A DNA stretch of 64,000 nucleotides from an uncultured Hyphomicrobiaceae bacterium (GCA_964461525.1 CAYWUX010000004.1:42488-106487), one strand, 5' to 3'. Shown: positions 1 to 64,000, counted from the first letter of the stretch. Notes: generated by a model not told the origin, from the letters alone. Numbers and translations: made by a program.

Positions 1-7
1 GCCAAAT

Positions 8-889
8 ATGCAAGTAATAGTTAGTAAGTATATAGTCCGAATTGTGTCTTACCTCTCGATTGGGATTATTTTCAGTTCAGCACAGTTGTTATATTCCACA
101 GCCCAAGTCCGGGCCGACAGCTCCTATTCCAAAATCAACGCCAAATATGACATTAAATTCAATGGTTTCCCGTTGGGGAACTTTGAACTCCAGTCTAATT
201 TATCGCGCAAAGCCTATTCGATGATTGGTTCAACGAAACTTTCGATACTCGAGGGTCTTTTGTTTGAATGGCAGGGTACCACGTCAAGCGTCGGAACGCT
301 GACAAAAGCAGGACCGCAGCCCAAGGCTTTCTCCTTTGATTTCCGCTCAAGCAAGAAATCTGAGCAATTGCAGATGCAGTTCGGCAGAAATTCCGTAAAA
401 AGCGTCGTCTCTCAACCGCCGGTGATTCCAAGTGCCATGCGAGTTCCCGTAACGGCCAAGCACCTTGAGAATGTCGTGGATCCCATGTCGGCACTCGTGC
501 TGTTGACGACTCCCAAGGGCTCCATCCCCTCACGCACAATTTGTGATCGAAAAATACCCGTATTTGACGGTAAAGAACGCTTCAACCTTGTGCTGTCCTA
601 TCGGCAAACACTCCCTGTCAGCGATTTCGGGACCCTGGGATCGCCACTATCTGCCTTTGTCTGTCGTGTAAAATACATACCGATTTCGGGGCATAGCAAA
701 ACCAATCAGCTCGCCAGTTACCTTTCTAAATCGGATGATATTGAAATTTGGATGCTCCCTGCGGAAAAAGCGAATATGTACTTTCCCTATCATATTTCCA
801 TACCAACACCATTTGGATTTGCAACGCTTACCGCAAAGTCCTTTTTAGTTGATCATTCTGATCGAGGTCGATTGGCGTTCGCCCGCTAA
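8..889 (+). CDS. Secreted hypothetical protein, DUF3108-like
   Basis: 293-aa ORF. The N-terminus has a signal-like hydrophobic segment and the body looks beta-rich (YDIKFNGFPLG...). The family name is from memory only. Confidence 0.45.
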   Translation: MQVIVSKYIVRIVSYLSIGIIFSSAQLLYSTAQVRADSSYSKINAKYDIKFNGFPLGNFELQSNLSRKAYSMIGSTKLSILEGLLFEWQGTTSSVGTLTKAGPQPKAFSFDFRSSKKSEQLQMQFGRNSVKSVVSQPPVIPSAMRVPVTAKHLENVVDPMSALVLLTTPKGSIPSRTICDRKIPVFDGKERFNLVLSYRQTLPVSDFGTLGSPLSAFVCRVKYIPISGHSKTNQLASYLSKSDDIEIWMLPAEKANMYFPYHISIPTPFGFATLTAKSFLVDHSDRGRLAFAR

Positions 890-1388
890 AGCCCTCCTCT
901 AAGTGGGACTAGGACTATTATCCAATACCTCAGAGACCTGCCATCGACTCTAATTCCTAAGGAATAGGTCGGAACTTCAAACATCGCAAAATATGCTAAA
1001 AACTAAATGAACGTGTTCCCGTTGGCGAAGATCCGAAAACACGACAAGACTTCCCGGACACCGTCATTTGAATTACCCTGTTTGTCAGCTTGATACTCCG
1101 ATAAAATATCGTGCCGTCAAGCTGAATGGCATCACAGATCAATTAATCAAAAAGACGTTCTTGCATTATTCAGAACATATTTGATAAAAATGTGCTTGTT
1201 TACGGCGGATAACTGCACATCTCGAAGGGACCTCAATATCTGGACCGCATCGAACGGATCACAATCACACAATATAATTTTCCGTAATTTGATACGAGCC
1301 CGAAAAACCCGATAGCCAAGCGAGTGCATTAAGTATAAGACCTCATCGAAACAATTTTTCAGACCCTTTTAGCCGCAGGAGGCTTAGG

Positions 1389-4300
1389 ATGAGCAGTGAT
1401 TATCTATCTCCATCCGAGAGAGGAACAATCGGGCGATCTGTCACGGCTGTTTTGGGTCCAACAAATACGGGAAAAACCCATTTGGCAATTGAACGTATGG
1501 TCGGACATCAATCCGGTCTGATCGGTCTTCCATTGCGACTGCTCGCCCGAGAAGTTTATGATCGCATAACATCCAAGATAAATCCCTCAGATGTGGCCCT
1601 GATTACCGGTGAAGAGCGCATCAAACCCGCTAATCCCAGGTATTATGTTTGTACTGTCGAAGCCATGCCCCGCGACATAGAGGTGGATTTCTTGGCTGTT
1701 GATGAAATTCAGCTCGCAGCGGACCTTGAACGCGGTCATGTTTTCACTAACAGGCTCCTGTCGGCGCGCGGTCAATCGGAGACTCTCCTTCTTGGCTCAC
1801 TGACAATGCGTGATGTCATCGCGAAACTCCTTCCAGGTTCCAATCTTATAACCCGACCCCGCCTTTCGAAACTCACCTATTCCGGTCAGAAAAAATTAAC
1901 CCGACTGCCGCGACGCACGGCAATCGTCGCGTTCTCCGCCAACGAAGTTTATGAAATCGCGGAACTGATCCGGCGGCAACGCGGCGGCGCGGCCGTTGTT
2001 CTTGGCGCGTTAAGCCCGCGAACGAGAAATGCACAAGTGGAACTTTATCAAAACGGCGATGTTGATTTTCTGATAGCTACCGATGCTATCGGAATGGGTT
2101 TAAATTTGAACGTCAGTCATGTGGCTTTTGCTGCAACTCGGAAGTTTGACGGTCGGTATCATCGGGAACTTATTCCAGCAGAACTCTCCCAGATAGCGGG
2201 AAGAGCAGGTCGTTACATGAACGATGGTACTTTTGGCGTAACTGGCAATGTGGAACCATTCGAAACGGATATTATTAACCAGCTGGAATCTCACGAATTC
2301 GCGCCGACAAAGGTCTTGCAGTGGCGAAATTCGGATTTGGAGTTTTCATCCCTTGACGCTTTAAAAGATAGTCTAGCAGAAAACCCGGCCCAGCCCAACT
2401 TGGCAAGGGCAAGAATGTCAGATGACATGGTAGCACTTGAAAATGTCAGTCTTAACCCGAAAGTCAAATCGACGGCGATCGCACCGGCGGCCGTGAGAAA
2501 GTTATGGGACCTCTGTCAGATCCCGGACTATCGAAAAATTTCAACCGCCAATCACGCCGAAATAATATTGGAACTCTATAGATTTGCCATGAGTGAGACT
2601 GGTCAGATTCCTGAAGATTGGATGGCCAAACAGGTTGAATTTGCCAATCGGACAGATGGCGATATCGACACACTTTCCAACCGCATCTCACATATTAGAA
2701 CCTGGACCTTTGTTTCAAACCGGCCAGATTTACTGGATGACCCGACCCACTGGCAGGAACTTACAAAAAACATAGAGGACCGGTTGTCTGATGCCCTGCA
2801 TGAACAGCTGATGAAACGATTTGTGGATCAGCGGACATCTGTACTGATGAAGCGGTTGCAGGACCAGGACGAAATGTTTGCAGAGATTTCGTCGGATGGG
2901 AAAATATTCGTCGAGAAGCATTTTGTTGGGAAACTGCTTGGCTTCAGATTTACACCGGATAATAGTGCCGACGGCATACACGGCAAGGCAGCCAGAAACG
3001 CAGCAGCCAAGGTTCTTTCCAAAGAGCTTGATTTGCGCACCCGAAAAGTCTGCGCCGCAAAAAGCAATGCTTTTCAGCTAAGCCGGAATGGCGCAATTCA
3101 ATGGCGCGACGAAGAAATTGCGTTCCTCGAAGCTTCGGATGATCATCTCAAACCTGGAATTTCGATACTGGCAGATGAGCATCTGTCTACGGGTAATCGT
3201 GACAAAATAATATCGCGTTTGCAGGAGTGGATCGAAGAGCAAGTCCAGGAAAAACTCCGACCTCTTGTGGCGTTAGCCAACGCCAAAGAGTTTTCCGGTC
3301 TGGCCCGCGGCATTGCATTCAGACTTCAAGAAAATTTTGGCATACTGAGAAGAGAAGATGTCTCGGAAGAGCTACGATCTCTGGATCAGACCGCACGTAG
3401 TCAGTTACGCAAATACGGCATTCGTTTCGGCGCATTCAATATCTACTTCCCGAGCTTGCTGAAGCCCGCAGCAAATGAACTGACATTGATATTGTGGATT
3501 CTGCGATACGGCAAGCAGTACGGCTTCAGCTTGTCAGAATATCCAGCCCCTCCTAAAGCCGGTCTGACTTCGGTTAACATGATGCCAGATATTCCTGAAT
3601 CCTTTTACGTCGCTGCTGGATTCAAACCCTGCGGAACTAGAGCCGTACGCATAGACATGATTGAGCGTCTTTCCGATATGATTAGAATCTTAACCTCATG
3701 GCGTCAAAAAGATGGTGGTCAGGACAGGCCACCCGAAGGGGCGACCGGAGACGGAGGATTTGTAATTCAGCCTGCGATGATGTCCATATTGGGTTGCTCA
3801 CCCGAAGAACTTGGAGACATTTTAAGGTTTTTGAATTTCCGAAGTGAGGGCCGGTCTGCTTGTGACATGAACACCAAAGGACGGACCGATCAGGCCGGCA
3901 AACACGGCGATACCTTTTCAGTTAATTCCGACCAAAGCCCCGATACCCCCACACGGTCAACATTGGACGACGCTCGCAATACCACCATGAAAATTGATAA
4001 GGCTGAGGTGGCGGCACAGCTCTACACCCCGACGCAGGAGGCCGGTGAAAGCCAAGACGCGGCAACGCAAACAGCCTCGGGGACCGAGTCGCGGTCAACT
4101 TCCCAGGAGTCGGGCATCAAATATACTGAGCCTAATCAACCATCCGACTCCGAAACCAATGATGAAAAAGAATTGTCCAGACTGAATCGGCAGGAGCTTG
4201 TCTGGCGTCCTGTTCGGCGGAAGTCGGTTCAGCGACGCAATAACACCCGAACCCGACCACATCAGGAGAAAACTGAAAAATACTCGTCGCGCCATTCTAA

Positions 4301-4463
4301 GGGAGGTAAGAAGAAATTGTCACGCGGTCACAAACCCGGAAGCGCTGACAAATCTTCAAAGAAAACCACGCAAAAACAGGCGCGGATTGACCCTGATTCT
4401 CCATTCGCGGCACTCAAACAACTGAGAGATGATCTTGAAAGTCAAAACTCAGACCAGCGGTGA
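1389..4463 (+). CDS. ATP-dependent helicase (SUV3-like, superfamily 2) with a long disordered basic C-terminal tail
   Basis: Walker A GPTNTGKTH, DEIQ box, helicase C motifs (ATDAIGMGLN, QIAGRAGR). AGGAGG lies upstream of the ATG. Sits in the helicase-S4-fdxA-carD order typical of Alphaproteobacteria. Confidence 0.85.
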   Translation: MSSDYLSPSERGTIGRSVTAVLGPTNTGKTHLAIERMVGHQSGLIGLPLRLLAREVYDRITSKINPSDVALITGEERIKPANPRYYVCTVEAMPRDIEVDFLAVDEIQLAADLERGHVFTNRLLSARGQSETLLLGSLTMRDVIAKLLPGSNLITRPRLSKLTYSGQKKLTRLPRRTAIVAFSANEVYEIAELIRRQRGGAAVVLGALSPRTRNAQVELYQNGDVDFLIATDAIGMGLNLNVSHVAFAATRKFDGRYHRELIPAELSQIAGRAGRYMNDGTFGVTGNVEPFETDIINQLESHEFAPTKVLQWRNSDLEFSSLDALKDSLAENPAQPNLARARMSDDMVALENVSLNPKVKSTAIAPAAVRKLWDLCQIPDYRKISTANHAEIILELYRFAMSETGQIPEDWMAKQVEFANRTDGDIDTLSNRISHIRTWTFVSNRPDLLDDPTHWQELTKNIEDRLSDALHEQLMKRFVDQRTSVLMKRLQDQDEMFAEISSDGKIFVEKHFVGKLLGFRFTPDNSADGIHGKAARNAAAKVLSKELDLRTRKVCAAKSNAFQLSRNGAIQWRDEEIAFLEASDDHLKPGISILADEHLSTGNRDKIISRLQEWIEEQVQEKLRPLVALANAKEFSGLARGIAFRLQENFGILRREDVSEELRSLDQTARSQLRKYGIRFGAFNIYFPSLLKPAANELTLILWILRYGKQYGFSLSEYPAPPKAGLTSVNMMPDIPESFYVAAGFKPCGTRAVRIDMIERLSDMIRILTSWRQKDGGQDRPPEGATGDGGFVIQPAMMSILGCSPEELGDILRFLNFRSEGRSACDMNTKGRTDQAGKHGDTFSVNSDQSPDTPTRSTLDDARNTTMKIDKAEVAAQLYTPTQEAGESQDAATQTASGTESRSTSQESGIKYTEPNQPSDSETNDEKELSRLNRQELVWRPVRRKSVQRRNNTRTRPHQEKTEKYSSRHSKGGKKKLSRGHKPGSADKSSKKTTQKQARIDPDSPFAALKQLRDDLESQNSDQR

Positions 4464-4467
4464 CACG

Positions 4468-4872
4468 ATGCCATTAAAGTTCCAGCGTATTGACAAATGG
4501 CTTTGGTACTCAAGACTGATTAAAACTCGCACTCAGGCGAGCCGGTTGATTGCTGCTGGTAAAGTCCGGGTGAATCGGACACGCGTCCAGAAACCGGCAG
4601 CTAATCTTCATGTCGGTGATGTTGTGACCGCTGTAATCAATGGAAGAGTCAGAGTGGCAAAGATAATGGAGCTGGGGCGACGGCGAGGCCCCCCTATGGA
4701 AGCAAGCCTGCTTTATGAAGATTTGACTCCGGTTCAAAATTCTGCCTCCCCAAGCAAGAATGATTTTCCTGTTAAGGCCCCCTCCCGGGACAAGGGGATG
4801 GGGAGACCGACCAAAAGAGACCGGAGGAAATTGGATCATTTTCGGGATAAGGCGCATTTCAGCGACAATTAA
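4468..4872 (+). CDS. RNA-binding S4 domain protein (Hsp15-like)
   Basis: Sequence MPLKFQRIDKWLWYSRLIKTRTQASRLIAAGKVRVN is an S4 fold signature. An internal ATG at 4468 was chosen, 5 nt after the helicase stop. Confidence 0.8.
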   Translation: MPLKFQRIDKWLWYSRLIKTRTQASRLIAAGKVRVNRTRVQKPAANLHVGDVVTAVINGRVRVAKIMELGRRRGPPMEASLLYEDLTPVQNSASPSKNDFPVKAPSRDKGMGRPTKRDRRKLDHFRDKAHFSDN

Positions 4873-5106
4873 TGACAAATAAGCTGCCTCAAATTTGCCC
4901 GCTGGCAGAAAATTTACTGCTGATGGAGTCGAAATTTTAGATTTCCCATCCAAATGTCCAATTGATTATCAAGTTACACTTGTGCTTTTTCCACAATTCA
5001 GTTAGGGATTTGCCGAATTTCAAAGTGAAATGATCAAATACCGATAAAATATAGTATTTTCAGTATTTTCAAAGATGCAGCGACGCTTGGGCGAATGGAG
5101 ATATTT

Positions 5107-5445
5107 ATGACTTACGTTGTCATCGATGCATGCATTAAATGCAAATATACAGACTGCGTCGAGGTCTGCCCGGTCGACTGCTTTTACGAAGGTGAAAACA
5201 TGCTTGTAATACAGCCTGACGAATGTATCGATTGTGGGGTGTGCGAGCCTGAATGCCCTGTCGAAGCCATAAAACCCGATACCGAACCCGGGTTGGAGAA
5301 ATGGCTGGAGATTAATCTCGAATATTCCGAAAAGTGGCCCAATATAACTACAAAAAGAGAAAATCTTCCGGATGCGGAGAAATATGAAAAAGAAACGGAA
5401 AAATTTGAGAAATACTTTTCACCAGAACCCGGTGAAGGAGATTAA
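5107..5445 (+). CDS. fdxA: 7Fe ferredoxin (3Fe-4S plus 4Fe-4S)
   Basis: [28 protein letters not shown]...[12 protein letters not shown] is the classic FdxA cysteine pattern. Start taken at ATG 5107. Confidence 0.92.
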
Positions 5446-5942
5446 TGGGAGGACTTGTTAATAATTATCGTTAATATATTGCTGAATTTAGCTTAATTGT
5501 GAGTGATAAAACCATAAAATTTGAGAATTTCTAACGTAAATTAGAGAGCTGCGCTTTAATTTATCCCAATTTTGTGTTATGATTTCTAATAATTGGCGTT
5601 CGTTGCTGGATTATTAAGTTTTGCTCTATTGGGATCTTGAACATTCAAATCTCCCGAATTTTGTTAGTTTTTGCTGAAGCCCGCATATTTGCAGGCATTT
5701 CATCCATGAACCTGCCTATCAAAGAGCTTGAGAACAACCGGCTACGAGACCAAATAAGTATGGTGGATGAGATACATTGATTGGGATGTTGGCAGTTTCC
5801 ACCGATCAACAACGTAGCAGCGGTACAAAGTTTCTCACCGCAAACCTTAGTCTGCTCACTCAATTGAGCCGCTGATAATAAACGTTTCGCTTAATGGCGC
5901 GTTACGCCTTTGGCTGAACAATTAACAGACCGGGATGTAATA

Positions 5943-6530
5943 ATGGCTGCAAAGAATACTAAAAAGACCCCCCCACAACAACGGCATGGATTTCGTCGAA
6001 ATGAGTTTATAGTTTACCCATCGCACGGTGTCGGACAGATATTGAACATTGAAGAGGAAGAGATTGCCGGTGCGGCTCTTGAATTATTTGTTATAAACTT
6101 CCAGCATGACAAAATGACTTTGCGTGTCCCAACTTCAAAATGTGCTGATGTCGGGATGAGAAAGCTGTCAGATGAGTCCGTTGTGAAAAAAGCAATGTCG
6201 ACCCTGAAGGGAAAAGCCCGAATAAAACGCACAATGTGGAGCCGTCGAGCCCAAGAGTATGAAGCCAAAATCAATTCCGGTGATTTGGTGTCCATTGCTG
6301 AGGTTGTTCGTGATCTTTATCGATCCGACACCCAACCGGAACAGTCCTATTCTGAACGGCAACTCTATGAATCAGCGCTCGACCGTATGTCACGGGAAAT
6401 TGCGGCCGTGCAAAAAGTTGAAGAAGGTATCGCTGTTCAGTCGATTACAGATATATTGTCAAAAAGCACTACGGAAAGTCAAAAAGCCGAATTGGAAAGC
6501 GCCAACGAGGAAGAAGAACAGGCCGCCTGA
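5943..6530 (+). CDS. carD: CarD/CdnL family RNA-polymerase-binding transcription regulator
   Basis: FRRNEFIVYPSHGVGQI...LELFVI.F...KMTLRVP...MRKL matches the CarD_TRCF domain. ATG 5943 is preferred over the upstream TTG at 5910. Confidence 0.88.
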   Translation: MAAKNTKKTPPQQRHGFRRNEFIVYPSHGVGQILNIEEEEIAGAALELFVINFQHDKMTLRVPTSKCADVGMRKLSDESVVKKAMSTLKGKARIKRTMWSRRAQEYEAKINSGDLVSIAEVVRDLYRSDTQPEQSYSERQLYESALDRMSREIAAVQKVEEGIAVQSITDILSKSTTESQKAELESANEEEEQAA

Positions 6531-6588
6531 CTATCGCCTCCAATCATAGCCTTATCCTGATGGCATTGTTTAAATCTAGAAACAATAA

Positions 6589-6618
6589 TTGCCGGCACAT
6601 TCAGTGCCGGCAATTTTG
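6589..6618 (+). terminator. Rho-independent terminator after carD
   Basis: The stem TTGCCGGCAC / GTGCCGGCAA has a 6-nt loop and is followed by TTTTG. Confidence 0.7.
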
Positions 6619-6996
6619 CTTCAGCTACGACTTAACCCACACAATATCTTACATTCTTGATTCTGCATCGCTGTAACTTGATTCTTCGTTATGGAGTTTT
6701 ATTTCTGATTGTTCTGGCCGTGGCTGCCTCGCCAGCAGGGCCTCCGTTCAAGAAACTTCAGCTCAGCAAGATACTCATCATATTTGTCCCGATCAGCCTG
6801 TTTGCGAATTTCGGGATCGTCCCGGCCATCGCCGGATCCTGCCTTTTCAAATTTGTCAGATTGCACCGGGGACACTCCTCAAAAAATTATATTCCCGAAC
6901 TTGATCAAGTAAAATATGATTGACTAAAAGTCGTTGATTGGACAAGTTTAACTGCTTTTCCCATAAATGTTAATAACCTCAAAAGGTGTGATAACC

Positions 6997-7920
6997 ATGA
7001 AAGCAGCCTATATAGAGGAATTTGGAGGACCCGAAGTCCTGAAATTTGGAGAATTACCCGATCCGATTGCCCGCGAGGGGGAAGTGGTCCTCGACATTCA
7101 CGCAGCATCAGTAAATGGAGCTGACTGGAAAGTCCGATCAAACAGGTACGGTCAGAAACTTACCTTTCCTTATATTCTGGGTAGAGATTTCTCCGGCACC
7201 GTTAGCGCACTTGGCCCGGGAGCCGATGAGTTTGAGGTGGGCGATGAGGTCTTTGGCGTTTGCGACGTAGGGCAGGAAGGCAGCTATGCCGAAAAGATAT
7301 CAATGAAGGAAGAAATTATCGCCCATAAACCTGCGACCCTTTCTCATATAGATGCGGCATCTGTCGCCCTTATCGGTTTGACTGCCCTAAAGTCTATTGA
7401 AGAAACGCTCATGCTGAAGTCTGGAGAAAAAATTCTCATCCAAGGCGGGGCTGGCGGAGTAGCAAGTTTCGCCGTCCAACTCGCCAAGCATATCGGTGCC
7501 TATGTTGTGACCACTGCAAGTGTTCAAAATCATGAGTATCTTGCAAAACTCGGTGCCGATGAAATTATTGACTACAACAAACAGGATTTTACCCGGTTAG
7601 TCTCCGACTGTGACGCTGTTCTTGATACTGTTGGCGGAGATGTGGCACTTAAATCTTTTGAAGTTCTAAAATCAGGAGGTCGTGCCGCATTTATTGCATC
7701 GGGTGTAAACGCTCCAGAATCGCCGAGACCCGACGTAACTTCATTACGACCCGCAGTGAACCGAGATCGAGATCACATTGTTCGTATAGTTGAACTGATA
7801 AACTCCGGAGCAATCCAATTGCCTGAGACGAAACTGTTCGCATTGTCTGAAGCTGCAGAAGCACACAGAATAAGCGAAGCGCGACATCTTCGGGGAAAGC
7901 TTGTATTTAAGGTTCGGTAG
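6997..7920 (+). CDS. NADPH:quinone oxidoreductase / zinc-type alcohol dehydrogenase family (MDR)
   Basis: MKAAYIEEFGGPEVLK...ASVNGADWK...GGAGGVASFAVQLAK is typical of quinone oxidoreductase-like MDR proteins. Confidence 0.8.
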   Translation: MKAAYIEEFGGPEVLKFGELPDPIAREGEVVLDIHAASVNGADWKVRSNRYGQKLTFPYILGRDFSGTVSALGPGADEFEVGDEVFGVCDVGQEGSYAEKISMKEEIIAHKPATLSHIDAASVALIGLTALKSIEETLMLKSGEKILIQGGAGGVASFAVQLAKHIGAYVVTTASVQNHEYLAKLGADEIIDYNKQDFTRLVSDCDAVLDTVGGDVALKSFEVLKSGGRAAFIASGVNAPESPRPDVTSLRPAVNRDRDHIVRIVELINSGAIQLPETKLFALSEAAEAHRISEARHLRGKLVFKVR

Positions 7921-8013
7921 CCTCCGTCTGCACGGCACTGATTATGACTCAGTTCCGAATTCAGCTGCGTCCATCCAGGACAGTGCAACAAAAACCAAAA
8001 TTAGCAGATAGTT

Positions 8014-8253
8014 TCAGGCGCAATTGCCCCAATAGCTGTCAAGCAGCTTATGGTACGCCTTTGAGTTGGCCTGTCCCCTGGCAACCATCTGATCCAATCG
8101 GCGTTTTTGATCCTTGCAACTAGAATTCAATGATTTTGGACTGCCGCCCATCCCGGCACTATCTTGATCGGCAACAGGCGTACAGGCAGTGGTGGCTGCC
8201 AAAAATGACAGAAAAATCAGAGTTCTAGATATGAATTTACAGATATTTGACAA
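8014..8253 (-). CDS. Small putative lipoprotein
   Basis: 79-aa ORF with a signal peptide ending in the lipobox-like LAATTAC. No recognisable family. Confidence 0.4.
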   Translation of the reverse strand: MSNICKFISRTLIFLSFLAATTACTPVADQDSAGMGGSPKSLNSSCKDQKRRLDQMVARGQANSKAYHKLLDSYWGNCA

Positions 8254-8473
8254 AATTTACCCCCAATATCTTTTGCTTGGAGTCTAACACCGTCTTAATA
8301 GAGCGGTCATCGAATTTATTAATTAATCCAAAATTTTATTGACCCACACACGAACAACTCCTGATGGCCCGGTTATCGGCATTTTATTGGGTCACTCTGG
8401 ACTGCGATGAGTTCGGACCATATATATGCAACAGTTGTCAATTAGAATATGACGCAGCTGGAGAAACTTGTAA

Positions 8474-9379
8474 GTGTCAATTCGACCAGTAAAAAGAATT
8501 CTGAAATCACAACCTGCCATTGAAGGCGCGGGTGTCAAACTTCACCGCGCCTTTGGATTTGGTGATACGGATTCAACAGATCCTTTTCTATTGCTTGATG
8601 ATTTTCGCAATGACCGACCAGATGATTATATCCGGGGATTTCCGTGGCATCCGCACCGCGGAATAGAAACTATCTCATATGTGCTCTCCGGAACGGTATC
8701 GCATGGCGACAGCCTCGGAAATAGCGGAACTCTTGGAGCTGGAGATGTACAGTGGATGACGGCCGGCAGCGGAATTTTACATCAGGAAATGCCTGAAGGA
8801 GATGCTGAGGGCCGTATGCACGGCTTTCAGCTTTGGGCGAACCTGCCTCGGTCCCTGAAAATGACAGCTCCGCGTTACCAGGATGTGGAAGCGAAGGACA
8901 TACCCGAAATCACTGAAGACGACGGTACACGTGTCCGCATCATATGCGGCGAGTTTTGGGGTCAAAAAGGACCTGTAGACGGTATCGCCGCAGACCCCCG
9001 CTATCTGGACGTGTGGATACCACCTGGAAAACGGAAGGTTCTGGCCGTAGAGATTGAACGTAGCGCTTTTGCCTATATCTTTGAAGGCTCGGGAAATTTT
9101 CGCGATTCTTCCGATCCCTTTGGCGTCCTCACGGAAAAGGAAAGTTCTGACGGTCGCGAATATTATGCGCGCGAACCTGTTGGCAATCGATCCCTGGTTT
9201 TATTTGACCGTGGTGATGAAGTCGTTGTGCAGGCGGGCGATGAGGGGCTTCGATTCCTGTTGGTATCGGGCAAACCGATTCGAGAGCCGGTTGCCTGGCA
9301 TGGTCCTATCGTCATGAACAGCCAGTCAGAACTACAACAGGCGATAAAAGAATTGCACGACGGCAGTTTCATCAAATAG
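8474..9379 (+). CDS. Pirin family protein
   Basis: GFPWHPHRGIETISYVLSG...H.DS.GN.G....GDVQWMTAGSGI.H.E motifs of pirin. GTG start. Confidence 0.88.
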   Translation: MSIRPVKRILKSQPAIEGAGVKLHRAFGFGDTDSTDPFLLLDDFRNDRPDDYIRGFPWHPHRGIETISYVLSGTVSHGDSLGNSGTLGAGDVQWMTAGSGILHQEMPEGDAEGRMHGFQLWANLPRSLKMTAPRYQDVEAKDIPEITEDDGTRVRIICGEFWGQKGPVDGIAADPRYLDVWIPPGKRKVLAVEIERSAFAYIFEGSGNFRDSSDPFGVLTEKESSDGREYYAREPVGNRSLVLFDRGDEVVVQAGDEGLRFLLVSGKPIREPVAWHGPIVMNSQSELQQAIKELHDGSFIK

Positions 9380-9620
9380 GCTGCCTTCTCTGCAAGCTTG
9401 ATCACCGGATTATGTTGTTAATGAAAGTCAACACCGTCAGCGACTTCTTTCTTCGCATGCAGTAACGCTCAGCCGTCTTTAACCTGGTAGAGATAAACCG
9501 TTTCCAGACCTATTTCTGTCCTGCAGAGGACCAGCATGCCCGATAGCGGGTACGGCGACACTCAAGACATCCGGAACAATCTGACAGAAATTTATCAGCT
9601 CTGCGCTGCAATCAACGAGA

Positions 9621-10022
9621 CTATTGATTTGCAGGGGTCCCCCTGATACCGGATCTCAGGTCTTTGCATGTAAAAAATGTGCAATCCTGTTCGGAAATGA
9701 CCCGAGTACCATGCACAGAATTAGGTGGCAAATAAATTAACTCTCCAGGACCGGCTTCAATTGTCCGACCATCGATCGTCGTTTTGACACGTCCTTCTAT
9801 GATGTAAATCCATTGTTCGTTCGGATGAGAGTGAGGTTTTGCCTCGCCACCACTTGCTATCGTCATTAATCCAACCGTGGTAAGTTCTCCCTCGATTACC
9901 GGTCCGAGCGTCTGACCATAGCCCTCAGCCGCGTTAATCTTAGTCAGGGATTTCATATCGAAATGGGTATGATTCGCATCCGCTTTATGTGCTCCATCTG
10001 TTTTAAGTTTATGTTCGACCAT
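9621..10022 (-). CDS. Cupin domain protein
   Basis: 133 aa with the cupin motifs G.E.KPHSHPNEQWIYIIEG and PPNSVHG. Confidence 0.7.
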   Translation of the reverse strand: MVEHKLKTDGAHKADANHTHFDMKSLTKINAAEGYGQTLGPVIEGELTTVGLMTIASGGEAKPHSHPNEQWIYIIEGRVKTTIDGRTIEAGPGELIYLPPNSVHGTRVISEQDCTFFTCKDLRSGIRGTPANQ

Positions 10023-10414
10023 ATCGTCACTCCCGGATTATCTTGTCAGCCACATAACTTTATCAGCGCTTATTTAATCAAATCGCGACAACGCGAATGA
10101 TTTATAGATGCCGCAATGGACTATAATGACAGTGTTCGCAAAAATTTTAAAGTCTCTGGGATTTGCAAAACCTCCCCTCTTGAAACTTCAACTGATGAAG
10201 TTCTAGTTGAAAGATACAGGAAATCTGATTTCATGCGCTATCTTTCCGCGCTCGATCAGAAGGTATTAATCGTTCGGTGTAGATTAATACCTATCTGGTA
10301 CATATATAGATTAAGAGTATAGAGCACAAGGATTTCAGGTCGGACTGGCCGGTTAAATCAGAACGGAATTAAAATTAATGATCAGAAAACGACATCAGAT
10401 GAAGGAACAGGTCC

Positions 10415-10585
10415 ATGAAGAAGGTACCTCAAAAGCTGGCAAACCCCGTTGCCAGAACCTTGCGAAAAAGGCGTTTTAAGCAAAAGATAGTCTCAGACAA
10501 AAAAATCTATAATCGGAAAAAAATGCCCTCACCACAAAAATTGGTAGAGGGCATTCTTAATGTTCAATCCGAACCATTTTACTGA
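10415..10585 (+). CDS. Candidate 56-aa lysine/arginine-rich small protein, ArfA-like (not in the ORF track)
   Basis: ATG at 10415 lies 9 nt downstream of AAGGA. Translation: MKKVPQKLANPVARTLRKRRFKQKIVSDKKIYNRKKMPSPQKLVEGILNVQSEPFY. The motif N-x-[VI]-x3-L-x4-F-[KR]-Q-[KR]-[IV]-x3-KK...Y-x-RK resembles the E. coli ArfA core as I remember it. A hairpin lies within codons 36-47. Confidence 0.35.
   Translation: MKKVPQKLANPVARTLRKRRFKQKIVSDKKIYNRKKMPSPQKLVEGILNVQSEPFY
10515..10555 (-). terminator. Rho-independent terminator downstream of the DUF4337 gene
   Basis: On the minus strand this reads AATGCCCTCTACCA-loop-TGGTGAGGGCATT followed by a T7 run. It lies about 50 nt after the stop at 10608. 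Confidence 0.7.
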
Positions 10586-10607
10586 TCTGGACTTTACCGA
10601 CAAACTT

Positions 10608-11225
10608 TTATTTTAGACTCACTATCTGGCCGTATGCCGCATTCAAAATCAGAGTTGGATCCGTCGGCACATCAAAATATAACCCATATCCATTTAACGT
10701 GAAGAATATCGCCACCCCGGTCAAAACGCTGCTGACCAAGAGCAGAAACCCGCCACTCATAATAAGCGAAGCTGATGCCAGAACAATTGCAATCTGCAAT
10801 GTTGCGATGGCGACACTGAAATAGTCTGCCTGGCGAATAGCAGTTTTTCTTTTGGCCTGTTCGGATCGTGCTCTCGCCAATATTTCACTTTTTTCATGAT
10901 CGTATCTAAGTGACGTTGTCTCCCACTCTTTAGCAAGTTCCGGTCTCTGCATTGCCTCAAAGGTGTTGCTGGCAATTTTTGCATCGGTGGCCCGAACTGT
11001 TTTGGCCTGGTAAAAAGCAAACTGATTGGCCGATTCAATATGGGCAACCAGCGCCCGCCTATCGGCGTCACCGTCGGCCATGGACACCAGAGCGAGAAAA
11101 GCAGCGAGAACGGCGATGAATATTGGCGTTTTGCTTTTTTTGGCTTCCCGGGAAACGTCCCGCATCAAACCTCGAAGTTCCCCGCCTGAACCACTTCGGT
11201 GGATCATAGACTCAGATGTTGACAT
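10608..11225 (-). CDS. DUF4337 family membrane protein
   Basis: ...IFIAVLAAFLALVSM....ESANQFAFYQAKTVR... plus a C-terminal TM pair. Strong GGAGGGGG RBS. Confidence 0.65.
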   Translation of the reverse strand: MSTSESMIHRSGSGGELRGLMRDVSREAKKSKTPIFIAVLAAFLALVSMADGDADRRALVAHIESANQFAFYQAKTVRATDAKIASNTFEAMQRPELAKEWETTSLRYDHEKSEILARARSEQAKRKTAIRQADYFSVAIATLQIAIVLASASLIMSGGFLLLVSSVLTGVAIFFTLNGYGLYFDVPTDPTLILNAAYGQIVSLK

Positions 11226-11401
11226 AATCCCCCTCCGACATCCTCATCATTTCTGTTGGATAGTGATTCGCATAGTTTACAGAAACCGGTCCGTACTGCA
11301 ATTCAGACATCGATATATATGGACAGGAATTGGATAACTTGGCCGACGGCACCCGCCAGACAGACCCCTGTTCAACGGCCAGGTCGATTGAAAAAGGACG
11401 T

Positions 11402-14065
11402 CTAGAAGCTCAAGGACAGATCTTGATGAACCGAGCTACATGAAGCAACGGCGATGGCCTTGTCACGCGGTAACCGAGCCTGCTGACGCAACCCGATATT
11501 GTTTCGTATAGTCAGTTCGTAAGCCCTTAATCCATCGAGAATTTCTTCACTTGCCTGCTTTCGCCAGGCCAGATCATCGGCCACGAGTTTAAGCCCCTGC
11601 TCCATGTTTTCTTTCACTTGTTCCGGATCACTTCTACGGCCCCGAGTAAATCGCCGGGCCGACGACAATTTGGAACTCAGTGTGCTCGTACCGGGAATCC
11701 TTCGCACAAGCTTTGTAGCATCGTTAATTTTCACTGATATATCATCAAGATTGTTAGAAGAAATCGCCTGAGTAATCTGCTTCAGTTCGGCTTCAACCTC
11801 CTGAAGAGCCGGAAATGCTTCGATCACCTCTATAAGTTCCCGGACGGGTTCATACGCGCTGTCGGCAGCTTGCTGATATTGCCGACGTACAATTTTATGG
11901 GTATTCTGCAAACTCTTGAATTTTTTACTGACCTCACCCCAATCCGATGGGATTGACGCTTCCAGAACTTTTTGCTCTGCCTGAAGAGCGGCCAACTGAG
12001 ATCCAAGAATTTCAATCTGAGATTGATCGGCATCAGGCGTACGTTTGATGCGATTGATCTGATTCCGGCTCTCGTTTATTTCGGATTTCAGGCGGCCAAT
12101 ATCTCTTTGTATGCGGCGCACTTCCTGATGAACAGGCCGATACTCGACAGCGGCGGCATCCATGATTCGTCCCGTCGACTTAACTTTGTCAATAAGTTCA
12201 AAAATTGATTTGGCCTTATCCAGACCATCTCTCAAATCAGATTGAAATTTCTTTGGCAGGAATCCTGTATTCAGCGACCGCACCTCATTAATAGAATTGC
12301 GCAGCGACTGTTCATTTGCCGCATACTGTTGGAAAAGGTCTTGTTCGATACAGGACTGCAGTCTCGGATTGAGTGGAGGGGGTGCGGTATCGGAGAGTAG
12401 TGAAATTCGATTAGGTAAATAATTCACAAGAGGCGGCCAGGACCCGACAATGACAAGAGCAAGAAGTTGAAGCGAGATAAAGGGCACAACCCCCTTATAC
12501 ATATCGACGGTTCTGACGGAGGGAGGAGCAACACCGCGTAAATAGAATAGCGCAAACCCAAAGGGCGGGGTCAGGAAAGATGTCTGGATGTTCAAACCGA
12601 TCATCACGCCTAACCACACGGCTGTAATATTCGCCGAGGGGTCCATCAATAAAATAGGAGCCACGATCGGAACGACAACCACCGCAATCTCGATAAAATC
12701 AAGGAAGAAACCCAGAACGAATATCACCGCCATAACAATAACAAACTGCATCCAGAAACCACCCGGCAGGGAAGTTAGAAAGTTCTTGACAAGCTCTTCG
12801 CCACCAAAACTCCGGAATGCTGCGGTGAGCATCGCTGCACCGAGCAATATTATGAAAACGAGGGACGTCGTTTTGGCTGTTTCCAAGATGACCCCGCGAA
12901 GGGTGTTATCGATCTTAAAAGTTCTCCACCCACTCCACACTGTGGCGATGATCAGACCAATGGATGCTAGAGCGGCAAGACTTACACCCATCGCGTCTTC
13001 GGCGGTTTTTATGTTTCTGATATTTGTTGAGAAAGTGTGCGAAATGAAAAACAGGGCCACAACGCATAAAATAGCCAGGAGGGCCGGGTAGAATGCGTCC
13101 TTCTGTCCTTCCTTGAGGCGGTAACCAGCCATAATCATGGCGCCGACCGCCCCTATTGCGCCGGCCTGATTGACGGTTGCAATTCCCAGGATTATCGAAC
13201 CCAAAACGATAAATATCAGAGTTAATGGCGGGATAAGGATGACAAAAACTCGCATCATAAATCTGCGGTCCAGTTCACCTTCCAAGGCAACCGCGGGGGC
13301 AACCTTGCGCCTGACTATGGCGAGCGCAAGGATAAAAACCATATAAAGACCGACAAGAATCAGGCCGGGGATCAAGGCGCCGAGGAACATGTCGCCAGCG
13401 CTGGTAGAGGTGACACCAAATTCCGACGGCATGGAGAATGAGCCTGTGGTCTCTCTATAAAGGGTTTTCCGAGCTGTGCCGGCCTGGTCAACTGCGCTGG
13501 CCAGCTGATCGGCCAGGATTATAAGAACGATTGATGGCGGAATAATCTGCCCCAGAGTGCCGGAAGCCGCGATGGTACCTGTCGCCAGCGATTTGGAATA
13601 GTTACTCCTCAGCATTGCGGGTAGCGAAATCAAGCCCATGGCTACAACCGTCGCCCCGACAATTCCCGTGGTGGCGGCAAGAAGTCCCCCGACAAATACC
13701 ACCGACACTCCGAGGCCGCCACGAACCGGACCAAACAGCTGGGCCATAGTGACCAGCAAATCCTCAGCAATTTTGGAGCGCTGAAGCATAATGCCCATGA
13801 AAACAAACAGCGGAATCGCGATTAGTGTATCGCGCTCGACCTCCCAATAAATGCCCCGAAAATTCGTGACGCCCGCCGTGAGCCATTGCACCGGGCCGCC
13901 CTGGGCAAAATAGGCGCTGGGATCACCGGCAAATATCCAGCCACTTAAAGCGGCAAGGCCAATACTCAGGATCGCCGAACCGGGAAGAGCAAACGCCACG
14001 GGAAATCCCGACGCTAAAGCGCTAGCCATGAGAAGGATAAGTATGGCAAGAAAAACCAGTTCCAT
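11402..14065 (-). CDS. dctM: TRAP transporter large permease (DctM family, COG4664-like) with a ~336-aa non-membrane C-terminal extension
   Basis: Residues 1-550 are polytopic with DctM motifs (GTLGQIIPPS, LTPPFGFALFYL). Residues 552-887 have no hydrophobic segment and look helical and charged. Confidence 0.85.
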   Translation of the reverse strand: MELVFLAILILLMASALASGFPVAFALPGSAILSIGLAALSGWIFAGDPSAYFAQGGPVQWLTAGVTNFRGIYWEVERDTLIAIPLFVFMGIMLQRSKIAEDLLVTMAQLFGPVRGGLGVSVVFVGGLLAATTGIVGATVVAMGLISLPAMLRSNYSKSLATGTIAASGTLGQIIPPSIVLIILADQLASAVDQAGTARKTLYRETTGSFSMPSEFGVTSTSAGDMFLGALIPGLILVGLYMVFILALAIVRRKVAPAVALEGELDRRFMMRVFVILIPPLTLIFIVLGSIILGIATVNQAGAIGAVGAMIMAGYRLKEGQKDAFYPALLAILCVVALFFISHTFSTNIRNIKTAEDAMGVSLAALASIGLIIATVWSGWRTFKIDNTLRGVILETAKTTSLVFIILLGAAMLTAAFRSFGGEELVKNFLTSLPGGFWMQFVIVMAVIFVLGFFLDFIEIAVVVVPIVAPILLMDPSANITAVWLGVMIGLNIQTSFLTPPFGFALFYLRGVAPPSVRTVDMYKGVVPFISLQLLALVIVGSWPPLVNYLPNRISLLSDTAPPPLNPRLQSCIEQDLFQQYAANEQSLRNSINEVRSLNTGFLPKKFQSDLRDGLDKAKSIFELIDKVKSTGRIMDAAAVEYRPVHQEVRRIQRDIGRLKSEINESRNQINRIKRTPDADQSQIEILGSQLAALQAEQKVLEASIPSDWGEVSKKFKSLQNTHKIVRRQYQQAADSAYEPVRELIEVIEAFPALQEVEAELKQITQAISSNNLDDISVKINDATKLVRRIPGTSTLSSKLSSARRFTRGRRSDPEQVKENMEQGLKLVADDLAWRKQASEEILDGLRAYELTIRNNIGLRQQARLPRDKAIAVASCSSVHQDLSLSF

Positions 14066-14114
14066 ATTTTAGTTTCCGCTCATAAAAACTTTTTGAATTA
14101 GCCCGTTTCAGACG

Positions 14115-15146
14115 TCAATGCTGCAGATCGGACTCCAACTGTTTCTTCCCGGGGTCTTCGCGATAATCCGCATAGCCTTCCAACAGGTAAGCACAGAACT
14201 GGATCAACATAGAAATAGCAAAAATGGCCAGAAATCCCGCCATCAAATATTTAACATACATTCCAAAGCCTGATTGTGTGACTTCAAAGCTCAGAATAGG
14301 AGCGTTTATGATACTTGATTTACCAGCAAAACCTACCGCAAGAATGACCCAGCAGAGCGACAGGCCCAAGATAATTGAACCAATAAAGTTCACCATTCCC
14401 TTGGTGCTATCTCGAAAACCTGAATACAGTACGTCAACACGCACATGCCCCTCTTCAATCAGTGTATATGCGCTGGCAAATAGAAAAAGCCCGGCATACC
14501 AGAACCGGACGATATCCCCCATGAAAGCCTGTTCGTAGGAAAATACAAAGCGCAACAGAACGATCTGAAGTTCGGCGATAACCACCAGAAGTGCGAGCCA
14601 GGTAAAGCCTAGGGTCCGGGTCAGCGCCGCCACGATGAGTGAGATAATTATCAGTGGAATATGAACATAGGTGCCTCGATAATGGGACCTTCCTAGATTG
14701 TTTGCAATCTCTGTCCCGACAACAGAGTCAAGAATTTCCTCGACCCGCAAAAATGAGATAATCATGTCGGCCAGGCCAACAAAAACAACCATCCAGAAAG
14801 AAGCGCGGATGATATAGTTGGTAATACTCTGCATGATTTGGCTGTCTTGACGCAGACTGCAGTTTCTGCGGTAAAACACGATCAGGACCGCACCCAGCAA
14901 ACTGCAGACATAACTCGCAACCTGAAGCCAGCCCAGCCATTGATTCGGGGTACCCGACACCGAACCACCCAGAACAGAGGCAAATCCCGGCCAACCACGC
15001 CAATAAATCAGATAGTTATTCAATAAATACATCACCATGGCCAAAATATTGAACCAGGCGAAAATACGGATCAGAATTACGATTAAGTCATTTGCGGATT
15101 GGCCGTTTGCTATCGAGGCGGGAAACTGCTGGTCGCTGACAGTCAT
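14115..15146 (-). CDS. dctQ: TRAP transporter small permease (DctQ family), enlarged to 343 aa
   Basis: The DctQ signature EEGHVRVDVLY occurs at about residue 232, not within the first ~90 residues. Several additional N-terminal hydrophobic helices are present. Confidence 0.75.
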   Translation of the reverse strand: MTVSDQQFPASIANGQSANDLIVILIRIFAWFNILAMVMYLLNNYLIYWRGWPGFASVLGGSVSGTPNQWLGWLQVASYVCSLLGAVLIVFYRRNCSLRQDSQIMQSITNYIIRASFWMVVFVGLADMIISFLRVEEILDSVVGTEIANNLGRSHYRGTYVHIPLIIISLIVAALTRTLGFTWLALLVVIAELQIVLLRFVFSYEQAFMGDIVRFWYAGLFLFASAYTLIEEGHVRVDVLYSGFRDSTKGMVNFIGSIILGLSLCWVILAVGFAGKSSIINAPILSFEVTQSGFGMYVKYLMAGFLAIFAISMLIQFCAYLLEGYADYREDPGKKQLESDLQH

Positions 15147-15180
15147 TTACGAAAGCCTTCGAATAGAACGAATTTAAAAT

Positions 15181-15206
15181 ATGGACGGGATAGAATCCCC
15201 GTCCAT
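15181..15206 (-). promoter_or_regulatory. Intercistronic stem-loop between dctP and dctQ
   Basis: The 9-bp stem ATGGACGGG / CCCGTCCAT has an 8-nt loop and is followed on the minus strand by ATTTTAAATT. Confidence 0.45.
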
Positions 15207-15226
15207 AAACTTTAGACCGCGCAAGA

Positions 15227-16321
15227 TTAAATACCAAGCACTCTGTTGCGCTGCTCGTAATAGGGACCTTCGGACAGATTCATCCAGCCTCCAACATCCG
15301 TCCTTGTAGCTGCAAAGCTGTCATAAATCCGCTTGGCAAGATCGCTATGCCCCCGAGCGGTCTCAAAAACTTCCTCGGCTGCACTGCCGAAGCCGTCGTA
15401 GACATCATCGTTGAATTTACGCAGTTTTACGCCATGCTCCTTCAGAAGTTTGGTCAGGTAGGTACCGTTATTGGCATTGAATTCAGCCATCATGAGTTCG
15501 TTTTCGCGACCACTGGCAGCCGTGATGATTTCCTTTTCGGTATTGCTTAATGATCCCCACCAGGACGCATTCATGCCCAGGGACAAGGTTGATCCTGGCT
15601 CATGCATTCCCGGATAGTAGTAGAATTTTGCGGCTTCATAGAACTTCATGAAATAGTCGTTCCAGGGGCCGACCCATTCGGTGGCATCAATCGAGCCCGA
15701 AACCAGATTTTCATAAATCTGCCCGCCAGGAAGGGATACTGGTGATGCACCAAGCTTGGCCATGACGTCACCACCGAGACCCGGGATACGCATTTTAAGC
15801 CCTTTAATGTCATCGGGGGAATTAATCTCCTTGTTGAACCAACCTCCCATCTGAACGCCTGTACTGCCTGCAGCCAGACACTTGAGGCCAAATTCTCCCG
15901 CCAGTTCATCCCATAGCTTCTGTCCACCCATGAAATGTATCCAGGCATTCATCTCATTGTAGGTTAAACCGAAGGGAACTGAAGTGAAAAATGCCCACCC
16001 CGGATGTTTACCTTTCCAGTAGTAATCGGCCGCGTGATAGGCCTGCGCGTTGCCGGAAGCGACAGCGTCAAATGAATCAAACGCGCCGACACGTTCACCG
16101 GCAGCAAAATACTGAACTTTGATGTTGCCATCAGTCAAAGTTTCGATATTGGCGGCCAATCGCTGAGCACCCGTGCCAAGTCCCGGAAAATCGCGGGGCC
16201 AGGTGGCAACAACAACCATCTCTTTTCGAGATTGTGTAATTGCCGGGGTTGCAAATGTCGTTGCTGCGGCGGCGGCACCAGTTGCTAAACCTGCTTTTTT
16301 TATGAATGAACGACGGTCCAT
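15227..16321 (-). CDS. dctP: TRAP transporter substrate-binding protein (DctP type, COG4663-like) with a twin-arginine signal
   Basis: MDRRSFIKKAGLATGAAAAA... is a Tat-type signal. The mature region is DctP-like. Confidence 0.85.
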   Translation of the reverse strand: MDRRSFIKKAGLATGAAAAATTFATPAITQSRKEMVVVATWPRDFPGLGTGAQRLAANIETLTDGNIKVQYFAAGERVGAFDSFDAVASGNAQAYHAADYYWKGKHPGWAFFTSVPFGLTYNEMNAWIHFMGGQKLWDELAGEFGLKCLAAGSTGVQMGGWFNKEINSPDDIKGLKMRIPGLGGDVMAKLGASPVSLPGGQIYENLVSGSIDATEWVGPWNDYFMKFYEAAKFYYYPGMHEPGSTLSLGMNASWWGSLSNTEKEIITAASGRENELMMAEFNANNGTYLTKLLKEHGVKLRKFNDDVYDGFGSAAEEVFETARGHSDLAKRIYDSFAATRTDVGGWMNLSEGPYYEQRNRVLGI

Positions 16322-16634
16322 ATACTCTCTCCCATTTGTCTTGAGCTGCTTTCAATTTATTCGGCCAACTATTGTCATACAATTGCTTATTAGTCGAATG
16401 CTTGTTACTATTATAACGTGGTTTTTTGTCTGTAACATTAAAATTCCCTTAGAAATCGCTTGAATTCTCAGGAATGATATCTTGAGCTGTCGCCTGGAAC
16501 CGAATTTGGCGGTCGCATCGCAATTTCTCAAATTCAAGTTACGAAATTGATGGAACAAATTCCGCTGATGGCATAACTTTACGTGTGACATCTGGAATAA
16601 ATTACGATCAGCAATTAAATACAGGCCGTAGAAA

Positions 16635-17822
16635 ATGCCGTTTGAAGCCGCCAGCGATATTCTCGCACCTTATACTGTTCTGGATCTGACCCGCGTTCGC
16701 TCGGGTCCCACTGCCGTCCGCCAACTAGCTGACTGGGGGGCGAACGTCATCAAAATCGAACTACCGGATTCCGGAGAAAAAGGAGAAATGGGAGGCCCCA
16801 GAAGTGGGCCGGATTTCCAGAATCTTCACCGCAACAAACGCAGCCTCACTTTGAATTTGAAAAAGAAAGAAGGAATCCGGATTTTTCAGAAACTAGTCGA
16901 ACAGTCGGATATTGTTGTCGAAAATTTTCGGCCTGATGTAAAAATTCGCCTTGGGATCGACTATGAAAGTCTGGAACGGATCAACAAAGGCATTATTTTG
17001 GCGTCGATTTCTGGTTTTGGTCAGGACGGACCTCTTGCCGGCCGACCTGGTTTTGATCAGATCGCCCAGGGTATGGGAGGATTAATGTCGATCACCGGCG
17101 AACCCGGCCGTGGACCCATGCGGGTGGGTATTCCTATCGCGGATCTCACAGCAGGGCTGTTCTGTGCGCAGGCGATTCTGCTGGCACTGCTGGAACGGGA
17201 ACGGTCGGGCCACGGGCAATGGGTACAGACCTCATTGCTGCAAGCCCAGATTTTCATGCTCGATTTTCAGGCGACACGATGGCTTATGGATCGGGAAGTT
17301 CCTGGCCAAGCGGGGAACAATCATCCGACTAGCATTCCGACGGGTGCGTTTGAAACTGAGGATGGTTTCATAAACATTGCGTGTACCGGAGATGTGATGT
17401 GGAACCGGTTTAAAAGTCTCATGGACGATCCTGAATTTGACCGGCCTGAATACAGCACCGCCAAGGGCAGATCAGAACATCGGAATTCGCTTAATGCACT
17501 CATCAACAATCACACGAAAAAGAACACGACCGAATTCTGGGTCAAACGCATGAATGAAGCTGGTTGTCCATGCGGTGAAATAAATAGCATCGACCAGGTT
17601 TTTAATGATCCGCAGGTTCGCCATCTCGGAATGGCAAGAGATATTGTTTCTCATGAGCGGGGAAAAACCCAGCTTGTAGGACAACCGATAGCAATGAGTC
17701 GCAGCAAAAGTGACATTCTCAAACCTAGCCCGTTGCTGGGACAGGATACAGATGAAATATTGTCTGAACTCGGATATGCAGAAGCCGAAATAAACGAGCT
17801 CAGACAAAACGGGATCGTTTAA
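16635..17822 (+). CDS. Family III CoA-transferase (CaiB/BaiF)
   Basis: LDLTRVRSGPTAVRQLADWGANVIKIE...ENFRPDV...SISGFGQDGP...GFD.IAQGMGG are typical of CoA-transferase family III. Confidence 0.88.
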   Translation: MPFEAASDILAPYTVLDLTRVRSGPTAVRQLADWGANVIKIELPDSGEKGEMGGPRSGPDFQNLHRNKRSLTLNLKKKEGIRIFQKLVEQSDIVVENFRPDVKIRLGIDYESLERINKGIILASISGFGQDGPLAGRPGFDQIAQGMGGLMSITGEPGRGPMRVGIPIADLTAGLFCAQAILLALLERERSGHGQWVQTSLLQAQIFMLDFQATRWLMDREVPGQAGNNHPTSIPTGAFETEDGFINIACTGDVMWNRFKSLMDDPEFDRPEYSTAKGRSEHRNSLNALINNHTKKNTTEFWVKRMNEAGCPCGEINSIDQVFNDPQVRHLGMARDIVSHERGKTQLVGQPIAMSRSKSDILKPSPLLGQDTDEILSELGYAEAEINELRQNGIV

Positions 17823-17872
17823 CTGGTGATCTCCCCCTCTGTGAACGAAAAAGATATTAAGGAACAAGACAA

Positions 17873-18661
17873 TTGAGCGACGATAAAATTATCTCAAAAC
17901 GCGAAGGTGCCGTTGGGCATATCATTTTTAACAACCCGGAAAAACTTAACGCAGTCTCTCTGGAAATGTGGCAGAAAGCTACGGATACCGTATTGGAATT
18001 TGCATTGGACCAGGATATTCGTGTCATGGTTATAAGCGGTGCCGGTAAAAAGGCATTTATTTCCGGTGCTGACATTTCGAAATTCGAATCTGAACGGTCC
18101 ACCCGGGAAGCGGTAGCACTGTACAACAAGACTTCCGAAGCTTTTCGGGCCGCTCTTACCGGGTTTCCAAAACCAGCAATTGCCAAAATTAAAGGCTATT
18201 GCATTGGCGGCGGAGTAAATGTTGCCGCTGGTTGTGATATACGGCTTTGCGACGAACAGGCGAGATTTGGCGTGCCTGCCGCCAAACTCGGCCTCGGCTA
18301 CGGTTACTCCGGGGTCAAGCGGCTGTCAGACCTTGTCGGCCTGCCAAATACTATGGAAATTTTCTTTACAGCAAGGCAGTTCTCCGCTCAGGAAGCCTAT
18401 GACATGGGCCTTGTCAATCGGGTGCTTTCGGCGTCTTTACTGGATGCCATGGTTGATAACTATACGCAGCTAATTTCTGAGAACGCTCCACTCACAATTG
18501 CAGCGATCAAGGCTTCCGCTCAGGAAATCTTCAAGTCTCCCGAAAATCCGGATCGCAAAAGAATTGATGAAATGGTCAACGCGTGTTTCGACAGCGAAGA
18601 CTATGTCGAAGGTCGCCGGGCTTTTATGGAAAAGCGCAAACCTAACTTTCGCGGAAACTGA
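17873..18661 (+). CDS. Enoyl-CoA hydratase/isomerase (crotonase) family protein
   Basis: NNPEKLNA...VISGAGKKAFISGADIS...GYCIGGG are crotonase fold motifs. TTG start. Confidence 0.85.
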   Translation: MSDDKIISKREGAVGHIIFNNPEKLNAVSLEMWQKATDTVLEFALDQDIRVMVISGAGKKAFISGADISKFESERSTREAVALYNKTSEAFRAALTGFPKPAIAKIKGYCIGGGVNVAAGCDIRLCDEQARFGVPAAKLGLGYGYSGVKRLSDLVGLPNTMEIFFTARQFSAQEAYDMGLVNRVLSASLLDAMVDNYTQLISENAPLTIAAIKASAQEIFKSPENPDRKRIDEMVNACFDSEDYVEGRRAFMEKRKPNFRGN

Positions 18662-18704
18662 TAAATCGCAAATGAAATTGATCTGGAGAGCAGGGATCGG
18701 TTAA

Positions 18705-19211
18705 ATGACACGACAATCAGAAAAAAGTTTCCCCGTTTCATGGGAGCAGTTTCATCGTGACGGCAAGGCGCTGGCCTGGCGTTTGTCTCCGGAGAAAAAT
18801 AGATTCAAGGCACTGGTGTGCGTAACCAGAGGCGGCATTGTTCCGGCTGCGATTGTCGCCAGGGAGCTTGAAATCAGAATTATTGACACAGTCTGCGTTG
18901 CTTCCTATCACGAATATCAGGATCAGGGAGATCTTGAGGTTTTAAAAGACGTCTCCGAATCCGTTCGCCAGATTGGAGGCGACGAAGGGCAAGATATCCT
19001 GATAGTCGATGATTTAGTCGATACCGGCAGAACCGCGCGATGTGTCCGCAAAATGCTTCCCAGGGCGCATTTCGCAACAATCTATGCAAAACCGCTGGGT
19101 AGACCGTTAGTGGACACATTTGTCACCGAAGTTTCCCAGGATACATGGATTTACTTCCCCTGGGACCTGGAGCTCCAGTTCGCGCCTCCAATCGTTAAGG
19201 CGCCGGAATGA
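18705..19211 (+). CDS. gpt: Xanthine-guanine phosphoribosyltransferase
   Basis: [11 protein letters not shown]...[24 protein letters not shown] and the PRPP loop [14 protein letters not shown]. Confidence 0.88.
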
Positions 19212-19402
19212 AATAAAGCTCCGGGGAGTCTGGGCAGCTATACCGATATGGTTTTATTGCTCGTTAACAATCCACTCACAAACGGTCAAAGAACAACTGC
19301 CTTCCCAGTCGTGCCAATTCTTATTCTTCCGAAAATAATTCAGGCGCGAATTTACCAGGGGAAGAAAGCTGGACCTTAGGCTTGTTACAAAATGTGACGG
19401 GC

Positions 19403-20596
19403 CTATTTCTTTAAACCCGCGTACCAGTTTGCGAGTAGCTGGCGCTCCTCCTGCTCCATCTCTGTGATATTGCCCGGCGGCATCGCCCTCGTCCAGACCG
19501 CCTGCATGGCAACGTTGCGAGCATTCTTTCTGATATGTTCGACGTCCTCCAAAATTACGCCTTTCGGAGGCACAATTATTCCCTCCCATAGCGGTTCCCG
19601 GGCATGACACATGCTGCATCGCCCGATAATCACCTCTTCAACGTCACCCATGGCAACTTCCGCTGACGGCTCAGCTTGAACCCGTGCTCCATTGGCCGGC
19701 CCCAGTTGACTAAGCCAAACTATTGCAACCATACAGATAGCTGCGACAGCCCAGGTCCACCAGGGTGATGCCTCCCCTTTATGCCGCGTGTTATAAAAAT
19801 GCCGAATTACGACACCGATTAACAATGTCAGAGAAACAATGACCCAGTTCCATCTGGTTGCAAATGCCAATGGATAATGGTTTGAGACCATTATAAAAAT
19901 TACGGGAAGCGTAAGATAGTTATTGTGCACTGATCTTTGCTTGCCACGTATCCCATGAATTGCTTCTGGCTTCTCCCCTTTGATCAGGGCAGCAACAACT
20001 TTTCTCTGTCCGGGAATGACAACCATCAGGACATTGGCTACCATAATTGTTCCAATCAAAGCTCCGATATGCACGAAAGCCCCACGACTGCTGAAAATCA
20101 GCGTAAACAGGTAAGAGGCAAGGGTAAGAAATACAAAACCCACGACTCCCAGCAGTAATTCGTTTTTACCAAGGGGTGAACGGCACAAAAGATCGTAAAT
20201 TATCCACCCCGCAATCAAACTTCCAATGCTGATGAGAATTGCCGCTGCTGCGGAGATGTCGAGTACTGAACGGTCAATTAGAAACAACTCTGCCTCTAGA
20301 TAAAAGACAATGACTAACAGTCCCATTCCGGTTATCCAGGTGGCATATGCTTCCCATTTAAACCAGGTCAGTTCAGACGGCATATGATCCGGCGCCACCA
20401 TGTACTTTACCATGTGATAAAATCCGCCGCCGTGAACCTGCCAGGCATCGCCGGATGCCTTTTCCGGAAGGTTTGAACCGGACTTCAGACTCAAATCAAG
20501 ATGCACGAAATAAAATGAACTACCGATCCAGCCGATCCCCGCAATAACATGGACCCACCTCACCAGCATTTCCGACCAACTAGTCAATACTTCCAT
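19403..20596 (-). CDS. puuD: Membrane urate hydroxylase PuuD (cytochrome c-containing)
   Basis: WVHVIAGIGWIGSSFYF.HLD at the N-terminus, multiple TM segments, and a C-terminal CSMCH heme-c motif. Embedded in a purine catabolism cluster. Confidence 0.8.
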   Translation of the reverse strand: MEVLTSWSEMLVRWVHVIAGIGWIGSSFYFVHLDLSLKSGSNLPEKASGDAWQVHGGGFYHMVKYMVAPDHMPSELTWFKWEAYATWITGMGLLVIVFYLEAELFLIDRSVLDISAAAAILISIGSLIAGWIIYDLLCRSPLGKNELLLGVVGFVFLTLASYLFTLIFSSRGAFVHIGALIGTIMVANVLMVVIPGQRKVVAALIKGEKPEAIHGIRGKQRSVHNNYLTLPVIFIMVSNHYPLAFATRWNWVIVSLTLLIGVVIRHFYNTRHKGEASPWWTWAVAAICMVAIVWLSQLGPANGARVQAEPSAEVAMGDVEEVIIGRCSMCHAREPLWEGIIVPPKGVILEDVEHIRKNARNVAMQAVWTRAMPPGNITEMEQEERQLLANWYAGLKK

Positions 20597-20670
20597 GTTA
20601 GTTGTCCTGCTCGATCCCTGAACCGTTTAAGCCCGGAAAAATTGTAACATAAACCTCCCGAATTGATGCG

Positions 20671-21996
20671 TCATGAATTTTGATCACGGTCATAGACTTT
20701 TTTCCCGCCAATGTATGTTGCACGGACGGCCCTGTCATCGGCCAGAATAATTTGTGCGAACAAAACGTCCGCCAAATCTTCCGCGAACTGCATTCTTTGT
20801 GCGATAACAGGTCGCGACTTCAGGTCGACGACAATTAGATCCGCTTCGTAGCCCGGTCTCAAGTTACCTATCTTGTCTCCCATTTGCATGACTTCAGCGC
20901 TTCCCACCGTCGCCAGATAAAAGGCTTTGACGGGATGAAGGCTGTATCCTCGAAGTTGACAGACCTCGTATGAGGACTTCATGGTCTGAAACATCGAAAA
21001 TGAGGACCCCCCGCCTATATCCGTGGCGATTCCAGTTTTTACAGGCAATTCACAATCCCTGAGTGCAGCCATATCGAACAGACCGGATCCGATAAACATA
21101 TTCGAAGTCGGACAATGGGAAATCCCCGCTCCAGACTGACGAAGCAATTCAATCTCTCTATCCTCCAAATGTATGGCGTGACCAAAATTTGCCCCTGGCC
21201 GGATAAATCCGTATCTTTCATAGATAGCGAGATAATCCTCGGTACCGGGATATAAACTCTTTGCCCTTTCAATCTCGTCGAGATTTTCAGATAGATGTGT
21301 CTGCAGCAATGCGTCAGGATAAGTCTGCCAAAGCTGGCCTGCAGCTTCAAGCTGTGCAGGAGATGATGTCAGTGCAAAGCGGGGTGAAATAACATAGACC
21401 AGCCGATCACGGCCATGCCATTTCTTTAAAAGAACCTCGGACTCATGGTATCCCTGTTCTGCAGTATCCAACAGATTGTCCGGCGCATTACAATCCATCA
21501 GGACCTTACCCGCGGCCATTCTCAAACCACGATTGGCAGCCTCATTAAAAAAGGCTTCGACACTTTCCGCGTGCACCGAACAGTAAACTGAAGCCGATGT
21601 GATCCCATTACGCAAATACTCATCTAGAAACAGCCTGGCAATCTTTTTTCCATGATTGGCATCACTAAATTTTGCTTCGGTGGGGAAAGTATATTTGTTG
21701 AGCCACTGCAGCAACTGCTCGCCATATGATCCTATGATCTCGATTTGAGGAAAATGGGTATGGCAATCGACAAAACCGGCCATGATGAGGTTATCGCCAT
21801 AATCTTCGATTCGTGCATCTGGATATTTGGCAACTATCTCGGAGGCCTGTCCGGCATCCAGAATTTTGCCGTCACCGAGCACAACTGCTCCACCACTGTT
21901 GAATGCGACAGCTTGCTCAACTCCGACTTTAAATGGATCATCAATGAAAGACAGTGTTTGGCCACGAACGACCAGAGTTTCATTTTCTTTCATCAT
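20671..21996 (-). CDS. guaD: Guanine deaminase
   Basis: GFVDCHTHFPQ.E.IGSYGEQLLQWLNKYTFP...RNG.T...MDCNAP..L.DTAE...HLSEN..E...CPTSN...GSG...TDIGGG is collinear with E. coli GuaD as remembered. Confidence 0.9.
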   Translation of the reverse strand: MMKENETLVVRGQTLSFIDDPFKVGVEQAVAFNSGGAVVLGDGKILDAGQASEIVAKYPDARIEDYGDNLIMAGFVDCHTHFPQIEIIGSYGEQLLQWLNKYTFPTEAKFSDANHGKKIARLFLDEYLRNGITSASVYCSVHAESVEAFFNEAANRGLRMAAGKVLMDCNAPDNLLDTAEQGYHESEVLLKKWHGRDRLVYVISPRFALTSSPAQLEAAGQLWQTYPDALLQTHLSENLDEIERAKSLYPGTEDYLAIYERYGFIRPGANFGHAIHLEDREIELLRQSGAGISHCPTSNMFIGSGLFDMAALRDCELPVKTGIATDIGGGSSFSMFQTMKSSYEVCQLRGYSLHPVKAFYLATVGSAEVMQMGDKIGNLRPGYEADLIVVDLKSRPVIAQRMQFAEDLADVLFAQIILADDRAVRATYIGGKKVYDRDQNS

Positions 21997-22081
21997 TCAG
22001 AGACCTGTTTGTCTCGGGCACAAATACGGTGCCCATATTCCAAAAACTAATTTGGGCACCATAAGGAATTATCCCGGTCGC

Positions 22082-23167
22082 TTATTTTGGCAGACTACCT
22101 TCGATCCCCTCAACGTAGAAATTCATTCCCGAAAGGTCGCGATCCGAGATAACTTCACCCTCTTTTAGAAATTGAGTTCCATCCTGCTTGTTAAGCGGAC
22201 CCGTAAACGGATGAAATTTTCCGCTGGCGATATCGTCGCGTGCTTTTTCAGCGATTTTGGCGACTTCGGGTGGTACGTTCTCGCCCCAGGGTGCGACAGT
22301 AAGCATATTTGCGCCAATGCCGCCCCACGTATCCGTGGATTTCCAGGTTCCATCCATTACAGATTTAACCCGCGAGACATAGTAGGGAGCCCAGTTGTTG
22401 ACGAGAGCCGTTAACTGTGCATTGGGACCAAAGGCCTTCATATCTGAGGCCTGACCTATCGCTCTAATCCCCTTCTGTTCTGCAAGTTTCATCGCTGCAG
22501 GAGAATCGGTGTGCTGGAAGAGAACATCAGCACCCTGATCGTACAGGGCCTTGGAGGCATCCGCTTCCTTACCCGGATCAAACCAGGTGCTGACCCAGAT
22601 AATCTTGAACTTTATATTCGGATTAACCGATTTTGCCCCGAGATATGCGGCATTGATTCCCATAACAACCTCAGGTATGGGAAATGAAGCGATATAACCG
22701 ATAGTATTAGTTTTGGTCATTTTGCCCGCAATGACGCCGGCTACATATCGTCCTTCATAATATCTTATATTGTAAGTTGCTAAATTCTTCGTACGCTTAA
22801 ATCCAGTGGCATGCTCAAACTTGATATTCGGGAATCGTCTGGCAACTTTCAAAGTCGGATTCATAAATCCGAACGACGTTGTAAAAATTATGTCATGACC
22901 ACTTTGGGCCAGTTGTTGGATTACGCGCTCGGCATCCGGGCCCTCGGAAATATTCTCAACATGAGTTGTCTCTACCTTGTCACCAAATTCTTTTTTGACT
23001 GCCAGAAGTCCCTGGTGATGCTGATAAGACCAGCCATGATCTCCGACAGGTCCGACATAGACAAACCCGACCTTGGTTTTCTGAGCCTGAGCACCAGCTG
23101 CACCGAATATGATTGCAAGCACGGCGACTGTCCGCATAAACCAACTAACGAATGAATATCGTGTCAT
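22082..23167 (-). CDS. BMP-family ABC transporter substrate-binding protein (purine/nucleoside type)
   Basis: Signal peptide, then KVGFVYVGPVGDHGWSYQH..G, typical of basic membrane protein / PnrA-like SBPs. Confidence 0.8.
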   Translation of the reverse strand: MTRYSFVSWFMRTVAVLAIIFGAAGAQAQKTKVGFVYVGPVGDHGWSYQHHQGLLAVKKEFGDKVETTHVENISEGPDAERVIQQLAQSGHDIIFTTSFGFMNPTLKVARRFPNIKFEHATGFKRTKNLATYNIRYYEGRYVAGVIAGKMTKTNTIGYIASFPIPEVVMGINAAYLGAKSVNPNIKFKIIWVSTWFDPGKEADASKALYDQGADVLFQHTDSPAAMKLAEQKGIRAIGQASDMKAFGPNAQLTALVNNWAPYYVSRVKSVMDGTWKSTDTWGGIGANMLTVAPWGENVPPEVAKIAEKARDDIASGKFHPFTGPLNKQDGTQFLKEGEVISDRDLSGMNFYVEGIEGSLPK

Positions 23168-23215
23168 ATTTTTTCTCCTTGTTTTCTGTTGGAGGGAGTT
23201 TCCCCACCTTGTTTT

Positions 23216-24136
23216 TTATGTTGTTGCGTAAAATGGCCTTGCCAGACTTGCCGGCGCATTGAGCCTGACCTTCAATTTGTCCCGGGATATCAGAACCAGC
23301 ACTAGTATCGTTGCCAGATAGGGCAACATTGCCAGCAATTGTGGTTCGATATTGATTCCGAAACCCTGACTGTGAAATTGCAAAATTGTTATGCCGCCAA
23401 AGAGATAAGCGCCGAGCAGGGCCCGCCCGGGCCGCCAGGCAGCAAACACCACCAGCGCCAGGGCGATCCACCCCCGGCCGGCTGTCATGTTTTCAACCCA
23501 AATTGGCGTTTGAACAAGCGACAGATAGGCGCCACCCAATCCGGCACAGGCGCCACCAAATAGCAGAGTATAAAATCGATAACGCACAACCGGATAACCG
23601 ATTGTGTGCGCTGCATCATGATTTTCACCGATAGCGCGGATGATTAGTCCACCGCGCGTTTTTTTCAAAAACCAGGCGACAGCGATAACAAGCCCGATCG
23701 AAACATAAACGAGAAAATCCTGGGAAAAAAGAAGTGGCCCGATCACCGGAAGATCGCTTAGCACTGGAATATACAGACGCGGAAAATCGGCAACCGATTT
23801 ACCTGAATAACCCTGCCCCCATAGGGCGGCTAACCCTAATCCGAACATTGTAAGGGCTAACCCGGTGGCAACCTGGTTGGAAAGCAGGGTTTGAGTCAGT
23901 ATCCCGAACAGAAATGCCAAAATGGCTCCGGCTGCTATGGCGGCAAGAATACCCAGAATGAAACTCCCGGTCTCTACGGTCGCGGAAAATCCGGCTACGG
24001 CACCAATAATCATCAATCCTTCAACACCGAGATTTAACACTCCTGATTTCTCTACGACAAGTTCGCCGATTGCAGCAAAAACAAGAGGTGTCGCAGCAAT
24101 AATAATCCCGAGCATAATATTTACGAAAAGATCCAT
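23216..24136 (-). CDS. ABC transporter permease (BMP/nucleoside system)
   Basis: 306-aa polytopic protein. Motif GELVVEKSGVLNLGVEGLM is typical of the branched permease family used by BMP systems. Confidence 0.8.
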   Translation of the reverse strand: MDLFVNIMLGIIIAATPLVFAAIGELVVEKSGVLNLGVEGLMIIGAVAGFSATVETGSFILGILAAIAAGAILAFLFGILTQTLLSNQVATGLALTMFGLGLAALWGQGYSGKSVADFPRLYIPVLSDLPVIGPLLFSQDFLVYVSIGLVIAVAWFLKKTRGGLIIRAIGENHDAAHTIGYPVVRYRFYTLLFGGACAGLGGAYLSLVQTPIWVENMTAGRGWIALALVVFAAWRPGRALLGAYLFGGITILQFHSQGFGINIEPQLLAMLPYLATILVLVLISRDKLKVRLNAPASLARPFYATT

Positions 24137-24144
24137 ATTTTTCT

Positions 24145-25251
24145 CTATTCTGCTTGCTGAAACTTCACCGCGGAAGTGCCCGATTCAGCGGACAGTTTTG
24201 AAATCGGGCGCAAACGATAGTTAACTAAAATATCCGTTGCCAACAGGAAGAACAAAAGCATTCCCTGGAACACGCTGGTCGTGGCGCTTGGCAGGCTCAT
24301 GGCGACCTGGGCTCCTTCTCCACCAATATATGTCAGTGCCATTAACAGTCCGCCGAGCAGGATACCGATCGGATTGAGCCGTCCAAGAAAGGCGACAATA
24401 ATCGCGGTAAAACCATAACCTACGGGAAGGGCAGGGACCAACTGACCGACCGGTCCCGCTGCTTCGAATATTCCGGCAAGCCCGGCCAGCGCTCCGGAGC
24501 TTAAAAAGCAAATCCAAATTATATTGCGCTCAGAGAATCCGGCAAATTTGGCGGCACGTGGCGCATCGCCGAGTACTTTGATCTGGAAACCAATGATATG
24601 ACGCTGCATGCAAAACCAGGCCACGGCGACAGCCAGCAGGGCAACGACAAATCCGATATGTGCCCGCGTATTTTCTATAAAGATCGGTAGTATCGCGGAG
24701 TCATGAAACAAACGGCTTTCGGGAAAATTGTGTCCTTCGGGATCTCTCAACGCACCATGTACCAGAACACTCAAAATCAGCGTTGCCACGTAGACCAGCA
24801 TCAAACTGACTAGAATTTCATTGGCGTTGAATCTGATTTTCAGAATTGCCGGTATGGCGGCCCATATCATACCTCCAAGCGCGCCCGCCAAGCACATCAC
24901 CGGCAAAACCCAGATCCCCTCGACTTCGTACAGAGCAAGCGCCACAGAACCACCTGCCAGCGCCCCCATAATAAACTGACCTTCGGCTCCGATATTCCAT
25001 ATACCGGCTCGAAAACCGAAAGACAAACCAATGGCGATCAGGATCAAAGGTGTCGCTTTGACAGTCAGTTCCGACAAGCTGAAAAGAGTGGTCAATGGTG
25101 TAAAGAATATCAGGGTAATAGCCCGTATCGGATCTTTACCCAAAATATAGAATAACAGGAGTCCGGCCAACATTGTCATGACCACGGCGAAAAACGGCGT
25201 TAAATAAAGCATCAGGCGGGAAGGTTCTTTACGCGGCTCTAGTCTAAACAT
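24145..25251 (-). CDS. ABC transporter permease (BMP/nucleoside system)
   Basis: Polytopic, with FRAGIWNIGAEGQF. The internal ATG (MFRLEP...) was chosen and overlaps the ATPase stop by 8 nt. The ORF track extends to 25302. Confidence 0.78.
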   Translation of the reverse strand: MFRLEPRKEPSRLMLYLTPFFAVVMTMLAGLLLFYILGKDPIRAITLIFFTPLTTLFSLSELTVKATPLILIAIGLSFGFRAGIWNIGAEGQFIMGALAGGSVALALYEVEGIWVLPVMCLAGALGGMIWAAIPAILKIRFNANEILVSLMLVYVATLILSVLVHGALRDPEGHNFPESRLFHDSAILPIFIENTRAHIGFVVALLAVAVAWFCMQRHIIGFQIKVLGDAPRAAKFAGFSERNIIWICFLSSGALAGLAGIFEAAGPVGQLVPALPVGYGFTAIIVAFLGRLNPIGILLGGLLMALTYIGGEGAQVAMSLPSATTSVFQGMLLFFLLATDILVNYRLRPISKLSAESGTSAVKFQQAE

Positions 25252-26767
25252 CGGCCGCGTCCTCCGCACTTTTTCCACCCATCTCCAGGCCGATTGTTTC
25301 AATCGTCAGGTTACCCACCAGTTCTGGTCTTGAAACACGACCATTGGCAATGACCGAAATCCTGTCCGAGATCGCAAACAGCTCATCCAAGTCCTGAGAA
25401 ATAAGCAATATTGCCGTGCCGCTGGCGGCAATCTTCAAGAACATGTCATGAATTGAGGCAGCGGCCCCCGCGTCAACACCCCATGTCGGCTGTGAAGCGA
25501 TCAGCACAGACGGTACCTGCAATACTTCCCGGCCCACGATGAATTTCTGCAGATTGCCGCCAGAAAGGCTGCGGGCAGCATGTTCGACACCTGCGGTTCT
25601 GACATCAAAATCTTGGACAACCTCTTCGGCAAAGATGTTTGCAGCTCTAATATCCAAAAACCCACTTCTGGCTAATTTTTTGCGCTCCCTCGCGGATATC
25701 AGCGTATTCTCCCAAAGGGACATATCGGGTACTGCCCCGTGGCCCAGACGCTCTTCCGGAATAAAGCAGACGCCAAGACTCCGACGCTCAGCCGGTCCTT
25801 TGTCTCCCACTTCATTTCCGCCTATGGAGATGCTGGACCCGTTTTGACAAAGCCGTTCTCCAATCAGGCTTTCCATAAGCTTGTTCTGACCATTGCCCGC
25901 GACACCGCCTATTCCCAAAATCTCCCCAGAACGTATATCAAAGGAAATATCCTCAAGATCAACACCGAACTGGTCCTCGCTTTTCATTGAAAGATTTCTA
26001 ACCGAAAATCGAATTTCGCCAATTATGCCCTCGCTCCGCCTGGGTTCGGTCAGAGTCGTCCCGATCATCATTTCCGCCAGACTCTTTGCAGTTTCATCGG
26101 CCGGATTACAGGTCGCGACAACTCTGCCGCCACGTAAAATCGTTGCGTGTTCACACAATGCCCGTATTTCTTCAAGTTTATGAGAAATGTAAAGTATTGA
26201 ACGACCCTCGTTGCGTAACCTCCTCAGTGTCTCGAACAGAACATCAACTTCCTGGGGTGTCAGTACGGACGTAGGTTCGTCCATAATAATGAGATGCGGA
26301 TCTTGTAAAAGGCACCTAACTATTTCCACACGCTGGCGGACACCGACGGATAAAGACCCCACCAGCCGGTCGGGATCAAGTTCAAGGCCATACTGTCTGG
26401 ATACGTCGACAATGCGCTCCCTGAGGCCATTGGCGGCCAGTTCCCGACTTATTCCCAATGCGATGTTTTCGGCTACCGTCAATGCTTCAAACAATGAAAA
26501 ATGCTGAAATACCATGCCGATACCCCGGGCTCGCGCCTCGGAGGGCCTGCCGGGTGCATAGGGTTCACCATCAAAAAACATGGCGCCTGAATCCGGATGC
26601 ATCACACCATAGATCATTTTGACCAGTGTTGATTTGCCTGCCCCGTTCTCGCCCAGAAGGGCGTGAATTTCTCCTCTTCCAATGGAAAATGAGACATGAT
26701 CATTGGCCAGTACTCCAGGAAATCTTTTTGTTAATCCCTGAATATCCAGTAATGCAGTTTCAGTCAT
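25244..26767 (-). CDS. ABC transporter ATP-binding protein with duplicated ATPase domains
   Basis: Walker A GENGAGKST, signature LSVGVRQR / LSGGNLQK, Walker B IIMDEPT. A 507-aa double-cassette layout. Confidence 0.9.
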   Translation of the reverse strand: MTETALLDIQGLTKRFPGVLANDHVSFSIGRGEIHALLGENGAGKSTLVKMIYGVMHPDSGAMFFDGEPYAPGRPSEARARGIGMVFQHFSLFEALTVAENIALGISRELAANGLRERIVDVSRQYGLELDPDRLVGSLSVGVRQRVEIVRCLLQDPHLIIMDEPTSVLTPQEVDVLFETLRRLRNEGRSILYISHKLEEIRALCEHATILRGGRVVATCNPADETAKSLAEMMIGTTLTEPRRSEGIIGEIRFSVRNLSMKSEDQFGVDLEDISFDIRSGEILGIGGVAGNGQNKLMESLIGERLCQNGSSISIGGNEVGDKGPAERRSLGVCFIPEERLGHGAVPDMSLWENTLISARERKKLARSGFLDIRAANIFAEEVVQDFDVRTAGVEHAARSLSGGNLQKFIVGREVLQVPSVLIASQPTWGVDAGAAASIHDMFLKIAASGTAILLISQDLDELFAISDRISVIANGRVSRPELVGNLTIETIGLEMGGKSAEDAADV

Positions 26768-27839
26768 GGGGCGCCGTTTCCACCAGCTGTCCTGGCGTTT
26801 TGTTATTTTTCAAACTTTGTTCTAGCTCTTTTATGATTTGGGCCGCAACTGAAACCGCGATTATCGCCGGATTCCTTCCACCACCTATGTCAATGCCAAT
26901 TGGACAAATCATTCGTTCGATGACTTCTTCGGAAATTCCACTTTCCCTGAATCTTTTGATAAATCGGGCCCGCTTTGTTTCGGAACCAATCAGGCCAAGA
27001 AAACCAAATTTATTTTCTTTCAGTACGGAATGGCAAATCGCCAAATCAACTGGATGCGAGTGGGTCATAACCAGATGAAAAGCGCCATCTTTCGAGTCTG
27101 CAGCTAGCTTTTGAGGTTCGCTGGTAACTATGATCTTTGCAAATTCGGTAGTGGTCTCCGGAAAACGCTCCTTGGCGAAATCAACCCAGTGAAGATCAAA
27201 TGGCAACCCTTCAACGACTCGTGCAATTTCTCGACCGACATGCCCGCCACCATAGAGGTACAAGGGGACCGTTGAGGGCCTCTGCGGCTCGATAAACCAG
27301 CCGGAAGCCGATTTAGGCTCCGCAACGAAGCAAGGTTTGTTCGGACGGATGCCCCCAATAATCTCTCCTATAACCCGATTTAAGGTCAATGACCCGCTCT
27401 CGACATCCCTGAGATGATTCACAAAGTATAAAGGTGTGCCACTCATCATTGACCGGAAAAACAAGCTTGGAGATTCATCCACGGTTTCAAGAATTGGATT
27501 TAGCTGCTTAAATTCCAGCTTTGTAAAAACTTCTAGCAATAACTTGACCGAACCGCCACAGCATTGTCCAAGTGCCGGACCTAACGGATACTCCTTTAAC
27601 TCACGACTCCACAATTGTCCGGATCTGATGGTCTCAGCCAATAATTTCCGTGCCTGTAAAATTGCTTCATATTCCAGTGACCCTCCGCCGACAGTACCTG
27701 AAATGTGATTTATAACCACAAACATTGATGCGCCCACTTCTCGCGGTGCTGATCCTCTTTTGTCAACGATCGTAACGCGCACCAGCGCTCCGTGTTTTTT
27801 TAGTTCATCTGATAATTTATCAATAAAACCCAGAGCCAT
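26760..27839 (-). CDS. xdhC: Xanthine dehydrogenase accessory protein XdhC
   Basis: SAPREVGA.M.V......G.VGGG.LE and YGGGHVGR motifs. Immediately downstream of xdhB. Confidence 0.8.
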   Translation of the reverse strand: MALGFIDKLSDELKKHGALVRVTIVDKRGSAPREVGASMFVVINHISGTVGGGSLEYEAILQARKLLAETIRSGQLWSRELKEYPLGPALGQCCGGSVKLLLEVFTKLEFKQLNPILETVDESPSLFFRSMMSGTPLYFVNHLRDVESGSLTLNRVIGEIIGGIRPNKPCFVAEPKSASGWFIEPQRPSTVPLYLYGGGHVGREIARVVEGLPFDLHWVDFAKERFPETTTEFAKIIVTSEPQKLAADSKDGAFHLVMTHSHPVDLAICHSVLKENKFGFLGLIGSETKRARFIKRFRESGISEEVIERMICPIGIDIGGGRNPAIIAVSVAAQIIKELEQSLKNNKTPGQLVETAPHD

Positions 27840-27842
27840 CGC

Positions 27843-30239
27843 TTAAACGCTTTTACTACTTTCTGCTTGAACGCGCCGGACCGCCATCAATATTTTTTCA
27901 GGTGTTGCCGGAGCATCCAGTCCCGGATAAACATTATATCCCCCTATACTGGCAATCGCATCCGATAATGCCATAAATACTGAAATACCTAACATCAGAG
28001 GAGGCTCCCCAACGGCCTTTGAACGGTAAATGGTATCCTCGGTATTCTCACCTGGCGTCCATATGTTCAAACGCATATCCAGTGGCCGGTCCGAGCACGC
28101 CGGGATTTTGTATGTGGAAGGAGAATGGGTCAACAATCGGCCTGCATTATCCCAGACTAGCTCCTCGGTCGTCAGCCAGCCGACACCTTGCACAAATCCA
28201 CCTTCGATCTGTCCGAGGTCGATAGCAGGATTTAAAGACTTGCCGACATCGTGCAGAATATCCACCCTAAGCACCCTATTTTCCCCTGTCAGCGTATCGA
28301 TAACGACTTCCGAAGCCGCAGCGCCATAGGCAAAATAGAAAAATGGCCGCCCTTTGGCTTCCTTCCTGTCCCAATCGATTTTCGGCGTAGCATAAAAACC
28401 TGTCGCCGATAGTTGAATGCGGTTGAAATACGCTTCCTGAATAACCGTGTCAAAAGACATTTCGTTATCCCCGACGCGTATTCTGCCCGGTAAAAATTTG
28501 ACATTGTCGCCCGAGGTCTGATGACGTTCGGCCAAAAAGTCTATAAGTCGGCTTTTTATTTTTCGTGCGGCATTTTGTGCGGCCATGCCATTTATATCAG
28601 AACCGGAAGAAGCGGCCGTTGCAGAAGTGTTGGGAACTTTTGCCGTTGTGGTCGGCGTGATCTTCACCCTGTCAATATCGACCTGAAATTCCTCCGCGAC
28701 AACCTGGGCGACCTTCGTGAATAGCCCCTGCCCCATTTCCGTTCCGCCATGATTAAGGTGAATAGATCCATCATTGTAAACGTGAACAAGCGCACCTGCC
28801 TGATTTAGAAATGTCTTTGTAAAAGAAATGCCAAACTTTACCGGAGTGAGTGCAATTCCCCGTTTCAAAATCTTCTGATGCAGGTTCCAGTTTCTTATTT
28901 CCTGTCGTCGTGCCAAATAGTCCGATGTAACGACGAGCTCGTCAACAATATCCTGTATCACACAATCCTCGACAACCATGTAGTAAGGCGAAATGCTTTT
29001 TGTTGACGAACCCCGCTTTTTCTCTTCCGCGGAGACGACATTCTTATGGGCATAAAAATTGATGCGACGGACATCCAGAGGATCTTTTCCAAGATCGCTG
29101 GCAATGACATCCATGACCCGCTCCATGCCTATCATACCCTGGGGACCGCCAAAACCACGGAATGCTGTATTCGACTGGCTATGGGTTTTGCAGCGATAAG
29201 ACGTGATCCGGACATTGTCGAGATAATAACAGTTGTCGGCATGGAACATGGCTCTGTCAGATATCGGTTCCGAAAGATCCCACGACATACCGCAGCGAAC
29301 AGCCTGATCGAACTCTATCCCCCGAATACGGCCATCCCAGTCATATCCCACACGATAATCAATCCTGAAGTCATGCCTCTTCCCGGTAATCATCATGTCG
29401 TCATCCCTGTCATAGATGACTTTTGCCGGTCGCTTTGTTTTCCTGGCAACCAGTGCAGCTGTTGCGGCCAGTAAATTGCCCTGGCTTTCCTTGCCGCCAA
29501 ACGCTCCGCCCATACGCCTCACTTCGACGGTTACAGAATGGCTCGGCACGCCCAGAACATTGGCGACCTTATGCTGAATTTCGCTTGGGTGTTGCGTAGA
29601 ACAGTAGACAGTTACATCTTCATCTTCGCCTGGAAGAGCGAGCGCCGCCTGCCCTTCCAGATAAAAATGTTCCTGACCACCGATATAAATCCGTCCTTTT
29701 TTTTGCAAAGGAGCCTTGTCAATTGCTGAAGCGGCGTTTCCTCTTTTCATCGTATAAGGCTCTTCCAGATAATGCTTCTGATCCATGGCCTGATCAAGAG
29801 TCACGATCGCAGGGAGCTCTTCATATTCGATGCTGCCAAATTTCGCAGCTGCTCTCGCCTGTTCAATAGAATCGGCAGCAACGGCAAACAGAGACTGCCC
29901 ATAATATTGAACCAATCCATCTGCGAACACAGGATCATCGCCCGCAATCGGACTGACATCGTTTACGCCCGGGATATCCTCAGCCGTCAGAACACAAGCA
30001 ACTCCGGGCTGTTTGTGGACATCGGTAACATTGAGTTCAGTGATTGTCGCATGAGCCCTAGTGCTCATGGCTATATAAACGTCCAGTACATTTTCCGGAG
30101 TTGGGATGTCATCTGTATAGATAGCCTGCCCGGTTACGTGTTTTCGGCCACTATCATGTTCCAGGCTGGAGTGTACGCCGCCTGCGATATGAAGCCTCTG
30201 GTCTCGCATGTTACCTCTGTCCTGCATACCGACCCTCAA
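27843..30239 (-). CDS. xdhB: Xanthine dehydrogenase molybdopterin-binding subunit
   Basis: HDSGRKHVTGQAIYTDD, MGGAFGGKE, GGTEMGQG, and the SKAVGEPP region, all typical of XdhB. Start overlaps the xdhA stop (ATGA). Confidence 0.92.
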   Translation of the reverse strand: MRVGMQDRGNMRDQRLHIAGGVHSSLEHDSGRKHVTGQAIYTDDIPTPENVLDVYIAMSTRAHATITELNVTDVHKQPGVACVLTAEDIPGVNDVSPIAGDDPVFADGLVQYYGQSLFAVAADSIEQARAAAKFGSIEYEELPAIVTLDQAMDQKHYLEEPYTMKRGNAASAIDKAPLQKKGRIYIGGQEHFYLEGQAALALPGEDEDVTVYCSTQHPSEIQHKVANVLGVPSHSVTVEVRRMGGAFGGKESQGNLLAATAALVARKTKRPAKVIYDRDDDMMITGKRHDFRIDYRVGYDWDGRIRGIEFDQAVRCGMSWDLSEPISDRAMFHADNCYYLDNVRITSYRCKTHSQSNTAFRGFGGPQGMIGMERVMDVIASDLGKDPLDVRRINFYAHKNVVSAEEKKRGSSTKSISPYYMVVEDCVIQDIVDELVVTSDYLARRQEIRNWNLHQKILKRGIALTPVKFGISFTKTFLNQAGALVHVYNDGSIHLNHGGTEMGQGLFTKVAQVVAEEFQVDIDRVKITPTTTAKVPNTSATAASSGSDINGMAAQNAARKIKSRLIDFLAERHQTSGDNVKFLPGRIRVGDNEMSFDTVIQEAYFNRIQLSATGFYATPKIDWDRKEAKGRPFFYFAYGAAASEVVIDTLTGENRVLRVDILHDVGKSLNPAIDLGQIEGGFVQGVGWLTTEELVWDNAGRLLTHSPSTYKIPACSDRPLDMRLNIWTPGENTEDTIYRSKAVGEPPLMLGISVFMALSDAIASIGGYNVYPGLDAPATPEKILMAVRRVQAESSKSV

Positions 30240-31699
30240 CCGAACGCAGACTGACGTCCGACAATACGCGTCTCATCTCCTGTCTGCCGGGATTCAAAAT
30301 AGTAACGCCAGATCAGGTTTTGAGCGACAGCCATACGATAATCCGCCGAACCGCGGACATCTGATAGCGGTGTGAAGTCCGTTTCCAATGCCCGGGCGGC
30401 ATCAGCAATCGCAGCTTCATTCCACGTCACACCCTGAAGCGCTTTTTCGGCTTCCCGGGCACGCTTGGGCGTTGGAGCCATTCCACCAAAACATAGACGG
30501 GCTTCACTAACTTTTTCACCCTCCAGTTGAATGTTAAAACAACCGCAAACCGCTGAAATATCCTGGTCAAACCGTTTGGATACCTTGTAACAGCGCAGCT
30601 GTTCGGGATTACGGATGATAGGGATTTCAATTGCTTCCAGAAATTCTCCAGGACTTAAATCTTGAACTCCGTAATCTACGAAAAATTTTTCTAGTGATTG
30701 CGTACGAAACTCCTTCCCCTTACGAAGTTTCAACTGAGCGTTTAAAGCTATCAATGCAGGTGGTGCATCGCCAATTGGCGAGCCATTGGCAATGTTTCCC
30801 CCAACTGTGGCGGCATTGCGAACCTGGACAGAACCGAAGCGCCGCAGAAGTTCGGAAAAGTCAGGATACATCTCCGTAATCGCCAGTTCCGCATCAGTGC
30901 AACTTACGCTGGCACCGATTGTCAGCTTATCACTGTTTCGGGTGATCTTCCGCAGCTCCGCAATCCGGGCGACAGAGATTATTGAACGCAATTCTCGATG
31001 TTGCTTGGTAACCCAAAGCCCCACATCTGTCGCACCGGCGAGAATGGTCGCGTCCGGATGATCGGCGCAGATTTCAGCAAACTCATCCAAATTTGCAGGT
31101 AAGTGGAAACTCCACTCCTGATGCCGAAGACAAATGGATTCACGATGGGCCAAAGTGCCCAGCAGTCGTCGTTCATCTTCCAGTCGTTTGAGATGGCTAT
31201 TGGTCGGAAAATAGTCATACATGGTTTGGGCAGCTTCAATAATCGGCCCATAGCCTGTGCATCGGCATAAATTGCCGGCCAGAATATCGTTTATCCGCGC
31301 CCGGCTGGGCCGTGATTCATGCAAGTAAGCCGCATAAAGCGACATAACAAATCCCGGAGTACAAAAGCCGCACTGCGAACCGTGGGTTTCCACCAAGGCC
31401 TGCTGTGATGGGTGAAGGGTGACGTCATCGTTAGAAACATATTCGATGGTCGTTACTGACTTGCCTTCGAGCATCGGTACAAACTGAATACACGCGTTTA
31501 TGGCCTGATGACGCACGTCGTTGTCCCTGAGTTCCCCCACGACCACCGTACAGGCGCCGCAGTCTCCTTCAGCACATCCCTCCTTTGTGCCGGTTAATCT
31601 CTCCGTTTCTCTGAGATAATTCAGGAGCGTCGTTGTTGGCTTGATATCACCAATCCGTCGTATCTGACCATTCAGCATAAATGTGATATAGTCGCGCAT
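30236..31699 (-). CDS. xdhA: Xanthine dehydrogenase small subunit (2Fe-2S plus FAD-binding)
   Basis: GCAEGDCGACTV, GSQCGFCTPG and CRCTGY Fe-S motifs, followed by an FAD-binding domain (ILAGATD). Confidence 0.92.
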   Translation of the reverse strand: MRDYITFMLNGQIRRIGDIKPTTTLLNYLRETERLTGTKEGCAEGDCGACTVVVGELRDNDVRHQAINACIQFVPMLEGKSVTTIEYVSNDDVTLHPSQQALVETHGSQCGFCTPGFVMSLYAAYLHESRPSRARINDILAGNLCRCTGYGPIIEAAQTMYDYFPTNSHLKRLEDERRLLGTLAHRESICLRHQEWSFHLPANLDEFAEICADHPDATILAGATDVGLWVTKQHRELRSIISVARIAELRKITRNSDKLTIGASVSCTDAELAITEMYPDFSELLRRFGSVQVRNAATVGGNIANGSPIGDAPPALIALNAQLKLRKGKEFRTQSLEKFFVDYGVQDLSPGEFLEAIEIPIIRNPEQLRCYKVSKRFDQDISAVCGCFNIQLEGEKVSEARLCFGGMAPTPKRAREAEKALQGVTWNEAAIADAARALETDFTPLSDVRGSADYRMAVAQNLIWRYYFESRQTGDETRIVGRQSAFG

Positions 31700-31732
31700 A
31701 ACGGTTTACTCGCCCAATTCAACACCAGAATA

Positions 31733-32086
31733 TCAGCTGCCCCGATACGTTGAATATCCGAAAGGTGAAAGCAGCAGTGGTACATGGTAGTGGGCTTCCA
31801 TGTCTGATATTCCAAAGCGGATAACCACTTCATCAAGAAATTTTGGTGAGGGCAATTCTAAGGAACCTGCATCAAAATATTCGCCCGCATGAAATTTCAA
31901 TTCAAAGATGCCGGGCTGAAAATTCTCATCCTCAAGCAAAGGTGCATCACATCGCCCATCGGCATTGGTGCGGAATTCCAATATCTTTTTAAAACTACCA
32001 CCTTCTTTATGGAACAATTCAATACGTAAGTTTTGTGCCGGTCGCCCCAGTGCGGTATCCAGAACATGCGTTGTCAAGCGACCCAT
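31733..32086 (-). CDS. uraH: 5-hydroxyisourate hydrolase (transthyretin-like)
   Basis: [15 protein letters not shown]... and the C-terminal tetrapeptide YRGS that is diagnostic of HIU hydrolases. Internal ATG chosen. Confidence 0.9.
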
Positions 32087-32322
32087 AGTTTTTCCTTCTG
32101 AAATCTCATCAACGACAATGAGCCAGGCCCCCTTGCAAATCAAACAGACGTTAACAAGAGCTTAGGCTGGAGGGCCGGCTACGGAACTCATTATCTTTCA
32201 TTTTATTCATTAGCTCATTTTATTATTGTATCCATTTAACTCAATTATCCAATTTTTTTTATAAAAAATCGAATTGAACGATTAAATTGACTAGTTAAAA
32301 TCTAGCAATTTGTGGGGTTTAA

Positions 32323-32626
32323 AAGCTGGCTGTCGATGATCAATTAACGGCAGACTCCAAATCGGAACAAAGCGACGCTGGCTTGAGCGCCTTGGTCGGA
32401 GCAAAAATTTCATGCCTTCAACGTTCTGAACGCCGGTTATAATGAAAAATTCGGCTTTCCGCTTATTATTGCGGTGAAATGTCTGAACCACTCAAAAATC
32501 TTGGACACTTTCAAAAAAAGAGTTGAAAATGATGCAGATCTTGAATTTCGTTAGGCGTTGACGGAGGCGCACAAGATTGCCCGCCTTCGCAAAAGCCGAT
32601 GGAATGAGCATGAGAACGCAAATTAG
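32323..32626 (+). pseudogene. uraD: Decayed OHCU decarboxylase gene remnant
   Basis: One frame reads KLAVDDQLTADSKSEQSDAGLSAL. After a frame shift near 32390-32400 it continues EQKFHAFNVLNAGYNEKFGFPLIIAVKCLNHSKILDTFKKRVENDADLEFR, then an in-frame TAG (32552-32554), then ALTEAHKIARLR. The N-terminal ~50-60 codons are absent and a TAA sits at 32320. Confidence 0.65.
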
Positions 32627-32628
32627 GA

Positions 32629-33558
32629 ATGATTGCTAAAATGAATTCGACAATTTCAGATTATCCCCGCGATTTGATCGGATACGGGAAAACACCACCG
32701 GACGCCAAATGGCCGGATCATGCTCGAGTTGCTGTCCAGTTTGTAATTAACTATGAAGAAGGCGGAGAAAATAACATTCTGCATGGTGATGCAGCATCGG
32801 AGGCGTTTCTGTCTGAAATCGTAGGTGCTGAACCCTGGCCCGGTCAACGGCATATGAATATGGAATCAATATACGAATACGGCTCCAGAGCGGGTTTTTG
32901 GCGCTTGTGGCGGCTGTTTCAAAAATATCAGATTCCGGTTACCGTTTATGGTGTCGCCATGGCATTGGCGCGTAATCCTATGGCTGTGGAAGCTATGAAA
33001 GAGGCCCAATGGGAAATCGCATCGCACGGTCTGCGTTGGATCGAATACCGGGATATGCCCCGTGAAGAAGAAAAGCAGCATTTAGATGAGGCGATCAGAA
33101 TACATACGGATGTAACCGGTGAACGCCCTCTGGGTTGGTATCTCGGTCGTTGTACTGTAAATACCAGGGATTTGGTGATGGAAGAAGGCGGATTCCTTTA
33201 CGACTCCGACTCATATGCCGATGACCTCCCTTACTGGATAGAGGGCCCAAAAGAACCTCATCTTGTCATTCCTTATTCTCTTGATACCAATGATATGAGA
33301 TTTGCAACAAATCAGGGATTTAATTCCGGCGATCAGTTTTTTGCCTTCCTCCGCGATAGTTTTGATGTCCTCTACAGGGAGGGGGAGGCAGGCTTTTCCA
33401 AAATGATGTCCGTCGGTTTGCATTGCCGTTTAGTCGGCCGCCCTGCCAGAATTGCTGCACTGGAGAAATTTATTGAATATGCGAATTCGCACAGCAAGGT
33501 CTGGTTCCCGCGGCGTATTGAAATTGCCCGGCACTGGCACGATAATCACAACATTTAG
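32629..33558 (+). CDS. puuE: Allantoinase, PuuE type (polysaccharide deacetylase fold)
   Basis: YPRDL.GYG...P.A.WP..A..AVQFV.NYEEGGE...HGD..SE.FLSE...YEYGSRAGFWR matches PuuE. Confidence 0.88.
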   Translation: MIAKMNSTISDYPRDLIGYGKTPPDAKWPDHARVAVQFVINYEEGGENNILHGDAASEAFLSEIVGAEPWPGQRHMNMESIYEYGSRAGFWRLWRLFQKYQIPVTVYGVAMALARNPMAVEAMKEAQWEIASHGLRWIEYRDMPREEEKQHLDEAIRIHTDVTGERPLGWYLGRCTVNTRDLVMEEGGFLYDSDSYADDLPYWIEGPKEPHLVIPYSLDTNDMRFATNQGFNSGDQFFAFLRDSFDVLYREGEAGFSKMMSVGLHCRLVGRPARIAALEKFIEYANSHSKVWFPRRIEIARHWHDNHNI

Positions 33559-33578
33559 GATCAAGGAAATTCACATAA

Positions 33579-34607
33579 ATGACTGATCGTTTTGTCACCG
33601 CACCTGTCAATCCGCGTGTGGAAAAACTGTCTGAATTATGGGTGAACCTGGCCAGTCAGCGACTGGGTTCCCAGGTCCTGCTGGCAAGCGACGATTTTTT
33701 TGCGCCCAAAGAACGGCTGATCGATCCCAATACCCCTATATATGTTCCCGATAAATATGATGAGCATGGCAAATGGATGGACGGCTGGGAAAGTCGGCGT
33801 AGACGAACTCCCGGTCATGACTGGTGTATCATTAAACTCGGCTATCCCGGGCGTATAAAATTCATTGATATTGATACGAGCTTCTTTACCGGCAACTACG
33901 CTCCTCAAGCTTCGATCGATGCCTGCAATTCCAACATGGACATTCCCGGCGAGGATGATTGGCAGCCCTTGACTCCTATAACTGACCTTCTGGGGGATAC
34001 TCACAATTTTCTTGAAATTCAGAACGCCAATTTGTGGAGTCACTTGCGCCTCAATATTGTTCCAGACGGTGGCGTGGCCCGACTGCGCGTTTTCGGGGAG
34101 ATCGAAACGGACTGGTCAGAAAAAGATATTGGCCGCGAGGTCGATCTGGCATCACTGGTCAATGGTGCCAAAGCCATTGCCTGGAGTGATGCTCACTACG
34201 GCAGGCCCTCAAATATACTGGCTCCCACCCCGGGAAAGGATATGGGCGATGGCTGGGAAACGGCACGCAGGCGCGGTCCGGGTAACGACTGGTGCATAAT
34301 TAGATTGGCGGCCACGGGCATAATCGAAAAAATTCTGGTGGACACATCTTACTTCAAGGGAAATTATCCCAATTCCTGCATTATCCAGGCCTCCCATATT
34401 GAAGTAAATCTGGATGCCGAAGAAATTGCACAACAAAGCGCGGACTGGCCTGAGGTACTGCCCAGTCAGAAACTTGATGCCGACTGCGAACAAACATTTG
34501 ACACTGAAATAATCCACCACGAACCGGTCAATTATGTGAAACTCAGCATTTTTCCTGACGGAGGAATTTCAAGACTCCGTGTGTTCGGCAAAATAAGCAG
34601 GTTTTGA
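33579..34607 (+). CDS. alc: Allantoicase
   Basis: Two repeated allantoicase domains (DGWE.RRRR..GHDW.I..LG and DGWETARRRGPGNDWCIIRL). Confidence 0.9.
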   Translation: MTDRFVTAPVNPRVEKLSELWVNLASQRLGSQVLLASDDFFAPKERLIDPNTPIYVPDKYDEHGKWMDGWESRRRRTPGHDWCIIKLGYPGRIKFIDIDTSFFTGNYAPQASIDACNSNMDIPGEDDWQPLTPITDLLGDTHNFLEIQNANLWSHLRLNIVPDGGVARLRVFGEIETDWSEKDIGREVDLASLVNGAKAIAWSDAHYGRPSNILAPTPGKDMGDGWETARRRGPGNDWCIIRLAATGIIEKILVDTSYFKGNYPNSCIIQASHIEVNLDAEEIAQQSADWPEVLPSQKLDADCEQTFDTEIIHHEPVNYVKLSIFPDGGISRLRVFGKISRF

Positions 34608-34611
34608 TTAA

Positions 34612-35127
34612 ATGATCGCCAAAATAAATCCGGCTCCCCTCACACCAGGATCTTTTTCCACTTTTGGTGATGTCATCGAGACTAAAGACAGAACCGGATT
34701 CGAAATCAACGAGGGGACGACACTGCGTTTTGACGACCTCGCGGAGATCGATGTGTCGGATGGCGGTGGCAAGGCTGTTGTGAGCATTTTCAGGGGCCAA
34801 CCTCGAAGCTTTCCATTCGAAATTCGGATGCTGGAACGTCATCCATTGGGGTCACAGACTTTTATCCCGCTCTCGGGACGGACATATTTCGTTGTCGTCG
34901 CGGAGCAAAAAGACAGCGGCAGTCCCGGCAGAATGCACTGTTTCCTGGCAACAAAATCCCAGGGGGTTAACTACCGTAAAGGGATCTGGCACCACCCACT
35001 TATTGCTGTTGGAGGCGTCTCGGATTTTGTGGTCATCAATCGCTCGGGTCCGGGAGACAATCTCGAGGACACTGTGCTCTCAATGGAAGACCGCCGCATT
35101 CTGGTTAAACCGGAAGTCGAGTCCTGA
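34612..35127 (+). CDS. allA: Ureidoglycolate lyase
   Basis: PL....F..FG.VIE........IN.GT..RF.DLA..D.....G....SIFR......P.....LERHPLGSQ.F.PL matches the AllA family. Confidence 0.85.
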   Translation: MIAKINPAPLTPGSFSTFGDVIETKDRTGFEINEGTTLRFDDLAEIDVSDGGGKAVVSIFRGQPRSFPFEIRMLERHPLGSQTFIPLSGRTYFVVVAEQKDSGSPGRMHCFLATKSQGVNYRKGIWHHPLIAVGGVSDFVVINRSGPGDNLEDTVLSMEDRRILVKPEVES

Positions 35128-35225
35128 TTTAGATCGTTGCAAAAATTCGATGCCGGCGGCTATCGCCAAAACGGTTTTCCTGCGCATCGTAATTATCGCT
35201 GAATTATTGTTCAAATCGGATGAAC

Positions 35226-36368
35226 TCAATCAGATGACACTGGCTCAAGACGTAAAATCTGGCCGTCACTGCTGTCGGTCAGGACGTACAAGAAACCATC
35301 CGGCCCGGAACGCACGTCGCGAATTCGCTCACCAAGTTCCTTCAGCAGCTGTTCCTGTTCAATGACTTTGCCATCTCTGATTTCCAATCGCCTGAGATGG
35401 GAACCGGCAAGCGCCCCGACAAATATATCGCCTTTCCAGTTCGGAAACCTGTCACCACTATAAAAGGCCATGCCACTAGGGGCAATTGACGGCACCCAGT
35501 ATATTACGGGCTGTTCCATTCCTGGGGCACTCTTCTTTTCCGTAATTATTGAACCGCTGTAATCGATACCGTAAGTAATGGCCGGCCACCCGTAATTTGC
35601 CCCCTTCCTTAAAATATTGACCTCGTCACCTCCTTTTGGACCATGCTCGTGAACCCAGATCTGTCCGTTTGAAGGGTGTAATGCAATACCCTGGACATTT
35701 CGGTGGCCATAGCTGTAAATTTCCGGCAGGGCGCCCTGTTGATTGACAAACGGATTGTCCGAGGGCACGCGACCATCATCGTGCAAACGTATGACACTGC
35801 CCAAATGAGAAGATGTTCGTTGAGCCTCCTGCATACGGCCACGATCACCCAGCGTAATAAAAAGATAGCCCTGGGGATCGAATAACAATCGGGAGCCGAA
35901 GTGACGTCCTCCTGAACTCTTCGGACGGGCCTGGAACATGACCTGAACATTGCGCAGGCTGTTTCCCTGCAGCCGTCCCCTTGCGACAACTGTTCCCACA
36001 CCGCCGGAATTCCTGGCTGAATAGGAAAAGTAAACAAGATTATTGTTATTGAAATCTGGATGCAACGCCACATCCAGCAGACCGCCCTGACCGACGGCAT
36101 CAATTTTTGGAAGCCCTTTTATCGGCTCAGGCTCCAAAACACCTCGCCTGACAAGCCGCAAACGGCCGGATCGTTCTGTAACCAACAGGTCCCCACCTGG
36201 AAGGAAGGCCAAGGACCAGGGATGGGACAGATCCTTCGCCAACGAAACAATTCTAAACTGTGCCTGATCGGATTTCCGGACGGTCTGCGCCCAACCAAAA
36301 TTGGACGGAAAGACCGCAATTAGACCCGCTGCAATCAAGGACCCTGCAAAAAATTTTATACGCAGCAT
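35226..36368 (-). CDS. PQQ-dependent soluble sugar (aldose/sorbosone) dehydrogenase
   Basis: Signal peptide from the internal Met (MLRIKFFAGSL...). Beta-propeller motifs (P.GDLLVTER.G.L, YSYGHRNVQGIA, GPKGGDE.N). The ORF track extends to 36431. Confidence 0.8.
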   Translation of the reverse strand: MLRIKFFAGSLIAAGLIAVFPSNFGWAQTVRKSDQAQFRIVSLAKDLSHPWSLAFLPGGDLLVTERSGRLRLVRRGVLEPEPIKGLPKIDAVGQGGLLDVALHPDFNNNNLVYFSYSARNSGGVGTVVARGRLQGNSLRNVQVMFQARPKSSGGRHFGSRLLFDPQGYLFITLGDRGRMQEAQRTSSHLGSVIRLHDDGRVPSDNPFVNQQGALPEIYSYGHRNVQGIALHPSNGQIWVHEHGPKGGDEVNILRKGANYGWPAITYGIDYSGSIITEKKSAPGMEQPVIYWVPSIAPSGMAFYSGDRFPNWKGDIFVGALAGSHLRRLEIRDGKVIEQEQLLKELGERIRDVRSGPDGFLYVLTDSSDGQILRLEPVSSD

Positions 36369-36681
36369 TCGCGACCTCCAACAAATACGCGATGGCCCTT
36401 TCATGGACAGGGCCGATTTCCGACTCAGCAAACGGCCCTGTCCATGAATAGTGTGATTTCGGGCTATCCGCCGATTTGCAGTTCGTTACTGCAAATCAAG
36501 CTGGTAGCTCGCAGGCACCCTTGCCAATATCATAAATCAATATCCTCATTCATGCATCTTCCAATGTTTAAATGGATGGATTTTAAACTTTTCGTGAACG
36601 GATGTTATGCAGCGTGAGATACTGGCCAGCAATGTCGGGCCAATAGTGAATCAATAAACACCTCTTTGGACCCTGTTCAGT

Positions 36682-37665
36682 TCAGCTTGCCCGGGATAAA
36701 CAATCGACAAGAGATTTTCCATTATTGCGCATCATGTCGAAATAAAGATCTGGTCCAGGCACCAGATCCGCGCCTAAAGGATCTAACGTTGAAATTTGGA
36801 TTTGGCTGCCTTCTAAAAGAACCCTGAGGATCCTCGGATCGAACTGCGGCTCCGCAAACGCGCACAGCGGACGGAGCTTTGCAATCCTACGGCGCAACAA
36901 ACGAATTGTATCGGCACCGGGTCGGCGATCCGGACTGACAAGAACTGTATCTACTTTCGTCAGTTTGAATCGTTTTTCAAAATACTGGTAAGCATCGTGA
37001 AAGACAACGAGAGGACGATCTCTGACATGATCAAGTCCGGTTTCTAGATCTGTTTTCAGCTGTTCCAGGCGCTGTTCCACCTTTTCACCGTTCATCTGAT
37101 ACCGGGTGCTATTCTGGGGGTCGGCGGCCGAAACTCTTTTTACAATTTCGCCAATCATTTGTTTGGCATTCAGCGGATCCAGCCAGATGTGCATGTCAGA
37201 TTTTAACAGTTCATTTTTCACTGAAGTGAAATGATGGCGTCTGTTGTGTGTCGGATGATCGTTTTTGTCGTCAGACCAGAATGGCCGTAACCGGTTTTTA
37301 TATAATCGAAGCCGCCTGATATCGGTTAACGTAACCAATTCAGCTCGTTTTCCCATTGATGATATTGGTTTAACTAGAAAATATTCAAAATGAGGACCGA
37401 TCCAGAAAACGATATCAGCCCGTTCAAGAGCCTTGGCATCTGAAGGTTTGAGTTGGTAGGTATGAGGCGAGACCCCTGATCGAATAATCAGGTCAGGCTT
37501 GCCGACACCTTCCATTACTCCGGATACAAGTGAATGAAGTGGTCTGATGGTGACGGCCACATGCAATTCAGATGTTTCATTTGCATGCAGTGAACGTCCA
37601 GCTCTATAATCAAGACCGGTAGTGATTGCTATAAAGCACACGAAATATAACCAATATCTCAGCAT
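36682..37665 (-). CDS. znuA: Zinc ABC transporter substrate-binding protein
   Basis: Cluster A-I SBP with a His-rich loop (DDKNDHPTHNRRHHF). Divergent from znuCB-zur. Confidence 0.85.
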   Translation of the reverse strand: MLRYWLYFVCFIAITTGLDYRAGRSLHANETSELHVAVTIRPLHSLVSGVMEGVGKPDLIIRSGVSPHTYQLKPSDAKALERADIVFWIGPHFEYFLVKPISSMGKRAELVTLTDIRRLRLYKNRLRPFWSDDKNDHPTHNRRHHFTSVKNELLKSDMHIWLDPLNAKQMIGEIVKRVSAADPQNSTRYQMNGEKVEQRLEQLKTDLETGLDHVRDRPLVVFHDAYQYFEKRFKLTKVDTVLVSPDRRPGADTIRLLRRRIAKLRPLCAFAEPQFDPRILRVLLEGSQIQISTLDPLGADLVPGPDLYFDMMRNNGKSLVDCLSRAS

Positions 37666-37734
37666 GTTGGCCGGACCATCACCAATTGGATAACGAAAAG
37701 TAAATATATTTTTAATTGACTTGCTTGCTCAAGA

Positions 37735-37759
37735 ATATGTAACTTTATAACATTTATAT
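37735..37759. promoter_or_regulatory. Candidate Zur operator in the znuA/znuC divergent promoter
   Basis: AT-rich imperfect dyad ATATGTAAC-TTT-ATAACATTTAT between the divergent znuA and znuC starts. The consensus was not verified. Confidence 0.35.
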
Positions 37760-37805
37760 ATCATTGCAGTCAACGGCAGGATTAGTTCGTGAAATTTTCT
37801 GCAAA

Positions 37806-38663
37806 ATGGTCACAACTGACTTCAAAGACAAGGAAGCAGCTCATGGCGGTGGCAAGTTGAAACAAATTCAGACCGCGAATGACAAATCTGCAAATGAGGT
37901 CCTGGTTGACGCTGAAAGTGTTGGCGTACGCCGGTCCAATCGATGGTTGATACGGAATGTTTTCTTAAAGGTGAGGCGGCAGGAAATTATTGCACTGATC
38001 GGTCCCAATGGGAGCGGTAAAAGCACGACAGTCAAAGCCATTTTGGGTCTTTTAAAACTGGATGAAGGCCGGGTGTCGTCCAAACCGGGATTAACGGTTG
38101 GTTATGTGCCTCAACAATTGACAATTGACAATACCCTTCCCTTGACCGTTCGGCGACTCATGACGTTGACCTCTAACTACAGTTCCCAGGAAATCTCAGA
38201 TGCATTAGACATGGTGGGTGTCGCTCATTTAATTGGTGATCAGACATTTCAGCTCTCCGGGGGCGAGTTTCAACGCGTCATGATCGCCCGGGCCCTAATT
38301 CGCAAACCTGACCTTCTCGTGCTGGACGAACCCGTTCAAGGCGTCGATTTCGCAGGAGAAATTGCGCTATATAAGCTCCTTCGAAAAATTCGCGATTTAT
38401 ATGAATGCGGCATTATACTGATATCCCACGACCTGCATATGGTTATGGCAGAAACCGATACCGTCGTCTGTCTTAACGGTCATGTGTGCTGCTCCGGTAC
38501 GCCGCAACTCGTTGCAGAAAATCCAGAATACATAAAACTTTTTGGACCACGGGCAGCTGATGTTTTGGCCATTTATAGGCATGATCACGACCATACACAT
38601 GCCGCTGACGGTTCGGTCGTTCACGATCACGCAGAACCTTTAATTTACCGGGAGGAAAATTGA
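37806..38663 (+). CDS. znuC: Zinc ABC transporter ATP-binding protein
   Basis: Walker A GPNGSGKST, LSGGEFQRV, LLVLDEP. The C-terminal His-rich tail YRHDHDHTHA...HDH resembles E. coli ZnuC. ATG 37806 chosen; the ORF track starts at TTG 37764. Confidence 0.85.
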   Translation: MVTTDFKDKEAAHGGGKLKQIQTANDKSANEVLVDAESVGVRRSNRWLIRNVFLKVRRQEIIALIGPNGSGKSTTVKAILGLLKLDEGRVSSKPGLTVGYVPQQLTIDNTLPLTVRRLMTLTSNYSSQEISDALDMVGVAHLIGDQTFQLSGGEFQRVMIARALIRKPDLLVLDEPVQGVDFAGEIALYKLLRKIRDLYECGIILISHDLHMVMAETDTVVCLNGHVCCSGTPQLVAENPEYIKLFGPRAADVLAIYRHDHDHTHAADGSVVHDHAEPLIYREEN

Positions 38664-38664
38664 G

Positions 38665-39483
38665 GTGGACGACTTTTTCCTTCGCGCCCTGGTAGCAGGC
38701 TTAGGCATTGCAATAGTCGCAGGTCCTCTGGGATGTTTTGTCGTCTGGCAACGGATGTCCTATTTCGGTGCTACCATGTCACACAGTGCACTTCTCGGTG
38801 TAGCGACAGGTTTCCTGCTGGATATCAGTTTAATAGTTGGTGTTTTTATAGTCGCAACGATAACTGTACCGGCTCTGCTTATGTTTGAAAGAAGGACGAA
38901 TCTGCCGTCAGATACGATGCTCGGCATTCTTGCACACGGTACCCTGGCGCTTGGGCTGGTCCTTCTGTCTTATATGAGTTGGTTAAGAATTGATCTGATG
39001 GGTTACCTTTTTGGCGATATTCTCGCGGTTTCAGCATCGGATATCTTCAGCATATTTGCCGGAGCCGCAACCGTTCTCGCTATCCTCGTTTATATCTGGA
39101 GACCTTTGCTGGCCGGTACCGTTAACATGGATCTCGCCGAGGCCGAGGGTCTGAAACCTCGCCAGGCCAGATTTGTTCTCATGTTACTAATCGCAGCAAT
39201 CATCGCTCTCGCCATGAAAATAGTTGGTATTCTGCTGATTGTATCGCTTCTTATCATTCCTGCAGCAACGGCCCGCCACATGTCGGCAAATCCCGAACAA
39301 ATGGCAGTAGTGGCAGCGCTCCTTGGCTCACTCGCAACTATCACCGGTCTTTTTGGTTCGCTTGAATTTGACACACCTTCAGGGCCTTCAATCGTCTTAG
39401 CTTCGCTTGCATTCTTTTTGGTCAGCCTGTTACCATTGAAGAGACCATTTGACCGGCTCAAATTCACACAAGGCAACAATTGA
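38665..39483 (+). CDS. znuB: Zinc ABC transporter permease
   Basis: 272-aa polytopic protein of the ABC-3 family, directly following znuC. GTG start. Confidence 0.85.
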   Translation: MDDFFLRALVAGLGIAIVAGPLGCFVVWQRMSYFGATMSHSALLGVATGFLLDISLIVGVFIVATITVPALLMFERRTNLPSDTMLGILAHGTLALGLVLLSYMSWLRIDLMGYLFGDILAVSASDIFSIFAGAATVLAILVYIWRPLLAGTVNMDLAEAEGLKPRQARFVLMLLIAAIIALAMKIVGILLIVSLLIIPAATARHMSANPEQMAVVAALLGSLATITGLFGSLEFDTPSGPSIVLASLAFFLVSLLPLKRPFDRLKFTQGNN

Positions 39484-39484
39484 C

Positions 39485-39898
39485 ATGATGGAAGTTTCAA
39501 ACCTTACAAAAAACCAAAAGGTTGTATTATCTGCCTTGACCAGATCTGAAAAACCGCTGTCAGCTTATGACATTCTTGAATTCAACAATGTCAGGGATAA
39601 GGGAATAAAGGCACCACTAACCGTCTATCGTGCCCTGGAGAAACTCGTCGCCTACGGTCTGGTGCATCGGATAGAAAGTCTGAACGCGTTCATTGCCTGT
39701 GATAGTGCGCCTCATATTGAGCCCGCAGGTTTCATCATTTGCAATAACTGTAAGAATACAACGGAACTCAGGATTCGTGACTGCGAGGATCATCTGACAA
39801 AGGGTGCCCGAGACATCGGATTTAACGTCGAAAAAGTACGTGTCGAGGTCACCGGCCAATGCCGCAGCTGCAACAAATCCTCCCAGAAGTCCCATTGA
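39485..39898 (+). CDS. zur: Fur-family zinc uptake regulator
   Basis: Winged-helix N-terminal part plus CxxC...CxxC (CNNC ... CRSC). Position after znuB. Confidence 0.8.
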   Translation: MMEVSNLTKNQKVVLSALTRSEKPLSAYDILEFNNVRDKGIKAPLTVYRALEKLVAYGLVHRIESLNAFIACDSAPHIEPAGFIICNNCKNTTELRIRDCEDHLTKGARDIGFNVEKVRVEVTGQCRSCNKSSQKSH

Positions 39899-39906
39899 TT
39901 CAAGTG

Positions 39907-40422
39907 TCAGTAAATTTTTTTCGAAGCAAAACACAATCTCATGGACTTACATCTTTGCGCGCCGGAAGCATGTACGCCATCTCCCCTGGCAGGCCGGATG
40001 AAATCGCATATTTGCTTTAAACCCTTTTCACTCAACCAACCTTGTCTGCGTCCACGTTGAACGGCAAAACAGTCTGCGGTCTGTTCACTGGGACCTCTGA
40101 ACTGATGGGCACATTCATGAGCATATATCCACCACTGAACAGCTACTGGCAACTTATCCATTCGCTTCATATTCAGAATAAGAAATCCGGGATAGGCTCC
40201 TCCATAATCGCCAAAAGACGAATCGAGAATCGTCGGTCGTCTTCCGCAGATCATTCGCTTCCCTCTTATTCGCAGTTTGCCCGCAGGAACGAGTTTCGCG
40301 TCCCCGCCCACTGATGCGATATATTCTTCGGCAGTAGGTGGAGCAGCCATTGCCTTAAGTGCACCCCAAACGGGCTCCAACAGCGCCAGCCCAAATAAAA
40401 TTGTCATTGTTCTAACAACCAT
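39907..40422 (-). CDS. Secreted hypothetical protein with an HExxH motif
   Basis: Signal peptide (MTILFGLALLEPVWGALKAMA), an HECAH zinc-metallopeptidase-like motif, and several Cys. No family recognised. Confidence 0.45.
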   Translation of the reverse strand: MVVRTMTILFGLALLEPVWGALKAMAAPPTAEEYIASVGGDAKLVPAGKLRIRGKRMICGRRPTILDSSFGDYGGAYPGFLILNMKRMDKLPVAVQWWIYAHECAHQFRGPSEQTADCFAVQRGRRQGWLSEKGLKQICDFIRPARGDGVHASGAQRCKSMRLCFASKKIY

Positions 40423-40874
40423 CCCTGTCTTCCGTCATGAATTGCGGTTCTTAATTTTGTGATCACTATCGCACTTTGAAGCAGTCGGCGGGATTGGTAA
40501 CACAACATTTGGTGTCGACGAAGCCATAAACGGGAGTTGGTACAAAAATGTGAGATAACTCGTTAATGTGAAAAAAAATCGGGATCAGATAAAATCCGGC
40601 CCGGAATCTGTAAGCATCTGATATTATGGGCAAATTAGTCGCGCGAATCGGCATCTAAAAATGTTGATAGATTAAGTTTTGTCGCCGCCGCCATACCGCG
40701 AATCTACCGGGTGCTTTGCAAAAATTTGAACCTTTCAATTCTACCGCGATACCCGATGAACACAGTATGAACCGTGAATTCAGAATTTGGTCAGTTCCGC
40801 TGCATTAAGTTACCGTCAAATCGGGTCCGGTCGGCAAGCCCGATCATTCAGATATCACACACCGGGAGTTCGCC

Positions 40875-41270
40875 ATGTTAAATTCTTTGAATTCAAACCC
40901 AGTCATTTTTGCAAACTCGTATTTGAAAACCGTGACGACAGGATTTTTGGGTCTAGTGGTTCTGTGTACTGCAAATCTGGCATCAGCTCAGGCACATCCA
41001 AAATACACTGTCTGCAAAAAACGCGTTGGCGTGACCGTAAGTTTACCCGGTCGTTCTCCATTTCTGGTCAGTCGATATTTGGCACGTCAAAAAGCCGTGA
41101 GCGAATGGCGAAAAAAAACCCGTAACCGTTATGGAAATGCTTATGCGAGATGGCGGTTCGCGCGGGCAAAATTTAACGATGCAGAAGGTGGCATTGGGAC
41201 CATCTATTATACTGTGAGTGCCAATCCTTGTCGGTCAGACACCGTCAAAATTGCACATCATCACCACTAA
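40875..41270 (+). CDS. Secreted hypothetical small protein ending in HHHH
   Basis: Signal peptide ending ASAQA, a basic mature region, and the C-terminus KIAHHHH. Confidence 0.4.
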   Translation: MLNSLNSNPVIFANSYLKTVTTGFLGLVVLCTANLASAQAHPKYTVCKKRVGVTVSLPGRSPFLVSRYLARQKAVSEWRKKTRNRYGNAYARWRFARAKFNDAEGGIGTIYYTVSANPCRSDTVKIAHHHH

Positions 41271-41341
41271 TTTTCAGAGTTCAGTGGAATGCAGGAAGTC
41301 GTGCGGAGTTCTGTTCCTTTGAAAACCATGAGAGGCCGACG

Positions 41342-42028
41342 TTATTTAAGGTCCTCATACCGGCAGAATTCCACCATCGCCCGTATCAGCAAAAATATTC
41401 CCAGCGCATTTAAACCGTGCCACAGAAAATGAATCCCTGTTACTGTCTCGTTGCAAAATTGAGGGGATCGATCAATTGTTCTGAATATTATGGATGGAAT
41501 AAAGACCAACGCTCCCGACAGGGAGTACCACGCTCCAGGTAGCCTTTGCCACACCAGATAGAGACCGATGATATTGACAGCCACAATTGGAGGAACATAA
41601 AGCAGTGATCCATTGAGCAGAGGAGGCAGCGAAAACATTATTGCAACTATGCAGGCCGCACCCAAAACCGACAAAAAGATACTCGCCCTGAAATACCAGT
41701 TAAAAGCCAGGCAGAGATAAAATAAAATCAGAATACCTATAGGTATGATGTCTGTCAGTGCCGACCACACAGTTGCTAAAGTATGGAACAGAAAACTGCC
41801 CGTCCCAACAATCACCGTCAGCAAGATCAGGCCGTTGACAGCAATCCGTCCGAATTGTATATCGGCGGATTTCATGGCCTCCCGACTGAAATATGCCGCA
41901 ACTAGAAATAAAATATTCGAAAAAGCATTGAATGGCTCGGCCCAGAAAGCCGGATTGCCTGCGCGCTCGCAATAGCAACTTATTTGATCCGTTAGTTCCA
42001 GCCCCGGTGCACTGCAGAAATTTATCAC
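41342..42028 (-). CDS. Ceramidase-like integral membrane protein
   Basis: YCERAGNPAFWAEPFNAFSNILF at the N-terminus and 6-7 TM helices. Resembles the ceramidase (PF05875-like) family from memory. Confidence 0.45.
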   Translation of the reverse strand: MINFCSAPGLELTDQISCYCERAGNPAFWAEPFNAFSNILFLVAAYFSREAMKSADIQFGRIAVNGLILLTVIVGTGSFLFHTLATVWSALTDIIPIGILILFYLCLAFNWYFRASIFLSVLGAACIVAIMFSLPPLLNGSLLYVPPIVAVNIIGLYLVWQRLPGAWYSLSGALVFIPSIIFRTIDRSPQFCNETVTGIHFLWHGLNALGIFLLIRAMVEFCRYEDLK

Positions 42029-42214
42029 CTTGGCACCTTCCTTCAGCTTGGAAATTCATACTCTTGGATGTAATACCATTTGACCGATGGGTTTAGGTAA
42101 CACAAACCAATGGGAACTGCGCCGCACCTATCGTGATCCGCCCAGGGGGACGGATCACATAATTTTCTTATCGCTTTTTAAGTTTTGGCCTTCAAAAATT
42201 CTGCTATGGATCCT

Positions 42215-43123
42215 TCAGTTAGATTGTATTGTCGTGGTCTCACTGCCTACTGTTTTTACAACACTGGACATGGGTCGACCGCCGGCGTTAGCAATACGGC
42301 CTTTAAATTCCTTTTTGACCATCGCTTCAAATTCCGGAAGACTTTTAGCAGACTCTTTCGATTTCAGATGTACGATCTTAAACCCGTTCTCTTTCAGCGC
42401 ATCCAGCAGTTCGGGCATAGCTTTGACGGTTACGGGCTGGATATCATGGAGAAGAACGATCCCCTTCTTCCGGTTCTTGAGCTTTTTAATGATAGAGGTA
42501 ATGAGTCGGTTGTGGTTTTTTATCTTGAAATCGAATGAATCCAGATCGGTTGAAAATATCGCGATATTTCTTTCCGCCATATATTTTACAAGGGACTCAG
42601 AATCCTTCAGGAAAGGAAACCGGAAAAAGGGAGACTGCTTCTCTCCAACCGCCAGAGTTACCGCACTTAAGCCCCGTTCGATCTCGCTTTTGGCGTCCTC
42701 TCTCTTCTTTCTGGAAAGATTCCTGTGCGACCAGGTGTGACTGCCGATAGTGTGTCCCGCTTGGGCAATCTGTTTCAGGAGTTCAGGATATCCAACCGCA
42801 AGTTTTCCGACTGGAAAAAATGTCGCTTTCGTACAATGATGGGCAAGCGCGTCAAGAATTCTATTAGTCCGGTTAGGAAGTGGACCATCATCGAACGTGA
42901 GAACAACTTCACCATCTTGCAAAAAGTCAAATGATTTATAATGTTGAAATCCGAAACCTGGGCCGGATGTCGTATCGATTTCCACGGTCCGCGATACGCC
43001 CAGAGCCTTGTCATTGCCAGGACAGGACGCCGTTTCGGCACTGACTTCGCGAACCGTAAAATTGATCAACAAACACGAAACCAGAACTATACAGGTAAAA
43101 TATCTTGAGGCCCTCATTATCAA
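42215..43123 (-). CDS. Polysaccharide deacetylase (NodB homology domain) family protein
   Basis: Signal peptide. Motifs LTFDDGP, ATFF.VG, HTWSH and LLHD. Confidence 0.85.
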   Translation of the reverse strand: MIMRASRYFTCIVLVSCLLINFTVREVSAETASCPGNDKALGVSRTVEIDTTSGPGFGFQHYKSFDFLQDGEVVLTFDDGPLPNRTNRILDALAHHCTKATFFPVGKLAVGYPELLKQIAQAGHTIGSHTWSHRNLSRKKREDAKSEIERGLSAVTLAVGEKQSPFFRFPFLKDSESLVKYMAERNIAIFSTDLDSFDFKIKNHNRLITSIIKKLKNRKKGIVLLHDIQPVTVKAMPELLDALKENGFKIVHLKSKESAKSLPEFEAMVKKEFKGRIANAGGRPMSSVVKTVGSETTTIQSN

Positions 43124-43342
43124 ACTCCTCCTTTTGACCGTTAATTAACGGAGTCAATGGATTATCTTGTGCTCAACCCTGTGCATTTCGCAAGATAATC
43201 ATAAAATAATCGAAATTTTTTACATGAGTGTATTAAGCAAGCCTCATACCAAGTTTTTGACAACGGCCCATGAGAACCAAGAGAAATCATGATTATTAAG
43301 ATAAATTTTCAGCATAACCGCAGATTTGGAAGAAAATTAACG

Positions 43343-44542
43343 ATGAACAGTCGAAGTTTGAGAGCCGCTGCGTTAACGATCGGCATGTGTGTGTGTTCCA
43401 CAGCAAATGCACAATCTTGCCAGAACACAGGATCCTTCAATGTCTGGTTGAAAGGTTTCAAAGACGAAGCCCGCTCACAAGGTATTTCGGCCCGAACAAT
43501 CAATGCAGCGCTGACGGGTGTCAGGTATGATCAGCGTATTGTCAATCGTGACAGACGTCAGAGCTTCTTTTCCCAGTCGTTTCTTGAGGTGTCCAGCCGC
43601 TTGATTTCCAAGCACCGGCTAGTTACCGGATCGAAGCACATGAAACAATATCGGCGCGTATTTGAAAGTGTGGAGAAAAGATTCGGTGTCCCGGCACCGG
43701 TTATTGCGGCTTTTTGGGCGCTCGAAAGCGATTTCGGCGTCAATATGGGTAAAGATAAAACACTTCAGTCATTGGCAACCCTGGCTTATGACTGTCGTCG
43801 GCCAGAACTGTTTCGGCCCGAACTGATGGCCGCGCTCAAAATAATCGACCGCGGTGATTTAAGCGCCAGTGAAATGATCGGTTCATGGGCGGGAGAGCTG
43901 GGACAGACCCAGTTTCTTCCCAGACATTACTTCAGTCACGCCGTCGATTTTGATGGTGACGGCCGAAGAAATCTTCTCAAAAGCGCGCCGGATATGATTG
44001 CTTCAACGGCTGCATATTTGCAGCATCTCGGTTGGCGAGCCAATGAACCCTGGTTACAGGAGGTTCGTGTACCTTCTGAAATGGGATGGGATCAGGCTGA
44101 TCTGGAAATCCAACATCCCCGCTCCAAATGGTCCAAGTGGGGTGTCAAGCAAGCAAATGGGAGACCCCTCAAATCTGATGCGCTCCCGGCATCTTTACTC
44201 TTGCCCATGGGACGGAAAGGGCCGGCCTTTCTCGCCTTTAATAACTTTCAGATCTATCTGCAATGGAACCACTCACTGGTCTACGCCACAACCGCTGCCT
44301 ATCTTGCCACTCGATATGACGGTGCAGGTCCCGTTCACGTAGGGAGCAAAAATGTAAAAACATTCGGATATGAGGACATCCAGGAACTTCAGCAGCGATT
44401 GACACGTATGGGGTACGATGTTGGCGGGATCGACGGAAAATTGGGACTTAAAACCCGTGCAAGCGTTAAGGCAGCCCAAATGAAATTTGGGCTCCCCGCT
44501 GATTCCTATCCGACACCCGAACTGATGAGCCGATTGCGTTGA
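43343..44542 (+). CDS. Lytic murein transglycosylase (MltB/SLT_2 family) with a C-terminal peptidoglycan-binding domain
   Basis: WALESDFG, GSWAGELGQTQFLP, and a C-terminal PG_binding_1-like LQQRL...GYDVGGIDG..G..TR..V. Internal ATG chosen for the signal peptide. Confidence 0.85.
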   Translation: MNSRSLRAAALTIGMCVCSTANAQSCQNTGSFNVWLKGFKDEARSQGISARTINAALTGVRYDQRIVNRDRRQSFFSQSFLEVSSRLISKHRLVTGSKHMKQYRRVFESVEKRFGVPAPVIAAFWALESDFGVNMGKDKTLQSLATLAYDCRRPELFRPELMAALKIIDRGDLSASEMIGSWAGELGQTQFLPRHYFSHAVDFDGDGRRNLLKSAPDMIASTAAYLQHLGWRANEPWLQEVRVPSEMGWDQADLEIQHPRSKWSKWGVKQANGRPLKSDALPASLLLPMGRKGPAFLAFNNFQIYLQWNHSLVYATTAAYLATRYDGAGPVHVGSKNVKTFGYEDIQELQQRLTRMGYDVGGIDGKLGLKTRASVKAAQMKFGLPADSYPTPELMSRLR

Positions 44543-44576
44543 TCACCGCACATGAAAGCCACGATTGATGCAGGGT

Positions 44577-45410
44577 TCAGTTTCCGGGCAGAACGTGAAT
44601 GGTCATTCTTGATGGCAGATTGGCGACATTCACAGATATGGAATTGCTTTCATCCATCTCAATCAGGAAGTCCGGTTTTGCCAGCTCCAGAAAATTGCCC
44701 AGCGTCCAGGGATCAAAATAGTGCATCGGAATGACCAGCCTTGGGCGCAGTTTTTTGACCACATCAAGGATTGCCTGATGATCCATGCTGCGCATGCGTA
44801 CCGGGACCAGGACGATGTCAAGATTGCCGATTAATCCCAAATGCTGCAACGTCAGCTCGTGGTGCAGATGCCCGAGATGGCCAATACAGAGACCCGCCAC
44901 TTCGAAAATGAATATTGAATTACCAAATAATTCCGTTTCACCGGCCCAGTTCCAGATATCAGTTGGTACATTCCGAATTCGAACATCACCGACTTCGAGA
45001 TTGTGCTCGGCCTGTCCTCCGCCGGGTTTCCAACCGCGCAGCACATGGGGAATCCGCGGATCGGGATAGTCGGTATAGTGGGACTGGTGCGCGTGATTCA
45101 TAGTGGCGACATCGGGTATTATTTCGGAGCCCAGATAGCCGGTGAAATCTGTGGCAATCTTAATTCCTTCAGGAGATTCTATGAGAAAGGTCGAATGTCC
45201 CACATAAGTAAGCTGGACATCATCGCCTTTTTGCTGGACCATCGACCGCGATATTCGGATGACCGGAAATTGAGAATCGGCCACAGCGAGACAGCGGCTA
45301 TGACCCGGTGCCGAAATCACTGCTGGTGCATAAGCGCAATAGAATAACAGGCCCAAAAGACAACATTGAAGCCACTGAACATATTTTCGAAACCCGTTAA
45401 TCTCAGACAT
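44577..45410 (-). CDS. MBL-fold metallo-hydrolase, secreted
   Basis: Signal peptide. TYVGHSTFLIE and an HAHQSH metal motif. L-ascorbate-6-P lactonase / Zn-hydrolase-like fold. Confidence 0.65.
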   Translation of the reverse strand: MSEINGFRKYVQWLQCCLLGLLFYCAYAPAVISAPGHSRCLAVADSQFPVIRISRSMVQQKGDDVQLTYVGHSTFLIESPEGIKIATDFTGYLGSEIIPDVATMNHAHQSHYTDYPDPRIPHVLRGWKPGGGQAEHNLEVGDVRIRNVPTDIWNWAGETELFGNSIFIFEVAGLCIGHLGHLHHELTLQHLGLIGNLDIVLVPVRMRSMDHQAILDVVKKLRPRLVIPMHYFDPWTLGNFLELAKPDFLIEMDESNSISVNVANLPSRMTIHVLPGN

Positions 45411-45760
45411 TGCATTCTCCCTTGATGCAAACTGATCACGACGATAATTACAAACTGAATTTGCATCTTTGACAATTGTACCAAATAATTAAAACATTAC
45501 CTATTGCATCGTGAGGGGGCATTCGAGAATATTCGTCAACCCATGTTAATCGCATTGCAACTTTCATTGGCTTTGTCACTCGCATCTTTGGATCCGCCAG
45601 TTATTTATAAATCCAGTTCTTTTTAAATAATGTTGAATTTTTCCTCCGAACTGCTGGCAGTAAACAATCGACATTTGTTAGTGCATATCATTTCTTAATG
45701 ATTTTCCGCTAATCTCCCTGGTTTGATATACAACTGATAGGCTGGGGGCGTTCTGCTTAA

Positions 45761-46618
45761 ATGTTTGAAAAATTTTACGAAAACCAAATCAAAATTGCAC
45801 TGTTTTCCTTTGCTTTGTTAGCAGCAGTATTATTTGTCGAAGTTATCTTCACTGCAAGTAAGGATGTGTCAGCCGTCTATATCGGTAACAGCGACATGGA
45901 GATCGCCAAGATTTCCGAGTTTGTGATGAAAATCGCTAAATCTTCTGACCAGGAAGAAAACAGATTTCACATCGAGGCCCATGCAGGATCGCAACTGTCG
46001 CTGTCAGAACAAATGGGGCGAACGGAACCCAAAAATATACTGCCGAAAGGCAAATGGGATTATATTTTACTCCAGGAGCACGGCATTGAGATGCTGAACT
46101 CCGAAGGGATCACCCGGTTTTTTTCAACGGTCGACAATTATTCTAAAGTCACCAGACAGACGAAGTCAAAGCTGGTACTGGTTTCAACCTGGCCGGAACA
46201 GTTAGATCACCCCGTATATGGCTGGCAACAGGGAACCCATTATGCCCCTCCGGAATCTCCTGAATTCATGAATCAGCAGATCGAAGACGCCAACCGATAT
46301 GTCGCTGGCGCAAAAAGCTTGGACTTTATTCCCGTCGGCTCGGCTTGGGTAAAAGCCAGAGAAAACGTTCCCGATTACCCGCTTTACAATACAATACCTA
46401 ATCCGGAAAAAGGTATCAGCAGCCGGCCATCACTGCATGGCATCTATCTGACTGCACTGATGATTTATGATTACCTGTCCGAGGCCCCGCTGGCCTCGGT
46501 AACTTTCGTCCCGGAAGGTCTGAGCCGTGAGGATGTTGAAAATTTAAAACGCATTGCCGGCCTTGTGAGCACCGGTCAGAAAAAGTTAGCGAATTTCAAA
46601 TCGACTGAGTCCCGGTGA
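45761..46618 (+). CDS. Hypothetical protein, possibly SGNH/DUF4886-like
   Basis: N-terminal TM/signal anchor. KWDYILLQEHG is reminiscent of DUF4886. Weak call. Confidence 0.3.
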   Translation: MFEKFYENQIKIALFSFALLAAVLFVEVIFTASKDVSAVYIGNSDMEIAKISEFVMKIAKSSDQEENRFHIEAHAGSQLSLSEQMGRTEPKNILPKGKWDYILLQEHGIEMLNSEGITRFFSTVDNYSKVTRQTKSKLVLVSTWPEQLDHPVYGWQQGTHYAPPESPEFMNQQIEDANRYVAGAKSLDFIPVGSAWVKARENVPDYPLYNTIPNPEKGISSRPSLHGIYLTALMIYDYLSEAPLASVTFVPEGLSREDVENLKRIAGLVSTGQKKLANFKSTESR

Positions 46619-46702
46619 ATCCGAGCGACCCACACACAAACGGACCGGGAGCACCCGGAGTGAAGCTGGGTTAGGATACCTCGGCAAATACGGCAAAAAA
46701 AA

Positions 46703-46777
46703 TGGAGCGGGCGATGAGATTTGAACTCACGACCCTCACGTTGGCAACGTGATGCTCTACCCCTGAGCTACGCCCGC
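46703..46777 (-). tRNA. tRNA-Gly (anticodon GCC)
   Basis: The reverse complement GCGGGCGTAGCTCAGGGGTAGAGCATCACGTTGCCAACGTGAGGGTCGTGAGTTCAAATCTCATCGCCCGCTCCA folds as a cloverleaf. Elements are a 7-bp acceptor stem, anticodon loop TTGCCAA, the TTCAAAT T-loop and an encoded CCA. Confidence 0.93.
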
Positions 46778-46936
46778 TTATTGGAAGAGGGTCCCGGCCT
46801 GATGCCGGATGCGGATTTATTACGCAATCGACCGCGCATTGCAACAATTTCTTTCAGTGCAGTTGAAACACCTGCATGGTTATTTAGCCAAAATTGCTTT
46901 CAGCTATGAAAAAATTATTTGCAATTGTCATAATAA

Positions 46937-46960
46937 TCCTATAGTCCTATAAATAGAACT
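46937..46960. promoter_or_regulatory. Candidate GntR/HutC operator upstream of the regulator gene
   Basis: Tandem TCCTATAG/TCCTATAA overlaps the imperfect dyad AGTCCTATA.AATAGAACT (7 of 9 arm positions pair), about 40 nt before the GTG at 47002. Confidence 0.3.
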
Positions 46961-47001
46961 AATAAACTGTTTGATCCCGGATTGCTTGGGAGGTTGTTTG
47001 C

Positions 47002-47802
47002 GTGGCCGCCAATACTCAAAGTGCATTCAGGAATTCAAAGCCGGAAAGTCCGGCCCACAATACTGTCTACACCAAACAGGCAGGTTTCTCTGAAAAAAAC
47101 GGCACTCTTTACGTGCAGTTGGCCGGAATTTTGCGGCAGCGGATCCGGTCCGGTCAGTGGCAGCCCGGTACCCAGCTCCCGACACTCGACGATTTAAAGC
47201 ATGAATTTGGCGTTGCCCGGGTGACACTGCGTCAGGCCTTATCGGTCCTTGAATCCGAGGGACTGGTGTGGCGGCAACGTGGTCGCGGCACCTTCGTGTC
47301 TGAGCAGACTGAGGACAACTGGCTGAATATTGAATCGAACTGGGATCATCTGGTCCGCAGTCTGGAAGGCCGAAATCCCCGAATCATATCAGCCAGCAAT
47401 GATGCAATAGTACCAGGTCTCGATCAGATTCAGGCTGTTGCTTGTAAGTCTTATCGGCACATGCAACGTGTTCATGAATACCGGGGCAGGCCGTATGCCG
47501 TGATTGATATTTATCTTGATCAGGACCTTTATCAACTCGATAAAAAACATTTCGATCAGGAAATGGTCATTCCAAGACTGAAAAAGCTGAAGAATGTTGA
47601 AATTGCTGAAGCGTGGCAGACCATTACGATTGGCTCTGCAGACCAGGATGTCGCAACACATCTCGAAATCCCGATTGGTGCGCCCATCGGCGTTGTCCGG
47701 CGCATTATTACCGACACGGACGGCGCCGCAATTTACATCGGCGATTTGAACTATCGGGGAGACAGCGTGCGGCTCGATATTAAACTCACGAGGACTAGTT
47801 GA
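47002..47802 (+). CDS. GntR-family transcription regulator, HutC subfamily (UTRA effector domain)
   Basis: LYVQLAGILRQRI.SG.W..G..LPT...L..EFGVARVT.RQAL..L..EGL..R..GRGTFV, followed by a UTRA-like C-terminal domain. GTG start. Confidence 0.85.
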   Translation: MAANTQSAFRNSKPESPAHNTVYTKQAGFSEKNGTLYVQLAGILRQRIRSGQWQPGTQLPTLDDLKHEFGVARVTLRQALSVLESEGLVWRQRGRGTFVSEQTEDNWLNIESNWDHLVRSLEGRNPRIISASNDAIVPGLDQIQAVACKSYRHMQRVHEYRGRPYAVIDIYLDQDLYQLDKKHFDQEMVIPRLKKLKNVEIAEAWQTITIGSADQDVATHLEIPIGAPIGVVRRIITDTDGAAIYIGDLNYRGDSVRLDIKLTRTS

Positions 47803-47803
47803 A

Positions 47804-48643
47804 TTGGGCAGAACGGATCCCATTGACTCACCACCGGAAGGCCGCGACAACCAGGATATGCTCGCGGTTGAAGTGCATCGCGGAACAGAAGATGACAGCC
47901 GGTTCGATACCTTTTATGTTCCCATGAGCGAAAATCAGAGCGTGCTGGATGTCGTCACCCATATTCAGCGGTTTCTGGATCCGGGCCTCGCCTACCGATT
48001 TGCCTGTCGTGTTGGTGTGTGTGGTTCATGCGCCATGACAGTAAACGGGATACCCCGCTGGACCTGCCGAACACACGTCTCCAGGGTTTCCAGCAACGGG
48101 ACGCTCCGGATCGGACCCCTGAAGAATCTCCCTGTAATCCGGGATCTGGTAACGGACATGACCGATTTTTTTGAGAAATGGCAAAAGGCGCGGGGACGCT
48201 TTGTCGAACCATCGGATAGCGATACGGTTAGCGACAATTTGGGCAGTTCGACAACCGCCGCAAGTAACAAATCATTCCCGGTGCGGGGTGAAAACGGCCT
48301 GTACGTCATCCCGCCGGACGGCGCCGCACGGTCGGAGGCCAACGCTGCGATTGAATGCATAAATTGCGGTGTTTGTTATAGCGCCTGTGACGTTGTTCGC
48401 TGGCGTTCCGACTACTTTGGACCCGCCGCCCTGAATCGGGCCTGGGCAGCGCTTAATGATGAACGGGATGGCGACCACGAAGGTTTGCTGCGCATGATAT
48501 CCTCAAATGGCGGATGTCACAACTGCCATAGCCACCAGTCATGTGCAACCCATTGCCCCGTCGAACTCAATCCAACCCAATCAATCGCAGGTTTGAAGAA
48601 AGCCTCTGTAAAGGCGTCGTTTAGGGCCGGACGCCAGAAGTGA
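47804..48643 (+). CDS. Succinate dehydrogenase/fumarate reductase-type iron-sulfur subunit (divergent paralog)
   Basis: 2Fe-2S CRVGVCGSCAM...C, 4Fe-4S CINCGVCYSAC, third cluster CHNCHSHQSCATHCP. Start is uncertain (TTG 47804 or ATG 47858). Confidence 0.8.
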   Translation: MGRTDPIDSPPEGRDNQDMLAVEVHRGTEDDSRFDTFYVPMSENQSVLDVVTHIQRFLDPGLAYRFACRVGVCGSCAMTVNGIPRWTCRTHVSRVSSNGTLRIGPLKNLPVIRDLVTDMTDFFEKWQKARGRFVEPSDSDTVSDNLGSSTTAASNKSFPVRGENGLYVIPPDGAARSEANAAIECINCGVCYSACDVVRWRSDYFGPAALNRAWAALNDERDGDHEGLLRMISSNGGCHNCHSHQSCATHCPVELNPTQSIAGLKKASVKASFRAGRQK

Positions 48644-48683
48644 CTAGAAGGATCAAATCCATCGATAGTGGAGCAGCAGTGTA

Positions 48684-49013
48684 ATGAATATACGCTCTTA
48701 TTTGGTTCAAAGGATTTCCGCCATTGTCATGGTGCCCTTTGTCGTGACGCATCTGATCGTGATCATTCTTGCCGTTCAGAATGGATTGTCGGCAGAAGAA
48801 ATTCTGGGCCGGACTCGCGGCTCATTTGGCTGGGCAGTTTTTTATGGTGTATTTGTTCTGGCTGTTTCTGCGCATGCCGCAATTGGTGTTGAAACAGTGC
48901 TGACAGAATGGACAACCCTTCGGCAACGAAGTGCCACTCTTGTTGCTCACATATTCGGGTTTCTGTTGATCATTATTGGGCTCCGGGCCATTTTCGCGGT
49001 GATATCGCCATGA
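48684..49013 (+). CDS. SDH/FRD-type hydrophobic membrane anchor subunit
   Basis: 109 aa with three predicted TM helices and conserved-looking His residues (VVTHLIV, VSAHAAIG). Placed between the Fe-S and flavoprotein genes. Confidence 0.6.
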   Translation: MNIRSYLVQRISAIVMVPFVVTHLIVIILAVQNGLSAEEILGRTRGSFGWAVFYGVFVLAVSAHAAIGVETVLTEWTTLRQRSATLVAHIFGFLLIIIGLRAIFAVISP

Positions 49014-49369
49014 ATTACTCGACCCTGCGCAATAGTCCCTCACGATGGCACTGGGGTTTGGTTGCCGCAGTTGTTCATCGCCTTTCAGGTCTACTAATCG
49101 CCGTTTTTCTTCCCTTCCATTTTCTGTCACTCGGGCTGGCTTTTGAATCCGAAGCCTTCAGTGACTTCATCGCCTGGACGTCGAACCCTCTGGTAAAGAT
49201 ATCCGAATTTTTTCTGGTTGCCGCTCTCGCTGTTCATTTCGCCGGCGGATTAAGGATTCTTGCCCTTGAATTCCTGCAGTTCAGCAAGGCTCAGTCTTTT
49301 TTCATCTCCCTAAGTTTTGCGGTATCTATTGTCGTCGGACTGCTGTTTTTGTTGAGTGTGTTCAGCTAG
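49010..49369 (+). CDS. SDH/FRD-type cytochrome b-like membrane anchor subunit
   Basis: 119 aa starting at the ATGA overlap with the previous gene. Three TM helices and His in VVHRLSG and LAVHFAGG. Confidence 0.6.
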   Translation: MNYSTLRNSPSRWHWGLVAAVVHRLSGLLIAVFLPFHFLSLGLAFESEAFSDFIAWTSNPLVKISEFFLVAALAVHFAGGLRILALEFLQFSKAQSFFISLSFAVSIVVGLLFLLSVFS

Positions 49370-49392
49370 AGTATAACAAATTGGATTTGGTC

Positions 49393-51144
49393 ATGAATCG
49401 GCTGCAATCAGATATATTGATAATAGGAGCTGGAGGAGCCGGACTCTTTGCGGCTTTGCATGCCTATGACGCCAATCCTGATCTCAATATCACCATCGCC
49501 GTAAAGGGATTGCTCGGCAAAAGTGGCTGTACCCGCATGGTCCAGGGCGGGTACAACGTTGCCATGGCCAAAGAGGATTCGATTGAGCGGCATTTTATGG
49601 ACACCATTGTGGGCGGCAAATGGCTGCCCAATCAGGATCTCGCCTGGAAACTTGTCAATGGAGCGATTGACCGGATCATAGAACTGGAAAACCGTTATGG
49701 TTGCTACTTTGACAGAAATCCCGATGGCACGCTTCATCAGAAAGCTTTTGCCGGTCAGAGTTTTGACCGAACCGTTCATAAGGGCGACCTCACTGGAATT
49801 GAAATCGTCAATCGGCTCGCCGAACAGGTATGGAGCCGCCGCATAAATCGTCTCGAAGAGTATAGGGCTATAGCGTTTATTCCAACCAGGGATAAGCAAT
49901 CGATTGCCGGTGTTTTAAATATTAACATGCGAAATGGAGAGTACTGCTTCGTCCAGGCAAAATGCGTTCTGATCGCGGCCGGCGGCGGGCCTACCATGTA
50001 CCGGTATCACACTCCGTCAGGCGACAAGTCATGCGATGGAATGGCGATGGCTTTACGGGCTGGGCTTACCCTCCGGGATATGGAGATGGTCCAGTTCCAC
50101 CCCACGGGATTACTGGCGGGCGACAATACGCGTATGACCGGGACGATTCTGGAGGAGGGGCTGAGGGGTTCCGGCGGGTACCTCCTCAACGGGAATGGTG
50201 AACGCTTTATGCACAATTACGATCCCGCTGGTGAACGCGCCACACGGGATATTGTATCCCGTTCCATGTATGAAGAAGTGCGTTCCGGCCGCGGAACCAG
50301 AAATGGCGGCCTGTATATAAGAATGGCGCATCTCGGCCCCGAAAATGTTGCAAAGCAGTTCAAAGGCATGGTCAAACGCTGTGCCGATTGCGGATTTGAT
50401 CTCGCGGCGGGAAATGTCGAGGTTTTGCCCACCGCACATTATATGATGGGTGGCATAGAATTTAACGGTGACTGCTCAACTGAGCTCGAAGGTCTTTTTG
50501 CGGCCGGAGAGGATACCGGCGGCGTTCACGGAGCCAATCGGCTGGGCGGAAACGGAGTTGGCAATTCAACCGTATTCGGCGCAGTTGCCGGTGATAGTAT
50601 GGCAGACGCATTAACAAAACCAACGGCGTTCCGCGAACCGGATGAAAGCGAAATCAACCGGCATGTAGACCGTTGCGAGAAACCGTTTAAACTGGCTGCT
50701 GGAGACCTTAACGGATTGCGTGAAGATTTGATGGATGTCATGTGGGAACAGGTTGGCATCATTCGTTCGGAAAAACAGCTTCAGAGTGCGATTGACAAAC
50801 TCGATGACCTTGAGAATCGACTTGGCAGTACAGGACTGCCGATTCAACAGCGCTCCTTCAATCTGACGTGGCACGACTGGCTCAATCTTGAAAATCAGAT
50901 TATGGTTTCAAAGGCAATTGCACACTCCGCCTTGATGCGAAAGGACTCCAGGGGCGCACACTATCGAAGTGATTATCCCGATACCCTGGATCTGGAAAAC
51001 AGTTCCTACACTACTGTTCGTCTTGGGACTGACGAAAGTCCGAATATCGGGAACAAGCCAGTTGTCTTTACAATTGTTAAACCCGGTCAGTCACTGATTG
51101 AAGGTGAGGCCGGTGCACCAGTCGTCAATACGGCTGAAAATTGA
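49393..51144 (+). CDS. SDH/FRD-type flavoprotein subunit (divergent paralog; lacks the FAD-linking His)
   Basis: Motifs present: the dinucleotide fold DILIIGAGGAG, QFHPTG, EGLRGSGGYLLN, AHYMMGGI and GANRLGGN. The position equivalent to SHT(V)xAQGG reads GCTRMVQGG. Confidence 0.85.
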   Translation: MNRLQSDILIIGAGGAGLFAALHAYDANPDLNITIAVKGLLGKSGCTRMVQGGYNVAMAKEDSIERHFMDTIVGGKWLPNQDLAWKLVNGAIDRIIELENRYGCYFDRNPDGTLHQKAFAGQSFDRTVHKGDLTGIEIVNRLAEQVWSRRINRLEEYRAIAFIPTRDKQSIAGVLNINMRNGEYCFVQAKCVLIAAGGGPTMYRYHTPSGDKSCDGMAMALRAGLTLRDMEMVQFHPTGLLAGDNTRMTGTILEEGLRGSGGYLLNGNGERFMHNYDPAGERATRDIVSRSMYEEVRSGRGTRNGGLYIRMAHLGPENVAKQFKGMVKRCADCGFDLAAGNVEVLPTAHYMMGGIEFNGDCSTELEGLFAAGEDTGGVHGANRLGGNGVGNSTVFGAVAGDSMADALTKPTAFREPDESEINRHVDRCEKPFKLAAGDLNGLREDLMDVMWEQVGIIRSEKQLQSAIDKLDDLENRLGSTGLPIQQRSFNLTWHDWLNLENQIMVSKAIAHSALMRKDSRGAHYRSDYPDTLDLENSSYTTVRLGTDESPNIGNKPVVFTIVKPGQSLIEGEAGAPVVNTAEN

Positions 51145-51210
51145 GCGGTATGCATAAATACACGTTCTGTTGGATTACTATCTGAAAAAGTTCGATTGTG
51201 ATCGAAAGCG

Positions 51211-52191
51211 ATGAGGAAAGCCATGAAAATTTCGGCCGATAAACTCGAAGAAGCAGCATATCAAATCATGTTTAAAGCTTCAATTGACATTCCGGAGGAC
51301 TATGAAAATGGAATCCGGAAAATGATCGATAAGGAAAAGGGAGACCTTTCCGCATTCGTGCTGGAAGCCATGCTTGAAAACTGGCAAGCGGCCCGAGAGG
51401 ATCGCCGTCCCATGTGTGCGGATACGGGCGTGCCCCGGTTTTATGTCAAATGCGGCAATGAAGCCATGCCCGAAGGTGGATTTGTCGAGCTCGAACACCG
51501 GATTCGCCGGGCGACAGCACGGTCCACGCACGACATACCACTGCGTCCAAATCGGGTGCATCCGATTTCGAGACACGACAACAATAACAATGTTGGTCTG
51601 AATGCTCCGGAAATTGAATATAGCTTTGAACCTGACGTCGACTGGATAGAACTGACCACAGTTCACAAGGGCGGGCTTTTTGGCACCGACTACCGCATGC
51701 TTTTTCCCGGTGATGGCGTAGATGGAATAAAACGGTTCTTTCTGGATGTTCTGCTGGCATTTGGCAAACGGGGACTGGCCTGTCAGCCGGCCATAGTCGG
51801 TGTTGGTCTGGGCGGCTCCAAGGACACCTGCATGGTCCTTGGAAAACAGGCCGCATGTCTGAGACCCGTGGGCGAACCGCATCCTGATCCGGAAATAGCC
51901 CGATTGGAAGTGGAACTCCGCGAACTCGGCAACCAAACCGGGCTTGGTGCCATGGGGTTTTCAGGAACTTCGACTGTCGTCGACTGCCAGATCGAAGTTG
52001 GTTATACGCACACTGGCGGTTGTCCCATGTCGGTTCACTGTTTCTGCCTTTCATCGCGTCGTGCCACAGCGCGTATCCACCGGGATGGCAAAATTGAATA
52101 TCGCACTGATCCCAAATGGTTCACCCCCTATATGAGAAGGAATTCCGTGTCATGGGAATCTACAGAGATAAACTCAAGAATGTCCGGATAA
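51211..52191 (+). CDS. Fe-S type hydro-lyase alpha subunit (tartrate/fumarate subfamily)
   Basis: PMCADTGVP, ACQPAIVGVGLGG and a third Cys region (GGCPMSVHC), typical of class I fumarase / TtdA N-terminal domains. Confidence 0.8.
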   Translation: MRKAMKISADKLEEAAYQIMFKASIDIPEDYENGIRKMIDKEKGDLSAFVLEAMLENWQAAREDRRPMCADTGVPRFYVKCGNEAMPEGGFVELEHRIRRATARSTHDIPLRPNRVHPISRHDNNNNVGLNAPEIEYSFEPDVDWIELTTVHKGGLFGTDYRMLFPGDGVDGIKRFFLDVLLAFGKRGLACQPAIVGVGLGGSKDTCMVLGKQAACLRPVGEPHPDPEIARLEVELRELGNQTGLGAMGFSGTSTVVDCQIEVGYTHTGGCPMSVHCFCLSSRRATARIHRDGKIEYRTDPKWFTPYMRRNSVSWESTEINSRMSG

Positions 52192-52832
52192 AAACACCGG
52201 TTTCAGATGAAGATTTAAAGGAACTCGAAATCGGTACCGTCGTCTTTCTGGACGGTATGATTTATACTGGTCGTGAAGGTGTCTACAAACGGTTTGTCGA
52301 GCAGGGCGAAAGACCTCCGATAGACTTCACAAAATATTCGAATGTCAATTTTCATTGCTCACCAGCCGCGGCCAAACAGCCCGATGGCAGCTTTAAAGTC
52401 GGTGCAGTTACGGCAACGGCAAGTTTTCGATTCGCAAAAGTGCTGCCCCAGTGGTTGCGCGATACCGGATGCCGGATGCTGATTGGCAAAGGTGGAATGA
52501 AAACCGAACATTACCGCGACATTCTGGTGCCGGCCGGAGTGGTCTATCTGACCACAGTTGGATATGGAACCGGAGCGTTACTTGGCCGGGGGATCAAAAA
52601 GGTGAAGGCCGTCAACTGGCTGGAAGAGCTTGGCGTTGCCCAGGCTATGTGGATTTTCGAAGTCGAGAATTTTGGACCTCTACTTGTTGAATGTGACCTT
52701 AAGGGAAATAGCCTGTTCGAGAAAAACAATGAAGAAACGAACAAGCGCGTCGAAAAACTATATGAGGGATTGCGGCCCCCTGCGCTCAGCCGATATGGTG
52801 AGACGGACAATAAAAAAGACGAACTAATTTAG
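52152..52832 (+). CDS. Fe-S type hydro-lyase beta subunit (tartrate/fumarate subfamily, divergent)
   Basis: IGKGGM and VVYLTTVGYGTGALL, plus the overall TtdB/FumA C-terminal layout. Start is uncertain; ATG 52152 overlaps the alpha gene by 40 nt. Confidence 0.7.
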   Translation: MGIYRDKLKNVRIKTPVSDEDLKELEIGTVVFLDGMIYTGREGVYKRFVEQGERPPIDFTKYSNVNFHCSPAAAKQPDGSFKVGAVTATASFRFAKVLPQWLRDTGCRMLIGKGGMKTEHYRDILVPAGVVYLTTVGYGTGALLGRGIKKVKAVNWLEELGVAQAMWIFEVENFGPLLVECDLKGNSLFEKNNEETNKRVEKLYEGLRPPALSRYGETDNKKDELI

Positions 52833-52914
52833 TTGATTAATGTAAACGTGGAAAATATACACTCAAGTTCGAAAACTTTTTAATATTATTAATATATCCT
52901 GACACTTTATACCA

Positions 52915-54081
52915 ATGAGAATTACCAACATTCGCGACGCCGTCGGGTCCATCCAATCCGATATTCGAAATGCCTTCATTTCGTTCAGGGACATGACCAT
53001 CTCGGTAGTTGCTGTTGAAACCGATGTCATCCGTGACGGACAACCGGTCATCGGTTATGGTTTCACATCCAACGGCCGCTATGCCCAATCCTCCATTTTG
53101 CGCGAGCGGTTTATTCCGCGCCTTTCGGCGGCAGATCCAAATTCCCTGATTGACAATGTAAATAAAAACTTTGATCCCGATGCTATCTGGAAGTGTTTTA
53201 TGGCCAATGAAAAACCAGGGGGTCATGGCGATCGTGCTCATGCCGCGGGTGCGCTTGATATGGCGATTTGGGATGTTATTTCCAAAGTTAGTGAAAAACC
53301 ACTTTGGAAACTTCTTTCCGAACGTTTCAATGAGAACAATTACGATGAAAGAATTCTAGTTTATCCAGGTGGCGGATACTATTACCCGGGTAAAGAAATC
53401 GAGGGTTTACGGGCTGAAATGGCCGGCTACCGGGATGCCGGCTATAAGGTGGTCAAAATGAAAATTGGCGGTGCTGATTTAACCACCGATTTGAAACGTA
53501 TTGAAGCCGTTATCGATATCGCGGGAGAAGGTGCGAATGTCGCGGTTGATGCCAACGGCCGTTTCAATCTTGAGCAGGCTCTGGCATACGGCAAAGCGAT
53601 GTCAGACTATGAACTTTTCTGGTATGAAGAGCCGGGTGATCCGCTGGATTTTCAACTCAACAGCGAACTGGCCATGAAATACCAGCAACCACTGGCCACA
53701 GGTGAAAATTTATTTTCACATCAAGATGGTCTGAACCTTCTGCGATATGGCGGGTTAAGAGCTGAAAAGGACTGGATCCAGATTGATCCGGCTCTCGCTT
53801 ACGGACTGACGGATTATCTCAAATTCATATCGTTCATTGATAAGCTGAACTGGTCGAGACGCCGCCTTATTCCACATGGCGGACATCAGTTTGCTCTTAA
53901 TATTGCCGCGGGTCTTCAGCTCGGAGGATCCGAATCCTATCCAGGCGTTTTTCAGCCCTTTGGCGGTTTTGCAGACAATATTCCAATTATTGAAGGATAT
54001 ACCAGTCTCCATCAGACTCCTGGAATCGGCATTGAACTGAAACTGGAAATGTTCGATAAACTGCGTTCGTATTTATTCTGA
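52915..54081 (+). CDS. Enolase-superfamily enzyme, mandelate racemase subgroup, D-tartrate dehydratase (TarD)-like
   Basis: KxK (VVKMKIGG), metal ligands VDANGRF / FWYEEPGDP / ATGENLF, and a D/H dyad (IQIDP, PHGGHQ). The overall sequence recalls Bradyrhizobium TarD from memory. Confidence 0.7.
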   Translation: MRITNIRDAVGSIQSDIRNAFISFRDMTISVVAVETDVIRDGQPVIGYGFTSNGRYAQSSILRERFIPRLSAADPNSLIDNVNKNFDPDAIWKCFMANEKPGGHGDRAHAAGALDMAIWDVISKVSEKPLWKLLSERFNENNYDERILVYPGGGYYYPGKEIEGLRAEMAGYRDAGYKVVKMKIGGADLTTDLKRIEAVIDIAGEGANVAVDANGRFNLEQALAYGKAMSDYELFWYEEPGDPLDFQLNSELAMKYQQPLATGENLFSHQDGLNLLRYGGLRAEKDWIQIDPALAYGLTDYLKFISFIDKLNWSRRRLIPHGGHQFALNIAAGLQLGGSESYPGVFQPFGGFADNIPIIEGYTSLHQTPGIGIELKLEMFDKLRSYLF

Positions 54082-54147
54082 TCTTTTTATGATTTACCTG
54101 TGACACCGTATTTCCCAATGAATGCCACATGATGTTAGGCTCGATCC

Positions 54148-55080
54148 ATGGCGAAGATTGTTATTTCCGAACAGATGCACAAGGAGGCTGTCGAAAGTCT
54201 TGAGCAGGAATTTGACGTCATTTTTGATGCTTCACTTTGGAAAAGCCCGAACCGACTTGCCGAAAATTTGGGCTCGGCAGATGCGTTGATCGTTCGCAAT
54301 TCAACTCAGGTCGATTCCGAGATATTAAATGCTTCTCCTCAGCTCAGGGTGATAGGCCGGCTAGGTGTCGGACTTGACAATATTGATTTGAATATGTGCT
54401 CTGAACGCGGGATTACGGTCTGTCCGGCGACAGGAGCGAATGCGATATCAGTGGCTGAGTATGTTATTACCACCGCCCTTGTCCTGTTGCGCGGCGCCTA
54501 CTTTGCAACCGACCAGGTAATCGGTGGAACTTGGCCACGATATGAACTGATCGGTAGAGAACTGAACGGCAAAACTCTGGGAATCATTGGTTTCGGATCA
54601 ATCGGTCAACAGGTTGGGATGTTGGCGAAGGCCATGCATTTGGAAGTCATAACGTATGACCCCCTGCCACCTAAGGATGATTCCCTGGCACAGGTTGTAC
54701 GGCGCGTGAATTTCGATCAGGTCATATCCCAAAGTGATATTGTCACCCTCCATGTTCCGCTTACTTCCGAAACTTCAAATCTGATCAATGCCGCCACCAT
54801 TTCGAAAATGCGAAAGGGAGCGATATTCATCAATACGTCGCGAGGTGGAATTGTCGATGAACAGGCACTCATCGATGCCTTGATTTCGGGTCATCTAGCG
54901 GGAGCCGCAATCGATGTATTTAAAGACGAACCATTGGATGGGAATTCGGGCGGGCGGTTTGTTAACGCGCCGAACTTAATACTGACGCCTCATATTTCTG
55001 GAGTAACAGAAGAATCCAACGCCCGAGTGAGCTTTGTGACTGCGGAAAACGTGCGCCGAATACTCATTGACCCACTTTGA
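54148..55080 (+). CDS. D-isomer-specific 2-hydroxyacid dehydrogenase (PGDH-like)
   Basis: NAD fold GIIGFGSIGQ. Catalytic region INTSRGG.VDE and TPHISG. Confidence 0.85.
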   Translation: MAKIVISEQMHKEAVESLEQEFDVIFDASLWKSPNRLAENLGSADALIVRNSTQVDSEILNASPQLRVIGRLGVGLDNIDLNMCSERGITVCPATGANAISVAEYVITTALVLLRGAYFATDQVIGGTWPRYELIGRELNGKTLGIIGFGSIGQQVGMLAKAMHLEVITYDPLPPKDDSLAQVVRRVNFDQVISQSDIVTLHVPLTSETSNLINAATISKMRKGAIFINTSRGGIVDEQALIDALISGHLAGAAIDVFKDEPLDGNSGGRFVNAPNLILTPHISGVTEESNARVSFVTAENVRRILIDPL

Positions 55081-55394
55081 TCACCCATTTCGATATCCTG
55101 TAAATTCATCCTTAATCGCTGTTCCGCCGGATTATTTCAGTTCCAGCAAGAAAGCTCTTCAGTAATGGTGTTAAAAATGCGACAAGCTCAGCATCTTTTG
55201 AAGTGTCAACCCTATCAAGTGGATTTGGCATGCAAATATTTTAATTTACAGAGGAATTTCCTAATCTGCGGCAATTGATGTGCTATTCGGAGTTGCAAAA
55301 TTGTCGAGAGAAGGCCATCTTTCAATACAAAGACAAGCATCAGTAAAGGTTGCCTGATGCTGCAAAACTTCTAACAGATCATTGGAGAAGCATA

Positions 55395-56309
55395 ATGGTT
55401 ATGCCGACCTTGGGTTCGGGCGCAGGTTCGCAGGCGAATTCAGCGGAATTAATTAAGGATACAACAACACGTGATTTCGTCGCAGATGTAGTTGAGGCCT
55501 CAAAAAATTCGACGGTTCTCGTTGACTTCTGGGCACCTTGGTGTGGTCCGTGCAAACAGCTGACACCGATACTCGAAAAAGCAGTCCAGGAGGCCAGGGG
55601 ATCGATTCGCTTGGTCAAAATGAATATCGACGAACACCCTTCAATCGCACAGCAAATGGGTATCCAGTCCATCCCAGCCGTATTTGCTTTCAAAGATGGT
55701 AAACCGATTGATGGATTTATGGGTGCCCTTCCTGAAAGTCAGATAAAAGAGTTCATCCGTCGTGTCGGCGGCGGCGAAAATCAAAGCCTGACAGGCGCAT
55801 TGGAAATCGCCGGCAAGTCTTATCAGGAAGGCGATTTCAATGCCGCGATCGAAGTTTATGGGCAAATTGTTCAACAAGATAATGAGAATGCTGAGGCCCT
55901 GGCGGGCCTGGCCAAGTCTTACATCCAGTTGGGAGACCTTGAGCAGGCCGAGAAAATCCTCCAAATTGTTCCGCAAGATGTAAAAAATACATCCGAGATC
56001 GACGCTGCTCAAGATCTACTGGAAGTTGCACAACAGGGAAGTCAGTCCGGCAATTTGACAGAACTGCAGGAATCCGTACAGAATGATCCTGATAACATCG
56101 AAGCAAAATTCGATCTGTCGATTGCCCTGAATGCCAAAGGCGATCGAGAAGGTGCTCTGGATCTGCTGCTTGAAATCATAAACCGCGACAAACATTGGAA
56201 CGATGAGGCTGCGCGCAAACAACTGGTGAAATTTTTTAACGCCTGGGGCGCAAGTGATCCTTTGACGATACAGGGCCGACGACGTCTTTCATCGTTACTG
56301 TTTTCCTGA
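55395..56309 (+). CDS. Thioredoxin-domain / TPR co-chaperone (YbbN/CnoX-like)
   Basis: VLVDFWAPWCGPCKQL thioredoxin motif plus a C-terminal TPR-like helical region. GGAG lies 7 nt upstream of ATG 55395. Confidence 0.85.
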   Translation: MVMPTLGSGAGSQANSAELIKDTTTRDFVADVVEASKNSTVLVDFWAPWCGPCKQLTPILEKAVQEARGSIRLVKMNIDEHPSIAQQMGIQSIPAVFAFKDGKPIDGFMGALPESQIKEFIRRVGGGENQSLTGALEIAGKSYQEGDFNAAIEVYGQIVQQDNENAEALAGLAKSYIQLGDLEQAEKILQIVPQDVKNTSEIDAAQDLLEVAQQGSQSGNLTELQESVQNDPDNIEAKFDLSIALNAKGDREGALDLLLEIINRDKHWNDEAARKQLVKFFNAWGASDPLTIQGRRRLSSLLFS

Positions 56310-56322
56310 TGGAGAGCCAACA

Positions 56323-57015
56323 TTGACCGGTTTCGGAATTGTAGAACGCTACCGAAAACCAAGTGACCTGCCCGATATGCTACCCGTATTTCCTCTGCAG
56401 GGCGTAATTGTTCTGCCCCGTGCGACTTTGCCGTTAAACGTGTTTGAACCCCGTTATCTGACTATGGTTGATGACGTATTGGGAAATGACCGGATGATCG
56501 GCATTATTCAACCTGATTTGGCAGATGAAACCAACCAGTTGCCAATAAGATCTAAAACTGATCTGAGGTCGGTAGGATGTGCGGGACGATTAACAGCCTT
56601 TCAGGAAACAAATGATGGCAGAATGCTCATAACTCTTTTCGGAGTGTGTCGTTTCGAAATCAGAAGCGAAATGGCGACAGATAATCCCTACCGTTCGTTC
56701 GAGGTTGATTACTCCAAATTCAGTTTCGACCTGGAGTCGGGAAATGGTGAAGACGATATCAATCGGGACCGACTGCTTTCAGTTTTAAAAACTTATCTTG
56801 AAGTCAATGAGCTCAATGCGGACTGGCAAAGTATCAACAGATCTTCCAACGAATTTCTGGTCAATACGTTGTCGATGATTTCCCCGTATGGACCAGCTGA
56901 AAAACAGGCTTTGCTTGAAGCACCCCGCCTTTCCGATCGTTCTGAAGTTCTTATCGCGCTCGCCGAAATGGAACTGGCTTCAAGAGATGACGGATCTGAT
57001 ACCACGCTCCAATAG
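56323..57015 (+). CDS. LON peptidase substrate-binding (LON N-terminal) domain protein
   Basis: LPVFPLQGVIVLPRATLPLNVFEPRYLTMV is the LON-N domain signature. TTG start is uncertain. Confidence 0.8.
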   Translation: MTGFGIVERYRKPSDLPDMLPVFPLQGVIVLPRATLPLNVFEPRYLTMVDDVLGNDRMIGIIQPDLADETNQLPIRSKTDLRSVGCAGRLTAFQETNDGRMLITLFGVCRFEIRSEMATDNPYRSFEVDYSKFSFDLESGNGEDDINRDRLLSVLKTYLEVNELNADWQSINRSSNEFLVNTLSMISPYGPAEKQALLEAPRLSDRSEVLIALAEMELASRDDGSDTTLQ

Positions 57016-57072
57016 TTAACGACCTACGACTTATAAAAACATCTGACGCGAAATTTTGGAAATTTGGATAAA

Positions 57073-57288
57073 ATGCCTGAGAACGAAGACAACGCCCATA
57101 AAAAACCGGAAATTGACCGCAAACTGCTGGAAATTCTCGTCTGCCCGATCACCAAATCAACTCTGGAATATGACCGGGAAGCCCAGGAACTGATCAGTAA
57201 ATCAGCGGGTCTGGCCTATCCCATCAGAGATGGAATTCCAATTATGCTGCCGGACGAAGCCCGCAAGCTCGATCCTGATACAGGATGA
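57073..57288 (+). CDS. Trm112/UPF0434 family protein
   Basis: [12 protein letters not shown]........LIS...[18 protein letters not shown]. Confidence 0.85.
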
Positions 57289-57302
57289 ATTATTAATCGC
57301 AA

Positions 57303-58601
57303 TTATGAATTCGTTTGGTCGGCCGCAAGCCGACTGAGCGGTTTTTCATTGATTGGTATGTGGACCAGACCTGCAAAAACACCGAGACCGACTGCAATCC
57401 ACCAAACCATTTCATATGATCCGCTGGTATCGAATATCCGGCCGCCCAGCCAGGCGCCCATAAACGAACCGGTCTGATGGCTGAGCTGTACGATACCATA
57501 CAATGTAGCCATATATCTCAGGCCAAATATTTGTGCGACAATCCCTGACGTCAGCGGGATCGTGGACAACCACAACAGCCCCATTACGGCTGAAAATACA
57601 AATATGGTCGTATTGGTTTTGGGAGCCAGAATTAATATTGTAATGGCCACGGCACGGCTAAAATATATAAAACTCAAAGCTCTTTTCTTCGGCCAGCGCT
57701 GTCCGGCCATTCCGGACAAGAACGAGCCGATGATGTTGAAGAGGCCAACCAGCGAAAGCGCATAGGCCCCAGTCTCAGCTGAAAGACCGATATCATGAAT
57801 ATAAGCAGGAAAATGTATCGATATAAATGCGACGTGAAAACCGCAAACAAAAAAGCCGCTGATCAGAAGAATATATCCCTTATGGCCTGACGCTTCAGAC
57901 AGCGCCTCGCTCAGAGACTGACGCCTTACATTCGCCTCGGCTCTGCTGTCATCTATCCGGGGAATTGATAGCGCAACCGGGACGATAATAAGAGCCGTCA
58001 CCGCCAGAATATATAGCGCGGCCTGCCAACCATAATTGACGATGAACGCTTGTCCAAGAGGCGTGAACAAGACCTGACCGAAAGATCCGACCGAAGTCCC
58101 GAGTCCGAGGACCATTGACCGCTTTTCCGTACTGACAAATTTTACCATGGTTGAAAGTGAGACGGAAAATGCTGTGAATGAAACGCCTGTGCCGACCAGA
58201 ATACCCGCGAAAATCATCAGGCCGACGGGGCCCTGTGAATGGGGAATTCCCCAGATTCCGGCAGCATATAAAAGCCCGCCTAAACCAAGAGCGCGGCGCG
58301 CTCCGAATCGATCTGTAATCGCGCCCGACAGCGGGGCAAATATGCCTATGACGAGATTCTGCACTGCCAGAGCAAGTGCAAATGTCTCTCTCGACCAATT
58401 GTTAGCGGTTGTTATGGGTTCGAGAAACAACCCAAAAGTTGTGCGCAGACCAAAACTCAGCATGCCGATCAGGCATCCAGCGATTATAACCAGTATGACT
58501 ACATGCGGCGCATAAGTTCGTTCTGTCAGTTGAATTTCAGCCATGATTGTCCGGCAATCCAGCAGTTGCGATGCTAAACTCAATTCCAGATCGAATAACA
58601 A
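57303..58601 (-). CDS. MFS transporter
   Basis: 12-TM layout with the GAITDRFGARR loop motif. The likely true start is the internal ATG at 58544 (MAEIQL...). Confidence 0.8.
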   Translation of the reverse strand: MLFDLELSLASQLLDCRTIMAEIQLTERTYAPHVVILVIIAGCLIGMLSFGLRTTFGLFLEPITTANNWSRETFALALAVQNLVIGIFAPLSGAITDRFGARRALGLGGLLYAAGIWGIPHSQGPVGLMIFAGILVGTGVSFTAFSVSLSTMVKFVSTEKRSMVLGLGTSVGSFGQVLFTPLGQAFIVNYGWQAALYILAVTALIIVPVALSIPRIDDSRAEANVRRQSLSEALSEASGHKGYILLISGFFVCGFHVAFISIHFPAYIHDIGLSAETGAYALSLVGLFNIIGSFLSGMAGQRWPKKRALSFIYFSRAVAITILILAPKTNTTIFVFSAVMGLLWLSTIPLTSGIVAQIFGLRYMATLYGIVQLSHQTGSFMGAWLGGRIFDTSGSYEMVWWIAVGLGVFAGLVHIPINEKPLSRLAADQTNS

Positions 58602-58654
58602 CAGATCAGGAAATGCGGCCTTATGAATTATTTAATTTTAAATTTTCAATTCAG

Positions 58655-59902
58655 CTAGAGTTTTTCACCTTTCAAAAGACGCGGCACGTCTCCTGAAAGG
58701 CCGGATGCCCCTTTCACTAGAAATTGTTTAATTGCAGGTGAACGGTTAACCAGACCAAGACCAATTTCCCTTGCGGCTCGAACCGGCAGAATGTCGTTCG
58801 AAAAAAGACGATTAAGTCCATCCATAAAAAATGCGGAAAAGGCACTGTCAAATCTGCGCCACCTTTGATAACGTTCAAGACCAGTGAAATCTCCAATGTC
58901 AATTCCAAGTCTTGAATTGTCGATCAACACTTCCGTCAGGGCCGCCACGTCACGTAATCCTATATTCAGTCCAAGACCTGCAATCGGATGAACGCCATGC
59001 GCGGAATCGCCAACAAGGACAAATCTCGGTCCTATGAATTCTCTCGCGATATGCATTGTCAACGGTACGCCAAAGCGTGGGCCTATCAGCTCAAGTTCAC
59101 CCAACCGGGGGCCGAAGCGCCGCTCGAGTTCTTCGATAAACAAGGCCTCATCCTCATCTAGCAGTTTTTTTGCAACCTTCGTGTTTTCGGTCCAGACCAA
59201 AGATGACCGATTTCCCTTTAATGGTAGAATGGCGAATGGTCCTGCTGGCAGAAAATGCTGAACTGCCCGGCCATTGTGTGGCCTTTCATGTGCCACAGTG
59301 GTCACGATTCCCATTTGACCATAGGACCAGGAAACTGTTTTTATGCCGGAGACTTTACGAAGAGACGAGTTCCGCCCGTCGGCGGCGACCAGCAACCTGG
59401 TTTTCAATTGTCCGCCACTCTCCAGCAGAACCCTGACATAATGATTCTCCTTTCCAAACCCCTTGACTTTTTGTTTGGCAATTAAATCAATATTTGGGTC
59501 AACCGAGGCCTTTGCAGCCAATGCGGTGGCGAGATGATGATTTTCAATCATGTAAGAAGCAGATTTTCCCGGTGCCAGTTCACTTTTAATTTGTAAAAAT
59601 ATTGGTCGGACAGTGACATCCATTGGACTGTCCGTTATGTCTATATCAGTGATGGGCTGGACATTGTTTTCGAGGGTCTGCCATATTTCGAGAACAGTAA
59701 GCAGATCCTTACTGGCCGCATTCAGTGCAACGGCCTGACCAGAAAAACGGTGAACGATCAGATCATCATAGGAACGGGGATCGAGAACGCATACCTTCAA
59801 TGTCTTATCGCTGCTTTGGGATAACGCGGAAGCCAACGCAAGACCAGTAAAACTGCCTCCGGCAATGATTACATCATAGACATTGATTTCAAAACGACTC
59901 AT
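58655..59902 (-). CDS. FAD-dependent ubiquinone-biosynthesis hydroxylase (UbiH/UbiF/VisC/COQ6 family)
   Basis: DVIIAGGSFTGLALA dinucleotide fold, ADGRNS, GDSAHGVHPIAGLGLNIGLRD. Confidence 0.85.
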   Translation of the reverse strand: MSRFEINVYDVIIAGGSFTGLALASALSQSSDKTLKVCVLDPRSYDDLIVHRFSGQAVALNAASKDLLTVLEIWQTLENNVQPITDIDITDSPMDVTVRPIFLQIKSELAPGKSASYMIENHHLATALAAKASVDPNIDLIAKQKVKGFGKENHYVRVLLESGGQLKTRLLVAADGRNSSLRKVSGIKTVSWSYGQMGIVTTVAHERPHNGRAVQHFLPAGPFAILPLKGNRSSLVWTENTKVAKKLLDEDEALFIEELERRFGPRLGELELIGPRFGVPLTMHIAREFIGPRFVLVGDSAHGVHPIAGLGLNIGLRDVAALTEVLIDNSRLGIDIGDFTGLERYQRWRRFDSAFSAFFMDGLNRLFSNDILPVRAAREIGLGLVNRSPAIKQFLVKGASGLSGDVPRLLKGEKL

Positions 59903-60173
59903 GAAACACCCGCTTCAGAACCCTGTCAATCGACCCGCACTCACTATGAACGGAATACATTTTGAATGATCCCTTTAAAATTTGTACTTCACGGGTAATG
60001 GATTCAATATAGATTGTGCTTGAGAAACGACAATTGTTTTGGACACTCAATTACATTGGGGCTAATTTTGTTTTGAATATTGGCGCTAAGCATAAAATGA
60101 CCCATCACGAGCTGTTGCGCAAGCATCAATAGGAGCATTCTCGGACGTAAAACATGAAGACAAAAAATTCACT

Positions 60174-61037
60174 ATGACCAATGCTCTCGAAAATCTTGTT
60201 TCGATACTCAATTTGGAACAACTTGAGTATAATCTTTTTCGCGGCGACAGTCCGCGAAATGGTTGGCAGCGTGTATTTGGTGGTCAGGTTATCGGCCAGG
60301 CTTTAGTTGCGGCGGAACGCACGGTCACGGATCGCAATGCCCATTCGCTCCATGGCTATTTTATGCGTCCGGGAGATCCCAAGGTTCCGATAATTTATGA
60401 AGTGGATCGGATTCGGGATGGCAAAAGTTTTAATACCAGACGAGTGGTGGCAATTCAGCATGGACAGGCCATATTTTCAATGTCAGTCTCATTTCACAAG
60501 GAAGAGTCGGGATTTGACCATCAAATTCCGATGCCGGATGTTCCTCTTCCCGAAGATCTTCCCAGCGACGATGAATTGAAAATCAACCTTAAAAATCTAC
60601 CTGATAATATACGCCGCTACTGGGAACGGGAGCGACCTATTGATTTGCGCCCGGTAGACATGTCGCGATATCTGGAGCCCAAAAAAGGAACTCCATTTCA
60701 GAATATTTGGATGCGTTCCACATCGACCTTACCTGACGACGTGGCTACGCATCAGTGCGTACTGGCGTATGCCTCCGATTTCACTCTTCTCGATACGGCG
60801 CTCATTGCCCATGGACGAATGATGTTTGATCCCAACCTCATGATGGCAAGCCTGGATCATTCCATCTGGTTTCATAGAAAATTCCGTGCAGATGAATGGC
60901 TGCTCTATAGTCAGGACAGTCCCAACGCAAGTAATGCCCGGGGTTTCAGCCGCGGCAGTATATTCACCCGTGACGGCATCCTGGTGGCTTCCGTAGCTCA
61001 GGAAGGGCTGATCCGCGAGCGAAGAACGAAAACCTGA
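60174..61037 (+). CDS. tesB: Acyl-CoA thioesterase II
   Basis: FGGQVIGQAL.AA..TV......HSLHGYF.RPGD...PI.Y.V.R.RDG.SF..R.V.A.Q.G; a double hot-dog layout. Confidence 0.88.
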   Translation: MTNALENLVSILNLEQLEYNLFRGDSPRNGWQRVFGGQVIGQALVAAERTVTDRNAHSLHGYFMRPGDPKVPIIYEVDRIRDGKSFNTRRVVAIQHGQAIFSMSVSFHKEESGFDHQIPMPDVPLPEDLPSDDELKINLKNLPDNIRRYWERERPIDLRPVDMSRYLEPKKGTPFQNIWMRSTSTLPDDVATHQCVLAYASDFTLLDTALIAHGRMMFDPNLMMASLDHSIWFHRKFRADEWLLYSQDSPNASNARGFSRGSIFTRDGILVASVAQEGLIRERRTKT

Positions 61038-61192
61038 CAATTTTCATATCTATTGGTCTTTGATTAATAAATAGGCAATTTTGACCGATTGCCTAATAAG
61101 TGATCAGAAAGCACCGCCTTTTACACCTGCAAATTTCCTGGGCATACTGATTAATTGTTAAATATCAATTACTTTATCAAATTTTGCGGTTT

Positions 61193-61207
61193 TGGCACAT
61201 CACTTGA
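61193..61207 (+). promoter_or_regulatory. Candidate sigma-54 (-24/-12) promoter upstream of glnK-amtB
   Basis: TGGCAC-N5-TTGA lies about 100 nt upstream of the glnK ATG. The -24 element is perfect; the -12 element reads TTGA rather than TTGC. Confidence 0.35.
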
Positions 61208-61211
61208 TTGA

Positions 61212-61652
<441 letters not shown>

Positions 61653-61666
61653 TCAGGAAATATACA

Positions 61667-62992
61667 ATGAAAAAAAATCTTTATTTGCTAACTGTTGGGG
61701 TGGCTTTAACATCCGGATTTGTCTTATTCACCGATCAGGCATTCGCCCAGGATGCCGCGACAGGCGTATCTGCTGATGTCAAGTTCATCCTGAATTCGTT
61801 CCTTTTTCTCGTCACCGGATTTCTTGTCATGTGGATGGCGGCAGGATTTGCCATGCTTGAAGCGGGCATGGTGCGGACCAAGAACGTCTCTATGCAGTGT
61901 ACAAAAAATATCGCCCTCTTCGCCATTGCGGGCATAGTATATTGGGCGGTTGGTTACAACGTCATGTATGATGGGGTCGATGGAGGATTTATCGGTACAA
62001 TTCTTCCCAAGTCGATTCCGGCACCGTCCAGCGATACCGGAGACTATGCAGCCGCTTCAGACTGGTTTTTCCAAATGGTGTTCTGTGCGACAGCAGCTTC
62101 TATCGTCTCTGGTACTCTCGCCGAACGGGTAAAACTCTGGCCTTTCTTAATTTTCGTCGCCATTTTATGCGGCTTTTTATATCCGATTCAGGGTGCCTGG
62201 AAATGGGGAGCCGGTTGGCTGGACGGTTTGGGCTTTCTTGATTTTGCCGGCTCTACAATCGTGCATTCCTGCGGCGGATGGGCGGCATTGACCGGCGCAA
62301 TTATCCTTGGAGCCCGCAAAGGAAAGTACGGGCCCAATGGACAGGTCTTCCCGATGCCTGGATCAAATATGCCACTTGCCACATTGGGAACGTTTATATT
62401 GTGGCTAGGCTGGTTTGGATTTAATGGTGGATCGCAATTAGCCTTGGGATCGATCGCAGATGCTTCATCAGTTTCCAGAATATTCATGAACACTAATCTC
62501 GCTGCCGCAGCCGGTGTCATTAGCGCAATGATACTAAATCAGCTGCTATACGGCAAAGTAGACCTTACAATGGCCCTAAACGGTGCTCTCGCCGGACTCG
62601 TCGCCATCACGGCCGAGCCTCTGACTCCTGCGCCAATTATGGCAATTATCATTGGAGGTATTGGTGGACTAATTGTAGTCCTCACCGTTCCGGTGCTCGA
62701 CAAACTTCGTATTGATGATGTGGTGGGTGCTATTCCCGTCCACCTTCTGGCCGGTATCTGGGGCACAATAGCTGTACCGATCACAAATTCAGACGGAAAT
62801 TTTATTACTCAACTTATCGGCATAGGATCAATTGGAATTTTCATGATCATTTCAACTTCAATTCTGTGGCTCGTTCTGAAGTTTACGATCGGACTACGGC
62901 CCACTGAAGAGGATGAATCCGACGGTCTTGATAAAGCCGAGATCGGTCTGGAAGCTTATCCGGAATTCGGCCAGGGCAGTCAACGTATCTGA
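61667..62992 (+). CDS. amtB: Ammonium transporter
   Basis: Signal peptide, then FAMLEAGMVR, DFAGSTIVH and GFNGGS motifs. Confidence 0.92.
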   Translation: MKKNLYLLTVGVALTSGFVLFTDQAFAQDAATGVSADVKFILNSFLFLVTGFLVMWMAAGFAMLEAGMVRTKNVSMQCTKNIALFAIAGIVYWAVGYNVMYDGVDGGFIGTILPKSIPAPSSDTGDYAAASDWFFQMVFCATAASIVSGTLAERVKLWPFLIFVAILCGFLYPIQGAWKWGAGWLDGLGFLDFAGSTIVHSCGGWAALTGAIILGARKGKYGPNGQVFPMPGSNMPLATLGTFILWLGWFGFNGGSQLALGSIADASSVSRIFMNTNLAAAAGVISAMILNQLLYGKVDLTMALNGALAGLVAITAEPLTPAPIMAIIIGGIGGLIVVLTVPVLDKLRIDDVVGAIPVHLLAGIWGTIAVPITNSDGNFITQLIGIGSIGIFMIISTSILWLVLKFTIGLRPTEEDESDGLDKAEIGLEAYPEFGQGSQRI

Positions 62993-63044
62993 CATTTATC
63001 CGAGCTTAGTAACTCATAGCTTCAAAAAGAGAATTAAATGACAG

Positions 63045-63078
63045 AAACCTGGCAATTAATTTTTGCCAGGTTTTTTCT
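63045..63078 (+). terminator. Rho-independent terminator after amtB
   Basis: The 11-bp stem AAACCTGGCAA / TTGCCAGGTTT has a 7-nt loop and runs into a T-rich tract (TTTTTTCTT). Confidence 0.75.
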
Positions 63079-63220
63079 TGGCAAACCTGCCTTTTTCAAC
63101 CTAGGTTCATGATCAGCACCGCATACAGACCGATTTTCGGACTTGGTACTAATACTGCCGCAGTCTTTCATGCGAATTTGAATTTCAAGAGACCATAGCA
63201 TTCAAACATACTGAACTGTC

Positions 63221-64000
63221 ATGAACCCAACTCAGCAATCGCTAAATCCAAACCAAGTTGCCTCACCGTTCGAACGAACAAGAAACCTTCTTGAAGGAAT
63301 TGAACCGGGCCAAGATGTCATCGATATTTCCATTGGTGAACCTCGACATCCTTTTCCTGATTTTGTGGGTGACGTTCTCCGTAAAACGGCAGGGGACTTT
63401 GGTAAGTATCCGCCAATCCGGGGAACGGATGCACTACGGTCTGCCATTGTCGATTGGCACGGACTGCGCTATCCGGATCTAAGAAGTAAGCTCGATCCCG
63501 ATACCAATCTGCTTGTACTGAATGGTTCGCGTGAAGGATTATTTTCTGCGGTGTTTACAGCCCGGTTCCGGAGGATTGATATTGAACGGCCTGCGGTTCT
63601 AATACCAAATCCCTTTTATCAATGCTACCACGCCGGCGCAGTATCAGCCGGGGCCGAACCCATATTTCTTCCTACATCCAGGTTAACGAAATTTTTGCCG
63701 GATTTATCCATGCTAAGTTCGGCCGTCCTTGAACGAACCATTGCATTTTTTCTTTGTTCACCATCCAACCCGCAAGGAGCAATAGCTGATCAGGCTTATC
63801 TTCAAAAGGCCATGGAGCTGGCCCGAACCTACGACTTCATGCTGTTCGCCGACGAATGTTATTCTGAAATTTACTCTGGCAATCCTCCGGAAGGCGCACT
63901 TCAGGTTTCATTTCGCTGCAATGGAAACTTCAACAACGTAATCTCCTTTAACTCGTTGTCCAAAAGATCAAACCTGCCGGGACTGCGCTCCGGATTTGCG
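63221..64000 (+). CDS. Class I/II PLP-dependent aminotransferase, succinyldiaminopimelate transaminase-like (3' end outside the window)
   Basis: Open frame from ATG 63221 to the window edge. It is not in the ORF track because no stop is reached. Motifs seen: GEPRHPFP, NGSREGLF, NPFYQCY, CSPSNPQG, ADECYSEIY, SLSKRSNLPGLRSGF. Confidence 0.8.
   Translation, partial: MNPTQQSLNPNQVASPFERTRNLLEGIEPGQDVIDISIGEPRHPFPDFVGDVLRKTAGDFGKYPPIRGTDALRSAIVDWHGLRYPDLRSKLDPDTNLLVLNGSREGLFSAVFTARFRRIDIERPAVLIPNPFYQCYHAGAVSAGAEPIFLPTSRLTKFLPDLSMLSSAVLERTIAFFLCSPSNPQGAIADQAYLQKAMELARTYDFMLFADECYSEIYSGNPPEGALQVSFRCNGNFNNVISFNSLSKRSNLPGLRSGFA

Follow-up and report, generated by a model that had tools for sequence, protein, structure and literature searches.

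A conserved complex II-like dehydrogenase and Fe-S hydro-lyase in a candidate organosulfonate-catabolic operon

Within the window, the whole 64,000-nucleotide stretch of DNA analysed from an uncultured Hyphomicrobiaceae bacterium, ORF calling and profile searches located a nine-gene operon on the plus strand (47002-55080). Its six-gene core, comprising four SDH/FRD-like genes and the two genes of an Fe-S hydro-lyase (HylAB), is conserved beyond chance. We regard it as an evenly balanced judgement that the operon is a widespread island for organosulfonate catabolism in trimmed form, with 3-sulfopropanoate as the most likely substrate. From gene content, synteny, family signatures and genomic context we infer the substrate, direction, products and regulation, and this functional reading rests throughout on guilt by association.

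Layout and regulation of the operon

The nine plus-strand genes and the families assigned to them by an earlier, sequence-only reading were confirmed by the ORF calls and by Pfam and NCBIfam profiles (Table 1). The one-base gap between the GntR stop (47802) and the next start (47804) is as described there, and the ATGA overlap of the two anchor genes (49010-49013) could be read directly in the sequence. The remaining gaps, given as 11-82 nt, hold for the other spacings but not at HylA/HylB, which overlap by 40 nt with the HylB start at 52152, following the gene call in L081, a metagenome contig of identical sequence. That contig also makes the ATG at 49393 the probable start of the flavoprotein. 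A tRNA-Gly gene does bound the cluster upstream, and the downstream gap, put at ~300 nt, measures about 270 nt before a thioredoxin-like ORF at 55350. The cluster itself encodes no transporter, as had been noted, and none was found within the window's annotated 64 kb around the operon; the same holds for TauE, sulfite dehydrogenase and SuyAB.

Table 1 Features of the operon and its upstream region.
Feature	Position	Strand	Basis
tRNA-Gly(GCC); upstream boundary, outside module	46703-46777	-	ARAGORN
Promoter-like element and operator-like imperfect palindrome	46918-46960	+	Sequence, promoter scan
GntR+UTRA regulator, HutC type	47002-47802	+	Pfam
SdhB/FrdB-like Fe-S subunit	47804-48643	+	Pfam, NCBIfam
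SdhD-like membrane anchor	48684-49013	+	Pfam Sdh_cyt, TIGR02968, position in related loci
SdhC/cytochrome b556-like membrane anchor	49010-49369	+	Pfam Sdh_cyt, TIGR02970
SdhA/FrdA-like flavoprotein	49393-51144 (ORF from 49381)	+	Pfam, alignment to E. coli FrdA
Fe-S hydro-lyase alpha, Fumerase (HylA)	51223-52191 (also given from 51211)	+	Pfam, TIGR00722
Fe-S hydro-lyase beta, Fumerase_C (HylB)	52152-52832	+	Pfam, structure-sequence alignments
TarD ortholog, MR/MLE enolase superfamily, mandelate racemase subgroup	52915-54081	+	Alignment to Bll6730
D-isomer-specific 2-hydroxyacid dehydrogenase	54148-55080	+	Pfam, PGDH model

The first gene encodes a regulator with GntR (73 bits) and UTRA (57 bits) domains, the same pair as in the regulator of the sulfolactate cluster of Paracoccus wurundjeri, and its orthologs (41-53% identity) stand first in the corresponding operon of loci L001, L002, L090, L092, L094, L097 and L098. 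At the site the sequence-only reading had proposed for this protein (46937-46960) lies an imperfect palindrome, GTCCTAT-AA-ATAGAAC (46944-46960), ~40 nt 5' of the GntR start. It overlaps the -10 element of a promoter-like sequence (TTTGCA-16-TATAGT, 46918-46945) from a promoter scan that as a whole did not exceed shuffled sequences. A similar palindrome precedes the GntR gene in five relatives (L094, L090, L092, L001 and L002), and repression of the window's operon by the GntR/UTRA protein, acting at 46944-46960, is probable.

Spread of the core and its genomic context

Of 600 pattern matches in species genomes, 599 encoded relatives; at least 599 bacterial species genomes have the core, which was also found on one haloarchaeal plasmid. 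Synteny of the four SDH/FRD-like genes with HylAB extends over alpha-, beta- and gammaproteobacteria, and the order Fe-S subunit, anchor, anchor, flavoprotein, pointed out from the window's sequence, recurs in essentially all related loci. The proposed union of the SDH/FRD paralog with the Fe-S hydro-lyase is genetically locked, in a synteny kept over hundreds of genomes. The nine-gene arrangement as a unit does not recur in the gene-neighbourhood comparison; what recurs instead is the six-gene core accompanied by variable organosulfonate genes, SlcC/ComC-like ones among them. The core is carried on plasmids of at least six genera, with Pseudomonas (one conjugative plasmid), Methylobacterium, Paracoccus and Sulfitobacter among the hosts. 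Since it is plasmid-borne and has no FAD-linking histidine, the core counts as accessory, not as housekeeping complex II.

Neighbouring genes were counted within 10 kb of the core in 80 loci of at least 10 kb. A sulfonate-linked gene was present in 56 of the 80, and TauE, YeiH or a sulfite dehydrogenase in 36. The sulfonate-linked neighbours were TauE/YeiH exporters, sulfite dehydrogenase, SuyAB-like lyase, and ComDE-, CuyA- and HpsN-like proteins; these associations point to organosulfonates, not tartrate, as the substrate class. The commonest neighbour was a tripartite tricarboxylate transporter (TTT; 41/80). About 45% of the loci of the window's own (alpha) type had no recognised sulfonate gene in this range, many others of that type carried sulfite-handling genes without SuyAB, and the aminotransferase and aldehyde dehydrogenase genes for conversion of homotaurine to 3-sulfopropanoate were rare near the core.

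Individual loci illustrate the association. In Marivita, the HylB stop is overlapped by a sulfite-oxidase-family gene, and the Pseudomonas plasmid brings together a TTT transporter, TauE, the core, MmsA (695 bits, cut-off 448), YeiH and sulfite oxidase. The core of M. nodulans has YeiH, TauE and two sets of sulfite dehydrogenase genes at its flanks, and this species also has a DctA-type dicarboxylate carrier; TauE adjoins the core in Paracoccus species. ComDE-like genes and TauE adjoin the GntR gene and core in L097, and a CuyA-like gene (340 bits against a cut-off of 450 in the D-cysteate sulfo-lyase model) lies inside the operon in L098. The window's closest relatives (flavoprotein identity 73-75%) carry the same operon lengthened by SuyA/SuyB-like, TarD-like, HADH and Ldh_2 (ComC-like) genes, with an HpsN-like gene and YeiH besides in L090. 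The known sulfolactate system (SlcC, ComC, SuyB and a GntR/UTRA regulator) comprises exactly the Pfam families found here.

Signatures of the encoded enzymes

The Fe-S subunit (Fer2_3, 97 bits; TIGR00384, 178 bits, cut-off 88) has in translation the cysteine motifs Cx4Cx2Cx11C, Cx2Cx2Cx3C and Cx2Cx5Cx3CP, and at 279 aa, versus 237-250 aa in its homologs, it contains an insertion of ~30-36 residues. The SdhD-like anchor, whose position is kept across related loci, matches Sdh_cyt at 29 bits and TIGR02968 at 34.7 bits (cut-off 41.8), and the SdhC-like anchor matches Sdh_cyt at 40 bits and TIGR02970 at 50 bits (cut-off 52.3). The flavoprotein (FAD_binding_2, 238 bits; Succ_DH_flav_C, 98 bits) exceeds no equivalog cut-off in the NCBIfam profile search, the best match being the TfrA model (529 bits against 718), which bears out its description as a divergent SDH/FRD paralog.

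Aligned to E. coli FrdA, the flavoprotein has Cys50 in place of the FAD-linking His, Glu258 in place of the active-site, substrate-binding Thr, and an active-site loop longer by 6 residues. Unlike FrdA and true SDH, with their His and Thr, all 69 family members share this signature, and the Cys motif is present in 14 further loci. The four His/Arg positions with which FrdA binds carboxylates, in two pairs, are all retained in the family. The flavoprotein family is distinct, and the SDH/FRD genes form an uncharacterised paralog. The histidyl-FAD link is needed for succinate oxidation, as seen in E. coli FrdA His44 mutants, so a flavin bound non-covalently here would be better suited to reduction than to oxidation; a thioether bond to the invariant Cys, or a substrate couple of lower potential, would remove this objection. 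A sulfonate is no obvious partner for a Glu placed beside the anionic group of the substrate.

HylA (Fumerase, 235 bits; TIGR00722, 226 bits, cut-off 100.65) falls below the NCBIfam equivalog cut-offs for fumarate hydratase and TtdA; its alignment with 7xky_A, the alpha chain of a fumarate hydratase, scores 200 bits and matches the three cluster Cys positions, and it is 63-85% identical to the alpha subunit of alpha-type loci. HylB (Fumerase_C, 89 bits) is below every NCBIfam cut-off, including that of the TtdB equivalog. HylAB belongs to the same family as class I fumarase and TtdAB, but the substrate-binding motif of the beta subunit, GPTTSARM in those enzymes (alignment to 7xky_B, 5dni and 2isb), is TATASFRF in HylB. 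The window's hydro-lyase groups with those of sulfite contexts, with alpha identity of 63-80% and the TATASFRF motif shared in the beta subunit.

The enolase described as TarD-like proved to be a true ortholog, with 487 bits and about 60% identity to Bll6730 (PDB 2dw6/2dw7), 528 bits to 4kem, and every catalytic residue kept in the alignment (KxK, DAN, WYEE, GEN, QID and PHGGH positions). It lies beside the core in 5 of the 80 loci, the window counted, and only in the window's own small clade; elsewhere its orthologs adjoin tartrate dehydrogenase, which leaves tartrate in play for this gene, or C4-dicarboxylate TRAP transporters. It may be a D-tartrate dehydratase carried in the island, or else may eliminate sulfite from a 2-hydroxy-3-sulfo acid. 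The 2-hydroxyacid dehydrogenase (2-Hacid_dh_C, 194 bits; 2-Hacid_dh, 103 bits; PGDH model, 308 bits, cut-off 454) has no ACT domain and is 49-52% identical to the Ldh_2-paired dehydrogenase of L083, L090, L094 and L101. Its Pfam domains are identical to those of SlcC, the (S)-sulfolactate dehydrogenase (PF00389+PF02826; PMC12421959 Table S2).

A possible route and its alternatives

The first four genes of the core would encode a quinone-linked membrane dehydrogenase with the architecture of complex II, and the last two the subunits of the Fe-S hydro-lyase. The dehydrogenase would convert a sulfonated succinate analogue, most likely 3-sulfopropanoate, to the matching enoate, 3-sulfoacrylate, and pass the electrons to the quinone pool. 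Water added by the hydro-lyase at C2 would give 3-sulfolactate, and at the sulfonated carbon an unstable alpha-hydroxysulfonate that would break down to malonate semialdehyde and sulfite. In relatives, sulfolactate could then enter a SuyAB-like sulfo-lyase, an SlcC/ComC-like pair, a ComDE-like decarboxylase or a CuyA-like lyase, and TauE, YeiH or sulfite dehydrogenase would dispose of the sulfite by export or oxidation. In the window itself, the core is followed only by the SlcC-type dehydrogenase and the TarD ortholog. If correct, this route could fill gaps among the known enzymes of the sulfur cycle.

Conversion of homotaurine via 3-sulfopropanoate and sulfoacrylate to sulfolactate in Roseovarius nubinhibens is credited to a thesis in PMC11489063, according to which bacterial degradation of 3-sulfopropanoate had not previously been reported. 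Our literature search found no paper assigning or naming enzymes of this route. In P. wurundjeri, growth on a sulfosugar induces a protein cluster described as 'fumarate and tartrate metabolism', with a TauE homolog among its members, for which the authors of that study offered no explanation. The inducing substrate yields sulfolactate, not 3-sulfopropanoate, and the observation bears on the core only if their cluster 3 is the core.

The same sulfur context would suit sulfosuccinate, a C4 tri-anion of xenobiotic origin or a sulfite-fumarate adduct, which we consider an unlikely substrate. The SDH-like enzyme would form sulfofumarate, and hydration would yield oxaloacetate and sulfite, or 3-sulfomalate, which resembles tartrate and would lose sulfite through TarD-like or SuyAB-like enzymes; this would give the TarD ortholog a natural role and agrees with both FrdA carboxylate-binding pairs. 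The function would be catabolism or the repair of a sulfite adduct otherwise poisonous to true SDH; repair would be in keeping with the variety of sulfite-releasing enzymes encoded nearby and with the induction on sulfosugar. However, the co-located enzymes are of the C3 sulfonate type, the MmsA joined to the Pseudomonas operon fits malonate semialdehyde and not oxaloacetate, and no sulfosuccinate-type pathway was found in the literature search. The frequent TTT systems and the DctA-type carrier of M. nodulans would fit this substrate, but TTT systems also carry sulfolactate.

Direct action of the core on sulfolactate or cysteate seems distinctly improbable. Either a NadB-like quinone-linked dehydrogenase would form sulfopyruvate, or an aconitase-like hydro-lyase would dehydrate sulfolactate to sulfoacrylate and rehydrate it at the sulfonated carbon, releasing sulfite. 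A non-covalent or Cys-linked flavin with Glu at the Thr position would suit C-O/C-N oxidation, and the ComDE-like sulfopyruvate decarboxylase genes of L097, the many alpha-type loci that handle sulfite yet lack SuyAB and, if cluster 3 is the core, the Paracoccus induction are all consistent with it. Yet if only the dehydrogenase acted, its most tightly linked partner, the hydro-lyase, would have no task, soluble SlcC/ComC-type dehydrogenases already lie beside the core in many loci, and the flavoprotein retains the full fumarate/succinate-type binding set.

The sequence-only reading had favoured a route from tartrate or another C4-dicarboxylate to succinate, which we now find highly doubtful. 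TarD and the hydro-lyase would yield oxaloacetate or fumarate with the SDH-like complex as a dedicated fumarate reductase, or a substituted succinate such as methylsuccinate would be oxidised. The strong TarD orthology, the contexts of TarD elsewhere, the TtdAB/class I fumarase family of the hydro-lyase, the retained FrdA carboxylate-binding positions and the missing FAD-linking His, which resembles reductase-type enzymes, speak for it. This substrate logic is undercut by the rarity of TarD beside the core, and a tartrate route leaves the recurrent sulfite exporters, sulfite dehydrogenases and sulfolactate enzymes unaccounted for, as a fermentative fumarate-reductase role does the tie to export and oxidation of sulfite. 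Many hosts are aerobes, in which oxaloacetate would go straight into the TCA cycle, and the scores below the fumarate hydratase and TtdA/TtdB cut-offs and the altered beta-subunit motif likewise argue against it.

The nine-gene operon and its conserved core

The nine plus-strand genes are packed as tightly as the sequence-only reading had claimed: the sequence shows both the one-base gap between the GntR stop (47802) and the next start (47804) and, at 49010, the ATGA overlap. The proposed downstream boundary also held, with a thioredoxin-like ORF starting ~270 nt beyond the last stop, and Pfam and NCBIfam searches recovered every gene family that had been named. Judging from an identical metagenome contig, the flavoprotein gene probably starts at 49393; the same contig places the start of the hydro-lyase beta gene at 52152, giving a 40-nt overlap with the alpha gene. 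Terminator-like matches within the nine-gene block were not above shuffled-sequence frequency.

The regulator belongs to the HutC subfamily of GntR proteins, with an N-terminal GntR HTH domain (73 bits) and a C-terminal UTRA domain (57 bits). An imperfect palindrome, GTCCTAT-AA-ATAGAAC, lies inside the candidate regulator site suggested earlier, and a similar palindromic element was found upstream of the GntR gene in five relatives. The window flanks carry no sulfur genes; genes for purine catabolism, zinc uptake, the cell wall and other unrelated functions are found there instead. The closest transporter candidates are the MFS and FAD_binding_3 gene pair, for which no link to the operon was seen.

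Positions of features in the window and at the compared loci (L-numbers) from other genomes
Feature	Location	Position	Strand	Evidence or remark
tRNA-Gly(GCC)	window	46703-46777	minus	upstream limit of the block
Imperfect palindrome	window	46944-46960
GntR+UTRA regulator	window, operon gene 1		plus	Pfam/NCBIfam
SdhB-like Fe-S subunit	window, operon gene 2	47804-48643	plus	Pfam/NCBIfam
SdhD-like anchor	window, operon gene 3		plus	Pfam/NCBIfam
SdhC-like anchor	window, operon gene 4		plus	Pfam/NCBIfam
SdhA/FrdA-like flavoprotein	window, operon gene 5		plus	Pfam/NCBIfam
Class I fumarase/TtdAB-type Fe-S hydro-lyase, alpha	window, operon gene 6		plus	Pfam/NCBIfam
Class I fumarase/TtdAB-type Fe-S hydro-lyase, beta	window, operon gene 7		plus	Pfam/NCBIfam
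Mandelate-racemase-subgroup enolase	window, operon gene 8		plus	Pfam/NCBIfam
D-2-hydroxyacid dehydrogenase	window, operon gene 9		plus	Pfam/NCBIfam
Purine-catabolism block	window	27843-35127
Xanthine-dehydrogenase-type molybdoenzyme subunits	window	27843-31699	minus
Allantoicase	window	33579-34607
Ureidoglycolate lyase	window	34612-35127
Zinc/manganese uptake system	window	36682-39483	divergent	ZnuA-, ABC ATPase- and ABC-3 permease-type genes
MFS transporter and FAD_binding_3 monooxygenase-type gene	window	57303-59902	minus	~2 kb downstream of the operon
Second sdhC/sdhD pair	L083	940-1697		P. versutus pTAV3
Full-length TPP enzyme	L004	2257-3903		beside the core
Full-length TPP enzyme	L082	7323-8924		beside the core
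Full-length TPP enzyme	L106	14550-16112		beside the core
Sulfite-oxidase-family gene	L106	13447-14553		Marivita sp.; Oxidored_molyb and Mo-co_dimer
PLP-dependent decarboxylase	L092	13509-14774	opposite to core	directly after the core
Gene annotated as 3-sulfinopropanoyl-CoA desulfinase	L082	24409-25581		Sulfitobacter sp. THAF37 plasmid; ~11 kb from the module
TarD ortholog	L090	within 18776-21767		55-68% identity range
TarD ortholog	L094	within 15359-18482		55-68% identity range
TarD ortholog	L101	within 1-8164		55-68% identity range
TarD orthologs	L001, L002			55-68% identity range
Two-gene version	L102	5512-12480		Natribaculum luteum plasmid

A survey with one genome per species yielded confirmed relatives in at least 599 species genomes. 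Among the best 80 of these, the Fe-S subunit, both anchors, the flavoprotein and the two-subunit hydro-lyase almost always occur together, and the GntR, TarD-like and D-2-hydroxyacid dehydrogenase genes jointly accompany them only in the closest clade of the window. The conserved unit is therefore this six-gene core, and not the nine-gene block. The core comes in two arrangements, which we call alpha-type (the window type; B-D-C-A-HylA-HylB, with HylA 63-85% identical to that of the window) and beta-type (B-D-C-(0-7 kb)-HylA'-HylB'-A, with a hydro-lyase ~35% identical to that of the window). Plasmids carry the module in Methylobacterium, Paracoccus, Sulfitobacter, Cupriavidus and Pseudomonas, the last of these plasmids being conjugative. 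In the public assembly collection, an identical protein sequence from Yoonia is indexed in 127 blocks and has a Tara Oceans source tag.

A haloarchaeal plasmid (Natribaculum luteum) carries a two-gene version, in which the Fe-S subunit and a flavoprotein that retains the Cys motif occur without anchors or Fe-S hydro-lyase. Its neighbors are TauE, SuyAB-like genes and a gene of the argininosuccinate lyase family. We make no claim that the latter is a substitute hydratase; it passes the true argH cut-off and its presence is thus possibly incidental.

A divergent complex II-like enzyme and its hydro-lyase

The complex shares with complex II (SdhCDAB or FrdABCD) its composition of four subunits. 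The flavoprotein matched FAD_binding_2 (238 bits), Succ_DH_flav_C (98 bits) and E. coli FrdA (~290 bits), the Fe-S subunit has three Cys cluster motifs in its translation and scored 178 bits against TIGR00384 (cut-off 88), and both anchors matched Sdh_cyt (29 and 40 bits). Unlike complex II, the gene order in the window is B-D-C-A, and the module is almost always accompanied by an Fe-S hydro-lyase, often on plasmids and beside sulfite-handling genes. The SDH-like subunits reached no curated NCBIfam equivalog cut-off among the SdhA, FrdA, TfrA and NadB models; the best match of the flavoprotein was TfrA (529 bits vs a cut-off of 718), and it also fell below the SdhA/FrdA subfamily model sdhA_frdA_Gneg (445 vs 567) and NadB (348 vs 453).

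The active site also differs from that of complex II. In FrdA, His44 forms the covalent 8-alpha-N3-histidyl-FAD bond and Thr244 is hydrogen-bonded to the substrate. In the alignment to E. coli FrdA, the position of the FAD-linking His is taken by Cys50, and the Cys motif GK[CS]GCTRMVQGG was invariant in 69 plus 14 further family members, the haloarchaeon included. The position of Thr244 (SdhA Thr254) is taken by Glu258, and the active-site loop has a six-residue insertion relative to FrdA; neither feature varies among the 69 family members. The His/Arg set that in FrdA binds the dicarboxylate and takes part in catalysis (His232, Arg287, His355 and Arg390) is retained as H240, R289, H353 and R387, likewise invariant in the family.

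The sequence-only reading had held that its proposal would fall if this were the only SDH in the genome and its subunits clustered with housekeeping SDH. The plasmid location of family members and the missing FAD-linking His make a housekeeping SDH improbable; the Thr and equivalog tests failed as well. In P. versutus, the replicon that carries the module (pTAV3) has a second sdhC/sdhD pair at a distance of ~10 kb, which, together with the plasmid location, argues for an accessory role. No sdhA or sdhB adjoins this pair within the stretch shown. A precedent for a substrate shift within the SdhA/FrdA superfamily is tricarballylate dehydrogenase, TcuAB, whose flavoprotein oxidises a succinate-like acid to an enoate while its partner passes electrons to the membrane; as described, TcuAB differs in having TcuB, a partner of another type, and in lacking a coupled hydro-lyase.

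The Fe-S subunit of the window is 279 aa long, compared with 237-250 aa in relatives, the extra length being a Ser/Thr/Asp-rich insertion (approximately residues 137-185) between the 2Fe-2S and ferredoxin-like domains. Its last Cys motif (Cx2Cx5Cx3CP) has an additional Cys.

The hydro-lyase resembles class I fumarate hydratase and TtdAB in carrying Fumerase (alpha, 235 bits) and Fumerase_C (beta, 89 bits) on separate subunits. It matched the two chains of PDB 7xky with 200 and 111 bits, and the three cluster-binding Cys of the alpha subunit aligned with those of 7xky_A. Unlike those enzymes, its genes are part of an SDH-like operon, and it missed the equivalog cut-offs for fumarate hydratase (212 vs 276), TtdA (163 vs 365) and TtdB (123 vs 264). 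The beta-subunit motif is TATASFRF in the window type, GTTTS[AD]RM in the betaproteobacterial type and GPTTSARM in solved fumarases. The hydro-lyase of the window falls in the same ortholog group as those found in sulfite contexts, with 63-80% identity in the alpha subunit and TATASFRF in common.

Sulfonate and sulfite genes beside the core

To profile the neighborhood of the core, neighboring ORFs were filtered by frame GC and clustered, and reference proteins were scored by tblastn. We counted as sulfonate-linked the TauE/SafE or YeiH exporters, sulfite dehydrogenase, the two-subunit SuyAB-like lyase, ComDE-, CuyA- and HpsN-like genes, and TauD. As raw frequencies at module loci, a sulfonate-linked gene was present within 10 kb in 56 of the 80 loci of at least 10 kb, and TauE, YeiH or sulfite dehydrogenase in 36. 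The corresponding numbers were 35 and 23 for the 42 beta-type loci, and 16 and 9 for the 29 alpha-type loci, nearly half of which have no recognised sulfur gene within 10 kb. The commonest other neighbors at the 80 loci were TTT transporters (41), Ldh_2 (35), an ALS/HACL-like TPP enzyme (24) and D-2-hydroxyacid dehydrogenase (20).

Individual loci show how close these genes lie. In Marivita sp., the sulfite-oxidase-family gene overlaps the HylB stop and is followed by the TPP enzyme, TauE and TTT; this overlap is the tightest genetic link between core and sulfite among the loci compared. On the Pseudomonas sp. MPC6 plasmid, the order is LysR, TTT, TauE, porin, core, MmsA, NIPSNAP, YeiH, and sulfite oxidase with cytochrome c, with MmsA (695 bits vs a cut-off of 448) abutting HylB. 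Two sulfite dehydrogenase sets flank the core in Methylobacterium nodulans, where DctA, YeiH and TauE are also present, and the Yoonia locus consists of the core, NIPSNAP, TauE and TTT. At locus L097, GntR and the core adjoin TauE and split TPP genes that match the subunits of sulfopyruvate decarboxylase best, though below cut-off, and at L098 an insert between the Fe-S and anchor genes has D-cysteate sulfo-lyase CuyA as its best model (340 bits vs 450). In the closest relatives (73-75% flavoprotein identity), the operon is extended by SuyA/SuyB-like, TarD-like, dehydrogenase and Ldh_2 genes, one of them (L090) additionally having a histidinol-dehydrogenase-family (HpsN-like) gene and YeiH.

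The accessory families near the module are exactly those of the characterised sulfolactate system, namely SlcC (PF00389 and PF02826), ComC (PF02615), SuyB (PF20629 and PF04295) and a GntR+UTRA regulator (PMC12421959). With the SuyR-SlcHFG-SlcC-ComC-SuyAB cluster of Chromohalobacter salexigens and Paracoccus, the window shares the GntR/UTRA regulator and a dehydrogenase of the SlcC domain type (PF00389 and PF02826), and the closest relatives also share Ldh_2 (ComC type), the SAF and GD_AH lyase (SuyAB type), TTT and sulfate/sulfite exporters. The window has no SuyAB or ComC (Ldh_2) gene and no counterpart of the transporter and exporter of that system, and the SuyR-Slc cluster itself lacks both the SDH-like complex and the Fe-S hydro-lyase. 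Relatives do pair the dehydrogenase with Ldh_2 and SuyAB-like genes, and their dehydrogenase has 49-52% identity to that of the window. The dehydrogenase of the window is best read as SlcC-like.

A full-length TPP enzyme also lies beside the core at ~20 loci other than those tabulated. Its best models are of the acetolactate synthase and 2-hydroxyacyl-CoA lyase types; an assignment to Xsc was rejected (162-176 bits vs cut-offs of 620-676), and the recurring enzyme could be sulfopyruvate-decarboxylating or desulfonating. The PLP-dependent decarboxylase of L092, with MfnA and glutamate decarboxylase types as best models, could act on an acidic amino acid bearing a sulfonate and so form taurine or homotaurine.

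Candidate substrate and competing readings

Organosulfonates are major currencies of the sulfur cycle; among them, 3-sulfopropanoate is formed from homotaurine and, by anaerobes, from dihydroxypropanesulfonate. Genomic context gives better support to a reading in which the module, widespread and uncharacterised, acts on organosulfonates, and the leading candidate for its substrate is 3-sulfopropanoate. As 3-sulfopropanoate is succinate with a sulfonate replacing one carboxylate, we propose complex II-like and fumarase-like chemistry: the dehydrogenase would convert 3-sulfopropanoate to sulfoacrylate, and the hydratase would convert sulfoacrylate to sulfolactate. To our knowledge, the known fates of sulfolactate are SuyAB, SlcC/ComC to sulfopyruvate and then ComDE, and the cysteate route with CuyA; each is represented beside the core in some genome by SuyAB-, SlcC/ComC-, ComDE- or CuyA-like genes. 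At loci with sulfite-handling genes but without SuyAB, water may instead be added onto the sulfonated carbon, and the resulting alpha-hydroxysulfonate would yield malonate semialdehyde and sulfite. The presence of MmsA in the operon of the Pseudomonas plasmid fits such a route. The two hydro-lyase types, which differ in their beta-subunit motif, may differ in the site of water addition.

The sequence-only reading had proposed a tartrate or C4-dicarboxylate route, which finds only partial support. The operon and its gene families are real, and the enolase-superfamily protein is, by sequence, clearly a TarD ortholog: it matches Bradyrhizobium Bll6730 (PDB 2dw6/2dw7) over its full length (487 bits, ~60% identity) and keeps VVKMKIGG, VDANG, WYEE, TGEN, QID and PHGGH, the acid/base and metal-ligand positions, with KxK, the His-Asp dyad and three metal ligands among them. 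It could be a tartrate enzyme, as orthologs elsewhere (L087, L089 and L100) adjoin tartrate dehydrogenase, but outside the closest clade TarD does not accompany the core, and the context of the core is sulfonate-type. The orthologs of the window clade and the copy on Paracoccus aestuarii plasmid p296221 (L101, without the SDH-like module) sit inside SuyB-TTT-HADH-Ldh-YeiH operons, and those in L001, L002, L090 and L094 lie among SuyAB-, SlcC-, ComC- and YeiH-like genes; these orthologs and that of L101 are 55-68% identical to the TarD ortholog of the window. The genomic context of the candidate D-tartrate dehydratase of the window clade is sulfonate-type and not tartrate-type. Its recurrence in such operons suggests that some members of the TarD family have taken on another role, one connected with sulfonates. 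The MR/MLE neighbor in Sulfitobacter was rejected as a TarD ortholog (28% identity).

The choice of 3-sulfopropanoate has its own difficulties. Going by FrdA His44 mutants, the absence of the histidyl-FAD bond speaks against oxidation of a succinate-like C-C bond, unless Cys50 forms a thioether link. Glu in place of Thr244 is a further, unexplained weakness. It is also possible that the substrate of the module is sulfosuccinate, or that the core acts directly on sulfolactate or cysteate.

A more far-reaching proposal is tentative, and we hold it to be less probable than not. A complex II-like enzyme with a Cys flavin (thioether-linked or non-covalent) and an Fe-S 'sulfoacrylate hydratase' would together form the missing aerobic pathway mineralising 3-sulfopropanoate and, through it, homotaurine and related C3 sulfonates. 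Step for step, this pathway would be a quinone-coupled sulfonate copy of the succinate-fumarate-malate segment of the TCA cycle, widespread in the marine Roseobacter group, Betaproteobacteria and even haloarchaea, and the TarD-type enzymes in the same islands would constitute a novel sulfo-lyase class on 2-hydroxy-3-sulfo acids. The module offers concrete, testable candidate genes for a gap in the sulfur cycle, the degradation of 3-sulfopropanoate. If the proposal is true, the complex II and class I fumarase families would extend to sulfonated substrates, with a natural complex II variant lacking the histidyl-flavin bond, and the common annotations 'L-aspartate oxidase', 'fumarate reductase' and 'fumarate hydratase' would be corrected.

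Bacterial degradation of 3-sulfopropanoate was stated to be unreported in 2024 (PMC11489063). A thesis, as cited there, has Roseovarius nubinhibens degrade homotaurine via 3-sulfopropanoate, sulfoacrylate and sulfolactate (PMC11489063); R. nubinhibens ISM was absent among the best 120 matches listed. In full-text literature on sulfoacrylate, sulfopropanoate dehydrogenase and sulfosuccinate desulfonation, part of it crowded by surfactant papers, no paper was found to assign the module or name its enzymes. An excerpt of a January 2026 review describes 3-sulfopropanoate as usable by Bilophila wadsworthia as a terminal electron acceptor and turns to how the compound is broken down in that organism. 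The published sulfosugar proteome of Paracoccus wurundjeri contains an induced cluster of proteins assigned to fumarate and tartrate metabolism, a TauE homolog among them, left unexplained by its authors; it may be this module, in which case the proposal, if true, would explain it. In Paracoccus species, the module adjoins TauE. On the Sulfitobacter sp. THAF37 plasmid, the annotated desulfinase is a hint that 3-sulfinopropanoate, which is also a C3 sulfur analogue of succinate, is metabolised by genes close by.
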